In this document: positions 1-64,000 of the stretch, one piece after another
Layout of the letters: each line of letters opens with the position of its first letter
Numbering within the stretch: the stretch's first letter is position 1
DNA from: an uncultured Actinomycetota bacterium
GTDB lineage: Bacteria; Actinomycetota; Acidimicrobiia; Acidimicrobiales; RAAP-2
Assembly (NCBI GenBank): GCA_963794755.1
Contig: CAWCEX010000010.1
Coordinates: 617,621 to 681,620 of the forward strand
Direction of reading: 5' to 3'
DNA length: 64,000 nt
Position numbers and translations under genes: made by a program
Notes under the pieces: generated by a model
What the model saw: only the letters and a program-made list of their open reading frames with translations
Databases searched by the model: none
What the model was told of the DNA's origin: nothing

Positions 1-21
1 CAGCTCCCAATGGTTGAATGA

Positions 22-669
22 GTGACCTGTATGTCATTTCTCGAATTTGTAACAAAACATCGCGTCGAGATCACGACGCTGTCTCTGGAGCATCTCCGCC
101 TGGTTCTGTGGTCCATGATGTTTTCGCTTGTGATCGGCATTCCACTCGGCGTGCTGTTGGCGAGGCATCCGAAGTTGAGAGCGGCTGTGCTCGGAACGAA
201 TAACGTGATTCAAACCATCCCAAGTTTGGCGCTCTTTGGACTGTTACTACCGATGCCTTGGCTGGGCGCACGCGCGGACCGATTGACAATCACAGCTCTG
301 ACGCTCTATGCGCTCCTGCCCATCGTTCGCAATACGTACACTGGCATCAGTGGAGTAGACCCGTCAGTACTTGAAGTTGCAACCGGCATGGGGCTGACTC
401 CACGACAGATTCTTTGGCATGTGGAGATTCCTCTGGCCTCGCCTGTTATTCTCGGCGGGGTCCGAGTGGCGACCGTGATCACGATTGGGGTGGCGACAAT
501 TGCAGCAGCCATCGGAGCTGGTGGCCTTGGCGAATTTATCTTTCGCGGCTTAGCCATGGTGGATAACAATGTGATTCTGGCAGGTGCGGTTCCCGCAGCA
601 CTCATGGCGCTCATCGCTGATGGAGCAATCGGAGCGCTACAGATGGGTGCGCAATGGCGACGCCGGTAA
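22..669 (+). CDS. Osmoprotectant (glycine betaine/choline) ABC transporter permease, OpuCB/ProW/YehW-like
   Basis: Hydrophobic 215-aa ORF with TIPSLALFGLL and AAAIGAGGLGEFIFRG motifs typical of the family; directly followed by the cognate binding protein. Confidence 0.9.
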   Translation: MTCMSFLEFVTKHRVEITTLSLEHLRLVLWSMMFSLVIGIPLGVLLARHPKLRAAVLGTNNVIQTIPSLALFGLLLPMPWLGARADRLTITALTLYALLPIVRNTYTGISGVDPSVLEVATGMGLTPRQILWHVEIPLASPVILGGVRVATVITIGVATIAAAIGAGGLGEFIFRGLAMVDNNVILAGAVPAALMALIADGAIGALQMGAQWRRR

Positions 670-670
670 C

Positions 671-1546
671 ATGAACCGCCGAATGTTCTTAACCGGGACA
701 CCTGCGCTGTTACTTGTGGGTTGCAATGGACGCAAGCGCCTTGTCTCTGTCGGTACCAAGAACTTCACGGAGCAACTCGTACTTGGAGAATTACTGGCGC
801 AAGTTCTGGAGAGTCACACGAAGGTTCCCGTCGAGCGCCGCTTCTACCTGGCAGGAACGTATATCTGCCAGCAAGCCATTCTTGCCGGGAGAATCGATAC
901 TTACGTCGAATACACTGGTACGGCTCTCACCGCCATACTTAAGCTACCTGCACAGTCAGACGCGAAAGCGGTGTTTGAAATCGTACGCAACGAATACCAA
1001 CGTCGGTTCAATCTCACGGTCCTTCCCTCACTGGGATTCAACAACACCTTTGCTATCGCGATGCGCGAGGCAGATGCCAGAGCCGAAGGGATTGCGAAAT
1101 TGTCGGAGCTTGCCGCACACTCGCAGCAGATGCGCCTAGGCGTGGGATATGAATTTCTAGAGCGTCCGGATGGTTTTGAGGGACTGGCAAGAACCTATGG
1201 ACTGCGATTCGCCGCGCCGCCAAGAGTCATGGATCTAGGTCTGCTGTATCGAGCGCTTCAAGCAAAACAGGTGGATATTGTAGCGGGTTCTAACACGGAT
1301 GGCATGATCGCCGCGCTCGGCTTGCGGGTGCTGGAAGACGACAGACATTACTTTCCACCTTATGATGCGGTCCCTATAGTCAGGCCAGAGGCTTTGCAAC
1401 AGTTCGACGGAATGCGAACAGCGCTCGAGCAACTTACCGGACGTGTCTCAACTGAAGCTATGCGCCGCATGAACTACGCAGTGGATGGGGAGAAGCGCGA
1501 TGTCTCTGATGTGGTGCGCGAATTCCGAAGGTCGTTGCAACTATAG
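671..1546 (+). CDS. Osmoprotectant ABC transporter substrate-binding lipoprotein (OpuAC/OsmF-like)
   Basis: GTKNFTEQLVLGE, YVEYTGT, GFNNTFA and FPPYDA motifs; ATG at 671, 1 nt after the permease stop; LLLVGC lipobox-like. Confidence 0.9.
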   Translation: MNRRMFLTGTPALLLVGCNGRKRLVSVGTKNFTEQLVLGELLAQVLESHTKVPVERRFYLAGTYICQQAILAGRIDTYVEYTGTALTAILKLPAQSDAKAVFEIVRNEYQRRFNLTVLPSLGFNNTFAIAMREADARAEGIAKLSELAAHSQQMRLGVGYEFLERPDGFEGLARTYGLRFAAPPRVMDLGLLYRALQAKQVDIVAGSNTDGMIAALGLRVLEDDRHYFPPYDAVPIVRPEALQQFDGMRTALEQLTGRVSTEAMRRMNYAVDGEKRDVSDVVREFRRSLQL

Positions 1547-1553
1547 CCGCACG

Positions 1554-3113
1554 TTATTCGTTTGCCTTCCGAATCATGCGCCAGGCGACCATAGCACTTG
1601 TCACGGACAAGATGGCGCAGATCAACATGACAATTCGGAATCCAAATACAAATGACTTCCCGACGGATTCCTCAATGGTAGCTCTCATCGCTGGATTCAG
1701 GCTATCGGGTACTTGTAATCCAGCAAGCTTAATCTCGTCTGCTTTAATGCTTTTCAAGACGTCTGGAGACAGCGACAGATATTGCAAGCTGTGACCTAGA
1801 TTGGAGCTAAAGGCGCTTACCATCACGATCCCAAGGACTGCGACCGCAAGCACTCCCGCCACTCGTGCAACTGCATTGTTAATTCCGGAAGCCGTGCCAA
1901 CGCGATCCTGGCGCACTGAGTTCATCACGACGGTGGTGAGCGGAGCTACGGTGACCGCCATCCCGAAACCGAGAACCACCAGAGCAGGAAAGAACGCACT
2001 CCAGTAGCTGTCTCCAATAGAGGACACTGCGAACAGCGCGAAACCTAAGGCTGCAATCAGGGGTCCGATTACTAATGGCTCTTCCGCGCCATAGCGTGCA
2101 ACCAATCCGCCGGACCAGCGGGAGAGCAGGAACATCAGCAGAATCAGTGGGAGCATGGCTGCGCCGGCTGCTGTCGCGGAGTATCGCTGAACTTGTATGA
2201 GGTTCAGCGGGAACAGGAAGAAGAAAATTCCAGTCGCTGAATATAGAAACAGCGTGAGCAGGTTCGCGCCAGTGAAGTTGCGCGATTCGAAGAGTGTGAG
2301 CGGGACCATCGGCGAAGTCACGCGGGCTTCGGTGAATGCAAAAGCTATTACGCATCCGACACCGGTGATCAAACTCCCATAAACCCGTGGATCTCCCCAA
2401 CCCTGGTTCGTGGATTCAATGAAGCCGTAAACCAGGCCACTCAAACCGAGGCTGGCAAAGAAAGTGCCCGCCCAATCAACACGGGTTGTCGAGGCGCTGT
2501 GGCTTTCTGGAATGTGCCAGATGGAGATTGCGATCACAGCCGCCGCCAGCGGGACATTGATGAAAAATGCCCAGCGCCAGGAAGCATGCTCAACCAGCCA
2601 TCCTCCGAGAACGGGTCCAACTGCCGTTGTGATTGCCGTAAATCCAGACCACGTCCCGATTGCCTGGCCACGGCTCTTTTCATCGAATGATGTGCTGATG
2701 ATGGCAAGGCTGCCGGGCACAAGGAGCGCCGCGCCAAGGCCTTGAATGCTCCTTGCGACAATTAGTTGATGAATGTTTGTGGCGAGTCCGCAAGCCACGG
2801 AAGCCACAGCGAAGGTTGCCACGCCTGTCACGAAGATCAACCGTCGGCCTAACAGGTCTCCGAGCGAACCGCCGACCAGAATCAATGCCCCAAGAAACAG
2901 TCCATAAGATTCGACCACCCATTGCACACCCACCACGGTTGCGTGAAAGCTGGCCTGAATCGCGGGAAGAGCAACATTGACAACCGTGCTATCGATGAAT
3001 GCCATGCTGGACGCGAGAATGGTTGCACCCAGTATCCAGGTCTTTGCTTCTGCGACACACGGAGTTTCGACAGCACCGGACAGGATTACGGCTTCGTCGC
3101 AGGGCGGCCTCAT
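1554..3113 (-). CDS. MFS transporter, DHA2 (14-TMS, EmrB/QacA-like) drug efflux
   Basis: MAFIDSTVVNVALP, GDLLGRR motif A, and GPVLGGWLV; start chosen at MRPP (3113). Confidence 0.9.
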   Translation of the reverse strand: MRPPCDEAVILSGAVETPCVAEAKTWILGATILASSMAFIDSTVVNVALPAIQASFHATVVGVQWVVESYGLFLGALILVGGSLGDLLGRRLIFVTGVATFAVASVACGLATNIHQLIVARSIQGLGAALLVPGSLAIISTSFDEKSRGQAIGTWSGFTAITTAVGPVLGGWLVEHASWRWAFFINVPLAAAVIAISIWHIPESHSASTTRVDWAGTFFASLGLSGLVYGFIESTNQGWGDPRVYGSLITGVGCVIAFAFTEARVTSPMVPLTLFESRNFTGANLLTLFLYSATGIFFFLFPLNLIQVQRYSATAAGAAMLPLILLMFLLSRWSGGLVARYGAEEPLVIGPLIAALGFALFAVSSIGDSYWSAFFPALVVLGFGMAVTVAPLTTVVMNSVRQDRVGTASGINNAVARVAGVLAVAVLGIVMVSAFSSNLGHSLQYLSLSPDVLKSIKADEIKLAGLQVPDSLNPAMRATIEESVGKSFVFGFRIVMLICAILSVTSAMVAWRMIRKANE

Positions 3114-3285
3114 GGACGCTGTTGATGCGCTTTGGCGCGGATTAGGTTTTGAAGATGGCGGAAGCAGAGCACGAACAGAGAACGGCGCGTTCGTGAATGC
3201 GTTCCGCCCACTATCATTGCAGGGACGAAGTTTCAGGTAGCATTGTTTTGGATCAGAGACCGAACTCACAAGGACGACACTCACC

Positions 3286-4220
3286 ATGCGCGACCAAGTC
3301 GTGGTCCGGTGCAAGGATTTACGCAAGACTTACGATGGCAAGGTGGAGGCGGTTCGCGGGCTCGACCTGACCATATACGCCGGGCAATGCTATGGCTTGC
3401 TTGGGCCGAACGGTGCAGGCAAGACAACAACCATCGAAATCCTTGAGGGCTTGCTCGATGCAAGCTCAGGCGAGGTGGAAATTCTTGGCCGCACCTGGCG
3501 CGAGCACCCTGCTGAATTGCGCGAATCAATTGGCGTATCTCTGCAGGAGACGCGGCTGTCCGAGAAACTCTCCGTCCGGGAGACGCTCGAGCTGTTCGGA
3601 GGCTTTTATCGCAGTGCGCGGCCGGTGGACGAGGTTCTCGAAGAGTTGGCGCTCACGGAGAAAGCCGATGCCTGGGTGGGCAAGCTCTCTGGCGGCCAAA
3701 AACAGCGTCTCGCGATTGCCACCGCGCTAGTGGGCAACCCACGCATGTTGTTTCTCGATGAGCCCACTACGGGGCTCGATCCACAAAGCCGACGGCAGGT
3801 CTGGGAGATTGTGCGCCGCTTTCAGGCTGAGGGCGGAACGGTGCTGCTGACCACACATTACATGGACGAGGCAGAGCGGCTCTGCGACTACATCTCCATC
3901 ATCGATCACGGCAAAGTGATTGCTGCTGGAACTCCCCCTGAGCTGATATCCGGAGTCGGCGGCCACCATCGAGTGGAATTTGCGTTGGCCAACGAAGCTC
4001 CAATTTCGTTCGAGCTTTGGCGAACGCTCCCAGGAGTTGGTGGGGTACAGAGCGATGACGGAGTCACTGCTCTCACGGTCGAGGAACCGCATCGCACCAT
4101 CCCAGCGTTACTGGCCCTGGTAGAGCAGAACGGCTGGCACTGAGCAAATTGACGACACGGCAATCAAGTCTGGAAGACGTTTTCGTCAACCTGACCGGGC
4201 GCCACTTGCGGGAGGACTAA
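3286..4220 (+). CDS. ABC-2 exporter ATP-binding protein (frameshift near 4140)
   Basis: Walker A GPNGAGKT, LSGGQ, LFLDEPTTG, TTHYMDEA; the C-terminus SKLTTRQSSLEDVFVNLTGRHLRED* continues in another frame to TAA at 4220. Confidence 0.88.
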
Positions 4221-4221
4221 C

Positions 4222-5325
4222 ATGGTCGAGCAGACCAGCGAGATACGAGGAGAACGGCGTGTTCGCACTGCCACCGTCCACGGACGCTGGACTGGCTACC
4301 GCATGCTGCTGATGGCTCGCCTGAAGGAATTATTCCGCGAGCCGGAGGTTATCTTCTGGATCTTCCTGTTTCCGATCCTGCTCGCGCTTGGGTTGGGGAT
4401 TGCGTTCCGCAATAAGCCGCTGGATGCCACACGGGTAGTCGTTGTCCAGCAACCCGGTGCGGAACGCATAGCCGAACTGCTGCGGCGCGGACCGGAGGCG
4501 CATTCTCTGATGGTGGAGGTGCAACCATCAGCGCAGGCAGCCCTCAATTTCCGTCTGGGAAAGTTTGACGTGGAGCTGGTTCCACACGGTGATGCTGTGG
4601 AGTACATCTATGATCCGGCTCGTCCGGAGAGCGTGTTGGCGCGCAGCCTGGCTGACCATGCGTTACAGGTGGCAGCGGGAAGCAAGCCAGCTATTCCGAC
4701 CGTCTCGCGGGTGAACAGCGAACCGGGTAGCCGCTATATTGATTTTCTAATTCCCGGCCTTCTCGGCATGAATCTGATGGGCTCGGGAATGTGGGGGATT
4801 GGCTTTGCGATTGTGGAGATGCGCCAGCGTAAACTGCTCAAGCGTTACATGGCCACGCCCATGCGGCGCGGAGATTTCCTCCTCGCGCTGGCAACCAGCC
4901 GCCTGATCCTGATGATTACCGAGGTAGCTCTCGTGCTGGGCTTTGGGGTTCTCGCATTCCACATGCGGGTTGTGGGATCGTGGGCCGCCATAGCGCTGGT
5001 GAGCTGCCTGGGCGCGCTCACCTTCGCCGCGCTTGGCCTGCTTACCGCCAGCCGCACGCAGAAGATCGAAACCGCAAGCGGCATTATGAATGTGGTGATG
5101 ATGCCAATGTGGATTTTTTCCGGCATATTCTTTTCCTATGAGCGTTTTCCGGCCATAGCGATTCCACTCATCAAACTGCTGCCGCTCACGGCGCTCAATG
5201 ACGTGCTGCGAGCCGTCATTCTGGAGGGCAGCTCGCTCTCGTCACAGGCCGCGCCGCTCGCGGTAATCTGTTTCTGGGGCGTGGTCTCATACTTCTTTGC
5301 GGCGCGATTCTTTCGCTGGACGTAA
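4222..5325 (+). CDS. ABC-2 type exporter permease
   Basis: FREPEVIFW, YIDFLIPGLLGM and LPLTALND motifs; follows the ATPase gene. Confidence 0.88.
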   Translation: MVEQTSEIRGERRVRTATVHGRWTGYRMLLMARLKELFREPEVIFWIFLFPILLALGLGIAFRNKPLDATRVVVVQQPGAERIAELLRRGPEAHSLMVEVQPSAQAALNFRLGKFDVELVPHGDAVEYIYDPARPESVLARSLADHALQVAAGSKPAIPTVSRVNSEPGSRYIDFLIPGLLGMNLMGSGMWGIGFAIVEMRQRKLLKRYMATPMRRGDFLLALATSRLILMITEVALVLGFGVLAFHMRVVGSWAAIALVSCLGALTFAALGLLTASRTQKIETASGIMNVVMMPMWIFSGIFFSYERFPAIAIPLIKLLPLTALNDVLRAVILEGSSLSSQAAPLAVICFWGVVSYFFAARFFRWT

Positions 5326-5489
5326 ACACAAGCTGACAACCATGGCACCCGAAACTTCATCTGCCAGAGAAGCTGTGACAGGTTTTGTCGTCCAACAGTA
5401 TTCCCGATTTAGAGTGCTGTCTCGCAGTTCCTTCTGTTACCCGCGACTTATCCGGGCGGAGGGCATCAATAACTCAGGAGTTCCATACC

Positions 5490-7868
5490 ATGATCCGTGA
5501 GGACATTTTCCAGAAATTTCCGGACCTGTTCGGGACCAAGAAGGTGAACGGACGAGAAGTCAGCGTTGATGAGACCATTGCCGCGCTCACCCGAGAGCTG
5601 CGGCCCGATATTGCTGCTGCCCTGACGGCTCGCCGGATGCTCCTACAGTCCGATGCGCCGGTCACCGGGAAATACGCGTGGCCAAGCTGGGATGAAACGT
5701 TTGCTGATCCGGTAACAGGTCAGCCCCGGAGCTTTCGACAGATCATACAGGGACTGATCGATAACTTTCTCGACCAAGACAGCCGTTGGCGCTGGCGGCT
5801 CAATGATGAGGTACCCGTCCCCGAGGACGCCCGTCCATTGAGCAACCCGGGACTGGAACTTACCGGGCCTTGGTATCCGCTCGACATGGCTTTCAATGCA
5901 TTGAACAGCCCAGCGCCGATGAATATGCCGGATTTCGAAGACGCCTCGCCGCCGCATTTCCAGCCCGATGGCACCCCGACAAATCAGCCGGTGGGGATTT
6001 TTGCGGCCATGCAGAACGCCAAAGAGATCTTCGAAGGCAAATGGGATGAGCGTCCCTACGAGGTAGCCAAGAAAGATAAGAAGCGCACTTACAGGATTAA
6101 TAAGCCGGCGGCGCAATGGCCGATCCGGTTTGTTCGTCCTCCCAGCATTCATGTGCGCTATGACCACGTTGTTGTCGACGGGCAACCGGCTCCTGGCTTA
6201 ATTGCCGTCGCTGTGCTCTGGGTGGTGAATAACTATGAGTCTCTGAGGCGCGCCGGTACGGGCGTATACTTCTACATCCCGAAGCTGCAATCTCCCCTGG
6301 AAGCCTTGATTGTGGAGAAGCTGTTGGCACGACTGGAAGGCATCATCGGCGTCCCAGTTGGCACCATAAAAATCAAAATGCTATATGAGGAGGGGAATGC
6401 AGGGCGCACTCTACCAGCAATCGCCTGGGTTTTGCGACGCCGTCTTCTGGGGACAAACGTTGGACGTTGGGATTACTTGGGCAGCCTGATTGAGATGTGG
6501 AAGGATGACCCCCAAGGAATCTTCCCTGATCCGCAGACGATCGGCATGGCGTCTCCGAACATGATCGCCTATCAGCGATACAACGCCCTCATGATGCTGA
6601 TGGCTGGAATGAAGAATGGCGAGCTCAGCCAGGGCGCTCCCATCGGCGGCATGGCTGCGGTCATGATCTATCAGTCGAGCGATGCCTATGGCCGCTCAAA
6701 ATACAACCCACTGGCCCTACGCGCCATGGTCATCGACAAGCTGCGCGAGCGTTTGTTGGGTCTAATCTTCGTTCCAGAAGAGCCGCTGGCAGATCAACAG
6801 CCTACACTCGAAAACATTCTTGCGAAGCGCGTGAAGGGACGGCTCTACGATGCCTACCGGCAGAGCTGGGTCGCAAGTCCGGAGCCAGCATATGTGGCCG
6901 CCGGCAACAAACCTCTGCAAGCCGGTGTAGCGGAGCTCCAGTCGATGCTCGATGCGCCTCAAGAGAACGTGGACGTGAAGGGTAAGCCGGTGGCAACCGC
7001 TGGCAGCGGCCTCACCGAGGCAGAGCGGGCTCTACTGCAATCGCGTGGCGTGCTCAATTCGCAGGGTAAGATCACGCCTTGGGTTATCACTAAGGACTCG
7101 CTGGATGCGCCGGAAAAAATCTTCACACAACAACTTTGGAATGACATCTATGGCGTGCCGAAAGGTGACATCACCGTCGAGCACATTCAGCATGCGTTCT
7201 ACATGGCAGCGAACTACGGTTTCCAGATTCTCAACGGTAACTTCGCGGCCGCCATCGACGACTACGAACTGAAGTTGCGATTCATGAACGATCTAGCCAC
7301 ATATCGGATCAACGTCTCGTGGCTCTGGACCCTTGCGCATCACCAGGCCACCATCACCAAAGATGGCCACCTTAAGCGTCCAGTGCTGACTGAGGACGGC
7401 GTGGAATTGGCGGTAAATGCGGAGTCGATTAAGGCTGGCACGCGCTTCACCCGAGAGCTGTTCGATAAGGTGTGGAACTATCACAACGAATGGACCGCAG
7501 AGTTATTCGCCGAGTTAGATCGTCGCGGCGATCCAGCTCGCTTTGACCGCAGCAAAGCGCCGATCATTATGGAGTTGCTGAAGCGACAGCTACTCTCACC
7601 TCGATACATTCAGCATAGCGCTCGCGTGCTCTTTATAGTCGGACGCGCAAACCCACAGGAGCGCACGCAGATCCTGGATGCTATCTTCGATCTTTCCCGC
7701 GAGGAAATCGTCCAGCGCGTCGACTCCGGCGCACTAAACAAGATGGTCTTGCCAGCGTACGACTATGTCTATGACATCTTTCCCGACAGCGACGAAGAGC
7801 TGCACTCGAAGGTCGGAGCACAGGAGAATCCAGTTGCTACACCCGCAGGTTCGGGACCACGAGGATGA
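5490..7868 (+). CDS. Malate synthase (long, insertion-rich form)
   Basis: FYIPKL, YEEG, GRWDY, GGMAA and MNDLAT motifs match the malate synthase core; CAGGAG RBS before ATG 5490. Confidence 0.8.
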   Translation: MIREDIFQKFPDLFGTKKVNGREVSVDETIAALTRELRPDIAAALTARRMLLQSDAPVTGKYAWPSWDETFADPVTGQPRSFRQIIQGLIDNFLDQDSRWRWRLNDEVPVPEDARPLSNPGLELTGPWYPLDMAFNALNSPAPMNMPDFEDASPPHFQPDGTPTNQPVGIFAAMQNAKEIFEGKWDERPYEVAKKDKKRTYRINKPAAQWPIRFVRPPSIHVRYDHVVVDGQPAPGLIAVAVLWVVNNYESLRRAGTGVYFYIPKLQSPLEALIVEKLLARLEGIIGVPVGTIKIKMLYEEGNAGRTLPAIAWVLRRRLLGTNVGRWDYLGSLIEMWKDDPQGIFPDPQTIGMASPNMIAYQRYNALMMLMAGMKNGELSQGAPIGGMAAVMIYQSSDAYGRSKYNPLALRAMVIDKLRERLLGLIFVPEEPLADQQPTLENILAKRVKGRLYDAYRQSWVASPEPAYVAAGNKPLQAGVAELQSMLDAPQENVDVKGKPVATAGSGLTEAERALLQSRGVLNSQGKITPWVITKDSLDAPEKIFTQQLWNDIYGVPKGDITVEHIQHAFYMAANYGFQILNGNFAAAIDDYELKLRFMNDLATYRINVSWLWTLAHHQATITKDGHLKRPVLTEDGVELAVNAESIKAGTRFTRELFDKVWNYHNEWTAELFAELDRRGDPARFDRSKAPIIMELLKRQLLSPRYIQHSARVLFIVGRANPQERTQILDAIFDLSREEIVQRVDSGALNKMVLPAYDYVYDIFPDSDEELHSKVGAQENPVATPAGSGPRG

Positions 7869-7890
7869 GTAAGCCGCATCCAAATGCGTG

Positions 7891-9609
7891 ATGGCCGCTC
7901 TCTTCAAGAACTTCGCTGAAGTTTGTGAATGGGTGGCCGCCACCTCTCGCAAGAACGAGAAGGTGGACAAGGTTGCGGCCTATCTGCACGAATTACCTGC
8001 GCAGGAGGCCGGACTGGCTGCGCGATACTTGGGAGGAAATGCCTTTGCTGCCTGGGAAGAGCGAACATTGCAGGTGGGCGGCAACCTGCTATGGCGCGTT
8101 CTGGCCGAGGTTTCCGGAGACGAGGGGCAGCTAACAGAAGCCTTCCGGAAATATCGCGACTTGGGATTGGCCGCTGAAGAAGTCTTTGCTCGACGCCACG
8201 AAAACGGAGGCGTTCTCAGCCTGCGACAGCTGGCGGACGCATTCGATTCACTAGCCGAAGCGCGTGGACCAGCAGCGAAGATCGCACTGCTCAAAATCCT
8301 CCTCGCGCGATCCTCCGCTCAGGAAGCAAAATACATTGCCAAAATCATTCTTGGCGAGATGCGAATGGGGCTGAAGGAGAGCCTCGTTGAGGAGGCTCTC
8401 GCGAAGGCTTACGGCGCTGAGCTAGCGGGGGTGAAGCGCACTGCGATGCTGACTGGTGATGCCGCTGAAACCTTGCTGCTGGCGGCAGAACACCGGTTGC
8501 AAGATGCCCGGATGCGGCTGTTCCATCCTATCGGCTTCATGCTGGCGTCCCCGGCTGCAGACGCCAGCGAAGCTTTCACAGAGTTTTCGGACGCAATCGT
8601 TGAAGATAAGTACGACGGCATACGCGCCCAGTCTCACATAGAGTCGGCTACGGGTAAGATCCGCATCTACTCGCGCACGTTGGATGAAATCAGCGGAGCG
8701 TTTCCAGAGCTGGTTGCGCCACTCGCCAGCATTCAAGCGGACGCAGTGCTGGACGGCGAAGTGCTAGCTTGGAGCAATGGCCGTGCGCGTCCATTCCGCG
8801 AGTTGCAGAAGCGGCTTGGGCGCAAACGCGTAACTGCCGCAATGCAGCTGGATATTCCAGTGTCCTACGTGGTTTTCGACGTGCTGGCTTTGCATGGAGA
8901 GTTGACGATTGAGCGGCCTTTGCGCGAGCGCAAGAAGTTGCTACAAGAGTTGTTCGCCAGTCGCAAGATGGAAGAGGGCTTGCCACCGATTTCTGGATGG
9001 CTCGATTTCGGTGGCAGCGAGGCGCAGGCACCTCAAGACCGATTAGTGCTGGCCCCGGCTTTTGAGGCGACTTCGTCAGCGCATCTGGAAGAATTGTTTG
9101 CAGCCGCGCAGTCCCGTGGCAACGAGGGACTGATGATTAAAGCTGCCGATTCTGAATACAGCCCCGGGCGCCGCGGAGGAAACTGGCTGAAGCTCAAGCG
9201 CGAATTGGCAACGCTGGATGTGGTGATCACGGCGGCGGAATACGGCAACGGACATCGCGCGCAGGTGCTGAGCGACTACACTTTCGCAGTGCGCGACGGG
9301 GAGCGTTTACTCAACGTGGGCAAAGCATACACCGGACTTACGGATGCAGAAATTGCGCGCATGACGAAGTGGTTCGAGGAGCACACGCTGCGGCAACAGG
9401 GACACGTCCGCGAGGTAGAAGCGAAGAAAGTAATTGAGGTCGCCTTCAACGCCGTGATGCGCTCGGAGCGCCACGCCAGCGGATATGCGTTGCGCTTTCC
9501 CCGAATTGTAAGGCTGCGCGAGGACAAACCCGCCAGCGAAATCGATACTTTAGATAGAGTGCGGCAAATTTATGATCAGCAAGGCCGCGAGATTCAGACT
9601 GCATCCTGA
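7891..9609 (+). CDS. ATP-dependent DNA ligase (DBD-adenylation-OB)
   Basis: Motif I EDKYDGIR, LDGEV, EGLMIK, WLKLK and ALRFPR. Confidence 0.92.
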   Translation: MAALFKNFAEVCEWVAATSRKNEKVDKVAAYLHELPAQEAGLAARYLGGNAFAAWEERTLQVGGNLLWRVLAEVSGDEGQLTEAFRKYRDLGLAAEEVFARRHENGGVLSLRQLADAFDSLAEARGPAAKIALLKILLARSSAQEAKYIAKIILGEMRMGLKESLVEEALAKAYGAELAGVKRTAMLTGDAAETLLLAAEHRLQDARMRLFHPIGFMLASPAADASEAFTEFSDAIVEDKYDGIRAQSHIESATGKIRIYSRTLDEISGAFPELVAPLASIQADAVLDGEVLAWSNGRARPFRELQKRLGRKRVTAAMQLDIPVSYVVFDVLALHGELTIERPLRERKKLLQELFASRKMEEGLPPISGWLDFGGSEAQAPQDRLVLAPAFEATSSAHLEELFAAAQSRGNEGLMIKAADSEYSPGRRGGNWLKLKRELATLDVVITAAEYGNGHRAQVLSDYTFAVRDGERLLNVGKAYTGLTDAEIARMTKWFEEHTLRQQGHVREVEAKKVIEVAFNAVMRSERHASGYALRFPRIVRLREDKPASEIDTLDRVRQIYDQQGREIQTAS

Positions 9610-9922
9610 GATTTGAGCCCGCAAAGCCGCGCCAGTTCCTCACTTTGACTCCTCAAGTACCGAAAACGAACTACATCGTTAATTGCAGCAAAAATCGGGG
9701 CTAACAACTAGGCGACAAACTTCCAGAGCGGGATATCATCGCGTGTTGTCCTGATTAGCTATGAGCTTACGCCTATCTCCAAATGCAAATGCTCGTGGGC
9801 TGCAACTTCTCTGATGCCGCCGTGTTTGTTCAAGAGAGCTGCAAAAGCAATTGTGTAAGCAGAATCAGTTGAAACACCGCTTCACCCTGTCCGGGCAATT
9901 ACCGCGAAGGAAAGGCTTAACT

Positions 9923-11005
9923 ATGCGTAGCGCTCGTTTCACCCGCCTGCTGGCACTCACCCTGCTCATGCTGGCCATACCCGCCGCATCATTTGCGGGA
10001 ATTTTCGTCTCCATAACGGTGGCACCACCACCGCTTCCCGTCTATGTGCAACCAGTTTGTCCGCAGCCCGGTTATATGTGGTCGCCTGGCTACTGGGGCT
10101 GGGGCGATGATGGCTATTACTGGGTTCCTGGAACCTGGGTTCCGGCTCCTGCAGTTGGCCTGCTCTGGACGCCTGGATACTGGGGCTGGTCTGGTGGATA
10201 CTACCGCTGGAATGCTGGTTACTGGGGACCTCATATCGGTTTCTACGGCGGCGTGAACTACGGATTCGGATACGGCGGTGCAGGATTCGTCGGTGGAGAA
10301 TGGCGCGGCGGCGGATTCTTTTATAACAGCGCGGTGATGAATGTTGGCGGAGCTCACATCACCAATGTGTATGTGAACAAGACCGTCATCGTAAACAACA
10401 CGACCGTCAACAATGTGAGTTATAACGGCGGCGCCGGAGGCACTAGAAGCGCTCCAACACCAATCGAACGGCAGGCCGCACAAGAGCATCACTTCCAATC
10501 AACGCCTGAGCAGACGCAACATGAAACCGCCGCCGCACGGAACCCTCAGCTACTGGCAAAGAACAACGGGGGCAGGCCGGCGATTGCAGCAACGTCCAGA
10601 CCCGCGGATTTCTCGGCTCGAAGCGTCGTCCCGGCAAAAGCTACGGGCGGCAGAGTGGAACCCGCATCTTTAAGCGCTTCGGCAAGAACCATGCCAACGG
10701 CACCGCGGAGTGCATCCCCCGCACCACGCTCGCCCTCGACCGTGGGATCTGCTGCGAACAACCACAACGTTCCGCGGCCGCTCAGCACCTATGCCAAGCC
10801 GTCCGCAACCGGTAACGCACCGGCCGTGGCCCGCCCACCGTCGAGCAATGCCTCGGCGCGTAATTTTGGCAATTCTCGTCCACCTGCTCCGGCTCCGCAC
10901 GCGCAGAGTCTGGCGCCGCACTTCAACCCCCCGGTGCACTCCAGCGCGCCTCCGAAGCAACAGGAAAAGGAAAAGCCAGCTCCGAAGGAGCACGAGAAGC
11001 ATTGA
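9923..11005 (+). CDS. Secreted YXWGXW-repeat protein with a Pro/Ala/Ser-rich tail
   Basis: Signal peptide, repeats YMWSPGYW / YYWVPGTW / LLWTPGYW / YRWNAGYW, low-complexity C-terminus. Confidence 0.85.
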   Translation: MRSARFTRLLALTLLMLAIPAASFAGIFVSITVAPPPLPVYVQPVCPQPGYMWSPGYWGWGDDGYYWVPGTWVPAPAVGLLWTPGYWGWSGGYYRWNAGYWGPHIGFYGGVNYGFGYGGAGFVGGEWRGGGFFYNSAVMNVGGAHITNVYVNKTVIVNNTTVNNVSYNGGAGGTRSAPTPIERQAAQEHHFQSTPEQTQHETAAARNPQLLAKNNGGRPAIAATSRPADFSARSVVPAKATGGRVEPASLSASARTMPTAPRSASPAPRSPSTVGSAANNHNVPRPLSTYAKPSATGNAPAVARPPSSNASARNFGNSRPPAPAPHAQSLAPHFNPPVHSSAPPKQQEKEKPAPKEHEKH

Positions 11006-11022
11006 GGACCATCAGCAGACGC

Positions 11023-11050
11023 GAAGAGCACCCCACGTGGGGTGCTCTTC
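11023..11050. terminator. Perfect palindrome between convergent genes, probable bidirectional terminator
   Basis: GAAGAGCACCCCA-CG-TGGGGTGCTCTTC, just after the YXWGXW stop and downstream of hoxW. Confidence 0.65.
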
Positions 11051-11189
11051 TGCGTATGGCGCGAATCCGCTTAAGAACCGCTAATGTCTGAGCACATTCG
11101 GACAGAATAAAAGGCCACGGTTGATTGTGGCCTGACAAATGAAAAGGCAAGGCTCAACACCCTGCCTGGTCAACACTTCGTACAGTGGT

Positions 11190-11693
11190 TCAACAAGTAA
11201 CACAACCTGATGACGATGCCTCAAGCGGCCCACTCTTTTCATCGCCGGAGTAAATCACTTGCTTAAGCCGTTCGAGTAGCAGCGGCAGAGCCGCCTCGAT
11301 GTTGGGAGACAGGTGAGAACTGAATTCAAAGCTCTCACCTGCCACCGAAATCAACATCGCTTTTGGAGCGTGTCCGAAGAGGCTTTCAGCATTCGATAAC
11401 AAGGTCTCCATGGTCAGTGTGTGGATGAACACTCCACTCGCCAACTCAGCGGGCTTCACCTCACTCACCTCGACCGAACCCGGTACGCCGCCAGCTCTGG
11501 CGTCCAGGAACACAAGCAGGTCGATGTGCGAGATGTCTTCGGCCAGTTCCGGTAACAGCTCCTGAGCGACCATGACCTCGACCCTAGGGTCTTGGTTCAT
11601 GGCTTCGAACTCCTCAGCAGCACGAATACCGATGCCGTCGTCTCCGCGATACGGATGTCCTAGACCGACTACTAGAATCCTCTCCGGTCTCAC
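11190..11693 (-). CDS. hoxW: Hydrogenase maturation endopeptidase
   Basis: ILVVGLGHPYRGDDGIG motif; last gene of the hox operon; GTG start inferred. Confidence 0.85.
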   Translation of the reverse strand: MRPERILVVGLGHPYRGDDGIGIRAAEEFEAMNQDPRVEVMVAQELLPELAEDISHIDLLVFLDARAGGVPGSVEVSEVKPAELASGVFIHTLTMETLLSNAESLFGHAPKAMLISVAGESFEFSSHLSPNIEAALPLLLERLKQVIYSGDEKSGPLEASSSGCVTC

Positions 11694-11698
11694 TTTAA

Positions 11699-13141
11699 CT
11701 ACTCGCTTCTTCCGATACGCTGCTGCAGGCTGCCGTCCGCGTTCATAATATCGACGACCAAAGCCATCGTACCGTCCGCGTGTGTTGCGCAGCTTAAGCA
11801 CGGATCGAAGGAGCGAATGACGCCTTCCATCCGGTTCAGCATACCTTCTGTTACCGTCTTGCCGGAGATGAACTTATCAGCAGCCTGCTTGAGGCCGTAG
11901 TTCATCGCCTGGGTGTTGTGTGCCGTAGCAACAATGAGGTTAGCACCGGTCATCATGCCGTTCTTATCCACTTTGTAGTGGTGAATCAGCGTGCCACGCG
12001 GAGCTTCGACGATACCTACGCCTTCAGCTTCATTGGCCTTGGCTTCGGCGCGCACATCCGTGTCGAGAATGCTGCGGTCTTCGAGGATCTCATTGATGCG
12101 CTCGAGCGAGAAGATGATCTCGATCAGGCGGGCATAGTGATTATGGAAGGAGCTAGACACCATGTTGCCGTATGCCTTGCGGAAATCGGCCAGGGCTTGA
12201 TCAGCCAGGGGCGTACCGCACTGTTTGGCAAGATTCAAACGGGCAGCCGGACCGACACGATACACACCATTGTCGAATCCTGCCGGCCGGTAATAGGTCG
12301 GCTTCATCCAGCTAGCTTCATCTACGTTCTCACCGACAACCGTGGCGTAATCTGCAGGATCAACATGGTCGACCACGGTGTTGCCGTAGGAGTCGATGAC
12401 CTTCAGCCAGCCCTCATTGTGACGACGGGAACCGTAAAGGCAAAGATTGCCGTCCTTCCGCGCGATGCCCATGAACATCGAGGGGAAGTTGGAGAAGGTA
12501 GCAGCCTCGTCAGCGAACTTCGACACGATGCTCTTGTAGAACTCCAGCGTGCGGGTGGCAATCGCCAGCGCTTCCGGAAGTCCCTTTAGAATCTCATCGC
12601 GCTTCTCTTCGGTGAGCGCTTCGGAAACACCACCGGGAACAATCCAGGGGGTATGGATGCGCTTGCCGCCGAGAATTTCGATAACATGCTGTCCCCACTT
12701 GCGCAGGCGGATTCCGTCCAGGGCCACACTGGGATGCGTGGCAGCCAGTCCGAATACGTTGCGCTCCGCCGGATCCGAGTCCCAGCCAAGCAGGAAGTCG
12801 GGGGACGACAGATGGAAGAAGCTCAGCGCATGCGACTGCGCCATCTGCGCCAGGTGAACGATGCGGCGCAGCTTTTCTCCCGTCTCAGGGATTCGCACGC
12901 CCATAACCTCGTCGCAAGCTTTCGCTCCGGCGAGCAGGTGGCTGGTGGGGCAGATGCCGCAGATACGAGCTGTGAGGGACGGCATTTCCGAGAACGGCCG
13001 GCCTTCGCAGAATTTTTCGAATCCGCGGAACTGCGCAATATGCAGATGCGCGTCCTGCACGATGCCTTTGTCGTCGAGCTGGATCGTGATCTTCCCATGC
13101 CCTTCGACCCTAGTGATTCCGTCAATTTTTATCGTCTGCAT
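11699..13141 (-). CDS. hoxH: Bidirectional [NiFe]-hydrogenase large subunit (group 3d)
   Basis: L1 [10 protein letters not shown] and L2 [12 protein letters not shown] motifs plus a cleavable C-terminal extension. Confidence 0.95.
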
Positions 13142-13150
13142 GAGATGCTC

Positions 13151-13684
13151 CTAATTACCGAAGCGAGCTTTGTTGGTCAGATCGGGTATCCGACCAGCCA
13201 AAACCTCGCTCAGAACGAAATAGATCAGATCAGCCGATGGAGGGCAGCCGGGGATGAACAGATCGACCGGCACCACCTCGTGCAGGGGAACCACCTTGGG
13301 TTCCAGCATCGGGATTACCTTCGTCGGCGCTCCTGGATTCATGGTGACGTTGTCCACGTAACCACGATTCAGAACGTCTTGGAGAGGAAAGTTGTTGCGC
13401 ATCGCCGGAACGTTGCCGGTTACTGCACAGTCACCCAGCGCCACCAATAACTTGGTTTTGCTGCGCACCATCTTGATCTTTTCGATGTCTTCCTCGTTGG
13501 CAACCGCACCCTCAACCAGGGTGAGATCGACATTGTCCGGAAAGATCTTTGGATCTACTACCGGGCTGTACAGCAACACAATCTTGCCAGCGATTTCCAC
13601 AAGTCGTTCATCGAGATCCAGAAACGACATGTGGCAACCCGAGCAGCCGTCCAACCAAAGCGAAGCTACGCGTGCCTTTGTCAT
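13151..13684 (-). CDS. hoxY: Bidirectional hydrogenase small subunit
   Basis: [26 protein letters not shown]; 177 aa, one FeS cluster. Confidence 0.93.
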
Positions 13685-14406
13685 CGACGTCTCCCTTCGC
13701 GCATCTGTTCGAGGTACGGAAGGAACTCCGCCTTAACCATCTCCGACACGCCTTTTCCCTTTTCACTGAGTGCGCCAACCGGACAAACCTTTACGCACTT
13801 GCCGCAGTTGGTGCAGGTCTGCGAATCGCCCCAAGGCTCGCGCAGATCTGTGATGACCCGGGTACCGATGCCGCGACCAGCCATGTCCCATGTGTGAGCG
13901 CCTTCAACCTCATCGCAGACGCGTACGCAACGGGCACACAAAATACAACGGTTATGGTCGGACACGAAACGCGGATGCGAGCCGTCAACTTCGCACTTTA
14001 CGTGCAGGTACGGCACGGTCGCGTGAGTGACTCCCAGTTCCTGCGCCAACGCCTGCAGTTCGCAATGTCCCGAAGAGACGCACACCGCGCAAACGTGACT
14101 GCGCTCGGTGAACAGCAACTCAAGCACTAACTTGCGGAAATCCTGCAGCTTTTCCGAGTTGGTGGTTACTTCCATACCTTCCTGCGCCTGAGTTACACAC
14201 GCGGGCAGGAGTTTATTGTTTCCCTTTAGCTCGACAACACATAGACGGCATGCACCAAGTCCCGACAGGCCCTCTAAGTAGCAGAGGGTGGGAATTCGGA
14301 TGCCGTTCTCGCGTGCGACTTCGAGGATGGTCTGATTTTCGGCGGCGCTAACTTCCTTACCGTCGATCTTGAGCGTTTTTACCTGATATTGATTAGGCTC
14401 TGGCAT
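13681..14406 (-). CDS. hoxU: Diaphorase FeS subunit
   Basis: IPTLC..GACRLC 2Fe-2[24 protein letters not shown] and [12 protein letters not shown]. Confidence 0.93.
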
Positions 14407-14419
14407 TTGTCAGTCCTCC

Positions 14420-16090
14420 TCACTCACCGGCCTTGTGCAGAGCCGGTTCCGGCTTGCCGCAAGCGCACTTACCTTGGGTACAGGTCTTGTCCGTGATGTG
14501 CTTCTCATACTCATTGCGGAAGTACTTCATCGTACTGACGACCGGATTAGGGGCAGTCTGACCGAGACCACATAGAGCGGTGGCTTTGATCATTGTGCCA
14601 AGACGGGCCAGGGTGTCCAGGTCCGAGGGTTGCCCCTCGCCTTCGCTGATGCGATCCAGCATGCCATGCATTTGCGTGGTACCCACACGGCAAGGGACGC
14701 ACTTTCCGCACGATTCGTCGCGAACGAAGTCCATAAAGAACTTTGCGACATCAACCATGCAGGCAGTCTCGTCCATGACGATCATGCCGCCCGAACCCAT
14801 GATGGAACCCACGGAAGCCAGCGACTCGTAGTCAACCGGCATATCCAGGAACTGCTCAGGGATACAGCCGCCTGACGGACCACCCGTCTGAACCGCTTTG
14901 AACTTGCGGTCATTCGGAATACCGCCGCCCAGAGTGAAGACCAGGTCGCGGAGCTTCATGCCCATGGGGACTTCGATCAAGCCGGTGTTGTTTACGTCGC
15001 CGGCAAGAGCGAATACCTTCGTACCCTTGCTCTTCTCTGTACCGATGGAAGCGTACCAGTCGCCGCCCTTGCGGAGAATCGGGGCAACGTTGGCGAAGGT
15101 CTCCACGTTGTTCAACAGCGTGGGGGAGTGGTTCAGACCAGAGTAGGCCGGGAACGGAGGACGCGGACGTGGAACACCGCGCTGGCCTTCGACCGAGGCG
15201 ATCAACGCCGTCTCTTCGCCGCAAACAAAAGCTCCGGCGCCGAGACGAATTTCCACAGTAAAGCTGAAGTTGGAGTCGCCGATGTTGTTGCCCAGCAGGC
15301 CCATCTTTTCTGCCTGCTTGATGGCAATCTTCAACCGCTTCACAGCCAGAGGATACTCTGCGCGGCAATAGACGTACCCAGTGCTGGCTCCCACCGCATA
15401 TGCGGCAATTGCCATGCCTTCGAGCACACGGTGCGGATCGCTTTCCAGAACCGAACGATCCATGAACGCGCCCGGATCGCCTTCGTCGGCGTTGCAGATC
15501 ACGTACTTCTGTGCGCCCGGCGCCTTGGAAACCATCGACCATTTCAGGCCAGTCGGATAACCGCCGCCGCCACGTCCACGAAGACCGCTCTTGATGAGTT
15601 CCTGAACTACATCTTCACGAGAGCGGCTGGACAAGCAGGTAAGCAGCGCCGAATAACCATCAGCGGCAATGTATTCTTCAATTTTTTCAGGATCGATTTC
15701 GCCGCAGTTTTCGAGGACGATTTTCTGCTGGGCGGCGAAGAACGGAAGGTCGGGAGAAAGAGCAAACTCGGGTACCGGCTTGCCGTCGAGGTTTTCTAGA
15801 ATCGCACCGAGAGCCTCGGTATCATCTGCCTTCAGGCTCTGATAGTAGGTGTGCTGCGGTTCGGTCAACACGAGAGGACCACGAGCGCAAAGCCCCATGC
15901 ATCCCACACCCTTGACCTTGACTTTGCCTTCAATACCGCGCTTCTTGGTTTCGGCCTGCAAGGCCTTCAGTACTTGATCGCTGCGTAGTGAGAGACAGCC
16001 GGCAGCCACGCAAACGTTAACTTTGTGGGTAATATTCTTCTGTTCCTGGCGTTCCTTCTCGGCTAATTCCCGGAGTTCATCAAGCGTCAT
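14420..16090 (-). CDS. hoxF: Diaphorase NAD/FMN subunit (NuoF-like)
   Basis: GLRGRGGGGYPTG, CNADEGDPG, GAGAFVCGEETAL, ESCGKCVPCRVG; N-terminal thioredoxin-like 2Fe-2S domain. Confidence 0.93.
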   Translation of the reverse strand: MTLDELRELAEKERQEQKNITHKVNVCVAAGCLSLRSDQVLKALQAETKKRGIEGKVKVKGVGCMGLCARGPLVLTEPQHTYYQSLKADDTEALGAILENLDGKPVPEFALSPDLPFFAAQQKIVLENCGEIDPEKIEEYIAADGYSALLTCLSSRSREDVVQELIKSGLRGRGGGGYPTGLKWSMVSKAPGAQKYVICNADEGDPGAFMDRSVLESDPHRVLEGMAIAAYAVGASTGYVYCRAEYPLAVKRLKIAIKQAEKMGLLGNNIGDSNFSFTVEIRLGAGAFVCGEETALIASVEGQRGVPRPRPPFPAYSGLNHSPTLLNNVETFANVAPILRKGGDWYASIGTEKSKGTKVFALAGDVNNTGLIEVPMGMKLRDLVFTLGGGIPNDRKFKAVQTGGPSGGCIPEQFLDMPVDYESLASVGSIMGSGGMIVMDETACMVDVAKFFMDFVRDESCGKCVPCRVGTTQMHGMLDRISEGEGQPSDLDTLARLGTMIKATALCGLGQTAPNPVVSTMKYFRNEYEKHITDKTCTQGKCACGKPEPALHKAGE

Positions 16091-16586
16091 GGCCCATCCA
16101 CCTCCGGATCTGATTTTTCACATCCTGCGGTTGCGCTTTCGGAACTACTTCCCCGTCATAGACAACTGCGGGTGCGAGACCGCAAGCGCCGATGCAACGG
16201 GCGGCGACCACTGACACTTTATTGTCCGCCGTGGTTCCGCCAGCTTTCACATTGCCAACTTCCTCAATCGCCTTCAACAATTCGCCGGCGCCCTTAACGT
16301 AGCAGGCCGTGCCCATGCAAACCACGCAAGTATGTTCACCAGCGGGCTTGAGGCTAAAGAAGTGATAAAATGTCGCGACACCGTACACCTTGCTTAACGG
16401 AAGACGTAGCGAAGCTGCTACGAAGCGCATGGAAACATCATCGAGAAACCCGAATGCTTCCTGCACCGTATGTAAGACTTCAATAAGAGCGAAGGATTCG
16501 CTCCCGTGACGACGCATTGTGGCCATCACGGATTTCCAACGCTTGTCATCGGACGGAGGCGGCACAGATGCCGTATACGCCTTCAT
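16080..16586 (-). CDS. hoxE: Diaphorase 2Fe-2S subunit (NuoE-like)
   Basis: CVVCMGTACYVKG and RCIGACGLAP; AAGGAG RBS before ATG 16586. Confidence 0.92.
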   Translation of the reverse strand: MKAYTASVPPPSDDKRWKSVMATMRRHGSESFALIEVLHTVQEAFGFLDDVSMRFVAASLRLPLSKVYGVATFYHFFSLKPAGEHTCVVCMGTACYVKGAGELLKAIEEVGNVKAGGTTADNKVSVVAARCIGACGLAPAVVYDGEVVPKAQPQDVKNQIRRWMGHDA

Positions 16587-16760
16587 GGATGCTCCTTTTC
16601 GATTTGGACGATTGCCCGGCACACGACCAGAACTGCGCCGGTTACTTTCGCGGAGGACGCCGCATAATACGATTATTTATTTAGTCGGTTTTCTTTTAAA
16701 AGCCCATTCGTACCACTGGGGTATTGCACCTCAATACTGCCTTCCTAACTTCTTTTCGTC

Positions 16761-16776
16761 TGTGATTTTGGTCACA
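16761..16776. promoter_or_regulatory. CRP-type (or Rex-geometry) operator 1 upstream of hoxE
   Basis: TGTGA-TTTTGG-TCACA, perfect TGTGA-N6-TCACA. Confidence 0.7.
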
Positions 16777-16804
16777 TGTGAAGCCTGTCGTGCGTATTTT
16801 CGTC

Positions 16805-16820
16805 TGTGAGCTGGATCACA
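16805..16820. promoter_or_regulatory. CRP-type (or Rex-geometry) operator 2 upstream of hoxE
   Basis: TGTGA-GCTGGA-TCACA, 44 bp from operator 1. Confidence 0.7.
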
Positions 16821-16847
16821 CATGCATATGACATCTCTGTTTCAGGT

Positions 16848-16908
16848 AAGTCTCTTTTCAAGCAAGTCTCTGCACTAAAGTAAGTCTCTGCCGCTGAAGT
16901 AAGTCTCT
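16848..16908 (+). repeat. Four short direct repeats AAGTCTCT
   Basis: AAGTCTCT starts at 16848, 16864, 16882 and 16901 (spacing 16/18/19); three copies are preceded by GT. Confidence 0.8.
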
Positions 16909-16993
16909 GCACTGGCTACAAAATGAAAACCCCACTCTAAAATCGCAAAACTGCGCGATCAGAGTGGGGTCTGTTGATACTTCTCCGGATTGG

Positions 16994-18962
16994 TTATTCG
17001 TCGCTGTCCTTGAGTTTCTTGATAACGGCAAAGTCCTCAAGGGTGGTGATGTCACCCTTGACTTCACCGCTGGTGGCAAGTTCACGGAGCAGTCGGCGCA
17101 TGATTTTGCCGGAGCGAGTTTTGGGCAGTTGCTCGGTGAAGCGGATGTCATCGGGCTTCGCCATGGAGCCGATTTCCTTCGCTACCCATGCGCGTAGTTC
17201 GTCCTTCAGCGCGGGCGTGGCTGGGACTCCGGTCTCCAAGGTTACAAAGGCCGATACAGCCTGCCCCTTGATGTCATCCGGACGTCCGACCACGGCGGCC
17301 TCTGCGACCTTGGGATGGGCGACGAGCGCAGACTCGATCTCCATGGTGGAGAGGCGATGTCCGCTTACGTTCAGCACATCATCCACGCGGCCCATCACCC
17401 AGATGTATCCGTCCTTGTCGATACGTGCACCGTCTCCGGTGAAGTACACGCCAGGAATATCCGACCAGTACTGCTTCACATAACGGTCAGGGTCGCCAAA
17501 AATGGTGCGCGCCATCGCGGGCCATGGCTTCTTGATGACGAGGTAGCCGCCGGAGCCGAGCGGAACCTTCTCGCCTCCGCGATCGACAACCTCGGCGATG
17601 ATCCCAGGGAATGGACGGGTTGCAGAGCCGGGCTTTGTAGCAATGGCGCCCGGAAGTGGAGAGATCATGATGCAGCCGGTCTCAGTCTGCCACCAGGTAT
17701 CGACGATAGGACAGCGCTCCTTGCCGATGACTTCGCGATACCACATCCATGCCTCTGGATTGATGGGCTCGCCGACCGAGCCAAGCAGGCGCAGGCTGCT
17801 CAAGTCGTGGCGATTGGGATATTCATTACCCCATTTGATAAAGGTGCGGATCGCAGTGGGCGCGGTGTAGAAGACGTTAACCTTGTACTTCTCGATCAGC
17901 GCCCAGAAGCGGTCGAGATCAGGATGATTCGGCGCCCCCTCATACATCAGCGTGGTTGCGCCGTTCTGCAAAGGACCGTAAACGATATAGCTATGTCCGG
18001 TGACCCAGCCGATGTCGGCGGTACACCAGTAGATGTCCTCTTCCTTCAGGTCGAAGATCCACTTGGTCGTGATATAGGTTCCAACAGCAGTAGCCTCCGG
18101 TGGTGTGGACAATGCCCTTGGGCTTTCCCGTAGAGCCGGAGGTGTAGAGGATGTAGAGCGGATCTTCGCTGTCGAGAGGCTCAGCCGGACAGTTGGGCGC
18201 GGCCTTGGCAACGAGTTCGTGCCACCAGTGATCGCGGCCGGGCTGCATGGTAACCTGCGCGCCGGTGCGCTGATAGACGACAACGGTTTTGACCGAAGGA
18301 CAGTTGGCTAGGGCTTCATCGACCGTAGCCTTCAGGGGAAATTGGGCGCCACGCCGCCAGGAGGCGTCCTGGGTAATGAGAACACTGGATTGCTGATCGT
18401 TCACGCGATCGACGATGGCATTGGCGGAGAAACCTCCGAAGATGACCGAGTGCACAGCGCCGATGCGGGCGCAGGCAAGCATGGCGATGGCAAGCTCCGG
18501 CACCATGCCCATATAGAGCGCAACACGGTCTCCCTTGGCGACGCCAAGACCTTTGAGCGCGTTGGCGAAGCGTTCGACCTCGGCGAGCAACTGTGCGTAG
18601 GTAAGCGTGCGGGTATCGCCGGGCTCGCCCTCCCAGAGAATCGCAATCTTGTCGCGACGCGACGAGGCGGCGTGACGATCGAGACAATTGTAAGAGAGAT
18701 TGATTTTGCCGCCGACGAACCACTTGGCCCACGGCGCATTCCAATCGAGGACTTTGGTCCAGGGCTCAAACCAATGCAGTTCCTCGGCGATCTTTCCCCA
18801 GAAGGCTTCCGGGTCTTGGGCAGCCTCGGCGTAGATGCGTTCGTATTCGGCGAGGCTCTTGATATGCGCCTTGGCACTGAACTCCGCCGAGGGCGGGAAG
18901 ATACGGTGTTCCTGCAACATCGAATCAATGTTGACGCCATGCACTAAGGGTGTGTTCGCCAT
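16994..18962 (-). CDS. acs: Acetyl-CoA synthetase (frameshift near 18090)
   Basis: [34 protein letters not shown] and [11 protein letters not shown], split across ORFs 17991-19028 and 16994-18283. Confidence 0.9.
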
Positions 18963-19038
18963 GCGTGCTGCTTCCTCCGTAAAAGGCGGGACTTGCGCCC
19001 CGTGAGAAAACGACCGAGCTAAGAACAACGCGGCGCGG

Positions 19039-20968
19039 CTACTGTTCCAGGGTTGAAATGTCGCCGATCTCCTGACCGGTTTCCTTGGCCTTCAGATAGC
19101 GGCGCATGATTTTGCCGGAGCGCGTCTTCGGCAATTGAGTGACAAACTCCAGAACCGAGGGCGTGGCGATCGGGCCCAGTTCGTGACGGACGTGCTCGAT
19201 CAATGCGGCAGAGAGTGTATCACTGGCCTCCTGCCCGGCGCGCAACAGCACGAAGACTTTGATGCATTCACCCTTCATCGCGTCTGGAATGCCAATGGCC
19301 GCAGCCTCGCCCACGGCGGGATGCGATACCAGAGCGGACTCCACTTCAGCGGTACCGATGCGATGTCCTGCGACGTTAAGCACATCATCGGCGCGGCCCA
19401 GGACGGCGATGTATCCATGCTCATCCTTAAGGGCGAGGTCTCCGGTGACGTAGGCTCCCTCGATCTGCTGCCAGTCGCGCTCGTAGCGGGGATTGTCATT
19501 CCATGCGGTGCGCATCATGTGCGGAAATGGACCGCACAAGACGAGACGTCCGCGCTCATTCACCCCGACTGGCTTGCCTGCGGCATCGACGACATCGGCG
19601 GTGACTCCGGCGAGCGGAATGCCCGCCTTGCCGATGCGGTAAGGCATGGTAACGGGAGTACCCAAGGTCGGGCCACCCAGTTCTGTCTGCCACCAGTTGT
19701 CCACCACGTAACCCCACTTGCCGTCGCCGGCAAGATAGGTTTGCGCCCAGTGCCATGCTTCAGGATTGAGCGGCTCACCGGCACAGGCAATGACTCGCAG
19801 TGAAGTGAGATCGTGTGCGGCGGGCAGTTGTTCTCCGTAACGCATAAACATGCGTATGGCCGTGGGCGCCGTAAACATCTTGGTGACCCCGTAGCGCTCG
19901 ACAATCTCCCAGGCGACTCCGGGATTCGGCCAGTCGATGGCTCCCTCGCGGAAGATCGTGGTGACTCCGGCGCAGAGCGGACCGTAGACGATGTAGCTGT
20001 GGCCAACCACCCAGCCAATATCGGAGGTGCACCAGAAAAGATCGCGCGGGTTCACATCAAAGAAGGTGCGAAGGTGATAGGTGATGCCGACCATGTATCC
20101 GCCGTGCACGTGGACGACGCCCTTAGGACGGCCGGTGGTCCCGCTGGTGTAGAGAATAAACAGGGGATCTTCGGCATCCATCTCCTCCGCAGGACTCTCG
20201 GAGGAGAACTTGAGAAGGTCGTAATAGTTCACCTCGCGGGAGTTCGCCGGCTCATAGTTCACCGCGCACTGCGGGACGACCTCACAGCTCCCCGCGCACC
20301 GGGGGACGATGATGACGTGCTCGACCGTGGTAATGCCGTCGAGAGCCTCATCCACAATGGCCTTAAGAGGCACCGATTTGCCGCGGCGAACTCCAGACTT
20401 CCCCCGCGATGACAACCTTGGCCTGCGCATCCGTAATGCGGTCGCGCAACGCCGTGTGACCGAGTCCGGCATAGACGACGGAATGGATGGCGCCCACGCG
20501 GGCACAGGCCAGCATGGAGACCACACCCTCAATAGTGAGCGGCATATAAATGATGACTCGGTCGCCTTTGCCGACGCCGAGCGAGCGCAATCCGTTGGAG
20601 AAGCGGCAGACCATGCGATACAGCTGACCGTAGGTGACAACGCGCTCAGAGCCATCTTCACCAAGCCAGATGTAGGCGACGCGATTGAAACGGTCGCTCT
20701 TGGCGTGACGGTCCAGAGCGCTCAGGGTGATATTCGTCTTCCCGCCGACAAACCATTTGTGGTGCACGCCATCCCATTCGCGCACCTTCTCCCACTTCTT
20801 GATCCATGTGAAGTTCTCGGCCTCGGCTGCCCAGAAGGCCTCGGGGTCCTTGATGGAGCGCTCGTACTCGGCCCGATAGTCCTTGACGTTTGCTTCGCGC
20901 TTTACGATCTCAGGCGCGTCGTAGGAGAACGAAGGAGAAATCACCTCAGACTTTACTGGACTGCTCAC
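19039..20968 (-). CDS. acs: Second acetate/propionate-CoA ligase (Acs/PrpE family; frameshift near 20400)
   Basis: [33 protein letters not shown] and [11 protein letters not shown]; N-terminus in ORF 20363-20968. Confidence 0.85.
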
Positions 20969-21151
20969 GAGAACACCCCCTAGCAGGTTTTAGAAACGGA
21001 TTCAAATGACATCGACTTCAATGATTCACCTGTCCGCACCCCAGCCCACAGGCGCCATCGGCGGAAGCCGATTGAGCGTGCCCGGCATCATATCAAATCC
21101 ACGGCGGCGAAGGTGAAATGAAAATTTCTCCTCCGCCGGACGAGACAAGAA

Positions 21152-22768
21152 CTAGGCCGCGGTTGCCCTTTCAGAGCCGAGTCCGGTATTGGCTCGGACT
21201 TCGAGTTCTTCAAAGCGTTGAACAGAATGGGGATCCTTTGCACCAAACAAGGTCCCGAGCACGGCTCCGGCGAAGCCGATAGGAATGCTAAGCAGGCCGG
21301 GGTTTTCCAACGGGAAGATGGGCGCATGCTGGATGGCATGACGCGCGGGCCCCACCACCGTAACCGCATCAATCCCCATAACGCTGGGACCAATGAGGAT
21401 GAGGATGATGGAGGCTAGCAACCCAAAGAGCAGACCGCAGACCGCGCCAGAGGTGTTGAAGCGCTTCCAGTAAATGGAAAACACAATCACTGGAAGATTG
21501 GCCGAAGCCGCAACAGCAAACGCCAACGCTACCAGGAACGCCACGTTCGCCGTCGGTCCCAGGACAATCGCAATCGCAATGGCGACAGCTCCAACTACGA
21601 AAGCAGCAACGCGAGCGACCATGCGCTCCTCACCTGGGGAACGCTCAACGCCATGGTGAATCACGTTTGTCCACACGTCATGCGCGAACGAGGTGGAGGC
21701 GCTGATGGTGAGTCCGGCAACCACCGCAAGAATGGTGGCAAAAGCAATGGCGGAGATAAATGCAAAGAAGACATCTCCGGCAATTACCTTGGCCAGCAAA
21801 GGAGCGCTCATGTTAGTACCACCATTCTTGGTGATGAAGTCGCGGCCCACAATGGTCGCGGCTCCAAAACCGAGAAACGTGGTCATGATGTAGAAGCTGC
21901 CAATAATAACCATCGCCCAGACCACGGAGTGACGCGCCGTCTTGGCGTCAGGCACAGTGTAGAACCGAACGAGGATGTGCGGCAGTCCGGCGGTGCCGAA
22001 GATGAGCGCCATGCCGAGCGAGATCAACTCCAGCGGACCATAAGGCGGCTTGAAACGCAATCCGGGGGTCATGAAGTCTTTGACGACGAGTTTGCCGTCA
22101 GCGCCGTGATAGCTGACCTGGGAGATGGCCCGGAAGAACTCAACGAGGCTGAAATGGAAGTGAGCAAGCACCAGAATACTGAGGAGAATGGTGCCAGCCA
22201 TCAGAAGCACTGCCTTGATGATCTGTACCCAGGTGGTCGCCAACATACCGCCGAAGACGACATAGACGATCATCAATATTCCGACTCCGGTGACCGCGGC
22301 AGTGTAGCTGATGTGGCTGCCCTTGAGCAGCAAAGCCACCAGCGCTCCGGCGCCCACCATCTGCGCGATCATGTAGAAGGTGCTGACGGTGAGCGTGCTG
22401 ATCGAAGCCATCGCACGGACAGGACGCGGATTCAAGCGATAGGCGAGCACGTCCGCCATGGTGTACTTACCTGCATTGCGCAGAGGCTCTGCGACAATCA
22501 GCAACACCGTAAGGTAGGCAACCAGCCAGCCGACCGAGTACATGAAGCCGTCATAGCCGAAAAATGCGATGAGTCCGGCGATACCGAGGAACGAGGCCGC
22601 GCTCATGTAGTCTCCGGCAACGGCGATGCCGTTCTGCCAGGCGGTAATCTGACGATTGGCGGCAAAGAAACTGGCTGAAGAACCAGAACGCCGAGAAGCC
22701 CATGCCGTGATGCCAAGAGTGATGGCTATGAAGGAGAGGAACAACACCAGACTCATGTCGAGGTGCAT
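21152..22768 (-). CDS. actP: Cation/acetate symporter (SSS family)
   Basis: NGIAVAGDYMSAASFLG and GTAGLPHILVRFYTVP; in an operon with DUF485 and acs. Confidence 0.92.
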   Translation of the reverse strand: MHLDMSLVLFLSFIAITLGITAWASRRSGSSASFFAANRQITAWQNGIAVAGDYMSAASFLGIAGLIAFFGYDGFMYSVGWLVAYLTVLLIVAEPLRNAGKYTMADVLAYRLNPRPVRAMASISTLTVSTFYMIAQMVGAGALVALLLKGSHISYTAAVTGVGILMIVYVVFGGMLATTWVQIIKAVLLMAGTILLSILVLAHFHFSLVEFFRAISQVSYHGADGKLVVKDFMTPGLRFKPPYGPLELISLGMALIFGTAGLPHILVRFYTVPDAKTARHSVVWAMVIIGSFYIMTTFLGFGAATIVGRDFITKNGGTNMSAPLLAKVIAGDVFFAFISAIAFATILAVVAGLTISASTSFAHDVWTNVIHHGVERSPGEERMVARVAAFVVGAVAIAIAIVLGPTANVAFLVALAFAVAASANLPVIVFSIYWKRFNTSGAVCGLLFGLLASIILILIGPSVMGIDAVTVVGPARHAIQHAPIFPLENPGLLSIPIGFAGAVLGTLFGAKDPHSVQRFEELEVRANTGLGSERATAA

Positions 22769-22771
22769 ACT

Positions 22772-23179
22772 CTAAAGTCCTCTCTTTCCAGACTGCTCCA
22801 GGTCATATCCCTCGCGCTTCAGTGTTTCCAGGATGTGGGCGCCGAATTTGTCGAACTTGCGGGCCACACGGACATAGGCGAATGCAATGCCCCAAGCGAC
22901 AAAGAACTGCGACAACGCAAAGAGATAGGCCAGATTGACCGGGCCCAACACCTTGCGGCTCATGAACTCCGGAGCGTAACCAACCAGCACCGGAAGCGCG
23001 AAATAGTAGACGACGAAGAAAACAGTCGTCGGAATCACAAACTCCTTTTTGGCGAGAAGAAGCAGGCGGAACTCGTCCATCTCCTCCACGCGGTCCCACT
23101 TGGATTTTTCCACCCCGAACTTTGTGACCCCAGGCTTTTTCCAACCGCTGTCACCGTCTGTTCTTGGCAGTGTTGCCAT
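22772..23179 (-). CDS. DUF485 (YjcH-like) membrane protein
   Basis: Two TM segments, FFVVYYFALPVLVGYAPEFM; immediately upstream of actP, as in the E. coli yjcH-actP pair. Confidence 0.85.
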   Translation of the reverse strand: MATLPRTDGDSGWKKPGVTKFGVEKSKWDRVEEMDEFRLLLLAKKEFVIPTTVFFVVYYFALPVLVGYAPEFMSRKVLGPVNLAYLFALSQFFVAWGIAFAYVRVARKFDKFGAHILETLKREGYDLEQSGKRGL

Positions 23180-23514
23180 TGCGCGTCCTCCTAGATTGAC
23201 GGAGCCAGAGCTCCGTACCATAATGCCGATTTAATAAGACCGAGCTATGGAGAACGGCAGATACTTTATTCCGAGAAACAGCGGAATAGCTGTAGTTATC
23301 AATCGAAAATCGCCTGTGGCGACGACAACTCGCGCACCCGACAGAGCTGGCGCGCATCTATAATGTTGGATTTGGATGCTGGATTTGAGGCATGCTGGGC
23401 GAGGGAAAGAAAAAAAGCCGGGTGATCGGGCACAAGGTAGGTGTCAGTCCTGACAGTGTCGGAGAGATTGCTGGAAGCCCGGGCGAGAGTCTGCAATAGT
23501 TATCACAAGCGGAA

Positions 23515-23530
23515 TGTGATATAAGTCACT
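23515..23530. promoter_or_regulatory. CRP-type operator in the acetate operon / crp divergent region
   Basis: TGTGA-TATAAG-TCACT (1 mismatch to consensus). Confidence 0.55.
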
Positions 23531-23689
23531 TTTAGGATATCTGTCGTTCGCGAGGAATTCTGACCTGCGGCGGCAAGAGGTTGGGTATCCGAGCAGGTTT
23601 GGAACAGCACGGACTAGGGCCGGAGTGCGGACGAACTAGGCTTCCAAAAAATGAAAGTGTTACCATAATAGTTACTTGGGGAGGCTGAT

Positions 23690-24409
23690 TTGGGATCACC
23701 ATACGGCTTGGAACTGGTTGAGAATTGCTTGATATGTAAGCTGCGCACTGACAGCTTCTTTTGCGGTCTCCCCAAAGACCGCTCTGGAAGCGTTTGAAAA
23801 GATTAAGTTTACTGCAGCTTATCCGGCTGGAGCAGTGCTGTTTGTGGAAGGCCAGTCGCCGCGCGGAATTTATATGTTGTGCAAGGGACGGGTGAAGCTC
23901 TCGACAACATCAAGCGACGGAAAGACACTCATATCTGAAGATCGTGCAACCGGGCGAAGTGCTTGGCCTACACGCCACGGTTTCCAATACTCCCTATGAA
24001 ATCACCGCTGAGTCAGGACAACCCTGCCAGCTGAACTTCATCAAGCGAGAGGATTTTTTGCGCTTTCTGCAAGCAGCACGGAGACGCCTGCCTGAAGGCC
24101 GCACAGCATCTGAGCCGGGATTGCCAGTCCGCGTATCAGCAGATTCGCTCGCTGGGACTGTCCCACTCGGCACCGGAACGACTGGCACGGTTGCTGCTGG
24201 AGTGGTCCCACGGTGAGGGTGCCGATGAGGCGGGAATGCGCATCAAGGTCGCTCTGACCCACGAGGAGATCGCACAGATTATCGGAACTTCGAGGGAAAC
24301 GGTCACCCGCACGCTTGCGGATTTCCGAAAGAAACAGATTGCAGTTCTGAAGGGATCGACCCTGATGATCCGGAACAAGCCAGCGTTGGAGAGGCTGGTC
24401 GGAGCGTAG
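23690..24409 (+). CDS. Crp/Fnr-family transcriptional regulator (frameshifted)
   Basis: TTG start after GGGGAGG. Fragments across frames: GSPYGLELVENCLICKLR, AVLFVEGQSPRGIYMLCKGRVKL, PGEVLG, and HTH LTHEEIAQIIGTSRETVTR. Confidence 0.85.
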
Positions 24410-25078
24410 GTTGAGGAAGCTTTTTGGAAGAAAGCTCGCCATCATGGCGAGCTTTCCCGTTTTGGGATATTTTTGGTTTGCGAACGATTCTGGGCGTCTC
24501 CCGCAGTTAGCACCTGCTTATTTCTTCAACAATGTGGCGATTTGTAGCAATTCGCTGTTGCGCAATGCAGCATTTAGATACATCGAAGTCCTCTCTGCCG
24601 CACGCGACCACGTGATGCGCGTCACGGTGATAAAAGATTGGCAGGTACATTCTTGCTTCGCATCGCACAAGCTGTTCTTTGTGGTCAGCTAACCGATGCG
24701 AATTTCAGCTTTCGTGGCCGGGATTGGATCGGGACCGCGAAGAGCCGGTCCGCAGCCTCAGGCTTCGGCGCATTGTTCGATTTTCGGGTCGAGGTTTCAA
24801 GCACCCCGACTACTGAAATGTCAGGCAGCCAGGAAGAGCATAGCGCTGGAGAAGATCCCGGTGGATTTAGACAAGTGCGATGTGGGATATCGGCGTTTTG
24901 AAGGCCGGACCATTGCACGCTCGTCCACTGCGGCGCGAACCGCTGGCCTGCGTGAGGTAACCGAGGAAACACGAAGTTACCGGCTCCGTCCACTGCAAAA
25001 CTCGCCGTATTCCCACGCCAAAGTTAATTTAATCCGACTGACATGGACATGCCAGCCGTTAGCGGTGCGGGAGAGCTT

Positions 25079-25849
25079 ATGAGCAAGGCTATACTTTACG
25101 ATGCTACATTATGCATCGGCTGCAAGCAGTGCGAGGCCGCATGTGCCCAGCAGAACGAACTGCCCTACGACGACAAAGTGGCGGCCGAGTCGGTTCAGTC
25201 GGAGCACAAATTCACGGCGGTTCTCACCCAACAACGATAAATTCATGCGCAGGCTTTGCATGCACTGCGAGGAGCCAGCATGCGCCTCGGTTTGCCCGGT
25301 CGGTGCCTTACATAAGACAGCCGACGGTCCGGTGGTTTATGACGTCTGGAAGTGCCTCGGCTGTCGTTATTGCATGGTAGCCTGCGCGTTCTCTGTGCCC
25401 AAGTACGAGTGGGGAAAGCTGAACCCGCGGGTGCGCAAATGCATCATGTGCCCCGACCGGGTGGCGGCAGGTAAGCAAACCGCCTGTGCGGAGATCTGTC
25501 CAGTGGGCGCAACCAAGTTCGGTGATCGCGATGCATTGGTCGCAGAGGCGCAGGACCGGCTCCGCCAGAACCCGTCAAATTACGTTCCTCACATCTACGG
25601 TCTGAAAGAAGTGGGTGGAACCGATGTCTGTTGCTCTCCTCTGTGCCTTTCCAGCAGTTCGGCTTGCCGAAGGCCGAGCGTGTCGGCGACACTCCGCTGC
25701 CTGAGTACACTGGCCGGGTGATGGAACTGATGCCTGATTTTATTCCTCTCTGGGCGCTGGTCCTGGGCGGTGTGTACTGGGTCTCCAACCGCCGCAAAGA
25801 AGTCGCTGAAGTTGAAGCCGAAGAGAGAGCTATGCGAGGTGCAAAATGA
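25079..25849 (+). CDS. 4Fe-4S dicluster protein, HybA/HmcB-like (frameshifted)
   Basis: DATLCIGCKQCEAAC, CMHCEEPACASVCP, CLGCRYCMVAC, KCIMC..CAEICP; C-terminal TM anchor. Confidence 0.85.
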
Positions 25850-27086
25850 CGATTATGAACATTAGGGGTAACGTTCTGGCGAGTGGTGTTTGCCGTGATC
25901 ATGCTGCTCGGCATCTACTCCACCTACGTCCGCTATTTCCAAGGCCTCGGCGCCGTCTCCAACATGACGGACCAGTTCCCCTGGGGGATTTGGATTGGCT
26001 TTGACTGCCTCTGCGGTGTCATGCTGGCCGCCGGAGGGTTTCTGCGTGACCGGAGCGGTTTACATCTTCCACGTCGAGCGCCTGCACTGCATCGTTCGCC
26101 CCGCCATCCTTACAGCCTTTCTGGGATACGTTCTGTTTATCGTCGGCCTGCTCTTTGATCTTGGCCGTCCCTGGTACATCTGGCACATGATGGTCTACCA
26201 GAACTTCCACTCGGTCATGCTCGAGGTGGGCTTCTGTGTCATGACCTACACCACGGTCCTCTTCTTCGAATTTCTGCCGAACGTGCTGGAGTAGCTTCAA
26301 CCTGCAGGCGCCGATCCGCTGGGTCAAGAAAGTCTATCCCGTGCTGGTGTGTATGGGCATTCTGCTCTCCACGCTCCACCAGAGCTCGCTCGGCTCTCTC
26401 TTCCTGATCTTCCCGGAGAAGATGCATCCGTTCTGGTACACGCCAGCACAGCCGTTCTTCTTCTTCATCTCAGCCATTATCTGCGGACTGGCGATGACGA
26501 TCTTTGAATCCACTCTCAGCGCACGCTCCTTCGGACGCAGTCTGGAACGCTCTGTCATCACCGAGCTTTCCGGCGTGCTTTACGTGGCCCTGTGGGTAAT
26601 GGCGCTGCTGCGGTTGCAAGATTACTACCATCGCGGCGTATTCGCGAGCATCTTTAAGCCCAGTTACGAGGCCTATTTCCTGTGGTTAGAGCTGGCCCTC
26701 GCCTTTGTGATCCCGCTGACGATGCTGAGCTTTAAGCAGGTACCGCACCAACCCTCACCTTTCTTACCTTGCTGCCCTGAGCACCATTTTGGGCTTTGTC
26801 ACCAACCGCCTGAACGTGGCCATGACCAGCATGGAAACCTGGGTTGGACATCACTATGTACCGAAGTGGACCGAGGTCAGCATTTCAGCTGATGATCTGC
26901 GCAATGGGCTTCTTCGTCTTCACGTTGGCGCGAAGTACCTGCCGATCTTCGAAGATGAGCATCACGGAGCTCCTCACGCCGCGCATGCAACGGCGGAAGT
27001 ATCGAGTCGGCGCAACAGCCTACGCTGGTGCACTAGTCGACAAGGCGGGAGCCCTGCTAACCGGCGGCGCTCCCGCTGTTCACTAA
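25846..27086 (+). CDS. NrfD/HybB-like integral membrane subunit (frameshifted; end approximate)
   Basis: ATGA overlap with the FeS gene; DQFPWGIWIGFD, DLGRPW, LSTLHQSSLGSL and WYTP motifs of the HybB/HmcC family. Confidence 0.8.
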
Positions 27087-27097
27087 TGGGGCAAGCT

Positions 27098-28781
27098 ATG
27101 TTTCGCGCAACTAGAGTCGCGGGTAAAGCACGTCAGTACCAAGCTTCTGGTGCTATTGCTGGCTTGCCTGGCATGCGGCTCAGCCGTGCTCGGATACGTC
27201 AATATCCGGCTGCATGGGCACGACCTGGAACAGGTTTCGCTGGAGCAGGCTATTGAAATCAGCGATTTCGTCCGGGACAACACCTACCGGTCAATGATGG
27301 CCAACGACAGGGTAGTCTGCATGAGGCCATCCAGGCAATCGGTAGTCACCACGAGGTCGAGCGGATCAGCATCATCAATCACGAGGGCGGGTAGCGTTCT
27401 CCACCGACTCCCATGAGGCCGGAACCCTGATCCAGCGGGACAGCAACCAGTGCATTGAATGCCATCGTGGAACCGCCCAACCCATACTGAAGAAGCGGTT
27501 CAGAATCTACGAAGCGCAGGATCAGGACGGCAAACATCGTGTACTGGGCGTAATTACGCCGATTATGAACAAACCGGAATGCTCGAACGCAACCTGCCAT
27601 GCGCATCCGGCAACGCAACGCATCCTGGGAGTACTGGACACCGGGCTGTCTCTCAAGCGCGAAGATGCGAGCCTGGCTCAAAGCAGCCTTTGGTAGTCGT
27701 GCTGCTGCTTTGTGGAGGAGCGTGCATTGGTCTGTTTGTATGGATTGCAATTCGTACGGTGCTGCATACTCCGCTGAGGCGTTTGCAGGAGGGAACCAGA
27801 ACATCTGGCTGAGGGCGAACTGGGATATCAGATTCCAGTGGAATCGCCGACGAATTGGGCGCGCTGGCGAAAGCTTTCAACAGCATGAGCAGCCAATTGC
27901 AAGCGGCGCAGCGCGAGATCACAAGCTGGGCGCACACGCTGGAGCATCGGGTGGAGCAGAAGACCAGCGAATTGCAGAACACACAGCAGCAGATTCTGCA
28001 GGTGGAGCGCATGGTTGCAATCGGCAAGATGTCAGCCGTGGTGGCGCATGAAATCAACAATCCACTGGCTGGGATTCTGACCTATGCCAAGCTGCTGAAG
28101 AAGTGGATTGAGCGCGGCATTAAAGACGAGGAGCAGAAGCAGGAAGCGCTCGAATCGCTAGACCTGATTGCCAGCGAGAGCAAGAGATGCGGCGAACTAC
28201 TTGAAGAACCTTCTAGTCGTTCTCACGCACCTCGCCAATGAACCTGAGCCTTGGCGATTTGAACACGGTGATCACCCGGACGATGCGTCTGGCAGAACAC
28301 AAGGCGGAGATGAGCGGAGTGCTGTTCAGGTGGACTTGGACCGCGAACTTGCCGCCGATCCACTGCGATGCCGCACAGATGGAACAGGTGGCACTCGCAA
28401 TGGCAATCAACGCGATTGACGCGATGCCGCACGGAGGAAATCTCTGGGTTTCCACGCGCACACTCCCGGGCGGCGGAAGCAAGTCGAACTGCAGGTACGC
28501 GACGACGGCGTTGGCATCCCGCCGGAAATTTTGCCGCAGATTTTCGATCCCTTCACCACGACCAAAGAAGTGGGCAAGGGAGTTGGGCCTGGGACTGGCG
28601 GTTTCCAAGGGAATTGTGGAACGCCACGGAGGACACATCGAGGTCTCCTCCGAACTGGGCGTGGGAACCACATTCCGTGATCATCGTGCCTGTGTGTGCG
28701 GTGCATCCAGAAGACGCACATGCGCAGGCTTCATCGGGCAGTTGAGCGCTGGAGCGCAAGGGCGCGGGAGCAGGAATGTGA
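27098..28781 (+). CDS. HAMP sensor histidine kinase with putative heme-c periplasmic domain (multiply frameshifted)
   Basis: CIECH at 27451-27465, CSNATCH at 27580-27600, [18 protein letters not shown]-box [11 protein letters not shown]-box GLGLAVS..GTTF. Confidence 0.8.
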
Positions 28782-30147
28782 GCGAAAACAAAAGCCGTCT
28801 GCTGATTGTGGATGATGAATTGAGCGTGCGCGATTCGCTGAACAAATGGTTCCGCGAAGAGGGCTACGAAGTGGGAACGGCGGAAAACGCCAGCGAGGCG
28901 CTGCTGCGACTGGCGGAGCATCCATGGGACATCGCGCTGCTCGACATAAAGATGCGCGGGACCGACGGCATCGAGTTGCAGCGGCGCATCCACGAACTCG
29001 ATCCGAACCTGATCGTCATCATGATGACCGGATATGCCTCGGTGGAGACAGCCGTTGCGGCGCTGAAGAACGGCGCCTACGACTACGTGACCAAGCCGCT
29101 GGACCCGGATGAGATCGCGCATTTGATGCAAAACGCGCTCTCACACCGGCACGGCGCGTGAAGAGAATGTCCGGCTGCGCGAGACAGGTGGACGAAGTGG
29201 CCCGGCCAGACAATATGGTCGGCCAGAGCGCTGCGATGAAGAAAGTGTTCGAGGCGATCGAGACCGTAGGCCCTACCGACGCCACCGTGCTGATCACCGG
29301 CGAGAGCGGTACCGGCAAGGAACTTGTTGCCCGAGCAATCCACTTTGCCAGCCCGCGGCGCTATCATCCACTGGTGGCGATCCACTGCGGAGCGTTGACC
29401 GAGACACTACTGGAAAGCGAGCTGTTCGGCCACGAGAAAGGCGCATTCACCGGCGCGCAGTATCGCAAGAAAGGGAAGTTCGAAGTAGCCGAGGGCGGCA
29501 CGGTCTTCCTCGACGAGATTGGCGACATCAGCCTGCGCACGCAGACCGATTTGCTGCGCGTGCTGCAGGAGCGGGAGATCGTGCGCGTCGGCGGCAATAC
29601 ATCGCATGAAGGTGGACTTCCGCTGCGTGGCCGCCACCAACAAACCTCTGGAGCAACTGATTGAAGAGGGACGCTTCCGTCCCGATCTCTACTACCGGCT
29701 GAATGTATTCCGCATCGAGTTGCCGCCATTGCGCGAGCGCCGCGACGATATTCCGATGCTGGTAGACCATTTTGTCAGCAAGTTCTCGCGCGAGATGAAC
29801 AAGAAGATTCTGCGGGTGAATCCGCGCGCAATGGACCTGCTGCAGCAGTACCATTGGCCGGGAAATATCCGTGAACTGGAGAACGCAGTGGAGCGCGCGA
29901 TGGTGGTTTCGCAGGAGCCGGAGTTACGCGAACGCGACTTCACCATTCAGCCTCATGCGACCACAGCCGCGCCGCTGGCCGACGCACGCTCGCTGGAGGA
30001 TATCGAGAAGACACATATTCTGCGGGTGTTGGATGAGTGTGGTGGCAACCAGACGCGGGCTGCTGAAATACTGGAGATCGACAGGGTGACGCTGCATCAC
30101 AAATTGAAGAAATATGGATGGAGCAAGCAGGCGCTGACAGCGCCTGA
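28778..30147 (+). CDS. Sigma-54-dependent response regulator (NtrC/AtoC family; frameshifted)
   Basis: REC (LIVDDE, ALLDIKM, YVTKP), [40 protein letters not shown], Fis-type HTH. Confidence 0.88.
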
Positions 30148-30154
30148 GAACTCG

Positions 30155-30691
30155 ATGAAGGTATTGCAGCTACTACCCATCGGCGGTCCCCATGAACCGA
30201 TGCTGGATTGGTTGCGCTCTGAACTTTCGGAGGCATTCCAAATCCGGTGTGAGATCCTGAGCCCTCCATTGCGCCCGGAATTTGCCTTTCATCGCCGAAC
30301 GCGGCCAGTACCATTCCAGCGAACTGATTGGCCGGATGCAGCAGTATGCGAATTGGAAGACCTGGAGGTTGCTCGGCGTAACCCCGGTCGATCTGTACAT
30401 CCCAATTCTTACGTTCGTCTTCGGCGAAGCGCAGATGGGCGGAAAGTGCGCGGTGGTTTCCTCGCGCGCCTGCGAGCAGGAGTTCTACGGACTGCCCCCG
30501 GATATGAATCTGCTGTCGCGCAGGCTGTTAATCGAATCCATCCATGAACTGGGACACACTCTGGAACTGCACCACTGCATGACTATAGCTGCGTCATGTC
30601 CAGCTCTCACGCGGTGGAATGGATCGATTTGAAAGAGCAGACGTTTTGCACCGAATGCGCGGCCAAGGCTCAGGCACTGGCGCGCAAGTAG
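30155..30691 (+). CDS. Archaemetzincin-family Zn metalloprotease (frameshifted)
   Basis: ERGQYHS, LGVTPVDLYIPILTFVFGEA, IHELGHTLELHHC..CVM, and a final CxxC. Confidence 0.82.
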
Positions 30692-30888
30692 CGACTTCCT
30701 TCAAAGCCAAAGTGCGTGGCTCGTACGCTCTGACACATTGCGCGGAGCCCGCGCAAGACTTGAACAGCATCATTCGCAAGTGGCTGAAATTATTCTGTGC
30801 AGACACGCCGGGTCCTGCGAATAGTACAATCGGCTTTTCCGGATGCGAAGGGTTCTGAGGCGCTGAATTTCCAGAGGGAAGTGCTGAA

Positions 30889-32028
30889 TTGATTGTTGCC
30901 GGGGTGATGAGCGGAACTTCTGCCGACGGGGTGGACGTGGCCATTGTGCGGCTGACCGGACGTCACTTTCGGACCCGTTTTGAGTTGATCGCGCATCATG
31001 CATTTCCCTACCCCGCATCCGTGCGAACAGCCGTGCTCAATGCGATGAATGCGCGGTCGATTGCGGTCAGTGAGTTGGCGCGGTTGAACTTTCTGCTGGC
31101 TGAGATTTATGCCGATTGCGTTCTGCGGACTCAGCGGCGTGCGGGCGTGCTCTGCGAATTGGTGGGCTGCCATGGGCAGACGATCTATCATCAAGGTGAG
31201 GCCGCAAAATACTTGGGGCGCAACATCGCCTGCACCTGGCAGATTGGCGATGGCTCGGTGGTTGCAACGCGGTTGGGGATTCCCGTGGTGAGTGATTTTC
31301 GTCCAGCCGATATGGCGGCAGGAGGCCTGGGCGCGCCGCTGGTTCCCTTCCTTGACCTGCTGGTGTTTCGCCAGGCAAAGCGGGGCCGGATCGTGCAAAA
31401 CATCGGAGGAATCGGCAACCTGACGGCGATTCCCGCCGCAGCAGGCCCCGAGCAGGTGCGTGCGTTTGATACCGGTCCGGGCAACATGGTAATCGATGCG
31501 CTCTGCGAGAAGCTCTTTGGCGCGGCGTTTGACGACCGAGGCAGGTTAGCCGCGAAGGGCAACGTGCTTGGCGCAGTGCTGGCGGAGCGAATGAAACATC
31601 CGTTCTTCCGGCGCAAGGGTCCGCGCACGGCGGGGCGCGAGGAGTTTGGGCACCAGTACATGCAGGAGTTTTTGAAGCAGTGCGGGCGGGCTGACCGGCA
31701 CGATGTGCTGGCCACGGCCACGGCTTTGACGGCGCGCTCCATTGGCGAGGCAGTTCGTAGACTCTTGAAAAAGGACCGGTACCACGATCTGTTTGTCTCC
31801 GGCGGAGGCACGCGGAACCTGACGCTGATGAAGATGATTCGCAGCGAGGTGGCTGAGCTTGGGATCGACGTGTTGCCGACCGATGCTGCGGGAGTACCTT
31901 CGCAGGCGAAGGAAGCCATTGCTTTTGCTGTGCTCGCCTACCAGACATGGCATCGCAAGACTTCCAACATTTCAGGAGCAACCGGCGCCGATCGCGAGGT
32001 GATTCTGGGCAAGGTGAGCTATGCGTAG
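30889..32028 (+). CDS. anmK: Anhydro-N-acetylmuramic acid kinase
   Basis: GVMSGTSADGVD, GCHGQT, GGLGAPLVP, NIGGIGN, FDTGPGN, KEAIAFA. Confidence 0.93.
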   Translation: MIVAGVMSGTSADGVDVAIVRLTGRHFRTRFELIAHHAFPYPASVRTAVLNAMNARSIAVSELARLNFLLAEIYADCVLRTQRRAGVLCELVGCHGQTIYHQGEAAKYLGRNIACTWQIGDGSVVATRLGIPVVSDFRPADMAAGGLGAPLVPFLDLLVFRQAKRGRIVQNIGGIGNLTAIPAAAGPEQVRAFDTGPGNMVIDALCEKLFGAAFDDRGRLAAKGNVLGAVLAERMKHPFFRRKGPRTAGREEFGHQYMQEFLKQCGRADRHDVLATATALTARSIGEAVRRLLKKDRYHDLFVSGGGTRNLTLMKMIRSEVAELGIDVLPTDAAGVPSQAKEAIAFAVLAYQTWHRKTSNISGATGADREVILGKVSYA

Positions 32029-33547
32029 CTTCGCTTTCGCCGCTGCGCTTGCACTTTGCCTGACGCTCTGCGGGTGCGCGCGGCAGAAACCAGACCCGTC
32101 GACCGCCGTCATGCTAATCGAGAGCTCACCGCTGAATCTGGACCCCAGAATTGGAACCGATGCGCAATCCGAACGGATCGGCGAGCTGATCTTTGAGGGG
32201 CTGGTGCGGCGCGACGACAATTTCGAACTGAAGCCGCGACTGGCCGAGAGCTGGGAGATACCCGATCCTCTCACCTATATCTTTCACCTGCGGCACGATG
32301 TGCGCTTTCACGACGGGCGCGCCATGACTTCGGCGGATGTGAAGTGGACTCTGGATTCGTTGCTGGATGGAAAGCTGCGCTCGGCAAAAGCCAGCGCCTA
32401 CCGGTATGTCGATAGGGTCGAAGCACCGGACGCTTTCACCGTTGTGATTCATTTGAAAGAGCCATTTGCGGCGCTACTCTGGAACTTGTCAGACGGCGCG
32501 CTGGGAGTAGTTCCAAACGGCGCGGGAGAAGAATTGGCGCGGCATCCGATTGGCACAGGGCCATTCCGCTTCGTCTCCGAGGCTCCGGATCGCGACGTGG
32601 TCGTTGAGCGGAACGAGCAGTACTGGGGTAAGCGGGCGGGACTGGCGCGAGTGCGCTTCAATGTTGTTCCGGATGCGACGACCCGTGCGCTGGAGTTGCG
32701 CAAAGGTTCAGCCGACGCGGAGATCAATGCGTTGCCGGGAGACATGGTGCCCGCTCTCGCGCGCCAACCCCAACTCGTAGTGGAGCGCGCCCCAGGAACA
32801 AGCTACCAGTACCTCGCGATAAACCTGCGCGACCCGATTCTGAAAAACGTCCTGGTGAGGCAGGCGCTGGCGTATGCGATCGACCGGGAGCCACTGATCC
32901 ACTATCTGTGGCGCGACATGGCTCGTCCGGCAAACAGTGTCCTGCCGCCACAGCACTGGGCCTACGATGCGAATGCAAAGAACTATCCCCACGATGCAGC
33001 CAAGGCTCGCGAACTGCTCGATGAGGCGGGATATCACACTGACGCCAGCGGAGTGCGCTTCCACCTGGTAATGAAAACCTCCACCGACGAGACGACCCGG
33101 TTGCTCTGCGCAGTTCTGCAACAGCAGTTGCGCGAGGTCGGCATCGCTCTCGACATCCGCAGCTATGAGTTTGCAACCTTTTACGCGGATGTGGTCAAGG
33201 GTGCGTTTCAGCTCTATTCGCTGCGCTGGGTGGGAGGCAGCAACCAGGATCCGGATGTGTTTGAGAACGTCTTTGACACGGCGAGCTTTGCTCCCAAGCG
33301 AGCCAATCGCGGGTACTATTCGAATCCCGAGGTGGACGAGCTGATTGCCGAGGGCCGCCGCAGCGTGGACGAGAAAGAGCGCGCGGCAGAGTACACACAG
33401 ATACAGGAAATACTCAGCCGCGATCTGCCATACGTGCATCTATGGTGGGCAGACAATGTACTGGTGCACACCCGGAGACTGGAAAATGTAAAACTCACCC
33501 CCGCCGGAAACTATGACTTTCTACGCGACGCGACGCTGGCCCAATGA
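32021..33547 (+). CDS. Peptide ABC transporter substrate-binding lipoprotein (family 5)
   Basis: Lipobox LCGC, IFEGLV..P.LAESW, FHLRHDVRFHDG, PIGTGPF. Confidence 0.9.
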   Translation: MRSFAFAAALALCLTLCGCARQKPDPSTAVMLIESSPLNLDPRIGTDAQSERIGELIFEGLVRRDDNFELKPRLAESWEIPDPLTYIFHLRHDVRFHDGRAMTSADVKWTLDSLLDGKLRSAKASAYRYVDRVEAPDAFTVVIHLKEPFAALLWNLSDGALGVVPNGAGEELARHPIGTGPFRFVSEAPDRDVVVERNEQYWGKRAGLARVRFNVVPDATTRALELRKGSADAEINALPGDMVPALARQPQLVVERAPGTSYQYLAINLRDPILKNVLVRQALAYAIDREPLIHYLWRDMARPANSVLPPQHWAYDANAKNYPHDAAKARELLDEAGYHTDASGVRFHLVMKTSTDETTRLLCAVLQQQLREVGIALDIRSYEFATFYADVVKGAFQLYSLRWVGGSNQDPDVFENVFDTASFAPKRANRGYYSNPEVDELIAEGRRSVDEKERAAEYTQIQEILSRDLPYVHLWWADNVLVHTRRLENVKLTPAGNYDFLRDATLAQ

Positions 33548-33631
33548 TTCCGAGTGTGCTCTCGAATTTAACCTTGAGATTACTCCAGCATCGCCGGATT
33601 GCAGTAGAATGGACCCAACACGGAGGATCGC

Positions 33632-33859
33632 TTGCCGAAGTTCGAAGAGTGCTTGCAGCGGTTGGAAGCAATCGTCAAAGAAATGGAAAGAGGCGATCTC
33701 CCGCTGGAAGAGTCGTTAAAGCTCTTTGAAGAAGGCGTCGCACTTTCAGCTTCCTGCAGGAAGGAACTGGAAGATGCGGAAGGCAAGATTGAGATCCTTC
33801 TGAAGCAGGATGGCAAATTGCGAGCCGAAGCATTCGGCGAGAACAGCGAAAGCCAGTAA
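33632..33859 (+). CDS. xseB: Exodeoxyribonuclease VII small subunit
   Basis: FEECLQRLEAIV..E.G.LPLEESLKLFEEGV..C...LEDAE; GGAGG RBS; upstream of ispA. Confidence 0.9.
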   Translation: MPKFEECLQRLEAIVKEMERGDLPLEESLKLFEEGVALSASCRKELEDAEGKIEILLKQDGKLRAEAFGENSESQ

Positions 33860-33948
33860 TAGACCACGCAACCGTCCTCCAAAGATACGACAAACCTCTT
33901 TCCGACCGCTACGCCGCGAGGCGCTCGCAGTTGTTGTACGGAGAGAAA

Positions 33949-34323
33949 ATGACGCCGTCTACTGTTGTCATCGCACAGAACGACCCTGTCTTCGCGCAGG
34001 GACTATCGAACGACCTTCACGCGCACTTCGCCCGGGTAGCCGTGGCCGAAAATGCAGTGGAGCTGCGCACATTGCTGCTGCGCCACGCAGCGCGAGTGGC
34101 AGTGCTCGATCTGGAAGCTGTGAGCGTGGAAGATGTACGCCAATTGGCTAGCACATTTAGCAACCTAATTATTGTGTGTACCCATCGCTCCCCGGACGAA
34201 CGAATGTGGATAGCAGCAATGAATGCTGGCGCAGTCGAATTTTGCCACCCGCAGGATATCCGCGCCATATTGCGCGCCTCGCGCGCGGCGGCGGTACCGA
34301 GCCACCTGGCGATTGCGGCTTAG
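33949..34323 (+). CDS. Hypothetical protein, degenerate receiver-like fold
   Basis: VVIAQND..RVAVLDLE..IIVCT..AMNAGAVEF pattern resembles REC but lacks canonical residues. Confidence 0.55.
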   Translation: MTPSTVVIAQNDPVFAQGLSNDLHAHFARVAVAENAVELRTLLLRHAARVAVLDLEAVSVEDVRQLASTFSNLIIVCTHRSPDERMWIAAMNAGAVEFCHPQDIRAILRASRAAAVPSHLAIAA

Positions 34324-34342
34324 GTGATCTGCCGCAGATTCC

Positions 34343-34369
34343 AAAGCCCTGCGTCATGTAGGGCTTTTG
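34343..34369 (+). terminator. Rho-independent terminator-like hairpin
   Basis: AAAGCCCTGC-GTCAT-GTAGGGCTTT followed by a T-rich tract. Confidence 0.5.
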
Positions 34370-34451
34370 CTGTTTGGAACACGTCGTTAGGCCAACGCTA
34401 AAACTCTGAGTAGCCTCACAACGCAATGCGCTGTTACACTTTTTAGCGTAC

Positions 34452-35333
34452 ATGCTGAAAGAAACTTTACTCCAAGGCCAGAAGACTGCCGATGCGGCGC
34501 TCGAACGTTTGTTGCCCGCCGCGACGCAGTACCCAAGCTCCATCCATCGCGCAATGCGCCACAGCGTGTTTGCCGGAGGCAAGCGGTTGCGTCCTATCCT
34601 GTGCATGGAATCGGCACGGATGGTAAGCGGAGCCATGCCCGAAGGCGTAGACGAATTGGGTGCCGCGATTGAGATGCTTCATACCTACTCGCTTGTGCAT
34701 GACGATCTGCCTGCGCTCGACAATGATGACCTGCGCCGTGGCCGGCCAACCTGCCACAAGGCGTTCGGGGAAGCCACCGCGATTCTGGCAGGGGATGCTC
34801 TGCAGACGCAGGCTTACGAAGTGATGGCCCGTCTGAAGTGTCCGGCAGAGGCGCGGGTGCGCATCATCGAAGAGTTGGCGCACGGTACAGGAACCATCGA
34901 CGGTATGATCGGCGGACAGGTGGTGGACCTGGAGTCCGAGCACGTGAAGCCCGATCTGCTCACCTTGGAGTACATTCACCGGGCCAAGACCGGGGCGTTG
35001 ATCGTGTCGTCCCTCCTTACGGGCTGCTACTATGTGGGCGCAAAATCCGCAGAGGTGCAGCGGGTACGCGAATTTGGGCGAGCAGCAGGACTGGCCTTCC
35101 AAATCGCCGACGACATTCTGGACGTCACCCAGACGAGCGAGCAACTGGGCAAAACTGCAGGCAAAGATCTGGCAGCCGAAAAGGTTACTTATCCTGCCCT
35201 GTACGGACTGGCGAAGGCCGAAGAAATGGCAGCTCAACTCATTCGCACGGCTTGCTCTTCGCTGGACAGCTTCGGTGAGCGAGCGAACACTTTAACCGAA
35301 ATCGCGCGCTACCTGGTCGAACGCAAGAAATAG
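34452..35333 (+). CDS. ispA: Farnesyl/geranyl diphosphate synthase
   Basis: GGKRLRP, FARM HDDLPALDNDDLRRG, KTG, SARM FQIADDILD. Confidence 0.93.
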   Translation: MLKETLLQGQKTADAALERLLPAATQYPSSIHRAMRHSVFAGGKRLRPILCMESARMVSGAMPEGVDELGAAIEMLHTYSLVHDDLPALDNDDLRRGRPTCHKAFGEATAILAGDALQTQAYEVMARLKCPAEARVRIIEELAHGTGTIDGMIGGQVVDLESEHVKPDLLTLEYIHRAKTGALIVSSLLTGCYYVGAKSAEVQRVREFGRAAGLAFQIADDILDVTQTSEQLGKTAGKDLAAEKVTYPALYGLAKAEEMAAQLIRTACSSLDSFGERANTLTEIARYLVERKK

Positions 35334-35460
35334 CCTGCACATTCACCGGCGGCACTCACGACTGCGGTGCTGTCATCTTTTGCACATGAAGAAACCCCGC
35401 GTCGAGTGGCGCGGGGCTGAACTGCTGCTGTGCAATCGAAAATCTGTCAGACGCCGGGTT

Positions 35461-35664
35461 TCAGGCCGCTTTCTCGTGGGTTCCCGATATTTTCCGAACC
35501 TTCTCTCGCTGGCGATTGAGTTCGTCTTGCGACTCAGGTCTCGTCATCAGAGGCCAACTGAGCTCGGGCCCCAAGGTGATCTGTTGGTCTTCTTTAGGCT
35601 GTTTTGTGAAGAACGAAGGATCTCTGTTCCAATCGAACTCGTGATTCTTTTTGTCGTCTGCCAT
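35461..35664 (-). CDS. Small hypothetical protein
   Basis: 67 aa, plausible composition, AGAGG upstream; no family recognised. Confidence 0.45.
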   Translation of the reverse strand: MADDKKNHEFDWNRDPSFFTKQPKEDQQITLGPELSWPLMTRPESQDELNRQREKVRKISGTHEKAA

Positions 35665-36006
35665 ATTTACCTCTGTTTGGGTTGGATGTTTCTGGTTGTC
35701 GGAATATCGAGTTTGATGCGTTACCTTCCCCTTGGAGCGTGCAAATTATGAGCTCTGCCGGAACCTTGCAGCATCTGAATTCCCGGCCCACGACTGACAC
35801 GTTGCCCTTCGGCTCTGACTGCTCCCATAACGGAACCACCGCGCGATTTTATCTGGGAAGATGACGCCACGTGAGTAGATGATGTGGTATTTTTGTGACC
35901 CTTCTGCAGCCGAAAACGCTTCAAAAAGGCGTTCCGCTTCTCTCGAGCGCAGAAGGAAATGTCGCGGCCATGGACAGTAGGTCCCGCCCACAATAGGAGA
36001 ACTGCC

Positions 36007-36399
36007 ATGCAGAAGCACCGAATCCTTGTGGTGGATGACGAGCGAGCCATCGCCTCTACACTCGCGGCGATATTCGAATCTCAAAGCTACGAGACCGCCA
36101 CGGCATACAGCGGAGAAGAAGCAGTTCAGGTGGCTGGTTCGTTTTGTCCCGATTTCATTGTCAGTGACGTGATGATGGGAGCGATGAGCGGCATCGAGGC
36201 TGCAATGGAAATATTGGACATGCTCCCGCGGTGCAAGGTGCTGTTCATTTCGGGTAACGCCACATACCGGGACTTGCTGGGAGATGCGCGGGCGAAGGGC
36301 TTCAATTTCGAAGTTCTCCAAAAGCCTGTGCTCCTGCCTGAACTGCTGGCAAGAATTTCCGAGGTTCTATTGCATCCAGCAAACCAAACCGCAGCATAA
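36007..36399 (+). CDS. Stand-alone response regulator receiver
   Basis: ILVVDDE, FIVSDVMM, FISG, LQKP. Confidence 0.85.
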   Translation: MQKHRILVVDDERAIASTLAAIFESQSYETATAYSGEEAVQVAGSFCPDFIVSDVMMGAMSGIEAAMEILDMLPRCKVLFISGNATYRDLLGDARAKGFNFEVLQKPVLLPELLARISEVLLHPANQTAA

Positions 36400-36472
36400 A
36401 AAGCCAATCTGGCGTTTGCGGCATCCAACGTTGGAAGAATGCTCGGCAGAAAGACGCACCCAGGAGGCTAAA

Positions 36473-36673
36473 ATGTTCCGGTTCGTCAGATCACTGTTCG
36501 GATGCGCTCACCACCATTGCACTTTTCCCATCACGTCCAAAAGTCCAGGCGCACCTTCATCACAAGGAAAACCGTCTGCAACCACGTACATCGTCTGCCT
36601 CGACTGCGGCAAGGAGTTCCCATACGATTGGCAGCGAATGAAGGTGGTTGAGTCGGCGAAACACGCAGCCTGA
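36473..36673 (+). CDS. Cys/His-rich microprotein, family A (GCxHxxC...CxDC)
   Basis: MFRFVRSLFGCAHHHCTFP..YIVCLDCGKEFPYDW; CAGGAGG RBS; paralogue at 57000-57191. Confidence 0.7.
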   Translation: MFRFVRSLFGCAHHHCTFPITSKSPGAPSSQGKPSATTYIVCLDCGKEFPYDWQRMKVVESAKHAA

Positions 36674-36917
36674 TTCTTCACTGGCAATTCATTCTGGCAA
36701 TTGTTGCCAAAAAACATGGCCCTCACATCACCACGCAAGTAACGTCCGGAACAACCTCCGAGCACGGCCTGCCTGATTTCTCCCCCGAGGCAAACATTTC
36801 CATGTTCCAGAGCACCCGAACGAGCATCCAATTCTGGATAAGCCAAAGGGGAACTATGGAAATGGAACACGATCATTCGCGTAAATTCGCCGTTCCTGCG
36901 GCGACGGCAGGCATATT

Positions 36918-37121
36918 ATGAAAAACATTGTCGAGGTGTTGAGGAAAAAAGAGATGGAGTTGCAGCAAATCCAAGCCGAAGTTGAAGCCTTGCGCGTTGC
37001 CTTGCGGCTTCTGTCGGAAGATGGTGAGAACCTCGCACGCCCGCTGGTGCCAACTGGATTACCGGAATCACGGGTAACGGAGATTAACACCGGCTCCAAC
37101 GCCACGCGTCAGTTTCCTTAA
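36918..37121 (+). CDS. Small coiled-coil hypothetical protein
   Basis: VLRKKEMELQQIQAEVEALRVALRLL heptad pattern. Confidence 0.6.
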   Translation: MKNIVEVLRKKEMELQQIQAEVEALRVALRLLSEDGENLARPLVPTGLPESRVTEINTGSNATRQFP

Positions 37122-37136
37122 GGAGATCGGGGTCGA

Positions 37137-38771
37137 ATGAAGCTGTCACACGCTGGTGTTGAACTGCGTCACGAAAAGCGCGATGCGCTCCTTGCGGGCC
37201 AACTGCTGGTTGTTGACCTGGTCTCGGAGAGCCCTGCACTCAAGACTCGCGGCATCGTTCTCAACATCAGCAAAGGTGGCATGGCGGTCCAAACATTCCG
37301 CCCGCTCGGCCAAGGAAAAATTACCGAGATCCAACTTTCTCTCCCCAGATTCTCCTCGTCTGCGGGCCGAGGGGTGGTGGAATGGGAAAAACAGGGCGGA
37401 GTTGCCGGCATTCGTTTTCTTCCCCCGCTGAAAACTTTGGCGGAATTGCGTCAGTGGGTCCAGCGCTATCCATCCAACCAGGAAACCGATTCTGCTCTGC
37501 CGCTGCTTGCCTGCCGGAGTACCCCCAGCGCAAGCGAGTTTGACACCACGCTGCACTTGTTCGCACACAGCGCCATGGCTCTTACCGGAGCCTCCGGTGC
37601 GGCGATTGCCCTTGGAAATATCGGCGGCATGGAATGTCGCGCGAGCATCGGAAGCGCGCCCGACCTGGGCGCACAGCTTCACCCAGACAGCGGAATCTCC
37701 GGCCACAGTCTGCGCACGGGCTCGGTGATCCTCTGCAACGATCTCCGGTCGGATTCGCGGGCGAACGCGGCTGCCGTCCTGCAGATGGATATACGATCAC
37801 TCGTCATTGTCCCCATTGCCCTGGCCGAGGAAGCCGAGAAAGTGGTGGGACTACTGGAGGTGTTCTCACCTAACGCGAACCACTTCGACGAGCGCCACAT
37901 TCAACAGTTGCAGCCATTGATGAATATTCTCGCCGAGGCGATCAAGGACGAGACCGACAACAACACTCCTGATTTGCTGGGCGCATCTGCGCCCGCTATC
38001 GCAGAGACCGTCGAACCGGAGGAACTCTCGCCCCATACACAGCCCGCTGATCGCCTCCATACGGTCGCTATGTCGGTCGCACTGCTCGTTTTAATAATTG
38101 CGGTAGCCTTATTTACCCCGCGGCTCCGAACCAGATCGTCAGGCAATGCCAATTCCCCGATCAGCGCGCCGCATAACGCCCAGCAGCCCGACGCCGTAGC
38201 AGCCACGAAGGCAATAATCGGGTTCAGTCCGTCGGTGATTAGCCAGAAGGTGGGAAAGACTTTCAACGTGGACGTGGTCGTGAAGGACGCGCGGAATCTC
38301 TCGTCTGTGCCGGTACAGATTCTCTATGATCCGCAGAAGTTGCAGTTCATCACCGTTACCAGTGGAGGCTTGCTTGACCGCGACGGCCAGACTGCCGCGC
38401 TGGTTCAACGCGTGAATTCATCGGCTGGACGCATCAACGTTTCCATCTCACGGCCATCTACTGCGCCCGGAATCTCCGGCGACGGAGTTGTTTTTACTCT
38501 TGCGTTTGCGGGCAAAGCTTCAGGACTCACTAGATTGCGCTTTGAGCAGACTGGCTTGCGCAACACATCGGCAAAGGCAATATCCGTCGATAGCTCTGAG
38601 GCGGTTGTCAACATCTCAAACGCAACAACTCCCGCCGCAAATACCCAGAATCACGGACCAACCGAAACGCGTTCCCTGCCCTCTGCGCCCACCGCGTTAT
38701 CTCGGAGCACCCCGGCTGATAGATCCGTACCACAATCCGGAGTGGACAGAAGCACCGCGATTCCGAAATAA
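37137..38771 (+). CDS. Membrane protein with PilZ-like, GAF, TM and cohesin-like domains
   Basis: N-terminal R..R/ NISKGG PilZ-like motifs, GAF (SGISGHSLRTG, VVGLLEVFS, F.ERH), one TM, and cohesin-like GKTFNVDVVV..YDPQKLQF. Confidence 0.65.
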   Translation: MKLSHAGVELRHEKRDALLAGQLLVVDLVSESPALKTRGIVLNISKGGMAVQTFRPLGQGKITEIQLSLPRFSSSAGRGVVEWEKQGGVAGIRFLPPLKTLAELRQWVQRYPSNQETDSALPLLACRSTPSASEFDTTLHLFAHSAMALTGASGAAIALGNIGGMECRASIGSAPDLGAQLHPDSGISGHSLRTGSVILCNDLRSDSRANAAAVLQMDIRSLVIVPIALAEEAEKVVGLLEVFSPNANHFDERHIQQLQPLMNILAEAIKDETDNNTPDLLGASAPAIAETVEPEELSPHTQPADRLHTVAMSVALLVLIIAVALFTPRLRTRSSGNANSPISAPHNAQQPDAVAATKAIIGFSPSVISQKVGKTFNVDVVVKDARNLSSVPVQILYDPQKLQFITVTSGGLLDRDGQTAALVQRVNSSAGRINVSISRPSTAPGISGDGVVFTLAFAGKASGLTRLRFEQTGLRNTSAKAISVDSSEAVVNISNATTPAANTQNHGPTETRSLPSAPTALSRSTPADRSVPQSGVDRSTAIPK

Positions 38772-38783
38772 ATCGCCGAAGGG

Positions 38784-39776
38784 CTACGGTTGCAGGAAAC
38801 TCGCCTGAAAAGCCCGCCGATTGCACTGCTCCACTTCCTTTTCCGTCAGCGCACCGATGTCTATAAGAAACTGCTGCTCCTTGTAAACGTTGGTATGGTA
38901 TAGCTCCGGGCCGTCGGTATTCACCGTAATGGAAACGCCATGAGCTACCAGCTTGCGGACGATGGACTTCAGCGCCCTAGCGTTGGGCACCATGCTGTTC
39001 TTGAGGTTAGAGGTCGGACAGAGTTCCAGCGTGATCTTTGCCGCGACGATTTCCTCCATGAGTTCTGGATCGCCTGCGGCGATAATCCCATGCCCGATGC
39101 GGTGCGGGACGATCTTTCTTACCACGTAGCGCAGCTCATCCGGGTCGCCGGTCTCGCCGCAGTGAACGGTGATCCCCAGCCCCGCTTCCTTGGCGCGCCA
39201 GAACAGTGGCGCGTGGCTCGCCATCGAAAATCCCCGCCGGTCCGGCCCCGCTAAATCGATCCCGACAATACCCTTGCCAACATACTTGATCGCTTTTTCT
39301 ACGATGATTTCGTTCTGTTCCCGGGTCAGCGTTCGATCCATCATCAGAATGAGTCCGGCCTTCACATTCGGATACTCAATCAAGGCCCGTTCCAGTCCCC
39401 AGCGAGCGGCGTTGATGATGTGGTCTAGGTCCCGTTCCCCGCGGCGATTGCGGAACATCGGGTTAAACCGCAATTCCTGCAACACCAGGTTGCACTTGCG
39501 GTATCCGCCGCCGATGACGCTAGCTACCGAATCCTGCATCGCTTCCGGCGATGACTGGATCAGCTCCGTCCAGTGATAGAAGCGCTCATGCATCTCTTTG
39601 AGGTTACGGTTGCGCTCCCGTTTCCCCATGGTGACCATGGCTTCGAATTGCCAGTAATCCTTGGTGGGAAGGCGTATCCCCTGGCGGTGTGCAATCGACC
39701 AGAGCACAGGCGGGTCGACCGCGCCTCCGAGGTGGGTATGTAATTCAGCGCGCGCAGTGGTGGTGCGGGGAGGCAT
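38784..39776 (-). CDS. Adenosine deaminase-family amidohydrolase
   Basis: ELHTHLGG, GIDLAG, VHCGE, RIGHG, LCPTSN, NTDGP. Confidence 0.85.
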   Translation of the reverse strand: MPPRTTTARAELHTHLGGAVDPPVLWSIAHRQGIRLPTKDYWQFEAMVTMGKRERNRNLKEMHERFYHWTELIQSSPEAMQDSVASVIGGGYRKCNLVLQELRFNPMFRNRRGERDLDHIINAARWGLERALIEYPNVKAGLILMMDRTLTREQNEIIVEKAIKYVGKGIVGIDLAGPDRRGFSMASHAPLFWRAKEAGLGITVHCGETGDPDELRYVVRKIVPHRIGHGIIAAGDPELMEEIVAAKITLELCPTSNLKNSMVPNARALKSIVRKLVAHGVSITVNTDGPELYHTNVYKEQQFLIDIGALTEKEVEQCNRRAFQASFLQP

Positions 39777-39815
39777 GGCTAGTAATAATACAGCGGTTTG
39801 CAAATAGTTTGTAGC

Positions 39816-40466
39816 TCATCGACTGTCGTTTTGGTGGTAACTCCCAAGCTCTAGTTCAGCCTGTGTTGAGCCAACCGTCTGACCATCCTTCAGCCCAACA
39901 AAATCAAAGTCGTTTGTGAAGCCCGGACGAAGCAAAGCCGATCGAATCAACATCCGTGTTTGCCGCCGGCGCAGTTGCCGTGTATTGTCCGATAGCAGCG
40001 CCCGGTACATGATAGAAAACCATCGTGCCTCCCGCACTCGCCACGCCCGCAAAATGAGTGTTCGGCGGAATCATGTCCACGGTGTAAATGGATGCTTGTG
40101 TTACCCCATCGACCGTGAGCGCACTCATGCTGGCGGCGCCAGTTCCGGAGTTGGAGAGACCCAGGGTAGAGCTGACGTTCTGCCCCCGCGCAGCTGATGT
40201 GGTGCTCGCGGACTTCAGCAGAACGACATTACTTTTAATAACGAAGGCGAGGGAGAGGCAGTGATTTGAACAGTGTTTGAGGGCTGGCTGCTAACCGTCT
40301 TGCCGGCCCCATCCGAAGAGTGGGGATTCGAGGTTGAGTCCTCGCTGTAGAGGAACTCGCCGCCGAGAACTCTACCCAAGGATGCCAGGATTTCACCCCT
40401 AATCCAACCCGAGAACACGAAACCGGGCGCAGTTGATAACCGCGCCCGGTCGAAATAAGGAAGCAC
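39816..40466 (-). pseudogene. Frameshifted remnant of a Thr/Ser-rich surface-protein domain (DUF11-like)
   Basis: Joined frames read PSNTVQIT..LLKSAS..GQNVSSTLGLSNSGTGAA..VDMIPPNTHF, resembling conserved-repeat domains; no intact ORF. Confidence 0.35.
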
Positions 40467-40899
40467 TCAAGCGCCGTTTGAGGGTACGGCAGCTAGGCTG
40501 AATGATGATGGAATGTCAGAGATTGTCGTTGCGTCGATAGATACCCTCCTTCACCCGCTTGTGGGTTTATGAAAAGTCCTCGCGCCTCGACAGTGTCCTC
40601 AGTGTAAGGTCTGGCGCAAGAGCATGCTGTAGGCATTAAACGCCGTTTGGAAATTGTTGCAAGCGGAAAATCACCTGAGATGTGACCTGCAGTAATCGGT
40701 ACTCTCCCATCAGTTCTAAGGGGCCGCTCTCAAGTTCGCACCAGCTCAGCGTGCCAGCACCTCGGAGAACCCAAACGCTTCGATTCCCAGAGATGGTGGG
40801 TTCAGGTGCTCACCGACCCAACCTCGGGCAACCCTGAGTTGCTGATCTGCTTCCGAGTAAATATCCGCTATTGCGCGAGCCAACCTGAGGAGTTCCTCG

Positions 40900-41247
40900 A
40901 TGTTTACAAGAGCGGTCGAATTGAGAGCCAAACCGGGAAAGACAAACAGGTTGTTCAGCGTCACAAGCGAAAGGGTGCTGCCTATTCTAAAAAAGCAGCA
41001 AGGGTTTCAGGGCGAGATCGTACTTCTCTCGAACACTGAACCCGACCGTATGCTGGTGCTAAGTTTCTGGAATAAGCGCGAGGACGCCGAGCGCCACCAC
41101 CGCGAGCAGTTCCCTCGGTTATTAGAGATGCTGCGCTCCTTGTACGAAGGTGAACCTTTGTTTGGTTCAGACTGCTCAATCCTACGTCTCGGCACATCCC
41201 TTCTGCCCCGCCCTGACCACAAAGCTCTCGGGAATACAGCAGAGTGA
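40900..41247 (+). CDS. ABM-like (dimeric alpha-beta barrel) protein; C-terminus possibly corrupted
   Basis: PILKKQQGFQGE..LVLSFW..REDAE pattern; sequence after ~41155 looks non-homologous. Confidence 0.65.
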   Translation: MFTRAVELRAKPGKTNRLFSVTSERVLPILKKQQGFQGEIVLLSNTEPDRMLVLSFWNKREDAERHHREQFPRLLEMLRSLYEGEPLFGSDCSILRLGTSLLPRPDHKALGNTAE

Positions 41248-41663
41248 AATTACTCCCGCATGAGCTTCTGTCCAAAGCCGAGGGGGCGTTGGCATTCGAT
41301 GGGAGGAAAACACTCCACCCCTTTCACGACCTGTGCCCATCTCCGGTTTCCACGAGACAAGACGGACGATCTGCCGTACCGAACGATTCGACCTTGCGCG
41401 GAGTGCCATGACCTAAGTCAGCCATTACCTACCAATAGAGGAACGAGGGCTGTCCGTAAGTGATGATGCTGGCAGGTCGGCTAAACACCGACTAATACCG
41501 TAGGTGTCACCTCACCCAGTCCGTGATCTTCCACTAACGGCTCCATCGTCCGGCATGCCGCAGTGAACTCATTCATCAAATGCGGCACTTATCGCCACCC
41601 CTCCCCCTCTCCGCTCCCCCACATCACCCCATCGCAACCGTGGCGTCTCGCCAGTGCGCTGGG

Positions 41664-42656
41664 GTGGCGACGACGAACTACGCAGGGTTAAGTCGAGGAC
41701 GGAAGGTGTATCCACAGGTAAGCTGTCACGTATCAAGCGCTGGTTCAGATTCGTAGTGAAGGTTACGATTAACGGAAAATCCACTTCGGCCTTCTTGATG
41801 TGAACTCAGCTGATGTACCAGCTGCGTTCGCGCGTAGTATGCAGTGCTATTCCCGCAAGGCCCTGCATCGTTGACTACAGCGGGGTGGCTACTAACGAGT
41901 CTTGTACCCCCGTCATGAGAGAGCTCAGACAGCGCTGACGTACTGAACCATTAGCTTACCCCAAAGTGACAGATGGTTCCGGTGCATGTAGATCCTTGTG
42001 GTTGGCAGGAGAATATTACTCGAACACGGCGGCGGGTTGCAGAGATAACAGTTAATGGCTGATTTACGTTCAAGAACTACACATTGATCCGCATCTTCTC
42101 AGTGCCTACGTTAATTTGACAAACACGGCGATAGAGCGGATTCAGCTGACATCTTTGAGTCACCGACTCCGACGGAGCTAGCCACATAAAGATGCGCTGA
42201 ATACGCTGCTATCGCCGTAGTTTGTCAAATTAAGTAGGCACTGAGAAGATGGGGATCAGATGTGTAGTTGTTGGACTAATCCGCCCGGAGCTGTTATCTC
42301 TGCAACCCGCCGCCGAGTTCGAGTAATATTCTCCGGCACCACAAGAAAACACATGCCCCGCAACCATTGTCATATGGGTTAATGGTCAGCGTAGTTCTAC
42401 TGAGCGCTCCGGCGGGGGTACAAGACTGGTATCTGTAGCCACCCCAGTGTAGTCAACGATCAGAGTGCCTTGCGGAGCCTGCACATTACGGAGAACGCGG
42501 CTGGTACATTCAGCTGAGATCAGTCAAGATAGGCCGATATGGATTTTCCATTAATCTAGTAACCTATCGCAGCGAATCTGAACCAGTGACGACTGAGTAC
42601 CTGTGGAAACATTCGGCGTGACTATAGACTCAACTGTAGTATTGAGTCGTCGCCAC
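41664..42656. repeat. Long imperfect inverted repeat (~490-bp arms, 31-nt loop, centre ~42171)
   Basis: Exact complementary blocks: 42027-42051/42291-42315 (25 bp), 42008-42025/42317-42334, 42092-42109/42234-42251, 41740-41753/42573-42586, 41664-41674/42646-42656. Confidence 0.92.
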
Positions 42657-45062
42657 CGCGACAGGCGTAGGACGAACCCACGCCGCTGTGCTCGTCAGAT
42701 TCTGAGTGCTGCCGTCACTGTAAGTACCGGTAGCCGTGAATTGTTGGTTATTGCCAAGCACGATTGAGGGTTTGCTGGGTGTGGCGGAAATGGACACTAA
42801 CACTGGTGAAGGTTTGTTTATCACTGCCGTCGTCGACCCGCTTATTGCCCCTAGCCCACCGGTTATCGTTGCCGAGCCTTGCCCGGAACCGGTGGCATAA
42901 CCGGAACCATTAATATTGACAATCGCCGTGTTGGATGACGACCACATGACAGAGCTTGTCAAGTTCGCCGTGCAGCCTCCAGTGTAGGTGCCAGTTGCGG
43001 TGAATTGCAGATTGCCGCCGATTGTAATCGCAGGACCGGACGGCGTAACCGCTATGGACAACAGTTGGGTAATGCACCCAACGATCAGAGTGGTGTTTGC
43101 AGAAACCGAACCCTTTGCCGCTGTGATCGTCGTTAAACCCATGCCGGAGCTGGTAGCGAGACCCTGCGAGCCCGTGCTGTTGCTGATAACGGCTACAGTC
43201 GCGGACGAACTGGTCCAGGTAACATTCGTGGTGATGCGTTGCGTGCTCTGGTCGGAGTAGGTGCCCGTCGCGGTGAATTGCTGTGAGGTCCCCAGTGCGA
43301 TCGCCGGATTTTGCGGAGTGATGCTGATAGTGACCAACGCCGGTGGGGTGATCGTCAGAGAAGCCGTGCCCGACACGCTGCCGGAGGTCGCGCTAATAGT
43401 TGTCGAGCCTACTGCAACGCTGGTGGAAAGGCCCACGGTCCCAGTGGCATTGCTTATGGTGGACACGGTACCGGCCGAAGAACCCCAGTAGACTGAGGAC
43501 GTCAGGTCGTGCGTGGTGCCGTCGGCGTAATTACCTGTCGACGTAAACGCTTGCGTTGTTCCCAACGGAATGAGAGCAGTTGCAGGCTTGATCTTGATCG
43601 AAACCAATGCCGCCGCTGTGACCGTCAGTGTCGTCGTCCCACTGATATTCCCGACCTTAGCGATAATGGTCGTACTGCCGGTCGCGGCGCTGTGCGCCAA
43701 GCCTGTGGAATCCACGGTTGCAACTGTCGATACGCTTGAACTCCAACTTGCAGTACTCGTCAGATTCCGGGTAGTCGAGTCCGTGTACATTCCTGTTGCC
43801 GTGAACTGCTGGCTCGTCCCGACAGATGCTATGGATGGATTAGCTGGAGTAATGGCGATCGAGTCCAACACTGCTGTTGTGATGGTCAAGATGGTCGAGC
43901 CGGAGACTGATCCTGAAGTCGCGGTGATGTTCGTCGTTCCCGTGGCAAGACTGCTTGCGAGCCCACTCGTTCCGGTGCTGTTGCTTATTGTGGCGACCAT
44001 CGCGGCCGATGAACTCCATTGCACCGTGGTAGTGAGATTTTGCGTGGTGTGATCGGTGAACGTACCCGTGGCTGCAAACTGCTGATCTGTACCGAGCGGA
44101 GTGGATGGGATGGCTGGCGTGATCGCAATGGACACTAGCTGCGCCGGTGAGACGGTGAGGGTTGTCGATTCCGTAACTGTGCCGGACATTGCAGATATCG
44201 TTGTGACGCCGACAGTGGCACTAGTTACGACCCCCGCCGCGGAAATCAAAGCGACCGCGCCAGCGGACGAACCCCAAGTAACAGCAGAGGTTAGGTTTTG
44301 AGTGCTGCCGTCGCTGAATGTCCCCGTCGCCATGAGCTTCTGGGTCGTACCGAGGGCAATCAGGCTATTCGCCGGAGTAATCGCAATCGACTGGAGCACA
44401 GCAGGCAGTACTGTTAACGACACAGAGTTCGCGGTGATCGAACCTGTCGAAGCAGTGATGCTTGTCCTTCCGTCTCCCCCGCTTTGGGCCAGGCCCACAG
44501 CATTGATTGTGGCTACGGACGGAGCGGAGGAAGTCCAGGTTACAAGGCTAGTAACGTTCTGGGCGGAACCGCCGGTAAAGGTACCGGTTGCCTCAAACTG
44601 TTGTGTTGTTCCGAGCTGGATTGATGCGCTCGCCGGTGTAACCGACAGGCCCTCCAGCGCCGCGGGCGTGACCGTCAGCGTCGTTTGTCCCGATACTCCC
44701 CCTGCCGAAGCGGTGATCGTCGTGATGCCAACCTCACTCGCAGTGCCCATACTCATACCTGATGGGTCACTCGTTACTATGCCGGGAGTCGACGAGGTCC
44801 AAATTGCAGTTGTGGTTAGGTTCCGTGTGCTGCCATCAGAGTATGTTCCGGTTGCCGCAAACTGCCGCGTCGTATGCAATGGCATCACGGCATTGGACGG
44901 GGTGATAGCAATTGAAACCAAAGTAGGTGCAGGCCTGTGACGCATAGCGAAGTCGAGACTGGCCGGAGCTGCGGAGACCTGCGCTGTGGAAACTTGCGCT
45001 GTGGCGCAAATCAAAAACAGAGCCGAGGCAAATAGCGACAACGTGATCCGATAGCGAAACAT
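42630..45062 (-). CDS. Secreted bacterial Ig-like (Big_2) repeat protein, 3' end truncated
   Basis: Signal peptide, then 8 complete ~90-aa repeats (L.SIAITP..QQF.ATGT..DG...W.SS..VATI..GL..T.I.A..G..T.LTVT) and a ninth broken at the inverted repeat. Confidence 0.88.
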   Translation of the reverse strand: MFRYRITLSLFASALFLICATAQVSTAQVSAAPASLDFAMRHRPAPTLVSIAITPSNAVMPLHTTRQFAATGTYSDGSTRNLTTTAIWTSSTPGIVTSDPSGMSMGTASEVGITTITASAGGVSGQTTLTVTPAALEGLSVTPASASIQLGTTQQFEATGTFTGGSAQNVTSLVTWTSSAPSVATINAVGLAQSGGDGRTSITASTGSITANSVSLTVLPAVLQSIAITPANSLIALGTTQKLMATGTFSDGSTQNLTSAVTWGSSAGAVALISAAGVVTSATVGVTTISAMSGTVTESTTLTVSPAQLVSIAITPAIPSTPLGTDQQFAATGTFTDHTTQNLTTTVQWSSSAAMVATISNSTGTSGLASSLATGTTNITATSGSVSGSTILTITTAVLDSIAITPANPSIASVGTSQQFTATGMYTDSTTRNLTSTASWSSSVSTVATVDSTGLAHSAATGSTTIIAKVGNISGTTTLTVTAAALVSIKIKPATALIPLGTTQAFTSTGNYADGTTHDLTSSVYWGSSAGTVSTISNATGTVGLSTSVAVGSTTISATSGSVSGTASLTITPPALVTISITPQNPAIALGTSQQFTATGTYSDQSTQRITTNVTWTSSSATVAVISNSTGSQGLATSSGMGLTTITAAKGSVSANTTLIVGCITQLLSIAVTPSGPAITIGGNLQFTATGTYTGGCTANLTSSVMWSSSNTAIVNINGSGYATGSGQGSATITGGLGAISGSTTAVINKPSPVLVSISATPSKPSIVLGNNQQFTATGTYSDGSTQNLTSTAAWVRPTPVAVATTQYYS

Positions 45063-45828
45063 AACTGCACCTCTTCTAACAGGAATAATTCTCCAACCTA
45101 CATATGGCAGCGTACTGAGCTATATTGCACGGTGCCGACAGATATGTTCGCCGTGCCTGGCAATTGCGACCAAAGTAGGACAGATTGCGACGGCCACTAG
45201 CCAGTTTGGTGTCTGGTGTTCCAGATGGGGCCCTTGGGGATGAGATAACAGAGGCAGCAGAGGTAGTTCGTAGTTGCGCTTAACCGGGAGACAGCCCGTT
45301 GAATATTTTGTACTAAACTAAGAAACACTGCAGTTCGGGTTTAAGGGTTATTACATTTGTAACTCCGTGGCTTGCCGAGGTCTGAGCTGCGCTGACCATT
45401 CGTTGAAACTTCTCGGACACACCTCGGGCGGGGGAGTTTAGGTGGGAATCAGATGGGGATACTTCAGTATGGAAAGTTCAACTACCTTGAGGAGCAGCCC
45501 TTTGAAACGGCTGCCGAGTGTGCGGAAAAGCGCCCGGTGTTTCTGCTGTTGTTTCAGTAGATGCTGTCTTGCCCGCAGAATGTGAGCAACCTTGACCATT
45601 TGTAACATTTTTCTGGCTTATTCGCTCAGCCCCATCCTCGCTGACCATTACGGACACCCAGTTGAATACTGGACTGGGTGTTGCTCTTCGCCGCGATCAT
45701 TGCGGGTGAAGTTGCAATTGGGTTCGTAATAAATACTCGGCTAGAGACCATTTCACCGCCGATTGAAAAGAAAGTCCGCCATGCCGGCTGTCTTTTCGGC
45801 AAACTCGACGAAACCGAGGATACCATGC

Positions 45829-46086
45829 TCATACATCGTCTGGCCTCCACAGCCTGAAACGCGGGTCATCGGTATACCTCTCGTCATACTTCTGGTTTGC
45901 TGTCTTCCAATCTGCCATCTGCATTGGCCTTTCGTCTTGCAGTCTGAACAGCTTTTCCAATTTCTTTATCGCAGCGATCTTCCGCTTTCCGGCTCTGCAA
46001 TCTAAAACCAGCAGCGATCTTTTATCAGGCAGTCTAAAGAGCTTTTCCAACCACTTTATTTCGGCAATGATCCTTTCGGCGTTCAT
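45829..46086 (-). CDS. Small hypothetical protein with internal duplication
   Basis: IAEIKWLEKLFRLPDKR / IAAIKKLEKLFRLQDER. Confidence 0.55.
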   Translation of the reverse strand: MNAERIIAEIKWLEKLFRLPDKRSLLVLDCRAGKRKIAAIKKLEKLFRLQDERPMQMADWKTANQKYDERYTDDPRFRLWRPDDV

Positions 46087-46277
46087 ATTGTTGCCTCACT
46101 TCGTTACCGCGCTCCGTGATAGAACCTGCGAAGACGGAAGTCTGAGCACACTAGACAGCTTCGGCCTTTTAGGATGCTGCCTTGTACTCTCTTCTGATAC
46201 AAACCTTTCTGGGCGGAAAAGTTGCAGGTTTCATTGGCACAGCTCTTGCTGGTAGGCCATCCAACCAAACAAAGCAA

Positions 46278-46305
46278 AGCCCCCCAGCCCGTCCGGCTGA
46301 GGGGC
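46278..46305 (-). terminator. Terminator-like hairpin
   Basis: AGCCCCCAGCC-CGTCC-GGCTGAGGGGCT with a T-rich tail on the minus strand. Confidence 0.45.
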
Positions 46306-46675
46306 TAAACACTTCTACCGGCGACTATTTAACGCGGCCGTATTCACGCCCCGCCTTACGCCAAATCTGTAGCTATACGATTTTGCATACCCCACGCCAA
46401 CGCGCCCCGAAATACACCGCGGGCGGATAAACATAGCCGGGACCGCGAGGTGAGTTACTTGGAGTACGATGGGTTTTTGAGAGAAGTGGGGCGGCCCTCC
46501 GCGTCCTTGTCCTGCATCTTTGGCCATGGCTTTGAGCAACCTTGACCATTCCAGCACTTGCTTCCTGCTACGCCCTTTTCCTTTGAGATACCATTGCAAC
46601 GCTACAGTGCGAAGCGGCAGAGCTGTTATGCTCCGCCGCTTCAGATTCGCGCTTCGCCAAATTCAGCAGCAAGGG

Positions 46676-47239
46676 TTAGTGGCGTCCACCACCACCATGT
46701 GAGCCACCACCGCCACTATGACCGCCACTGGCATGCCCCCCACCATGAGAGCCACCACCAGCGTGCGAACCGCCACCGCCACCGCGAGAACCGCCACCGC
46801 TACGCGCAGCTACGGTGTGGGTGCCGCCACCGTGATACCCACCGCCACGACTAGAGCGTAGTCCCGATGAGCCTCGTCCACCGCCGTATCCTCGGCCGCC
46901 GCCGTATCCGCCTCTGGCGACATACCTTCCTCCACCACCACCGCCGAAGCGATGACCACCCCAGCCGTGGCTATATCCCCAATTCCCCCACGGGCCCACG
47001 CCTAGGAAGATGCCGTTATAGAAATAGCCCGGCCCATAGAAACCCATGGGTGCGCAGCCATACGGTGAGTAGTCATAGTAGCCATAGGTACATACTGGCG
47101 GATTTACGCTGATAATAACTTGCGCGTTGGCCTTTGGCACTACGACCAGGGATGCGAATAAAGCTGTTGTACCGATCAGAAGCAGACTGTTCATTGCAAA
47201 CTTGTGAGCCCAAAAAGCTGCACGCTTGACTTGCCACAT
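46676..47239 (-). CDS. Secreted Tyr/Gly-rich protein with a Gly/His/Arg low-complexity tail
   Basis: GAGG RBS, signal peptide ending ANA-Q, PPVCTYGYYDYSPYGCAP, GG-rich tail. Confidence 0.75.
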   Translation of the reverse strand: MWQVKRAAFWAHKFAMNSLLLIGTTALFASLVVVPKANAQVIISVNPPVCTYGYYDYSPYGCAPMGFYGPGYFYNGIFLGVGPWGNWGYSHGWGGHRFGGGGGGRYVARGGYGGGRGYGGGRGSSGLRSSRGGGYHGGGTHTVAARSGGGSRGGGGGSHAGGGSHGGGHASGGHSGGGGSHGGGGRH

Positions 47240-47340
47240 TTTGTTTCCTCTTTATTGTCCGAAGGGCTTTTGATGTAGCGTTCCAGAATCACACGCTCGA
47301 TAACAGCCACCAATCTTCGGAACCGACTTTCTTCTTTAGG

Positions 47341-47466
47341 CTACGGCCTGATGACGACGGTAGTGTGATGGTGATGATGATGGCGATGGTGTCTTGCGGC
47401 GAATGCTGGCATTGCCGCGCTCAGCAGCAGAACACAACTCAGTAAAGCGATCATTGACTTTTTCAA
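47341..47466 (-). CDS. Secreted His-rich micropeptide (41 aa; below the ORF-track cutoff)
   Basis: GGAGA RBS, TTG start, MKKSMIALLSCVLLLSAAMPAFA-ARHHRHHHHHTTVVIRP*. Confidence 0.7.
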   Translation of the reverse strand: MKKSMIALLSCVLLLSAAMPAFAARHHRHHHHHHTTVVIRP

Positions 47467-47734
47467 TGTATTTCTCCGGCGAACGTCCTTAGGAGCATTC
47501 AGCCTCTAGCAGCTTCAGTATTCCAACACTCAACGTACTACGCTGAGCAATCCGATACAGTCGCGGCAAGTTATCGAAATAAATGTTCACAGGCAGGAGA
47601 ATTCCGCAGCGGCGCCTGATTAACATTTAGTCTGAGAGCAGAACAATTCAAGACATCCAAGATCGCGGATCGACGGGGCGAGTATTCGCATGCTGCCATG
47701 CGGAGCACTTAAATTGGTGATAGGCTCCCCTGTC

Positions 47735-47998
47735 ATGAAGCCCGTGGAGCGGGAATTCGTTACTCTGCCGGAACTGCGTCGGGGCGACGCTTGCGTTATG
47801 ACTGTGGAGCGAGGTGCCTATTTGCGCGTGAAGGTCGTGGGCGTCAAGCCAATCAAAAACATCCTGCTCTACACCCCCACGATTCTCAGGACAGTATCGA
47901 CAACTGAATTCGTTGCCGCGGGCGAGGATGTGTACGCATGCGCTTTCCCGCCTAGCAAACTATTCGAACGGGTCTTTCTTGAGGGCGAAGATAATTAG
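47735..47998 (+). CDS. Small hypothetical protein
   Basis: Beta-rich 87-aa ORF; no family recognised. Confidence 0.4.
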   Translation: MKPVEREFVTLPELRRGDACVMTVERGAYLRVKVVGVKPIKNILLYTPTILRTVSTTEFVAAGEDVYACAFPPSKLFERVFLEGEDN

Positions 47999-48099
47999 CT
48001 CCGTAGGCAGCAGGATTACCAGTGCTCCGTGTACAACGGGCTCACAGCAGAAGGCGATCATACCCCTCACGTTGGAACTCACCCGCAATCAGTCAGGCT

Positions 48100-48297
48100 T
48101 CACGCTGCACTCTGTTTGTGACCCTTGCTTCTGACTAGTTCCTTCAGGCGGGAGAACTTATCAGGAGGTAGGGTAGCATGATCGTCGAATCCCAGTTCCG
48201 CGACGAACCTTTGCTCCTCCTCCGTCATTTCGTGCATAAGAATATTCCGCGCTTGCTTGTAGAGGTCATCTACTTCGCTCTGTCGGTCAGATGCCAT
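48100..48297 (-). CDS. Small hypothetical protein
   Basis: GGGAGG RBS; 65 aa, charged and helical. Confidence 0.55.
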   Translation of the reverse strand: MASDRQSEVDDLYKQARNILMHEMTEEEQRFVAELGFDDHATLPPDKFSRLKELVRSKGHKQSAA

Positions 48298-48417
48298 TTG
48301 ACCCTCCCCACTCCCACATTGTTACCATCGTAGTCTTTTGCGGAATACATCGGGCGTTTATTCGCAGGAGAGTTCGCTACAGCTCTCCACGCTTCCACGG
48401 CGTACGGCGGTTTCCAG

Positions 48418-49308
48418 CTAGCAAGATAGGAGATGCTCAAGGTCTGTCAAAAAGGAAGTCGGCGACAAACCCTTCACAGATTGCTTGTCCACACGTTGCA
48501 GGGCCTCTTGGGGAATATCAACATAGGAGGACAACAATAGAATCTTTATGTCGGGGTTGAGGCGTTTCAATTCCGCAGCTACCTGCCCCCCATCCATGCC
48601 CGGCATCGCATAGTCAAGCACAACTGCATCAATCGGATTGGCTTTGAATAATTTAAGGCCTTCGGGGCCGCTCAACGCAGTGAGCACCTCGTAGCCCTTA
48701 TTCCGCAGAATTGCTTTGCGAACCACTAGACCGTTTGGTTCGTCATCAATGCACAAGACCGTGTTATCTCCACTCACCAGAACATTCACCCAGTCGGCTT
48801 CGATGCGGATGTTCCGGTAAAGAAGGTAGGCGAGGAAGCGTTCAGCAAACTTCGGTTTCTGCTGGAGGAGTGTTGCCATTGCTTGTTTGGTCACCCGAAT
48901 GACCATGCTCTGCTGAACCGCGCTGGCGGAGGACAAGCGAAGCGGTTGCCCAGCCAAGCAGCCCTCGCCGAAGAAGCTGGCGTCCGGCATGGTGGCCACT
49001 ACAACTTCTTTGCCACTTTCGGAGACGACCGTGAGCTTCACCTTGCCACTCTGAACATAGAACACCGCGTCTGCCGTGTCTCCCTGTAGGAAAATGAATT
49101 CATCGGTTTGGTATTCCCTGCGAGTGGTTCCGCTCGAAGGATCGGCCAGTATCACGCTCGGATCAAATGTGTCATTGGATTCATCAAGCTCAAGGTTCGC
49201 TGAGCCAGGCACGGCTTCATGAGTCGCGGACAGTTGCAAATCGGCGCTCTTCCTAGTGGCAGTCTCGCGCTGCTTCTTTTGGGCGATGACACTGCGTTTA
49301 CTCTTCAT
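48418..49308 (-). CDS. cNMP-binding (Crp N-terminal) domain fused to a C-terminal receiver domain
   Basis: IFLQGDTADAVFYVQSGKVKL..FFGEGCLAGQPLR, then VLCIDDE..VVLDYAMP..LLLSS; no HTH. Confidence 0.8.
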   Translation of the reverse strand: MKSKRSVIAQKKQRETATRKSADLQLSATHEAVPGSANLELDESNDTFDPSVILADPSSGTTRREYQTDEFIFLQGDTADAVFYVQSGKVKLTVVSESGKEVVVATMPDASFFGEGCLAGQPLRLSSASAVQQSMVIRVTKQAMATLLQQKPKFAERFLAYLLYRNIRIEADWVNVLVSGDNTVLCIDDEPNGLVVRKAILRNKGYEVLTALSGPEGLKLFKANPIDAVVLDYAMPGMDGGQVAAELKRLNPDIKILLLSSYVDIPQEALQRVDKQSVKGLSPTSFLTDLEHLLSC

Positions 49309-49455
49309 GCGGCCTCCGGACTCGTTAGAGCCTATGCGCTGACCTCACACGAAAGATGGTCAATTTTGCTCAGATCTCAGAGGCGTTGTTGCTTGCGAAT
49401 TCCTGTCACCCGGCACTTGTCCAACACAGCCGCCCCTACAGCGCAACCGCAGCGG

Positions 49456-50228
49456 CTAATCGTGGAGCACAACGCTAACCAGTGAGCTGTGGACGTTCAC
49501 CCGCCGCCGTTGTACTCGATGAAGCCCATCTCCCGGAAACGATTCATAAAGAAGCTGACTCGCGAACGGGTCGTGCCGATCATTTCGGCAAGGGTCTCCT
49601 GACTCACTCTCGCGATGAGCGGTATCGGTTTGGACTCCTGCCCGAAGTTGGCCATCAGCAGTAGGAGCCGGGCCAGACGTTTCTCGCTGGAATTGAACAG
49701 GTGATCTACAAGGTCGGCTTCCATGCGGATGTTGATGTTTCGCGAAAGAAGATAGGCTAGAAATTGTTCGGCAAACACCGGCTCCCGATGGAGCAATTCG
49801 ACCATCGCACGCTTTTCGACGCGAACAATCGTGCTCTTCTGGTCGGCGCTAGCCGTGGCCATACGGATCGGTTGTCCCGCCAGGCAGCCCTCGCCGAAGA
49901 AACTGGCTTGCGACAAAATGGCAATCACTGCTTCTTTGCCGCTCTTCGACACCACTGTAAGCTTCACATTGCCGCTCTCGACGTAGAAGACCGCATCCGC
50001 AGCATCCCCTTGATTAAAGACACACTCCTCGGCCAGGTAAACCCGAGCAGTCTTTCCAACGGAGAGTTTCGTTAGCAGAACGTGGGGGTCGAATAAACCA
50101 TCCCTCTCCGGCAGTACCTCTACGGGGCTCAGCCTCTCTTCGGTAGTGGATGCTGGGGGCAAAGACGCGCTCAGCCCGCAGTGAGCCTTGATCTTTTTTA
50201 TCGGGGCAGCGGTGCTCTTGGAGGCCAT
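49456..50228 (-). CDS. Crp/Fnr-family regulator (frameshift near 49497)
   Basis: FFGEGCLAGQP, LFNSSEKRLARLLL, SQETLAEMIGTTRSRVS; tail NVHSSLVSVVLHD* in the shifted frame. Confidence 0.88.
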
Positions 50229-50503
50229 CGGAATATCCCACTCGGACAGTGTATCTAGGGGCTTTTACCGAGCGGACATAGTATAGCCCAACAGCAACTT
50301 GGAACCATGAATGTTCACTTTGGCGCTCCCGAAGTGAAACGGCGGTATATATGGGCCACAGGGATGCATATTCATTTTCCCTGCTCGGGGGAACAGACAG
50401 TGCAGCGATGATCAATTTTGCTCAGATTTAGGGAAAATCATGAGAGTACAAGGGGTGTAGCCTCTAAGCCGCATTGCAAGGCTTACGAGCACGAGGAAAG
50501 ATC

Positions 50504-50719
50504 ATGAAGACGAGCACGGAAGACAAGATGAAGGGTAGCTTCCACGAACTCAAGGGAACAATCAAGGAGCAAGTCGGGAAGGCTACCAACGACCGCAAGT
50601 TGAGAGTCGAAGGGAAAGTTGAAAAGAAGGCCGGAAAGGTTCAGCAGCAGATCGGCCACGCCAAAGATGCTGTGGCAAAGCTAAAAGGCAAGCTTGCGGA
50701 GATCAAGAAAGCTGGATAG
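50504..50719 (+). CDS. CsbD-family general stress protein
   Basis: EDKMKGSFHELKGTIKEQVGKATND..EGKVEKKAGKVQ. Confidence 0.85.
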   Translation: MKTSTEDKMKGSFHELKGTIKEQVGKATNDRKLRVEGKVEKKAGKVQQQIGHAKDAVAKLKGKLAEIKKAG

Positions 50720-50814
50720 GTATTCTTAACGGCTATGGACAAAACGACAACGGGCGGATTTCTTATGGCGGCTCCATTTTTTCGAAGCTACCCGCGTTTT
50801 GAGGAGAGACTCTA

Positions 50815-51486
50815 TTGACCACGGCAAGAGGGGGGCTGGCATACGGGACAGAAGCCGAAGCCATCGAAGGTGCCAAGCAAGGCGATGGCGAGTGCTTGGA
50901 GTTTCTTTATAGCCGCCACAAAAGGCGCGTTTACTCGCTGTGTCTGCGGATGGTTGGCAATATCGATGAAGCGGAGGATGTTACGCAGGAAGTCTTTCTC
51001 CAGCTCTATCGCAAGATTGTAAGCTTTCGTGGCGATTCTTCGTTCGCGACTTGGCTGCATCGCGTTACCGTCAACATCATCCTCATGCGGTTTCGCAAGA
51101 AGGGTCTCATTGAGGTATCCCTTGAAGAGACTCTGGGCTCCACAGAAGATGGTGATCAGAAGAGGGAATTTGGTTCTGAGGATAGGCATCTTGCTGGCTC
51201 CATTGACCGTGTAATTCTGGAGCGTGTCATTGAACGCCTTCCGCCCGGCTATCGCATTACTTTTATTCTGCAGACTCGAGGATGGCAGGCGAGATGCCAA
51301 TTGCTGGGATGCTCCATTAATACCAGTAGATCGCAACTTCACAAGGCGCGGTTGAAATTGCGTGAAGTGCTAGACGTCGCTCGCGCCGAATATAACCGGC
51401 GCAAGTCAACACGTAAAATGAAGACTCAGGACCGGTTGACTATGGCAAGGGAACGTGGCGCAAGAGCTGCGGCCACCGCCGCCTGA
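50815..51486 (+). CDS. ECF sigma-70 factor (RpoE-like)
   Basis: EAEDVTQEVF, FRGDSSFATWLHRVTVN, LPPGYR, SQLHKAR; region 4 locally scrambled. Confidence 0.85.
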   Translation: MTTARGGLAYGTEAEAIEGAKQGDGECLEFLYSRHKRRVYSLCLRMVGNIDEAEDVTQEVFLQLYRKIVSFRGDSSFATWLHRVTVNIILMRFRKKGLIEVSLEETLGSTEDGDQKREFGSEDRHLAGSIDRVILERVIERLPPGYRITFILQTRGWQARCQLLGCSINTSRSQLHKARLKLREVLDVARAEYNRRKSTRKMKTQDRLTMARERGARAAATAA

Positions 51487-51705
51487 TTAATTATCCTCTT
51501 TTTCAAGGTAGGCAACACGTCGTCCCGTTGCTGATCATCCTTCACCTGCGCCAAGGCATAAATCGTTTCTTTTGGCCCGACATTCGCATTGTTCCGCTGG
51601 TGTCGAGACATCCTTGCTTTGTTCCTGCTGCAATGCCACAATCCTGCTGAGCGTTCGGAACAAGTCGAACTCTTCCAAGCGTTGTGGAAAGAGCGCATCA
51701 CATCA

Positions 51706-52092
51706 ATGAAACTCGCTCTCGCTCTGTGTGCCGGATTATTAACGATTGCATCCGCTTCAGCACAGGATTCTGGTTTCCGATTCATCACCGCTGGCGTAGC
51801 GCATAGCTGTGTCCTCAATGCCGAGGGTAAAGCATATTGCTGGGGCCGTAACGAGCACGGACAACTTGGAAACCACACAACCGTAGACTCAACGAAGCCT
51901 GTCCCTGTCGATACCACGCTGAAATTCTCGTTTATTACGGCAGGCTATCGGACTACCTGTGGAATTACGAAGGACAACGGCACGGCCTATTGCTGGGGGG
52001 ATAATACGCTGGGTCAGCTTGGAACTTCTGAGCCAACGGAAACTTGCGGGAGCGTATCCTGCCTGACTATTAGTGCCTTTAATAAAATTTGA
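51706..52092 (+). pseudogene. Truncated secreted RCC1-repeat protein
   Basis: Signal peptide plus two repeats (AGVAHSC..AYCWGRNEHGQLG; AYCWGDNTLGQLG), then a premature end. Confidence 0.7.
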
Positions 52093-52338
52093 TGAATTTA
52101 CTATCCGCTAAGGGTAGGCGTGCGTCAGCGCATGGGAATCCGTCTCCACCCATATTGGGCTGTTGATGCCGGAATACCAAGCCACAGCGTGACGGGATTC
52201 GGTGGTACCACCCCCAAGCCTTGCCCTCTACGGATTCAGTTCTACACAGATCAATCTATCTGTCCGCTAGCAGGATGTGTCTCACGTCCCTGGTCGTGCA
52301 GAATCGGTCTTTTCTTGTGTGCCGGAAAGTGAGTGGTT

Positions 52339-52773
52339 ATGTCGTGGATGTGGTTGTATCTGGCAATCGTGCTGGAGGTCGCCGCAACCGTTTGCATGAA
52401 GCTCTCCGATGGATGCTCGCGGGCCATCCCTTCGGTGTTTATGGTGTTGTTTTACGGCGTTAGCTTCTTTCCCACTGCAATAGCGCTGCGCCGATTGGAT
52501 GTTGGCATGGCTTACGCGGTGTGGTCAGCGGTGGGCACGTCACTTATCACCCTGGTTGGTATGGTGCTATTCAAAGAGCAGATGTCGCTTACCAAGATGG
52601 CTGCGCTCGGAATCATTATCTTCGGTGTCGTCGTGCTGAGTTTGAGTGGCAAAGCTGAGAGCCAGCCCGCTCGGTCTACGGCAGACATAGAACGAGCCGT
52701 GAAATTGCACCTGCCCACCCGCGTGCTGCTAACCAGCGAGGAGTCGAGTTCTACCCGTTTGCCTTTGCGTTGA
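52339..52773 (+). CDS. SMR/DMT small multidrug efflux protein (EmrE/QacE-like)
   Basis: WLYLAIVLEV (conserved E), AYAVWSAVG, GVVVL. Confidence 0.88.
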   Translation: MSWMWLYLAIVLEVAATVCMKLSDGCSRAIPSVFMVLFYGVSFFPTAIALRRLDVGMAYAVWSAVGTSLITLVGMVLFKEQMSLTKMAALGIIIFGVVVLSLSGKAESQPARSTADIERAVKLHLPTRVLLTSEESSSTRLPLR

Positions 52774-52809
52774 CGTTGAAGCAATGGATGTCGCGCTATT
52801 CCAACTCGC

Positions 52810-53610
52810 CTAGTTGTTGCGGCTGCGAAGCTTGGAGAGCAAGCGGATGATTTCCAGGTAGAGCCAGACGAGCGTAACCATGATGCCGAAGGCACCGTAC
52901 CACTCCATAAATTTGGGCGCGCCCTGATTGACGCCCTGCTCGATGAAGTCGAAATCGAGGACAAGGTTAAGGGCGGCGATGGCGACTACGAAGAGGCTGA
53001 CGGCGATGCCGATCGGGCCAGAGCCGTTGATGGCGACAAAATGGATGCCGAATAGGCCGAGAATCATCTCAGCAAAATAGAAGAGGCAGATGCCTCCGGT
53101 GGCGGCGACGATTCCGAGGCGAAGCTTTTGGGTGACCTTGATGACGCCAGTGGAGTAGGCCGCGAGCAGCACGAAGAGGGTGGCGAACGTGAGTCCGACG
53201 GCCTGAATGGCGATACCGGGGTAGCGAAGGTCCAGCATGGCGGAGAAGGCACCGAGGAAGAGCCCTTCAAGTAGGGCATAGATGGGCGCGGTGATGGGAG
53301 ACCATTCGCGCTTGAAGCTGGTGATAAGGGCGAAGATGAGTCCGCCGAAGATACCGACCAGCATTTCGAGCGACACGGAGGCAGGGTCGTGGGTCGCCGC
53401 GAACTGTGTCCATGTGAAGAAGGCGGAGGCGACAGCGAGGACGAGCAGGATTCCGGTTTTGTTGACGGTGCCGCTGAGGGTCATGCTGCTGCTGGTGCTG
53501 ATGGCTCCGCCATACTGGGCGCCGGAAACGCCGCCGCCGTAAGAGCTGTCGGACAAGCCGCTGAAAGTGTTGCTGCCGAGGGCGGGATTGGATGTCTTGA
53601 ACAAGGCCAT
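52810..53610 (-). CDS. Bax inhibitor-1/YccA family membrane protein
   Basis: KTSNP, YALLEGLFLG, LVLDFDFIEQG..APK.MEWY.AFG..VTLVWLY.E. Confidence 0.9.
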   Translation of the reverse strand: MALFKTSNPALGSNTFSGLSDSSYGGGVSGAQYGGAISTSSSMTLSGTVNKTGILLVLAVASAFFTWTQFAATHDPASVSLEMLVGIFGGLIFALITSFKREWSPITAPIYALLEGLFLGAFSAMLDLRYPGIAIQAVGLTFATLFVLLAAYSTGVIKVTQKLRLGIVAATGGICLFYFAEMILGLFGIHFVAINGSGPIGIAVSLFVVAIAALNLVLDFDFIEQGVNQGAPKFMEWYGAFGIMVTLVWLYLEIIRLLSKLRSRNN

Positions 53611-53816
53611 GGAGTGCCTCCTGAATCAAATGTAACGCAAAAGATGGAGGCTTGGAGCGAGAGAGATGCCTTGGTATTGAACTTGCCCCACGTCAAAGGC
53701 AAATGGATTGAAACTCTGAAATTGATTGCCATTGTGGCGGAGAAGGTTTAGACGTGAGCACGGTCTGCGGCACCAGGGCGACAGGTGCACATGGCTCCGG
53801 CTGGCACCGGGCTCTT

Positions 53817-53930
53817 CTATTGGTTCCGTGAACGTCCAGCCGCAATTACGAGAATGATACCTATAATCACTGAACTGATTACGAGTCCAGCGGCAATCGC
53901 GTTGGGTGATAAATCTATATTTCCATTCAT
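53817..53930 (-). CDS. Possible single-TM micropeptide
   Basis: MNGNIDLSPNAIAAGLVISSVIIGIILVIAAGRSRNQ. Confidence 0.35.
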   Translation of the reverse strand: MNGNIDLSPNAIAAGLVISSVIIGIILVIAAGRSRNQ

Positions 53931-54428
53931 GGCAATGCGAACTCTACACTTTCGGCAACCCTGCTGCAAGCAAAGACGGCCGCCCACTACCCGGCAAGGG
54001 TAACTCTGGACAACTCTGCCTCCCGAAGCGATAATCGTGGGTTTCCCGGACTCCTTCCATGTGCGCCCGAGCATGAAACATGGGGCGAAGTCATATGCGG
54101 TCAGTGTGGTGAGGTTTTTCGTGTCGGGCCTAATCGGGACTATTCAGACCCCGCACAGAAGATGAGGTACATGAAGAAGTTCTTGCGGACGAGCACAGGC
54201 AGGGTGATAGGCATCAGAACCGCTACGACTTGGGCTGATAGACCGCTCGCTTCAGCCGTGTGCACCTTGTGCCACTCAGATAGCCTTCGCTCACCGTGAT
54301 CAATCTCGCCTCGTTTTTTGTCCAGTGGGCCTATCCCACATCGACCCTCGAGCGCCAGAACTGGTTACCGAAGTACTCTGGCCGTTCGATTCGACTGAAG
54401 CTAAAGTAAACCGCTCAAGAGGGTGCCC

Positions 54429-54695
54429 ATGGACGCCACTGAAAAACCCGATATCAACGCTATCTGCTTGCAAAATGCCGTACTCTGCGCCGATTGCGAG
54501 GTAATCAGCGACAGCCCGCATGACACCTGCTGCGTCTGCGGAAGCCGCTCGTTGTTGAGTTTGTCCCGTGTTCTCGGCACACTCCCGGTACAGAGGGCGC
54601 AGCTAATAAATACTTGGGTGTCCAAGTCTGAAAGGCCAAATTTCTCACTGGAAGTTCGAATTCACCCTATGCGGATTCGGCGACCTGTGGCGTAG
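54429..54695 (+). CDS. Cys-rich microprotein, family B (AVLCxxCE...CxVCGSRSL)
   Basis: AVLCADCEVIS..TCCVCGSRSLLSLSRVLG; paralogue at 58899-59276. Confidence 0.7.
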   Translation: MDATEKPDINAICLQNAVLCADCEVISDSPHDTCCVCGSRSLLSLSRVLGTLPVQRAQLINTWVSKSERPNFSLEVRIHPMRIRRPVA

Positions 54696-54855
54696 AGCGT
54701 CGTAATGCAGCAGCACCACCACCTCCACGCCAGCCTCGCATGCCTTCACAAAGATCGTCTTGGTCGCGCTCCACTTTTGCCACAGCCTCGCAGCTGGAAG
54801 AAATGGGAAAAACCGAAGCACGCCGTTGCGACCCAATCCAACTCAGCACGTTACG

Positions 54856-55689
54856 CTACGCAGCCACCGCGACCGAAGAGGCGGGGGCCACGGTTGAGCG
54901 AAGAGTGAGGCAATCGGTGCGCATGCGTGCCCACTCCTGCACTAGAAAACCATGGGACTCAAAGAAGCTGCGAATCTGCGGTTGCACCCGATGTGCCACC
55001 TCTTCGAGGATGGGCACCAGAACACTGAGTGCGTTATCGCTGAGCACGGTACGCTTGGCAATCTGCGTCACGCAGCGCGACTCGGAGACCGCGATGGTGA
55101 GTCCATCACCCTCGTTGACGTGTAGCATGGCGTTCATATCAGAGCAGCCATCTCCCGCATAGACAACGTGATCGAGTCCGATAGAGCGCTCGGCCTGGAG
55201 CTGCATGACGCGCGTCACCTTGCCGTATCCGGCAGTGCACCGAATAAGGCGCTCAATTGCACCGTTAGGTCCCCACTGGAATTCGGTGCCGTAGATGTGA
55301 TCGGCGGGCACAATCCCTTCGAGCGCCGACTGCACGATCTCCACTGGCGCGGCGGAGAGAACGCAAAAGTCGAACTCGTAGCCGGGGATGCCTTCGCGCA
55401 AGGTGTGGTAGAGAAGCTGGATGTTTTCCTTGAGCGGGATGCGCTTTCCGGTTTCAATCAAATGCTCACGGCGAACCCGTGAGCTGAATGTCGGATCGTG
55501 CAGGAGCAGGTATGCGAGTTCCGCGCCCTGCTGCACGAGATTCAACTCCGCCATACCTGCCGCTTTTTCCTTGAACTCCTCAATCGGAATGCCGAGTAGT
55601 TCGGTGAGAACAAGGCCAGAGTCGTTGAAGCTCAAGGTCTGGTCGAAGTCGCTGGCGAACAGATACTGCTTAATCATAATTTCGCTCAT
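54856..55689 (-). CDS. HAD-superfamily hydrolase (phosphoserine phosphatase-like)
   Basis: Motif I DFDQT, LSAAP, GYGK, motif IV GDGCSD. Confidence 0.8.
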   Translation of the reverse strand: MSEIMIKQYLFASDFDQTLSFNDSGLVLTELLGIPIEEFKEKAAGMAELNLVQQGAELAYLLLHDPTFSSRVRREHLIETGKRIPLKENIQLLYHTLREGIPGYEFDFCVLSAAPVEIVQSALEGIVPADHIYGTEFQWGPNGAIERLIRCTAGYGKVTRVMQLQAERSIGLDHVVYAGDGCSDMNAMLHVNEGDGLTIAVSESRCVTQIAKRTVLSDNALSVLVPILEEVAHRVQPQIRSFFESHGFLVQEWARMRTDCLTLRSTVAPASSVAVAA

Positions 55690-56058
55690 ATCAATTCCTA
55701 TGATGCCCGAAGGCTGTTTAGGCGCTGAAGGTGAATTAGAGGTTTATCGGCTATTTGGGTGGTTGATTGGTTAGATGTCTGGCAGCGTGTGGTGGTTGTG
55801 CAGTTTTCATTCAAGGGGGCAGTTCGAAGGCAAGGAGGTCACGGTGGTGCTGGCCGTCCACTTGAAAGAGCAGAGATACATCAATCAATTAACATGGCTG
55901 CGATTTTTGCGCCCACGAAGCAAACTCTCCAACGCATCGAATAGCCCACGTCTGCTGGCCCTCATAGACCGCAAGTAATATCGCACCACATCTGGAGTGC
56001 GTGTTCTTCCAAAACTGACAATGTGGGCACGTCAGCACAGATTCGAGAATCACATCCG

Positions 56059-56880
56059 TCATTTGCTAGCTGCCTTCGAGCGGTCAACCAACTCAGCAAA
56101 CTTCCGCAGTTCCTCGAAGTAATCGTTTCCAGCAACCGGCGTAAGGTTATTGTGACCAGCTTTGTCCGCCCAATAGGAAACCTTCGGTTCATTAGCGGCG
56201 GCGAAGAGCGTCTGGCCGTGATAGAAGCTGATGATGCGATCTCTCTTACCGTGGATGACGAGCACCGGACAATGAACATTACGGATTTTCGCAAGATTAG
56301 GAAATTTATCGAAAGGCAGCAAAGCAAACCGAGTCAGAACTCGGAATGCGCTGGTGAACGTGCTCTCCATAATCAATCCCGCAACTGGACGTCTTGCGGC
56401 AAGGTCAACGGCCGCGGCTCCTCCCAACGAGCGGCCCCACGCAATGATTTGGTCGGGAGGAACGTGCAGGTCGTTGGTGAGGTAATGATAGGCAGCTTCG
56501 CTGTCTTCGTAGAGATGCTCCTCGGACGGTTTACCTTTGCTGGTGCCATAGCCTTGATAATCGTAGGCGAAGACCGAGAATCCTGCATCGCGGATATCTT
56601 CGAGGAACCCAGCGTCGTAGCCCATGTCCTCAGCATTTCCATGGCTAAAGAGGAGAGTGAATTTCGCGTTCGCGTTGGGGAAGTATTTGGCCGAGATTCT
56701 CGCGCCGTCAGCACTGGTTAGCTTCAAGACGGATGCATCGTCCCGATATCCCGGCGAAGGAGGCTGGAAGATGATGCTGTCGGTAAAGACCCCGCCAATT
56801 ATCGTTAGCATCAGGTACGCTCCCGCTATCGCCAGTACCACTCCCCGAACGATTCGCGACGCCCGGCCAGCAACGTGCAT
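56059..56880 (-). CDS. Alpha/beta hydrolase (ABHD17/Bem46-like)
   Basis: HGNAED, YDYQGYG, nucleophile GRSLG, HGKRD, AGHN. Confidence 0.88.
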   Translation of the reverse strand: MHVAGRASRIVRGVVLAIAGAYLMLTIIGGVFTDSIIFQPPSPGYRDDASVLKLTSADGARISAKYFPNANAKFTLLFSHGNAEDMGYDAGFLEDIRDAGFSVFAYDYQGYGTSKGKPSEEHLYEDSEAAYHYLTNDLHVPPDQIIAWGRSLGGAAAVDLAARRPVAGLIMESTFTSAFRVLTRFALLPFDKFPNLAKIRNVHCPVLVIHGKRDRIISFYHGQTLFAAANEPKVSYWADKAGHNNLTPVAGNDYFEELRKFAELVDRSKAASK

Positions 56881-56999
56881 AGCATATTGTACGAAGGGGC
56901 GGGGCAGGAAGTTCAAGCCGCCTTCACTCAATATTGCGTGGTATACGCTCGTGGGCGTGTTCTCCTACAAATTGTTAACAATGCTGGCCGGACTTCGAT

Positions 57000-57191
57000 T
57001 CAGGCGACCGCACGCTGTTTAGCTTTCGCCGACGCAACCAACCTCATCTCCTGTCAGTCATACGGCAACGCCTTGCCGCAGTCCAAGCAGACAATGTACG
57101 TGGTTGAAATCGCCCCCGGCTTTTTGGAGGTTCTCGGAAACGTACAGTGGCGGTGAGTACAACCAAACAGAGCATCGACCAACCTGAACAT
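57000..57191 (-). pseudogene. Family A Cys/His microprotein paralogue with an in-frame TGA
   Basis: MFRLVDALFGCTHRHCTFP..YIVCLDCGKALPYD*QEMRLVAS..; TGA at 57056-57054 where the paralogue has Trp; CAGGAG RBS. Confidence 0.75.
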
Positions 57192-57306
57192 ATTGGACTC
57201 CTGTGGCGCATCTTGGTGTCGAACATATCTTCCAAAAGGAGGAACTCAGGATGAAGAGAAAAGTTGCGGACGGAATCACTTCGGTGACTCATGGGAGGAT
57301 AGAGTC

Positions 57307-57346
57307 GCAACCCCTAACCCTGCCATTGATTGGGTTTAGGGGTTGC
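57307..57346. terminator. Terminator-like hairpin downstream of the ferredoxin
   Basis: GCAACCCCTAACCC...GGGTTTAGGGGTTGC. Confidence 0.5.
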
Positions 57347-57384
57347 TGTTTGCTGTTTTGCAGGTGAAATTACTAATATGAGAC

Positions 57385-57666
57385 CTATTTATAGAAGTCT
57401 GCGTTCTTCTCTGCAAATTTAAAGAAGTCTGCGTTCTTCTCTGCAAAGCCCTTCTTTTCATCGGGAAGCTCATCGGCAGGAAAGATGGAGTTTGTCGGAC
57501 AGACCTCGACGCAAGCACCGCAATCAAGGCATTCTTCGGGATTAATGTTCAACCGCACTTGAATTTGCCACGCAGTGTCGTTTTTGGCGGGGCGAATACA
57601 TTCGTTGGGGCAAACATCGACGCACAGCGCGTCCTTCGTGCAGGTGTCTATTATTACGTGAGCCAT
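57385..57666 (-). CDS. 7Fe-type ferredoxin (FdxA-like) with a duplicated C-terminal decapeptide
   Basis: CTKDALCVDVCPNECI and CLDCGACVEVCP; AAGGAGG RBS; FAEKNADFFK-FAEKNADFYK. Confidence 0.88.
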   Translation of the reverse strand: MAHVIIDTCTKDALCVDVCPNECIRPAKNDTAWQIQVRLNINPEECLDCGACVEVCPTNSIFPADELPDEKKGFAEKNADFFKFAEKNADFYK

Positions 57667-57748
57667 GGTCCAGATCCTCCTTCGAAACGTATAGGGAACA
57701 AACATCGCATCTGGCGAGATAAATTAGCGGATTTAGTTCGTTTTGGCG

Positions 57749-57764
57749 CGTGATTTGCGTCACC
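57749..57764. promoter_or_regulatory. CRP-like site upstream of the ferredoxin
   Basis: CGTGA-TTTGCG-TCACC, 83 bp upstream of the start. Confidence 0.4.
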
Positions 57765-57820
57765 GCTCAGCGGTTTTACAACCCGAAGCCGCTGTTGTTG
57801 ATTGACCGCACAGCGGGTAG

Positions 57821-58171
57821 CTACACATCCTTCAGTTGCTCTTCGTCCATGCCGAAATAATGCCCGAACTCATGGATGACCGTGAGCCGGATTTGCTCCC
57901 GGATATCCGCCTCGGTGGAGCAGACCGCTTCAATGTTTTTCTGGTAGAGCACGACGTAATCCGGCCCCGTAGGCAGATCGAAGACGCTCTTCTTTGTCAT
58001 GGGCACGCCGTGGAAGAGACCCAGCAGGAGTTTCTTTGGGTGAGAGGATGGGGTCTGGCCGGGCGGGAAGTCTTCCACCAGTACAGCGACATTGCTGATG
58101 CGACTGCGGAATTCCTCCGGGAGCGAGTCGAGCACCTCTTGCATGACCTTGGCGAACTGTTCGCGCTCCAT
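57821..58171 (-). CDS. Zincin-like metallopeptidase (Zincin_1/DUF1025)
   Basis: LLGLFHG, VLYQKNIE, TVIHEFGHYFGM. Confidence 0.85.
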   Translation of the reverse strand: MEREQFAKVMQEVLDSLPEEFRSRISNVAVLVEDFPPGQTPSSHPKKLLLGLFHGVPMTKKSVFDLPTGPDYVVLYQKNIEAVCSTEADIREQIRLTVIHEFGHYFGMDEEQLKDV

Positions 58172-58619
58172 GTTGCGCCTTCCTACTCCAACTCAGCAGA
58201 GATCGTGTACTCCCCTGCAGATTTATCCCACGTCACCCGAAGTACATTGGGCTTGCAGCAGACCTGACAATCCTCAACGTAGTTCTGCTTCGTTCCAGAA
58301 GAAGGGTCAACGAAGGTCTCGTTCCACTCGCCACATCCGGCGCATTGGAATCCTGAGGTCATGTGTTCTTCGATGCGCAGTGGGAGGTGCGTTGGGACGC
58401 CCGCGAACTCAGGCGTGGGCTTCCCTATAGATAAAGAGCCAAGTCCAGTGGCGGTGGTGAATAGACCCGAAGCCAGATTATGCCAGCTCGGCGATTTCTT
58501 CCAGCGAATCCCGGTTCAATGCGGGTGTGACTTTATGCACTGGAGCCGGGTGACGGACCTCATTTATTTAGTCCGGGTTGGAGTGCTAAATTTCTCACGC
58601 AAAGAAGACTGGAGCGAAT

Positions 58620-58841
58620 ATGCGGTACGTTCTCTTAGAAATCGGCGACGGCCCAGATGCCGCTATGAAGATTTACCATTTACTGACTTCTCCACCCAAA
58701 CCACAACATACTCAACGGTTGTTCAACGGTTACTCAACCTTCGTTGAAGGCGTCCCCCTCAAGGCGGATGCGGTGGAAATTAAGGATGCGATCTTGCGAG
58801 AGTACTCAGCAGACAGGGTGGTGCCCGACCAGAAACGCTGA
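58620..58841 (+). CDS. Small hypothetical protein
   Basis: GGAG RBS, 73 aa; no family recognised. Confidence 0.45.
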   Translation: MRYVLLEIGDGPDAAMKIYHLLTSPPKPQHTQRLFNGYSTFVEGVPLKADAVEIKDAILREYSADRVVPDQKR

Positions 58842-58898
58842 ACGTGCGACACACATTTGGCGCGAATCGCAAAGGGCGCACCCTGCGAATTCGTGTGC

Positions 58899-59276
58899 TT
58901 ATGCGGCTTTCGCGACTTCAGCATTACCCCCACGGGCAACAGGTTCCACATCGATATGGAAGCATGCTCGGCCTCGCCCGAGGCTCGGTTCAAGCAGACT
59001 GGCAACGGCTTCGACAGTGGCGCTCAAATCTTTGGGCTGAATCTGATTAAAACTGATTGTGATCTCCGCGTCGAATAGTACAACCTGCTCGGAGGGACGA
59101 GCCCTGTGAGATAGCTCAGTACCACCCAACAACCTTGCCAGACTGAAGAGTGAGCGGCTTCCACAGACGAGGCACTCATCAGATAGACCGTTGGAGACAC
59201 ACTCGCAATTTATGCACAACACTGCGCTGTGCAGTGGGACTGCCTCTGAATCTGCTTGGCTGATTCCGTGATGCAT
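58899..59276 (-). CDS. Cys-rich protein, family B paralogue with a C-terminal extension
   Basis: AVLCINCECVS..ECLVCGSRSLFSLARLLG. Confidence 0.65.
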   Translation of the reverse strand: MHHGISQADSEAVPLHSAVLCINCECVSNGLSDECLVCGSRSLFSLARLLGGTELSHRARPSEQVVLFDAEITISFNQIQPKDLSATVEAVASLLEPSLGRGRACFHIDVEPVARGGNAEVAKAA

Positions 59277-59543
59277 ACGACCCGCCCGTAGCAAAAATAC
59301 CACCCAGGAGTTCAGAGGTAGGGTGCATACGCCAGAGTTGCCCCAGCCGTGGTGCTCGCCGGTTTTTTGGGGGTGACGTAGGCGTTGTCGGAGGCTCTCT
59401 ACCGTTAACTTCAGAGAAGGTTCCACCCTATTCTTGTCCGTGGCCTCGCTGGCACTGACATCCACACTGTCCCGTTGGCGTCGAAACCTCCTTGCTTCGT
59501 TCCCGCAGCGGTGCCACAATCCTGCTGAATCGGGAGGGCATCC

Positions 59544-60227
59544 ATGTCATCTTCATCTTCTCCTCGCGATAAATCGATGATTCGGTGTGAACGCTACGGC
59601 CCCAAAGAGAGGGTTGCACTCCTGCGCCAACCTCTTGCACCCGATACCGGAAAGCCCGCCGCGCTTCCCGGCGATTTCATTCTGACTCATTCGTCGGGGT
59701 GGGACGGCAAGCTCATCCGGTTTGGGCAGACTCTCCGTTACCGGGGCACAAATAGAGTCTTCGCGCATTGGAGCCATGCCGCGATCCTCATGGATGAGTC
59801 CGGCAATATTATCGAGGCACTCGGTGGCGGAGTGCAGAAGCGCAGTATCGCCGAGTACGACGACACTGAGTATGTGGTCGTTCATCTCCCGGAGGACACG
59901 ATCCCGCTCGACCGCCAGCACGCAGTGGAATTCGCCAATTTCTGTCTCCATGACTCGTATGGGTGGCTGACCATAATTAGCATTGCTTTTTGTCTACTCA
60001 CGGGCGCGAAGTTCAGCTTCGGGGTGGATGGGCAACAGATATGCTCAGCACTGGTGGCTCGTTGCTTGGAGCGTGTCGGCGACATTTTCTGTAGATACGA
60101 GCCCTGGCACCTTGTACCTGCCGACCTCGCGCAGCACTTCAATGTGCGACTTATAGGCGAGAAGGGGGAGGTACCGGATCAGAAGGCTGGAGTGTTGGCC
60201 TCTTCGAGGTTGGGAGGGCGGCGTTAG
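59544..60227 (+). CDS. Circularly permuted papain-like (YiiX/YaeF, NlpC/P60 superfamily) enzyme
   Basis: PGDFILT, WSHAAI (His), IIEA, Y..YGW, ICSALVA (Cys) in permuted order. Confidence 0.75.
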   Translation: MSSSSSPRDKSMIRCERYGPKERVALLRQPLAPDTGKPAALPGDFILTHSSGWDGKLIRFGQTLRYRGTNRVFAHWSHAAILMDESGNIIEALGGGVQKRSIAEYDDTEYVVVHLPEDTIPLDRQHAVEFANFCLHDSYGWLTIISIAFCLLTGAKFSFGVDGQQICSALVARCLERVGDIFCRYEPWHLVPADLAQHFNVRLIGEKGEVPDQKAGVLASSRLGGRR

Positions 60228-60499
60228 AGCTGAGATGTCGTCAAAGATTCCCACGGATATTGCGGGGCGGCAGGGGCACCACGAGCAGGAATCACCGGAA
60301 TCACCCTGACCGTCCTGCGGCGGTCAATTTCCAAGGTCATAGTTTCAGCGCACTTGCTGCACAACCAGAAATGCTCTATTGCGATTGTCTTCTTCGGCGA
60401 GCCAGATTTCCTCATTACTCTTGGAACACGCAAAAGCATGCCGTCACCGAGATAACAAAGAACTGCCAGACATTGCGGGTTTTCACATTGCTCTTGCAT
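60224..60499 (-). CDS. Zinc-finger-like microprotein, family C (CxNPxC...HFWLCxxC)
   Basis: QCENPQC..EHFWLCSKCAETMTL. Confidence 0.7.
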   Translation of the reverse strand: MQEQCENPQCLAVLCYLGDGMLLRVPRVMRKSGSPKKTIAIEHFWLCSKCAETMTLEIDRRRTVRVIPVIPARGAPAAPQYPWESLTTSQL

Positions 60500-60521
60500 A
60501 GTTAGGAATCGAGCATCGACT

Positions 60522-60767
60522 TCATCGAGTCGAAGAGGGCAGCGGCGTTAGCTGGGGTGCGCCTGTGGGCTTCTTTCCTGTATTGATGGGCAAAACCATT
60601 TTCTGTTCATAACTAGCGACCGCCAGCTCCAGTAGATGCTCGACGCCGTCTTCAGTAGCACCTTCCGGTGCCTTTACCGAACGAAGGAGCGCGAGAACCT
60701 TTTCGAGGTCGTGCAGTGCGGCTTGGTGATTTGTCGAACGCATCACCCTAAGAGACGGCAGCGGCAC
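60522..60767 (-). CDS. Small helical hypothetical protein between the family C pair
   Basis: ALHDLEKVLALLRSV..VEHLLELAVASY; start uncertain. Confidence 0.45.
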   Translation of the reverse strand: MPLPSLRVMRSTNHQAALHDLEKVLALLRSVKAPEGATEDGVEHLLELAVASYEQKMVLPINTGKKPTGAPQLTPLPSSTR

Positions 60768-60969
60768 GAGCCGTAAGCACCGGAATCACGTTCACCTTCT
60801 GATCGCGGTCAATCCCCAAGGTCATGGTCTCGGCGCATTCGCCACACAACCAAAAATGTTCCATCGCTGACAATTTCTCAGTCCCCACTCTCGGTACACG
60901 GAAAAGCTTGCCATTGCTGAGATGGCGGAAGGCTGCAGTACACTTCGGATTTGCGCATTTCGCTAACAC
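60748..60969 (-). CDS. Zinc-finger-like microprotein, family C
   Basis: KCANPKC..EHFWLCGECAETMTL; GAGGAG RBS. Confidence 0.75.
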   Translation of the reverse strand: MLAKCANPKCTAAFRHLSNGKLFRVPRVGTEKLSAMEHFWLCGECAETMTLGIDRDQKVNVIPVLTARAAAVS

Positions 60970-61278
60970 TAATGAAAACTCCTCTATATAGGGCGGAGAC
61001 GTTCGAGAAAAACAACGACACTTTCATTTTTAGATGCCGAACCTGCAGCTCACGTTGTGCTCTGCTCGTCATGAGCTATTCAAAAGTTGACCCATGGCAT
61101 CCTGTGCCCGCAAACTCGCGGGAGATAGGAGTGTCGGCATCATCAAGGCTGGAGGGGCGGCAGAGTTGAAGACAGGTATTTACTTTTATGGTTCCGAACC
61201 GCAGAGCCTTCCAACATGGACGGACACAGCACCATCGAACGGGGCTGAACATCAAATTGTGATTTAGGCCGAGAAGAT

Positions 61279-61491
61279 ATGAAACCTGATATGGGACTAA
61301 TCGTAGCTGTGCAGCGGAATCAAACCGGGGCTGATATTCACAAGCTCAACAACCTGCTGCATCAGTACGTGTGTGCGTGCCAGTCGAGCAACGACACGTT
61401 GGCCGACCGCGCCAAGCACGAACTAATGGACGTATTGATTGAAAGGGGTCTCGCAGCGTGTTGTTCGGAGCGCCACAGCCCATTCCAGTGA
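61279..61491 (+). CDS. Small hypothetical protein
   Basis: 70-aa helical ORF; no family recognised. Confidence 0.4.
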   Translation: MKPDMGLIVAVQRNQTGADIHKLNNLLHQYVCACQSSNDTLADRAKHELMDVLIERGLAACCSERHSPFQ

Positions 61492-61536
61492 CTATTTGGG
61501 TCGATAGGGGCGCTACCGTTAGCGACACTTTCACAT

Positions 61537-61776
61537 TCATTTCTCTTGCGGCAATTGTCGGAATGAAACTAGATGCCATGTACCCTCGGGTGTCGAGGCT
61601 TCCCGCCGCAAGATATAAAGATTGCCATCATCTGCGCGTACTTTATAGAACTCATCATTCGGGCCATACCATTGGTCAAGCACCTCCTCGATTAGGTACT
61701 GGTGCCCGTCAAGTCGAAAACGAATCGGCTTTTCTTCAGCTTTGTAGCCGGAATAGCAGTCTACCTCTAGTTTCAT
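61537..61776 (-). CDS. Small conserved hypothetical beta-rich protein (DUF6504-like, tentative)
   Basis: V.CYSGYK.EE.P.RF..I.EVLDQWYGP..YKVRADDGNLYIL; GAGG RBS. Confidence 0.65.
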   Translation of the reverse strand: MKLEVDCYSGYKAEEKPIRFRLDGHQYLIEEVLDQWYGPNDEFYKVRADDGNLYILRREASTPEGTWHLVSFRQLPQEK

Positions 61777-61862
61777 ACCCTCATCCTGAGACACGAGGGC
61801 GGGCGTGGCAAAGGCCCCCAACATCCAGCCGTCCATGCTGAGGACACCCCGCGCATCCTGTC

Positions 61863-62040
61863 CTACTTGCTGCCGATCACCACTCGCCGGGGCGAAGACG
61901 GAATCTCATGCAATTCGACTGACCGGAATCCAGCGTTGTGGAACATGCATTCAAACTCGGGAAACGTACAGGCGTCTCCATGTGGGGTGGTCGCCAGCAT
62001 CCCCCACCCCCGCCCCGCCGACCGCTGTAATCGCGTCAGC
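61863..62040 (-). pseudogene. C-terminal fragment of a SAM-dependent (O-)methyltransferase-like gene
   Basis: MLATTPHGDACTFPEFECMFHNAGF resembles a methyltransferase C-terminus; no N-terminal part. Confidence 0.4.
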
Positions 62041-62562
62041 ACTCTGGATTCCGGCTTGCATTCAAACAGCGCCAAGTTTCTCCTTGTACTCTTTCCAGAA
62101 TTCCTTGAATGTCCCGTTTGAATCGAGGGACGGGTCGAACTGATCTAGTTTTTCCCGGCTATCGAAGGTCTTATCTATAAGGGAGAGTGGCTTTTCCGTG
62201 GGTGCCATGATGTTTATCACTTGGACCACTATCTACCCTCAATATTCTGAAAGATGTTCAATGCGGCTCAGCGTCGGTGCCGTGATTTAGGCATATTGAT
62301 GTGGCGCACGTAAGGAGAGAGCACCATGTCTGATCGAAGCATCCACCTGACGCCAGATGACTCCACAGTTCCAGCGGAGATTGAGCAGTTAGAAAATCAA
62401 GAGAAGCTGAATCGCCTTGCAGACGAGCTTGGCCGAGCAAGCTGGATAGACGGCGCACGGTTACAACCGAGGTCACAATATTCGTATTTGTAGTAGTAAA
62501 GTGAGTGGGTAAGCCCAACCTCGGGAGACGCCGGCACTCCGCCGTATGCTTCGATGTTCGCG

Positions 62563-62784
62563 CTAGGCGGCATCCTTAAGTTCCACTCCGTATCGCTTTG
62601 CAGCAGCCTGTATGCGCTTCCAAGCTGCACGACGCTCTGCTTCAGTGACGCCCTTCACCTGATTGAAGCGTGCAACAGCATTGCGAACGTGAGTGGCATT
62701 CTCCAGCGGCTCCTTGCGCTGCTTGGGGAAGGCGAACTTCTTTGCGGTTATCCGATCACGGGTTACCGTGGTTAGCTTTGCCAT
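62563..62784 (-). CDS. DUF6582-like small basic protein
   Basis: FAFPKQRKEPLENATHVRNAVARFNQVKGV..AWKRI..AAKRYGV; GGAAGG RBS. Confidence 0.75.
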   Translation of the reverse strand: MAKLTTVTRDRITAKKFAFPKQRKEPLENATHVRNAVARFNQVKGVTEAERRAAWKRIQAAAKRYGVELKDAA

Positions 62785-63106
62785 AATTCTCCCTTCCATT
62801 TCTTCTTCGACGTAATGCAGCATCTTCCCGGTTGGACGACTTCCAACTCGGCAAATTTTACAACCTGTTTCGTTCAGTTTGGTTCATCGCGCAGCCACTC
62901 CATTGAGCCCCGCCCACGATAAGAAATATGCGCCAACGGCTGCGGTTCGCAACCGAGTAGCCGAGGTCTATGTCTGCAGGGTGTTAGTGTGAATTTTTTG
63001 CGCGAGGCCAGCTATTTCTACCCTGTGATCTCATTGCACAGGTTTTGCGTCCTTGTAACTTTGGCACCGCTATTGCCTACAGAAGTTATAGAGGACGGAG
63101 GCGTCT

Positions 63107-63769
63107 ATGAGCATGTCGCTTCGAAAGGTGTATTTCGTGGTGTCTTCACTGCTACTGTCTGCGGTGTTTCTTGCACCTGCTTGTCGCGCCAGCAATGATG
63201 TGCTGGGAGAGATTCAGTTTGAGGGGAAGTCAAACGTCGAAAGAACCTCCGGAGTCTGGGTTGACGGAGGGTACGTGGGGTACTTGAAGGAACTCAGAGG
63301 GTCGAAGAAGGTCATGCTCTTGCCGGGCAAACACACAATTCTGATCCGTCAGGCCGGCTACAAGGACTTCACGGAGGAAGTGACTCTCCAGCCGGGAAAG
63401 AAGCAGGTCGTAAGCGTTGCCATGGAGAAGGCTATTACAGGACTGCCTTTGCATGAAACATCCACCGTCAAAATCTCGGGCTACCCTTCGAGAGCTGCGG
63501 TTTTCGTGGACGGTCTTTTCGTTGGCCATGTCGATGAGTTCAACGGCTGGGGTCGAGCAATGCTCGTCGCGCCCGGAGTACATCGAATCACGATTGCCCT
63601 TCCGGGGTACGAAACTTTCGAGGCCGAAATCAATCCACATCCAGATCAAAAGGTGGAGATCAAGACAGACCTACTGAAGAGCAATGCACCTCTCGCCGCT
63701 CCGCTGCTCGAACCGGGAGGGGACGTGCGGGGTCTACCGAATGCTATCGCCTCACCCACGGGGAGGTAA
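63107..63769 (+). CDS. Secreted PEGA-domain protein (two PEGA-like domains)
   Basis: Signal peptide, GVWVDGGYVG..LLPGKH..GYKDF and AVFVDGLFVG..PGVH..PGYETF. Confidence 0.8.
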   Translation: MSMSLRKVYFVVSSLLLSAVFLAPACRASNDVLGEIQFEGKSNVERTSGVWVDGGYVGYLKELRGSKKVMLLPGKHTILIRQAGYKDFTEEVTLQPGKKQVVSVAMEKAITGLPLHETSTVKISGYPSRAAVFVDGLFVGHVDEFNGWGRAMLVAPGVHRITIALPGYETFEAEINPHPDQKVEIKTDLLKSNAPLAAPLLEPGGDVRGLPNAIASPTGR

Positions 63770-63774
63770 GGCGA

Positions 63775-63885
63775 CGATCACCCCTCGCTTGACGAGGCGG
63801 TTGTGACCGCGACCAATAATCTCGCGGCCGTGGACGATAACCGGACCGATTGGGTTCCCCCTTCGAGCAGCCCCTGAGCTGATTA
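63775..63885 (-). pseudogene. N-terminal fragment of a nucleoside/cytosine deaminase
   Basis: QGLLEGG(fs)PIGPVIVHGREIIGRGHNR resembles the deaminase motif P.G.V.V..G.IIGRGHN; the HAE/PCxxC part is absent. Confidence 0.55.
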
Positions 63886-64000
63886 TCCCGCTCACCCGCC
63901 CTGCGGATGTATATCCACTTGGGACAGGGGCAAAAATCATCTTTCGCAGGACAGTTAGGATTGTGCCGGGTGAAGGGCTTGACTGAACCTCATAGGCTCT

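Follow-up and report, generated by a model that had tools for sequence, protein, structure and literature searches.

An apparent 1-kb hairpin in the window (the whole 64,000-nt stretch of DNA analyzed here) is most likely no physical DNA structure. Base by base, it is a mosaic of a native coding segment of ~975 nt, which we denote S, and the reverse complement of that segment, rc(S). We think it reasonably probable, judging from how the two sequences are interleaved, that the pseudo-hairpin is the garbled consensus of a recent, non-programmed inversion of S, with both orientations mixed in the sample.

A pseudo-hairpin with sharp edges

A sequence-only reading of this DNA had reported an imperfect inverted repeat, and we recovered it at the same place. 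The best gapped alignment pairs 41639-42156 with 42188-42682 across a 31-nt spacer and comprises 421 matches, 51 mismatches, and 46 gap openings (69 gap bases), corresponding to 78% identity. The arm-versus-arm local score was 413 (21.3 ± 2.4 in shuffled sequences), and a local fold-back of this type is unique within the 2.85-Mb genome. Between 40001 and 42000, no ORF of at least 150 aa was found. The features of the locus are as follows.

40900..41247, plus strand: intact ABM-domain gene, 115 aa (Pfam ABM, E = 1.8e-8)
41248..41638, no strand: clean intergenic spacer, C-rich stretch included (one indel and one mismatch against assembly L004; ~98% identity to assembly L007)
41639..42682, no strand: blended segment (the "hairpin" in full), a position-wise mosaic of native S and rc(S)
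41754..42629, minus strand: native remainder of the Big_2 gene, that is, the end of the last Big_2 domain and a conserved C-terminal domain of ~235 aa
42157..42187, no strand: the "loop," within the native reading frame; no structural loop
42630..45062, minus strand: Big_2 (bacterial Ig-like) surface-protein ORF, 810 aa (Pfam Big_2, seven repeats, E = 1.6e-64)

Similarity between the arms had been described as fading outward, with traces to ~41520. We found the edges of the anomaly to be sharp, at 41638/41639 and about 42682/42683. Outside these edges the window is 100% identical to L004, an independent assembly, whereas within them identity to L004 is 66%–89% per 100 columns and the alignment is indel-rich. 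What had been taken for C-rich noise at 41595-41630 proved to be real sequence, with one mismatch in L004. The neighboring ABM gene, thought to become unrecognizable after ~41155, is an intact ORF: The exact protein is also encoded in L004, four 115-aa variants from other assemblies share an invariant tail, and this tail falls beyond the Pfam ABM model.

Clean versions of the locus in other assemblies

The locus was compared with its counterpart in three further nanopore assemblies, each made from a single sample: L004 (ERZ25039484), L007, and L009. All three carry a clean S (L004:10738-11712 and L007:7294-8268, as well as L009), and the native order is the ABM gene, a 390-nt spacer, and a non-palindromic S of ~975 nt. 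L004 is colinear with window positions 30938-51283, and the order of left flank, segment, and right flank is the same in L004, L007, and L009. Up to both edges, the flanks of the window match all three assemblies closely or exactly (100% identity for L004 and L009). No inverted repeat was found at the locus in any of the three; their arm-versus-arm scores were 18–20 (21 for shuffled sequences, 413 for the window), and 10-mer self-cover of the clean haplotype was 1.2%.

L004 and L009 are identical across the whole segment, even though they are separate assemblies that differ elsewhere (98.2%), and the version of the segment that they share is therefore reproducible, accurate sequence. Unpolished raw-read noise and a nanopore basecalling effect at inverted repeats were both rejected as causes, since this shared version is free of a palindrome. 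L007 differs from L004 within the segment by 50 substitutions, in three gap-free blocks. The metagenome from which the genome was recovered shows evident strain mixture, with blocks of 100% and 93%–96% identity in mosaic.

The locus is rearrangement-prone, with a hot spot of rearrangement at the left edge of S in L007. No assembly was found to contain a clean inverted S, and repeated look-ups gave the same contigs only. Among 30 related genomes none had a match to the Big_2 gene, and in five genomes of the same genus the DNA flanks were too diverged for synteny. Two short-read Logan contigs carrying the neighboring deaminase (L002 and L003) stop ~1.3–1.5 kb short of the segment.

The hidden end of the Ig-like gene

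The inverted repeat swallows the end of the Ig-like gene, as the sequence-only reading had noticed: The Big_2 ORF is truncated at 42630 because the blended sequence interrupts it. Membership in the Big_2 family follows from tandem domains above the Pfam cut-off (seven to eight repeats, E = 1.6e-64 to 7.2e-80), and a Pfam search of the protein returned nothing besides Big_2. No record of the exact 810-aa product was found. The same gene encodes 929 aa in L004 and is a 974-aa open frame in L007, where the uninterrupted Big_2 frame ends in "...NLVSFR*". The window and L004 have a 1-nt frameshift in common in this gene. The native stop (L004:10855-10857) corresponds to about position 41754 of the window, just past an exact block at 41738-41753.

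The minus strand of S comprises the final ~330 codons of the Big_2 gene and ~118 nt past its stop. Going by sequence comparison, S is genuine coding sequence, because it is open in L007 and because homologs of the C-terminal domain, 72%–80% identical, follow Big_2 genes in relatives, downstream and in the same direction. An AlphaFold2 model of this domain was poor (mean pLDDT 45). The Big_2 gene is misrepresented in the record, its true 3' end with the conserved domain being hidden in the blend. The "loop" also belongs to the gene: Forward-type exact blocks at 42155-42233 dominate the region, which is coding in L007. The two mini-hairpins that had been picked out in it lie inside the native reading frame and are not conserved in L007.

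A mosaic of the segment and its reverse complement

S or rc(S) accounts for every base of the window segment, with none left unexplained. Exact 10-mers of S or rc(S) cover 58.5% of it, compared with 1.6% in shuffled sequences, the forward orientation contributing 35% and the reverse 25%. These matches are colinear on both diagonals, forming two series that are interleaved in both halves of the segment. A jumping alignment to S and rc(S) scored 1635 versus 1441–1451 for decoys, a gain of ~190 points, and window-specific singleton columns numbered only 10 + 10. Reverse-type blocks begin and finish exactly at the edges of S. L004-type alleles were present at six out of six positions in forward-type blocks and at six out of six in reverse-type blocks.

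It had been suggested that the arms are two broken copies of one coding sequence. Instead, each arm is a mosaic of two non-homologous native stretches read on opposite strands, and the arm differences that had looked synonymous are meaningless, since neither arm is a homologous copy of the other. Any blend of S and rc(S) resembles its own reverse complement, which gives it the look of a 1-kb hairpin rich in indels. We also considered a real duplication that had diverged, with its arms undergoing gene conversion, and rejected it, the two source sequences being non-homologous.

A probable collapsed inversion

The mosaic suggests that some of the sampled population probably has S in the flipped orientation. 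The haplotype markers are the same in both orientations, which would make the inversion recent or ongoing. The source study assembled each sample separately with metaFlye 2.9.2, followed by one round of Medaka (PMC12313526). Under the explanation we favor, the sample would have contained molecules with native S and molecules with inverted S, at roughly equal frequency and with identical flanks, and metaFlye and then the single Medaka round would have failed to split the two orientations. Reads of the minority or other orientation would have been force-aligned over the segment; Flye runs minimap2 with a relaxed Z-drop. The consensus would then have taken bases block by block from either orientation, producing a pseudo-palindrome centered near the midpoint of S. 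The center of the "loop" (42172) lies ~11 nt from that midpoint (42160.5).

In a naive simulation of forced alignment followed by a plurality consensus, a pseudo-palindromic blend appeared only near a 45:55 mixture, and the window is mixed more thoroughly than the output of this simulation. We infer that the reads really contained both orientations and that the blend of the two arose at the polishing step. In the flipped state, the protein would end just past its last complete Ig-like domain.

The inversion is most likely recent and non-programmed, with edges that appear to share 5 nt of inverted microhomology (GGCGT/ACGCC) alone. No significant inverted repeat was found at the edges of S; the best candidate, a gapped 11-nt repeat, is set ~25 nt inward of the breakpoints and scores no better than chance. 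Nor was a recombinase gene found near the locus (C10:659 kb). Hits to PF00589 lie at C10:111 kb, C10:299 kb, C6:107 kb, and C5:121 kb, and the PF00239 hit is at C6:469 kb; the tyrosine recombinase gene closest to the locus is ~360 kb off, and the sole serine recombinase is on a different contig. An unlinked recombinase might still act on S. The lack of a significant edge repeat and of a nearby recombinase speaks against the favored explanation, as does the lack of a clean inverted S in any assembly. S holds no alternative C-terminal cassette, all three of its plus-strand frames being filled with stops in L004 and L007.

Alternative explanations

The sequence-only reading had leaned toward an artifact over a physical hairpin, and this leaning holds. 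The mechanism it proposed, a nanopore fold-back, and its suggestion that the two flanks may not be neighbors both fail on the order seen in L004, L007, and L009. A fold-back (template–complement) chimeric read, used as the assembly backbone and joining unrelated loci, would suit a long-read assembly with indel-rich arms and an ORF-free span, but we find it barely credible. Because the flanks are true neighbors, with the flank–segment–flank order repeated in assemblies from other samples, there was no fold-back joining two loci; moreover, the left arm ends at 41639 and does not run on into the right flank's reverse complement, and blocks of both templates occur in each arm, which a fold-back cannot yield. 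We regard as very improbable a real palindrome in the DNA of the strain, that is, an inverted duplication of the 3' end of the gene that later diverged. The proneness of the locus to rearrangement speaks for it, as do arm-specific differences that are partly common to L004 (65 columns), but these columns are the spots where both halves retained native sequence. Furthermore, downstream coding sequence that is native and non-homologous also occurs in the left half, and its reverse complement in the right half; template switches every 10–30 nt, with indels where they occur, are impossible via recombination of non-homologous sequences; and a haplotype without a palindrome matches the flanks at 100% identity. 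Three options raised earlier fail as well: An inverted duplication by template switching, a hairpin at a replicon end, and a long dsRNA hairpin would all need a palindrome, and clean versions of the locus exist without one. The 1-kb hairpin should not be annotated as a palindrome, a replicon end, or a source of dsRNA, and the contig should not be split at it, because the halves of the window are true neighbors.

Two further explanations accept the blend of S and rc(S). According to one, all molecules were in the native orientation and the assembly graph or the polisher mixed the strands of S internally. A pure software artifact of this kind would agree with the lack of a clean inverted allele in any assembly, the lack of boundary inverted repeats and of a local recombinase, and the alleles shared by both "orientations," as expected if they came from the same molecules. 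It is nonetheless unlikely: The effect is unique in 2.85 Mb, three other same-pipeline assemblies of the locus are without it, the reverse-type blocks are bounded exactly by the edges of S, and we know of no process that puts rc(S) between correct flanks without inverted reads. According to the other, S is a programmed intragenic inverton, flipped by a site-specific recombinase encoded elsewhere, and the surface protein alternates between a full-length form and one without the C-terminal domain. Orientations that appear to be near 1:1 on the same haplotype would be as in a switching population, and the left edge of S coincides with the L007 hot spot. There are known cases of intragenic invertons that introduce premature stops, their invertases are often unidentified, and in one validated inverton, thiC, the repeat spans 11 positions (Chanin et al., bioRxiv 10.1101/2023.03.11.532203). 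We still hold a programmed inverton to be distinctly unlikely. The 11-nt repeat at the edges of S is gapped, displaced ~25 nt inward, and at chance level; the nearest tyrosine recombinase is distant (~360 kb) and the contig carries no serine recombinase; the consensus of the three other samples is in the native orientation only; and every plus-strand frame of S contains stops, which leaves no alternative cassette. A programmed inverton is unsupported, because no flanking inverted repeat and no nearby recombinase were found. A version that dispenses with both, in which a programmed reversible inversion lacking recognizable repeats or a linked invertase would toggle the Ig-like surface protein between forms with and without its lipoprotein-derived C-terminal domain, is a long shot; on that view, a population switching at roughly 1:1 would have left the pseudo-hairpin as its footprint. 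If the inversion were programmed, the inverton would belong to a soil phylum that has received little study.

Comparison with known systems

A collapsed, non-programmed inversion has its closest parallels in other cases of collapsed structural heterogeneity in long-read consensus sequences. The window shares with them clean flanks around a sharply bounded garbled stretch, content fully explained by two alternative alleles, and a strain-mixed metagenome; it differs in that the alleles are two orientations of one segment and their blend mimics a hairpin. A literature search returned no description of this type of pseudo-palindrome artifact. Nanopore fold-back reads likewise place palindromic sequence in long-read data, but their arms come from one template and their flanks are unrelated, whereas each arm in the window is a mosaic of two templates, between flanks that are true neighbors.

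Intragenic invertons (Chanin et al., bioRxiv 10.1101/2023.03.11.532203) are similar in that a coding sequence would be inverted with a would-be premature stop, a surface protein would be the target, and only long reads can detect the event. Inverted repeats flank those invertons, and their flipping is ascribed to invertases; at the present locus neither a significant repeat nor a nearby recombinase was found, and one edge lies ~118 nt past the stop, making the segment partly intergenic. C-terminal cassette switching of the Gin, Cin, or shufflon type acts on surface- or adhesin-type genes whose 3' end lies in an invertible segment, as it would here, but the present locus has no opposite-strand coding cassette, crossover sites, or linked recombinase. 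A sharply bounded, indel-rich pseudo-palindrome that is fully explained by a non-palindromic segment and its reverse complement could serve as a marker of inversion polymorphisms that lie hidden in metagenome-assembled genomes built from long reads.

The inverted repeat and the same locus in other assemblies

The imperfect inverted repeat described in the sequence-only reading is indeed present in the window. The best gapped alignment of its reverse-complement arms pairs 41639–42156 with 42188–42682 across a 31-nt spacer (421 matches, 51 mismatches, 46 gap openings, 78% identity), with an arm-versus-arm score of 413 (shuffles, 21.3 ± 2.4). No second local fold-back like it occurs anywhere in the genome (2.85 Mb, 11 contigs). 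No ORF of at least 150 aa was found in 40001–42000, and the gene to the right, encoding a bacterial Ig-like (Big_2) surface protein, ends inside the repeat:

42630–45062, minus strand: Big_2 ORF as it stands in the window, 810 aa, terminating within the right arm

Using exact-protein look-ups, we reached contigs of this population in other per-sample metagenome assemblies: L004 (ERZ25039484, a 141-kb contig found through the protein of the ABM gene, left of the repeat), and L007 (ERZ25039590) and L009 (ERZ25039493), both found through cluster members. These assemblies are Microflora Danica nanopore metagenomes, in which each sample was assembled separately with metaFlye 2.9.2 and one Medaka polish (PMC12313526). 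The gene order of the window (ABM, spacer, segment, Big_2, further genes) recurs in all three contigs; the left and right halves of the window thus really are neighbors, which refutes the earlier suggestion that they may not be. The Big_2 gene was found in none of 30 sampled related genomes, and in five genomes of the same genus the flanks are too diverged in DNA for comparison.

The window and L004 are base-for-base identical over ∼40750–41637 and 42683–∼45000. Exactly between 41637 and 42683, identity is 66%–89% per 100 columns, with many indels, and the window replaces a native segment, denoted S:

L004:10738–11712 and L007:7294–8268: S, ∼975 nt, coding on the minus strand; replaced in the window by 41639–42682

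L004 and L009 are 98.2% identical elsewhere yet identical across the entire 1117-nt region, so their version, being a reproducible consensus, cannot be put down to read noise. L007 aligns to it in three gap-free blocks with 50 substitutions in all. The clean versions contain no inverted repeat; a repeat search returned only two chance 14–15-mers, and their arm-versus-arm score (18–20) is at shuffle level.

A mosaic of S and its reverse complement

In a four-way arm comparison, the window arms had private states at only 10 + 10 columns, and at each column they agreed with one or other of the two non-homologous halves of L004. A permissive global alignment explained every window base by S or by its reverse complement, rc(S), two sequences that resemble each other only at shuffle level (0.635 vs. 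0.60 for shuffles). Exact 10-mers of S covered 35% of the span, those of rc(S) 25%, and both jointly 58.5%, compared to 1.6% in shuffled sequences. Blocks of exact match reach 46 nt in length and fall into two colinear series, which interleave in the left half as well as the right. A two-template jumping alignment scored 1635 with S and rc(S), 1441–1451 with S and decoys, and 1406 with S alone.

Any sequence assembled block by block from S and rc(S) must resemble its own reverse complement, with the S midpoint as its center; the center of the "loop" (42172) lies 11 nt off the midpoint of 41639–42682. Recombination cannot produce template switches at intervals of 10–30 nt, accompanied by indels, between sequences that are not homologous. 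The pattern is that of a consensus caller's output from two incompatible aligned read sets, and the inverted repeat, though present in the record, very probably exists in no DNA molecule. We thus rejected a real palindrome, given these switches and the clean versions that lack the repeat. The fold-back read joining two loci, favored in the sequence-only reading, was likewise rejected: The flanks adjoin in all three contigs, and the segment is an S/rc(S) blend.

Most likely, the blend was caused by a collapse of both orientations of S: The sample would have held molecules with S in either orientation between the same flanks, which the assembly pipeline would have merged into one consensus. Judging from the assembled sequences, the blend probably conceals a ∼1-kb inversion polymorphism at the 3′ end of the Big_2 surface-protein gene. 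We ran a naive simulation in which noisy reads of the S and rc(S) types were forced into global alignment and a plurality consensus was taken, over two rounds. It returned clean sequence unless both read types were nearly balanced; at 45:55 it produced a pseudo-palindromic blend in which k-mers of S and rc(S) both occurred, qualitatively like the window, which is more thoroughly mixed. The minimap2 step of the Flye polisher has a relaxed Z-drop setting, under which alignments would be able to pass through a 1-kb inversion. At sites variable between L004 and L007, the window carried the L004 allele in forward-type blocks (six out of six) and reverse-type blocks (six out of six) alike; the flipped copy is therefore of the same haplotype, and the inversion recent or ongoing.

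The native segment and its probable inversion

In L007, a single open frame crosses the right arm and the loop, continues through the greater part of the left arm, and ends in "...NLVSFR*" at about window position 41754. The product of S comprises the final part of the last Big_2 domain followed by a ∼235-aa C-terminal domain, which has homologs at 72%–80% identity, no Pfam family match, and an all-beta AF2 model of low confidence. Relatives carry this domain as a separate, co-directional gene directly downstream from a Big_2 gene, and the orientation of S in L004, L007, and L009 is therefore native. Together with the single coding frame across the arms, this means that the left arm did not arise by decay of a copy; both arms had been read as broken copies of one coding sequence, but each is a mosaic of S and rc(S). 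In related Acidobacteriota MAGs (contigs L010, L011, and L012), the separate gene encodes 277–333 aa. The N terminus of the separate protein reads as a putative lipoprotein signal peptide, and the in-frame joining of the domain to Big_2 at L007:7412–10336 is an apparent gene fusion.

Inside the C-terminal domain (window ∼42258; L004:∼11325), the window, L004, and L009 all differ from L007 in length by 1 nt; as a result, the Big_2 frame stops after 929 aa (at L004:11300) and the domain falls out of frame. The difference is either a real frameshift of the haplotype or a systematic basecalling error. The domain may thus already be out of frame in this haplotype, in which case inversion would be nearly neutral.

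A flipped state would cut the protein short after the last complete Ig-like domain, and we asked whether it could be a programmed switch. Flanking repeats are the defining feature of known intragenic invertons (Chanin et al., bioRxiv 10.1101/2023.03.11.532203), whereas no inverted repeat at the edges of S is significant: The strongest candidate spans 11 nt, contains a gap and lies ∼25 nt inward of the breakpoints, and the edges themselves share only 5 nt of inverted microhomology (GGCGT/ACGCC). The validated thiC inverton does have a repeat of just 11 positions, and the invertases of intragenic invertons are often unknown (Chanin et al., bioRxiv 10.1101/2023.03.11.532203). Against a programmed inverton, there is also no recombinase gene near the locus (the nearest tyrosine recombinase match is ∼360 kb off, and the only serine recombinase of the genome is on another contig), and the plus strand of S holds no alternative cassette, with stops in every frame. 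We consider a programmed inverton unlikely. The lack of a significant edge repeat, nearby recombinase, and alternative cassette, along with the possible prior frameshift, leads us to favor a one-off inversion, bounded by microhomology, that segregates in the population.

Neighborhood of the segment

The ABM gene (40900–41247, plus strand), thought to become unrecognizable after ∼41155, is intact (115 aa), with a tail invariant across four variants, and the supposed C-rich noise at 41595–41630 is part of a clean, real spacer (41248–41638). The locus is a rearrangement hot spot. In L009:10019–12837 (window equivalent ∼40980), the ABM gene is broken by a 113-aa ORF and an IS21-type element:

L009, within 10019–12837: IS21-type element proteins, IstA-like (509 aa) and IstB (256 aa)

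In L007:6727–7331, ∼545 additional nt lie at the left edge of S (within ∼10 nt), flanked by direct repeats of 60 nt, which are 85% identical and take in the first ∼36–45 nt of S. This insert contains two small ORFs (96 and 61 aa), neither of which matches Pfam, and nothing else in this genome matches it.

A single-copy piece of ∼945 nt (40315–41258; ABM plus ∼585 nt upstream) is 98% and 92% identical to pieces adjoining katG and fur on two further contigs (L008 and L005, respectively). The L008 katG is only 72% identical to that of this genome (C10:217817–219930, on the contig that holds the window), and the piece therefore looks recently transferred between different organisms. No convincing ORF lies in the ∼1.1 kb that separates the adenosine deaminase gene from ABM (39804–40900); in this interval, L004 carries an insertion of 19 nt relative to the window (bin 40500–40750). 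Long-ORF cover is low in 45000–64000 (0.11–0.78 per 2 kb) relative to the rest of the contig, with many small ORFs; small genes or errors in the sequence may account for this. Finally, across 30750–51250, blocks of 100% identity to L004 alternate with blocks of 89%–97% (mostly 93%–96%) that differ almost only by substitutions. This mosaic looks like a strain mixture; co-occurring strains may have recombined, or the consensus path may have switched from one strain to another.

Follow-up and report, generated by a model that had tools for sequence, protein, structure and literature searches.

With a probability of about 0.88, the imperfect palindrome at the 3' end of the Ig-like gene arose when consensus building or polishing blended a single 972-nt segment in its colinear and inverted orientations, and it is not a real DNA structure. 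The window analysed here comprises 64 kb (C10:617621-681620) within an 842-kb contig of the 2.85-Mb genome. Unless stated otherwise, coordinates refer to this window; the features of the locus are listed in Table 1.

Table 1. Features at the palindromic locus (window coordinates).
Feature	Position	Strand	Basis or content
ABM-domain gene, intact, 115 aa, convergent with the Ig-like gene	40900..41247	+	Pfam ABM, E = 1.8e-8
Intergenic sequence between the convergent genes, real, including the C-rich run 41595-41630	41248..41638	.	agreement with L008
Probable blended segment, 1044 nt	41639..42682	.	apparent consensus mix of the 972-nt L008 8381-9352, colinear and inverted
Left "arm"	41639..42156	.	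plus strand similar to the C-terminal domain's first half, mirrored; minus strand similar to its true second half and the gene end
"Loop"	42157..42187	-	encodes LYVASSVG; genuine Ig-like coding sequence in colinear order
Right "arm"	42188..42682	.	largely minus-strand sequence from the C-terminal domain's true first half; inverted bases interspersed
Ig-like ORF (Big_2 x8), 810 aa, probably ended early by the blend	42630..45062	-	window ORF
Real Ig-like gene, about 1077 codons	41753..45062	-	Big_2 repeats and an unnamed C-terminal domain of ~250 aa

As written in the sequence, the left arm pairs with the reverse complement of the right arm in a gapped alignment of 423 matches, 48 mismatches and 50 gap events (71 bases), corresponding to 78% identity. 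Searched against itself by blastn, the palindrome gave E = 2.5e-167, the sole self-palindromic match across the 2.85-Mb genome. Arm identity was 0.90 adjoining the centre and fell to 0.68 at the outer ends, and the 31-nt loop contains GAGTC-acc-GACTC and CTCC-gac-GGAG. On these points the preliminary description, which reported reverse-complementary arms with many indels, two mini-hairpins in the loop and similarity fading outward, proved accurate, with the arm limits now placed as in Table 1. The gaps between the arms were mostly of 1 nt (37/50), and only 2/50 had lengths that are multiples of three; substitutions comprised 29 transversions versus 19 transitions. This spectrum of differences is unlike that of mutation. 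Note that the longest run of the genome without an open frame of at least 100 aa is 41324-42632.

The Ig-like gene aligned colinearly with its homologue at L005 through residue 1269, and in the homologue comparison P0123 aligned with P0049. No internal palindrome was present in the homologue genes. By blastn, residues 1042-1128 of the L005 gene matched the plus strand at 41864-42146 (E = 9e-27), and residues 1176-1259 matched the minus strand at 42030-41768 (E = 2e-10). Across 41808-42095, 136 bases agreed with the domain's first half (mirrored) as well as with its second half (colinear), 64 with the first only, 62 with the second only, and 26 with neither. In the right arm, inverted-type bases predominate at 42520-42650, and 42527-42562 corresponds to mirrored sequence from the far end of the gene. 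At the turn, 42191-42168 encodes eight residues (LYVASSVG) exactly matching residues 1131-1138 of P0049, and in the per-base comparison with L008 the loop consists of bases classed as colinear-only or as fitting both orientations, with a single inverted-only exception. Judged by this composition, each arm appears to be a mixture of two different sequences, and the two are not copies of one. The earlier view of the arms as broken copies of the same coding sequence was correct in that both carry broken C-terminal coding sequence of the Ig-like gene; it did not account for the mixing of two sequences in each.

Sister loci were found through cluster members of the 810-aa ORF and of the ABM protein. 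L008, L011 and L012 originate from three other samples and were assembled independently, from the window's strain or one close to it. They share with the window the gene order Big_2 gene, convergent ABM gene and adenosine deaminase. The locus contains no palindrome in any of the three, and its sequence is colinear with the homologues; across the segment, L008 and L011 are 100% identical. The contig_N names and the 1-nt G/C indels of these assemblies suggest a nanopore/Flye-type pipeline. An apparent +1 frameshift is common to L008 and L011 (L008 ~8761, corresponding to window ~42260).

Compared with L008, the window contained 86 mismatches and 151 gap columns in 41475-42724 and zero mismatches in 40725-41474 and in 42725-43724, with 1 gap column in 41225-41474. 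The limits between clean and blended sequence are sharp, at 41638/41639 and 42682/42683. At the latter, LTSTAAW is followed by VRPTPVAVAT in the window versus SSSAPGVAT in L008. The true segment measures 972 nt (L008 8381-9352), and the stop codon at L008 9233-9235 maps to window 41755-41753.

Because the same adjacency occurs in three independent assemblies, the left and right flanks are, by the evidence of these sequences, true neighbours, and the suggestion that the two halves of the contig may not belong together can be set aside. The surroundings of the palindrome were likewise cleaner than first described. The ABM gene had been considered unrecognisable after ~41155; its 115-aa protein has full-length, near-identical cluster members on four other contigs, and no mismatch to L008 occurs from 40725 onwards. 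It is not part of the artefact. Faint traces of the arm had been proposed to extend to ~41520, and the C-rich stretch at 41595-41630 had been taken for noise. We found no mirrored similarity of 41520-41638 to the far side; in the per-base comparison this interval differs from L008 at 41619 and 41638 only, and the C-rich run, which agrees with L008 except at 41619, is real intergenic sequence.

The locus is located within a variable, lower-GC island for which species-level synteny is unavailable. A search of 40 relatives with the DNA of 40600-43200 returned no homologue, and searching 60 genomes of the genus with the ABM protein was likewise without a match. When the L005 and L006 homologue loci were compared with the window by tblastx, synteny was confined to the Ig gene, the remainder being noise. 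An exact look-up of the 810-aa ORF returned no record, the C-terminal domain of the Ig-like gene could not be named from Pfam or NCBIfam, and the second half of this domain was not found elsewhere in the genome.

The window segment aligned to L008 8381-9352 in both orientations. Classifying each base of 41639-42680 against the two alignments, we found that 604/1042 fitted both orientations, 242 the colinear orientation only and 196 the inverted orientation only, leaving 0 that fitted neither. In controls, the number of bases fitting neither was 196 for shuffled sequence and 33 for a simulated noisy fold-back. The edit distances of the segment to the colinear and to the inverted sequence were 229 and 292, and their sum of 521 is close to the distance of 498 between colinear and inverted sequence; a noisy copy of the colinear sequence, analysed as a control, was still 497 edits away from the inverted one. 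The sum overshoots the geodesic by 23, so that a small number of bases may be real errors instead of picks between the two versions. Random 50:50 interleaves of the two orientations had an arm identity of 0.74 ± 0.01, versus 0.75 observed, while the true sequence alone gave 0.54 in the same comparison. Thus, every compared base fits an orientation, the edit distances are near-additive and the interleaves reproduce the arm identity, which argues for a blend of the two orientations.

In the preliminary description the palindrome was attributed to a nanopore fold-back read, i.e. a chimeric long read (template-then-complement or snap-back) on which the contig was built and which brought together two loci from separate places. 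We consider this very unlikely. A palindrome rich in 1-nt indels, with both arms broken and no second such structure in the genome, is what this origin would produce, and known fold-back palindromic reads and inverted-duplication misassemblies resemble the present case as palindromes in long-read assemblies with small indels and broken genes. In contrast to those, nothing is duplicated here: the length of the locus is kept (1044 versus 972 nt), no extra arm is gained, and no flank is lost, the flanks being neighbours in the three other assemblies. Moreover, the turn is genuine gene sequence, colinear with the homologues and free of adapter. In the left arm, the minus strand still carries the domain's second half as in the true gene, stop included; our own first reading, in which a fold-back had cut the gene in mid-domain, was dropped once this second half was seen. 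Raw-read noise of ~11% per arm was considered as well and ruled out by the lack of bases outside the two orientations, such bases being produced by the simulated noisy fold-back. A one-sided, one-breakpoint fold-back cannot supply the mirrored far-end sequence at 42527-42562 of the right arm, whereas opposite-end material in both arms needs a two-breakpoint inversion. Mirrored Big_2 sequence was sought to the left of 41639 and not found. The earlier attribution holds insofar as the hairpin stems from assembly and not from biology; neither its fold-back mechanism nor its joining of two loci does. Equally improbable in our assessment is a real inverted duplication or palindromic rearrangement of template-switch origin, by which the Ig-like gene would have lost its 3' end and whose sequence would have decayed since. 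The short exact blocks within imperfect arms, and the small natural hairpin in the middle, would fit such a history, but a duplication would add sequence, and the length is unchanged. Mutation cannot yield bases that agree at once with two unrelated sequences, the domain's first half in mirror image and its second half in colinear order; no "new" base was detected (0/1042 match neither orientation), and neither the indels nor the substitutions show a mutation-like spectrum. The mismatch-free flanks relative to L008 imply too little time for an arm divergence of 22%. The palindromic shape is all that speaks for a linear replicon terminating here in a hairpin, or for transcription of the Ig gene into a long dsRNA hairpin, and with colinear flanks at ~659 kb into the contig the chance of either is close to nil. 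All of these biological alternatives, which had been offered previously, were rejected because the palindrome is missing in all other assemblies of the locus and the position lies inside an 842-kb contig.

A programmed invertible element, in which a site-specific recombinase flips the segment as an intragenic inverton or phase switch and the blend is the footprint left behind, has somewhat more in its favour and is nevertheless improbable. The two sharp, symmetric limits are as expected of a two-breakpoint inversion, near-balanced inversion mixtures are known to spoil polishing (PMC9980784), and the gene specifies a protein of surface type, a class commonly subject to phase variation (PMC11892184). 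However, the limits of the true sequence are without significant inverted repeats at or near them: the best pair (10/11 nt) is located 23 nt inside the ends, and inverted-repeat alignments scored 15-20, whereas shuffled sequences averaged 12.5-18 and equalled or exceeded the observed score in 9-55% of cases. Neither tyrosine nor serine recombinases (PF00589/PF00239) were detected in C10:617621-681620, the nearest matches being at C10:298 kb, more than 300 kb away, and on contig C6. The flipped form would have no alternative C-terminus, with a stop 15 codons past the breakpoint. L008, L011 and L012 are all colinear, and the blend itself is the only trace of the inverted state; scans of JGI metagenome contigs returned 0 matches for the inverted junction and 0 for the colinear junction as well. 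For the blend itself, the closest precedent is the fim-switch of Klebsiella pneumoniae INF277, where a near-50:50 mixture of orientations caused long-read polishing mistakes (Wick et al. 2023, PMC9980784). Both cases have a dense error cluster in a short segment with two competing orientations and clean flanks, and the resulting sequence matches no real molecule. In contrast to INF277, the competing orientations are here deduced from the sequence and not seen in reads, the segment (972 nt) is mostly intragenic and without flanking inverted repeats, and the blend has been analysed base by base and behaves as a near-geodesic mixture. If the flipped version is real, it would resemble intragenic invertons (Chanin et al., bioRxiv 10.1101/2023.03.11.532203) in having one inversion end within a gene and a premature stop. 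Such elements are, however, defined by flanking inverted repeats and flipped by invertases, neither of which was found here, and no assembly shows a cleanly flipped state of this locus.

Under the favoured reading of a two-orientation blend, the sequence written at 41639-42682 would be present in no cell. The 972-nt stretch, which begins at codon ~794 in the Big_2 gene and ends 117 nt beyond the stop, would have been built from two conflicting versions, one colinear and the other flipped end to end. At the roughly 60% of positions where a gapped alignment finds the versions in agreement, their common base would be retained; at disagreeing positions, the consensus base would be drawn from one version or the other. 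Mixing a sequence with its reverse complement in this way would yield an imperfect palindrome in which 1-nt indels are numerous and all reading frames are broken. We infer that one or more inverted reads, or an inverted draft, were force-aligned over the ~1-kb segment during long-read draft consensus or polishing. Later polishing was presumably unable to mend the blend, because reads would cease to map there. Certain aligner settings may force an alignment across a 1-kb inversion. The odds that the flipped version reflects a real inversion allele in the sampled population, as opposed to a technical product, are roughly even. More narrowly, a genuine ~972-bp inversion allele that exists beside the colinear allele in the population, without recognisable flanking inverted repeats or a nearby invertase, is a tentative possibility that we hold to be on the unlikely side.

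The palindrome is not a real feature and in itself has little biological import. In the public genome the Ig-like gene is cut short at 810 aa, where about 1077 codons would be correct, and 41639-42682 calls for correction or masking. Since the contig halves are correctly joined, there is no need to split the contig. Given a clean sequence from a relative, a simple test separates a two-orientation blend from fold-back chimeras and real palindromes: every base of a blend agrees with at least one orientation, and its edit distances to the two are additive. The present blend may also flag a real inversion variant. If the inversion allele exists, the flipped state would remove a ~280-residue tail, including the unnamed C-terminal domain, from the ~1077-residue Big_2 surface protein. 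The allele would then act as a structural switch of OFF type, or be a strain variant of recent origin, arising by a route other than that of a classical inverton.

The deposited sequence contains the inverted repeat of the preliminary description. By gapped local alignment, the left arm pairs with the reverse complement of the right arm (see table) with 423 matches, 48 mismatches and 50 gap events over 71 bases (78% identity), and ungapped blocks reach up to 60 nt. Both of the mini-hairpins named earlier are present within the 31-nt loop, and similarity is indeed best centrally, arm identity being 0.90 close to the centre and fading to 0.68 at the outer ends. Single-base events make up 37 of the 50 gaps, only 2 of which are multiples of three, and transversions outnumber transitions (29 and 19). 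In a whole-genome self-comparison, this repeat was the sole self-palindromic match in the 2.85-Mb, 11-contig genome (E = 2.5e-167), with a gap density (50 in 887 columns) exceeding that of every paralogue pair. The genome's longest stretch without a stop-free frame of at least 100 aa spans 41324-42632.

Other contigs were reached via the protein clusters of the Ig-like ORF and the ABM protein. L008 (ENA ERZ25039484, contig_27639), the same locus in an independent assembly, keeps the window's gene order (Big_2 gene, convergent ABM gene, adenosine deaminase, cohesin/GAF) and lacks the palindrome. Across 40725-41474 and 42725-43724 it showed 0 mismatches to the window, and in 41225-41474 a single gap column, compared with 86 mismatches and 151 gap columns inside 41475-42724. 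The L008 gene is colinear with the homologous protein P0049 and, past one frameshift, encodes a complete C-terminal domain up to the stop. L011 (ERZ25039493) is 100% identical to L008 across the segment, and L012 (ERZ25039590), from a more distant strain, is likewise colinear. Since the three contigs agree, the flanks are genuinely adjacent and clean colinear sequence is the norm; the join in the contig is correct, contrary to the suspicion that its two halves might not be neighbours. Nor do the faint traces to ~41520 and the C-rich noise at 41595-41630 hold up: per base, 41520-41638 agrees with L008 except at 41619 and 41638, and sequence left of 41639 showed no mirrored counterpart on the far side. 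The ABM gene, described as unrecognisable after ~41155, is intact, with full-length cluster members on four other contigs.

L008 and L011 share a +1 frameshift at L008 ~8753-8768 (window ~42260), where both read ACACACCTGATC, L012 reads ACACAC-TGATC and L005, a contig with a homologous Ig-like gene, reads ACACCCTGATC. It splits the gene into a 929-aa ORF and an out-of-frame C-terminal half-domain, and is either a real pseudogenising mutation of the lineage or a systematic basecalling error.

The nearest homologues of the Big_2 ORF are P0049 (1266 aa) and P0088 (1149 aa), in which the Big_2 repeats are followed by an unnamed C-terminal domain of ~250 aa. Both arms encode its first half, frameshifted, but they are not, as had been claimed, two copies of one coding sequence: the same DNA also resembles a second, unrelated sequence. 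The domain's second half was not found elsewhere in the genome and lies in the left arm, on its minus strand. The loop codes for LYVASSVG, the exact continuation of the homologue sequence, and at the DNA level the homologue gene can be aligned colinearly from the final Big_2 repeat, across the centre, as far as its own stop at about 41740. By blastn, the mirrored match of the first half overlaps the colinear match of the second. A gene cut mid-domain by a fold-back was rejected on these grounds. No comparable symmetry was found within the homologue genes. Thus, one DNA stretch resembles two unrelated sequences at once, which is not a product of mutation.

Features of the palindromic region and its neighbours (window positions)
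Feature	Position	Strand	Remark
Big_2 ORF, eight repeats	42630-45062	-	ORF as deposited
ABM ORF, 115 aa	40900-41247		Intact
Left arm	41639-42156		
Right arm	42188-42682		
Mirrored match, first half of C-terminal domain	41864-42146	+	blastn, E = 9e-27
Colinear match, second half of C-terminal domain	42030-41768	-	blastn, E = 2e-10

The C-terminal domain itself had no Pfam or NCBIfam match. In P0049 it occupies residues 1015-1266 (VQAPQGTCIVDYSGVAT...GEYYSNSAAGC...INVVSFTS), equivalent to window ~41753-42560 (minus strand) in the true gene. On L006 2612-7195 (ENA ERZ25039454 contig_14150), P0088 carries it twice, at residues ~385-640 and ~890-1149, and the following 277-aa gene holds a third copy; this threefold occurrence may reflect tandem expansion or assembly duplication.

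Window 41639-42680 aligns with L008 8381-9352 in both orientations. Among its 1042 bases, 604 match both orientations, 242 the colinear one only and 196 the inverted one only, leaving 0 that match neither; the corresponding last count was 196 in a shuffled control, 33 in a simulated fold-back (11% error per arm) and 16 in a noisy colinear copy. The unit-cost edit distances of the segment to the colinear (229) and inverted (292) versions sum to 521, barely exceeding the 498 between the two orientations, so that the segment lies almost on a shortest route from one to the other. A noisy colinear copy remains 497 edits from the inverted version. Arm identity, taken by one and the same measure, was 0.75 in the window, 0.74 ± 0.01 in random 50:50 interleaves of the orientations and 0.54 in the true sequence, and the distance of the segment to its own reverse complement was 253 (~250 expected by hand calculation for an independent choice at each differing site). 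The segment is a sequence merged with its own reverse complement, a single cause from which the palindrome, its imperfection, the indel-rich spectrum and the broken frames all follow. It represents an assembly error of a known kind, here in unusually clear form.

The ~1 kb hairpin had been attributed, as the most likely cause, to a nanopore fold-back read joining two loci. The limits of the blend are sharp and symmetric, and the outer right arm holds mirrored sequence of the segment's far left end; it follows that the flipped component included two breakpoints, with the inverted segment set between the two flanks. A fold-back, as a one-breakpoint event, is unable to supply this. Most likely, inverted and colinear versions were force-aligned over the ~1-kb segment in draft consensus or polishing, and reads would then map poorly to the blend, allowing it to persist. 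Polishing errors at near-50:50 orientation mixtures have been described (Wick et al., PMC9980784). Among the sister assemblies, contigs are named contig_N and most differences are 1-nt indels, largely of G or C; this suggests a nanopore/Flye-type pipeline.

The flipped version is unlikely to be a real, programmed state of a classical inverton. Flanking inverted repeats define invertons (10.1101/2023.03.11.532203), and no significant ones were found. Moreover, tyrosine/serine recombinase genes are absent from the window, L008, L011 and L012 are all colinear, and the flipped allele just truncates the ORF at 809 aa. Between a real inversion allele of some kind, minority or balanced, and a technical origin, the odds are roughly even. 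A clean two-breakpoint inversion in place is not known as a common library artefact, which favours a real allele, as do the error-free flanks, which speak against coverage so low that one odd read tips the vote; on the other hand, one inverted read serving as draft backbone could leave the same blend. JGI contig scans found neither the inverted nor the colinear junction and thus carry no information on orientation.

The surrounding locus showed further variation. L012 5727-6331, corresponding to window ~41625-41630 just downstream of the Ig gene, holds a ~545-nt insertion with a direct repeat of 60 nt (85% identity) on its two sides. Because this is within about 10 nt of the blend's left limit, the site may be prone to rearrangement. 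Window 40315-41258 (ABM gene and ~600 nt upstream) has a 92% identical copy in another genomic setting (L009, L010), where the ABM module adjoins a catalase-peroxidase and a FUR-family gene, as it does by gene order in L013; this suggests that the module moved or was duplicated. From L011 10019 onwards the match to the window ends, at window 40980 within the ABM gene, and an IS21-type IstB-like ATPase and transposase follow, probably an insertion sequence that landed in this gene. Two smaller clusters of differences from L008, at 40475-40724 (19 gap columns) and 45475-45724 (17 mismatches and 15 gap columns), may represent genuine indels between strains in intergenic sequence. Elsewhere in the genome, the reverse complement of the last 1085 nt of contig C9 (G000 C9:126071-127155) shows 99.8% identity to an internal part of contig C10 (C10:548192-549276); a repeat or mobile element may have terminated C9 here.

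GC content is about 0.48-0.58 over most of 36000-48000 (genome about 0.60), and no DNA homologue of the locus was found among 40 related genomes; the locus looks like a variable island. The palindrome is real in the file but not in the organism, in which the Ig-like gene should have about 1077 codons, ending near 41755.

Follow-up and report, generated by a model that had tools for sequence, protein, structure and literature searches.

A kilobase-long noisy palindrome at the end of an Ig-like gene as a probable consensus of two segment orientations

Among the described systems that come closest to the locus reported here are invertons, defined by flanking inverted repeats that a site-specific recombinase recognises (Chanin et al., bioRxiv 10.1101/2023.03.11.532203). 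A second point of comparison is the sequencing of inverted duplicates by Nanopore, for which lower base-calling accuracy has been reported (Spealman et al. 2020, PMC7229812). The relatives known to carry the protein domain discussed below are Nanopore MAGs assembled with metaFlye and one round of Medaka (PMC12313526); the genome studied here is very probably a long-read MAG too, and we infer the same assembly pipeline for it. Here, we describe a palindrome at the 3′ end of an Ig-like gene in the window (the whole 64-kb stretch of DNA analysed, C10:617.6-681.6 kb), which is probably a consensus artefact, left by a ~970-nt segment whose two orientations were about equally represented among the reads.

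In a gapped local alignment, the left arm (41639-42156, plus strand) pairs with the reverse complement of the right arm (42188-42682, plus strand) around a 31-nt loop (42157-42187), with 423 matches, 48 mismatches and 50 gap openings (71 gap bases), an identity of 78% of columns or 90% without gaps. The long imperfect hairpin described in the earlier note is present, and the differences between its arms are, as that note had it, dominated by indels. A repeat search of the window recovers the same blocks, and the stretch is predicted to fold, as DNA, into a single hairpin with dG -379 kcal/mol. When all 2.85 Mb of the genome were compared with themselves by BLAST (E<=1e-20), no second self-overlapping, hairpin-type inverted match was returned, the sole other match on the same contig having arms 18 kb apart, and 1.29 Mb of related loci held no further large palindrome of this type. 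A diversity-generating retroelement target was rejected on the difference spectrum, which with 48 mismatches and 50 gap openings is not indel-free and adenine-specific, and a shufflon reading was rejected on the same spectrum and on the wild-type loci described below. An Rfam search of the hairpin matched MIR839, a plant miRNA precursor, with 100.8 bits where the gathering score is 200; this match was rejected as sub-threshold and as mirroring the hairpin shape alone, and a snoRNA-like Rfam match was rejected as chance. The earlier suggestions of a hairpin replicon end, or of a long dsRNA hairpin expressed from the Ig-like gene, can draw on the predicted fold and on the sub-threshold MIR839 match only. 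The palindrome is internal to an 842-kb contig and has conserved genes to its left and right, the wild-type locus has no hairpin and the sequence is itself a consensus mosaic, which leaves these suggestions a negligible probability.

The same locus was found in three other assemblies (L006, L010 and L011), whose ENA analysis accessions differ. At this locus, all three lack a self-inverted repeat. Because all three carry a normal, complete gene, the hairpin is most likely a scrambled consensus, and the suspicion that it is a product of long-read assembly and not a biological hairpin is upheld. In L006 and L011, an ABM-domain gene is followed by a 390-nt spacer and then by the Ig-like gene, ordered and spaced as in the window, and the match in L010 begins within the ABM gene (window position 40980) and extends rightwards only. 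L006 and L010 do not differ over a 1187-nt segment; L011 is closely related to the window (98.6% identity in a long alignment covering the spacer). The full C-terminal domain of the Ig-like protein is present in each of them, in one frame in L011 (303 aa, 82% to the homologue P0053) and with one frameshift each in L006 and L010; the end of the gene is indeed lost in the palindrome, as had been proposed. Compared with L006, the window differs by two single gaps over 39750-41500 and by one mismatch over 42750-45000, whereas 86 mismatches and 99 gaps fall within 41500-42750. With differences concentrated in this way, the arm differences that had earlier looked synonymous are not evolutionary. Beyond these assemblies, a DNA search of 30 relatives with 39800-45100 gave matches confined to the window's own genome, and the neighbourhoods of the homologues P0053 and P0021 are not syntenic with the window locus. 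In scans of metagenomes and species genomes with the C-terminal domain, nearly all matches cover the Big_2 part alone, and one locus (L093) has the full C-terminal domain; no locus carrying the domain inverted was recognised among them.

The ABM-domain gene (40900-41247, plus strand; Pfam ABM), which had been thought to turn unrecognisable past ~41155, is intact: it encodes 115 aa, an identical copy of the protein occurs in L006, and its 90% cluster has four members, each 115 aa long. The spacer that links this gene to the scrambled interval (41248-41637) is real and conserved, with a single gap against L006 over 41250-41500, and it gave no match in Rfam and Pfam searches. Short-read evidence came from shallow contigs of four soil runs of one study, compared with 38000-46000; these cover 41200-41350 and 41379-41604 with zero differences. 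Because they match without differences, the stretches once taken for faint traces of the repeat to ~41520 and for C-rich noise (41595-41630) are real spacer. At 41605-42805 the short-read contigs provide only a 33-nt scrap from another organism, and missing cover is no evidence.

These flanks bear directly on the explanation that the earlier note had preferred, a Nanopore fold-back read (template plus complement) built into the contig and joining two loci that may not be neighbours. Its appeal lies in the palindromic shape, the indel-rich spectrum and the very probable long-read origin of the genome. It is nevertheless highly improbable: the flanks are neighbours at equal spacing in L006 and L011, and L010 matches from inside the ABM gene rightwards. 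A fold-back predicts the reverse complement of Big_2 sequence past the left arm, where 41520-41637 is wild-type spacer bar one mismatch, and the similarity between the arms stops at 41639. In addition, folding back one half of the gene cannot give a left arm with forward blocks of the 3′ end together with a right arm carrying their reverse complements. Because the flanks are joined correctly, the contig is not chimeric here.

The Ig-like gene as read in the window (42630-45062, minus strand) encodes 810 aa with eight Big_2 domains (Pfam Big_2, E=1.6e-64), but the scrambled consensus has produced the last ~17 residues and the stop codon of this reading frame. In the wild type, the gene continues for roughly 270 codons further; the true gene has ~1,080 codons and ends in a beta-sandwich tip domain, for which a PDB fold search gave TM values below 0.3 throughout. 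The homologue P0053 aligns across both arms with frame breaks, and both arms hold frame-broken yet recognisable pieces of the C-terminal domain; the arms themselves stop at symmetric points.

The scrambled interval (41638-42677) has 1040 nt in place of 967 wild-type nt. To its left, 41520-41637 equals the wild type of L006 and L010 except for one mismatch at 41619, and to its right, 42678-42779 is exactly wild type. Between these limits, the interval aligns with the wild-type segment in the forward direction with a score of 987 (78% of columns) and in reverse complement with a score of 762 (73%), while aligning the wild type with its own reverse complement gives -136 and shuffles score -173 to -198. 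Any presence of both orientations in one population shows only indirectly, through the consensus: of its 1032 11-mers, 140 are shared with the forward wild type and 91 with the reverse complement of that sequence, and its two junctions are hybrid, each lying between the wild-type form and the form expected if the segment were inverted. The wild type shares just 2 of 962 11-mers with its own reverse complement. Each set of 11-mers is collinear, the reverse blocks descending from wild-type position 1072 to 222. Across 40-nt bins, forward and reverse identity are anticorrelated, and mirror positions hold 120 forward/reverse pairs against 38 pairs of the same type. The mosaic also contains pieces that match neither orientation; it is less than 88% like either of them, and a sequencing-run search made with the mosaic sequence alone listed no run.

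The composition of the arms follows this pattern. The left arm stands in the place of the last ~150 codons of the wild-type gene and ~115 nt past its stop; it holds forward blocks from the wild-type 3′ end (for example, 41978-42001, which equals positions 455-478 of the wild-type segment) as well as reverse blocks from the upstream half (for example, 41882-41912 and 42027-42053). Towards the loop, the right arm consists chiefly of forward wild type from the start of the C-terminal domain; farther out, reverse-complemented sequence from the gene's 3′ end prevails. Forward blocks in this region run from 42169 to 42484, and reverse blocks include 42496-42511 and 42571-42586. The loop lies at the midpoint of the wild-type segment and is mostly forward wild-type sequence with one T added. 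Apart from this T, the loop is in essence the segment's own natural middle, and of the two mini-hairpins noted in it earlier, GAGTC-acc-GACTC needs the extra T. The arms had rightly been described as broken coding pieces with symmetric ends, but they are not copies of the same sequence. Nor does the structure behave as a true palindrome: its arms do not derive from one source, each mixing the two wild-type halves in opposite orientations, and it is not reproduced in the L006, L010 and L011 assemblies.

It is on this point that a real inverted duplication, replacing the 3′ end of the gene and overlaid with Nanopore base-calling errors, becomes very hard to sustain. On one hand, the errors are limited to the arms and differ from those in another assembly, and lower accuracy on inverted duplicates has been reported (PMC7229812). 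On the other hand, duplicating one half predicts that the other half is missing, and both halves are present, collinear and in both orientations: 41978-42001 is forward sequence from the gene's 3′ end, and 42571-42586 is its reverse complement. The length also stays near that of the wild type (1040 vs 967 nt). A genome-wide tblastn for the “missing” last ~146 codons found them nowhere else, because they are interleaved in the mosaic, and tblastn with P0053 continues weakly through the left arm; the rest of the domain is interleaved and not missing. The presence of both halves equally contradicts the template-switch inverted duplication, replicon end and dsRNA of the earlier note, all of which predict one gene part per arm. 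A real palindrome shared by several assemblies with independent errors was dropped as well, given that the other assemblies are non-palindromic and the window matches both orientations.

Rather, we favour a consensus in which two orientations were merged. The affected segment would comprise the last ~850 nt of the Ig-like gene, encoding most of its non-Ig, C-terminal beta-sandwich domain, and ~115 nt downstream. The long reads used for assembly and polishing would have carried this segment forward and inverted with about equal weight, and the consensus step would have merged them piecewise into the 1040-nt mosaic of forward, reverse and unmatched sequence. Since reverse complementation leaves unchanged any pool that holds a sequence and its reverse complement in equal parts, a strand-symmetric consensus of such a pool is nearly palindromic; merged orientations thus explain why there is a hairpin, why it ends symmetrically, why it is centred on the middle of the segment and why indel-rich errors are limited to the arms. 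As to the source of the inverted reads, some cells or a co-occurring strain may carry a real inversion, and the polisher may have forced their reads through the segment. The likely cause is a ~1-kb inversion polymorphism in the sampled population, garbled in polishing. A cell with the segment inverted would make an Ig-like protein that lacks the tip domain and stops about 16 codons past the breakpoint. A coincidence with the Medaka chunk overlap (~1 kb) was rejected, as by our own arithmetic from Medaka's chunk parameters the contig position is no multiple of the chunk step.

Simulated majority consensuses of noisy reads blend the orientations only near 50:50, and at ratios of at least 60:40 yield the clean majority sequence. 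In column-majority simulations, self-complementarity scores reached 97-302, compared with 943 observed. Because the simulated self-complementarity is too weak, we argue that the real consensus algorithm must choose between sequences by their content. The simulations also weigh on a purely technical origin, in which one or a very few aberrant reads (an internal-inversion chimera) would have supplied an inverted draft backbone that wild-type reads then corrected in part, with no inverted cells at all. The boundaries without inverted repeats and without a nearby recombinase, the forward-only state of the three other assemblies and the lack of another hairpin-type palindrome in the genome or in 1.29 Mb of related loci all fit such an origin. 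We consider it unlikely, though with some chance of being right: a minority orientation is outvoted in simulation, forward and reverse 11-mers stand at about 60:40 and so point to comparable weights, traces of both inverted-form junctions are present, and a random chimera with two precise breakpoints that keeps flanks and length is improbable.

At the wild-type boundaries, local inverted matches score 15 at best, where shuffles average 16.5. Exact inverted repeats within +/-30 nt of these boundaries are no longer than 6 nt, and 291 of 500 shuffles equal or exceed that length. No recombinase gene was found in the 64-kb window. Elsewhere in the genome, the only Resolvase-family match is on contig C6, and Phage_integrase matches lie at C10:111 kb, at C10:299 kb and on C6 and C5; a recombinase acting in trans on the segment is conceivable. 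Because flanking inverted repeats and a nearby recombinase are both lacking, a programmed inverton is unsupported. The consensuses of the L006, L010 and L011 assemblies show the segment forward only, with no recurrence of the switch, and this failure to see the reverse state in them counts against an inversion. We give only a slim chance to a real, reversible ~1-kb inversion, in ~50% of a soil population of this uncultured bacterium, that silences the lectin-like tip of the Big_2 protein without recognisable inverted repeats or a local invertase; if true, it would be an atypical phase-variation switch.

For practical purposes, neither the palindrome nor the 810-aa “truncated” form of the Ig-like protein, with its odd tail, should be annotated or read as biology. 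The artefact would imply that ~1 kb of the 3′ end of an adhesin-like gene occurs in two orientations in the sample, hidden by a single consensus. The symmetry argument provides a simple diagnostic for long-read MAGs, in which a balanced mix of orientations would leave a consensus that keeps the wild-type length but is palindromic and rich in indels. In polished assemblies of long reads, noisy pseudo-palindromes could thereby flag balanced inversion heterogeneity without a reference, and such sites would be candidate inversions.

Among known systems, the locus shares with Nanopore fold-back reads and inverted-duplicate errors (Spealman et al. 2020, PMC7229812) a long, imperfect and indel-rich palindrome, but its arms are not two copies, its flanks are true neighbours and its length is that of the wild type. 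Shufflons and the C-terminal cassette switches of tail fibres and adhesins (Rci, Gin/Cin) likewise affect the C-terminal module of a repeat-stalk surface protein, a module that in the Ig-like protein is probably ligand-binding; unlike in those systems, there is one cassette here, no alternative C-terminus on the opposite strand, no sfx- or gix-like repeat and no gene for an invertase in the vicinity. “Partial intergenic” and premature-stop intragenic invertons of the PhaseFinder/PhaVa type are similar in that a gene-end segment apparently occurs in both orientations within a population, and in that inversion would truncate the protein, here with loss of the tip domain. They differ in that this segment has no above-chance inverted repeat and no recombinase in the 64-kb window, that the reverse state is absent from the assemblies of three other samples, and that inversion would fuse no alternative reading frame. 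The locus also resembles collapsed structural heterogeneity in long-read metagenome assemblies: the disturbance is confined to the variable segment between wild-type flanks, the indel-rich errors differ from those in another assembly of the same strain, and the context of an assembler with a neural polisher is shared (metaFlye and Medaka in the relatives' project, PMC12313526). What sets the present case apart from such heterogeneity is a nearly symmetric pseudo-palindrome as the product, which arises because the competing sequences are each other's reverse complements. To our knowledge, this signature of merged orientations has not been described.

The imperfect palindrome described in the earlier note is confirmed in the sequence, where 41639-42156 pairs with the reverse complement of 42188-42682 in 78% of columns of a gapped local alignment, around a loop of 31 nt. 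The feature is real as sequence but not as DNA, and most probably the palindrome is a polishing artefact, marking an inversion polymorphism of ~1 kb at the 3′ end of the gene for the Ig-like surface protein. The arms agree at 423 positions and differ by 48 mismatches and 50 gap openings, the gaps totalling 71 bases, and ungapped blocks from a repeat search are consistent with this alignment. Diverging bacterial DNA does not show the ratio seen between the arms, ~1 indel per substitution, and on this point the earlier note rightly suspected a technical origin. A single long hairpin is the predicted fold of the palindromic stretch, at −379 kcal/mol for DNA. The genome comprises 2.85 Mb in 11 contigs, of which C10 carries the window at 617621-681620. 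When the whole genome was compared with itself by BLAST, no second inverted match of the self-overlapping, hairpin type appeared at E ≤ 1e-20, and the sole further same-contig match has arms 18 kb apart.

The same locus was reached in three other assemblies (L006, L010, and L011, under separate ENA analysis accessions) by exact-protein look-ups. Window 36000-48000 aligns to L006 in a single piece (96.25%), L010 covers 40980-52000 (97.2%), and L011 covers 32967-41629 (98.6%) and 41625-48774 (93.7%). These alignments across the locus indicate that the ABM-domain gene (40900-41247, + strand, 115 aa) and the Ig-like gene (42630-45062, − strand, 810 aa with eight Big_2 Ig-like repeats) are true neighbors, and that the contig is non-chimeric at this point. 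To the left of the ABM gene lie genes for an adenosine deaminase and for a PilZ-GAF-cohesin protein; the latter is one 544-aa ORF of unusual architecture (37137-38771, + strand) and is split into two ORFs in L006, probably through an assembly frameshift. Against L006, the window shows no differences in 39750-41500 except two single gaps, and none in 42750-45000 except one mismatch, while 41500-42750 holds 86 mismatches and 99 gaps. Elsewhere, a cluster in 38750-39750 consists nearly entirely of substitutions (48, with 1 gap), and 45250-46250 has 47 substitutions plus 12 gaps, with nine gaps falling in 45500-45750; both clusters reflect strain-level divergence and show that the two assemblies derive from different populations.

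A self-inverted repeat is absent from this place in all three loci, and an early reading of ours, a real palindrome badly sequenced twice, was dropped for this reason. All three show the forward state only and encode a full C-terminal domain collinear with P0053, a homologue of the Ig-like protein. L006 and L010 are identical over a 1187-nt segment, and therefore serve as a clean wild type.

Compared with this wild type, the window is the same over 41520-41637 bar one mismatch (41619) and exactly the same over 42678-42779, and between these flanks 967 wild-type nt are replaced by 1040 nt (41638-42677). Read forwards, the wild-type segment aligns to this interval with a score of 987 (78% of columns), and its reverse complement does so with 762 (73%); as a control, aligning that segment to its own reverse complement gives −136, like shuffled sequence (−173 to −198). 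Without alignment, 140 of 1032 window 11-mers match the forward wild type and 91 of 1032 match its reverse complement; only 2 of 962 wild-type 11-mers recur in the reverse complement of the wild type itself. The forward and reverse sets are each strictly collinear, the reverse blocks descending from wild-type position 1072 to 222, and about half of the positions lie outside exact blocks of either orientation. Binned at 40 nt, the two identities are anticorrelated: forward and reverse alternate across the interval in approximately three rounds, beginning with forward. Where a wild-type piece is kept on the left, the mirrored right side mostly has its reverse complement (120 forward/reverse pairs across the center vs. 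38 same-type pairs), and both junctions are hybrids of the wild-type junction and that expected for an inverted segment. The loop (42157-42187) is the natural midpoint of the wild-type segment, read forwards and with a single T added, and one of the two mini-hairpins previously noted there depends on this T.

The earlier note had favored a fold-back read joining two loci, so that the left and right halves might not be neighbors. This is excluded, as ABM-Ig-like synteny is preserved in other assemblies, the left flank is wild type, and the left arm holds forward blocks of the gene's 3′ end. A real inverted duplication, an alternative raised there and one that base-calling errors on inverted duplicates (PMC7229812) could have blurred, is excluded too, since the interval contains the two halves of the segment, and each half occurs both forwards and reversed. 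A hairpin replicon end or a dsRNA hairpin, also proposed, falls together with the palindrome. The hairpin center (42019-42324) does match the Rfam plant miRNA precursor model MIR839 (100.8 bits, E = 2e-20), but we rejected this match, which is below the gathering score of 200 and due to hairpin shape alone; long hairpins can attract strong-looking yet meaningless covariance-model matches.

To account for the mosaic, one needs reads (or a backbone) in which the flanks are correct but the segment between them is inverted. Taken as one set, forward-segment and inverted-segment reads would be invariant under reverse complementation within the segment, and a strand-symmetric consensus choosing by content would come near to its own reverse complement, centered on the segment midpoint and ending at the segment boundaries. 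In a crude simulation (noisy reads, MAFFT alignment, column majority, random tie-breaks), sequences similar to both orientations, and self-complementary above background, came out only at 50:50, and at 60:40 or beyond the clean majority sequence was returned. Simulated self-complementarity scores (97-302) were weaker than the observed 943, and we therefore infer that the real polisher picks between competing sequences by content. Inverted reads may have been forced through the segment, possibly by lenient alignment break-off or bubble-wise consensus. As for the likely technical context, contigs syntenic with the locus bear Flye-style names, and the relatives that surfaced in searches with the C-terminal domain are long-read MAGs from Microflora Danica and belong mostly to the Acidobacteriota. 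In that project, R10.4.1 Nanopore reads were assembled with metaFlye 2.9.2 and polished once with Medaka (PMC12313526).

We favor a real structural polymorphism, which could reside in a subpopulation or a co-occurring strain, because the two breakpoints are precise, the flanks are preserved, and the weights are comparable (forward:reverse near 60:40). A random chimera is less likely, because a minority orientation was outvoted in simulation. A purely technical origin in one aberrant backbone read is unlikely.

Close homologues of the Ig-like protein exceed its 810 aa (1266 aa in P0053, which is 79% identical; P0021 is similar) and terminate in a non-Ig domain of ~240 aa. Pieces of this domain are recognizable by tblastn in both arms, interrupted by frameshifts and stops; the 810-aa ORF is artefactual, as are its tail and stop codon. 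Our first impression was that the gene turns back past the motif AYVNLTN with its last ~146 codons missing, and these were not found elsewhere in the genome. In L011 the domain lies at 9415-10125 (− strand, ~235 aa; window equivalent 41775-42480) in one frame, with 303 aa at 82% to P0053 within a 974-aa ORF, and in L006 and L010 it carries one frameshift each. No Pfam family matched the domain. Its model, of moderate confidence (pLDDT 65), is all-beta and resembles uncharacterized beta-sandwich proteins in AlphaFold clusters (TM 0.56-0.66), one of them named mannose-sensitive agglutinin; a PDB fold search returned nothing useful. The domain is rare, being full-length in only one species genome of the scan (L093). 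In P0021 (L005:2612-6061), a single 1149-aa ORF contains two tandem copies of a module made up of Big_2 repeats and the C-terminal beta-sandwich domain.

The earlier note also held that the ABM gene decays after 41155. This is not so: all four members of its 90% cluster have 115 aa, and one other assembly encodes an identical protein. Over 41200-41350 and 41379-41604, short-read contigs from a soil study agree with the window at every position, so the 390-nt spacer beside the gene is genuine sequence. In L007, L008, and L012, cluster members sit at 8001-8348 in a different neighborhood, adjoining a catalase-peroxidase and a Fur-family gene, which places the ABM gene where synteny breaks between lineages.

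Three observations suggest structural variation between strains downstream of the Ig-like gene. Adjacent to the scrambled segment on its left, L011 has ~550 nt of extra DNA (8727-9345, window-equivalent ~41629) that lies between diverged direct repeats of ~70 nt and holds ORFs of 96 and 61 aa with no Pfam match. In L010 (12203-14837), an IS21-type element (IstB-like ATPase and transposase) breaks the locus within the ABM gene at window-equivalent 40980. L006 (~9321-9328) and L010 share their frameshift, near P0053 residue 1108-1110 and absent from L011, either a genuine strain lesion or a systematic homopolymer error.

The value of the feature as a biological hairpin is low; what remains is a possible inversion and the diagnostic use of such pseudo-palindromes. 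Should cells carry the inverted state, their protein would stop ~16 codons past the breakpoint, as read from the sequence, and lose its tip domain. The segment does not qualify as an inverton. Its wild-type boundaries carry no inverted repeats above chance, and the window holds no resolvase/invertase or tyrosine recombinase genes, the closest recombinase genes lying >300 kb off or on other contigs; in both respects the locus differs from an inverton, which is defined by flanking inverted repeats recognized by a site-specific recombinase (Chanin et al., bioRxiv 10.1101/2023.03.11.532203).
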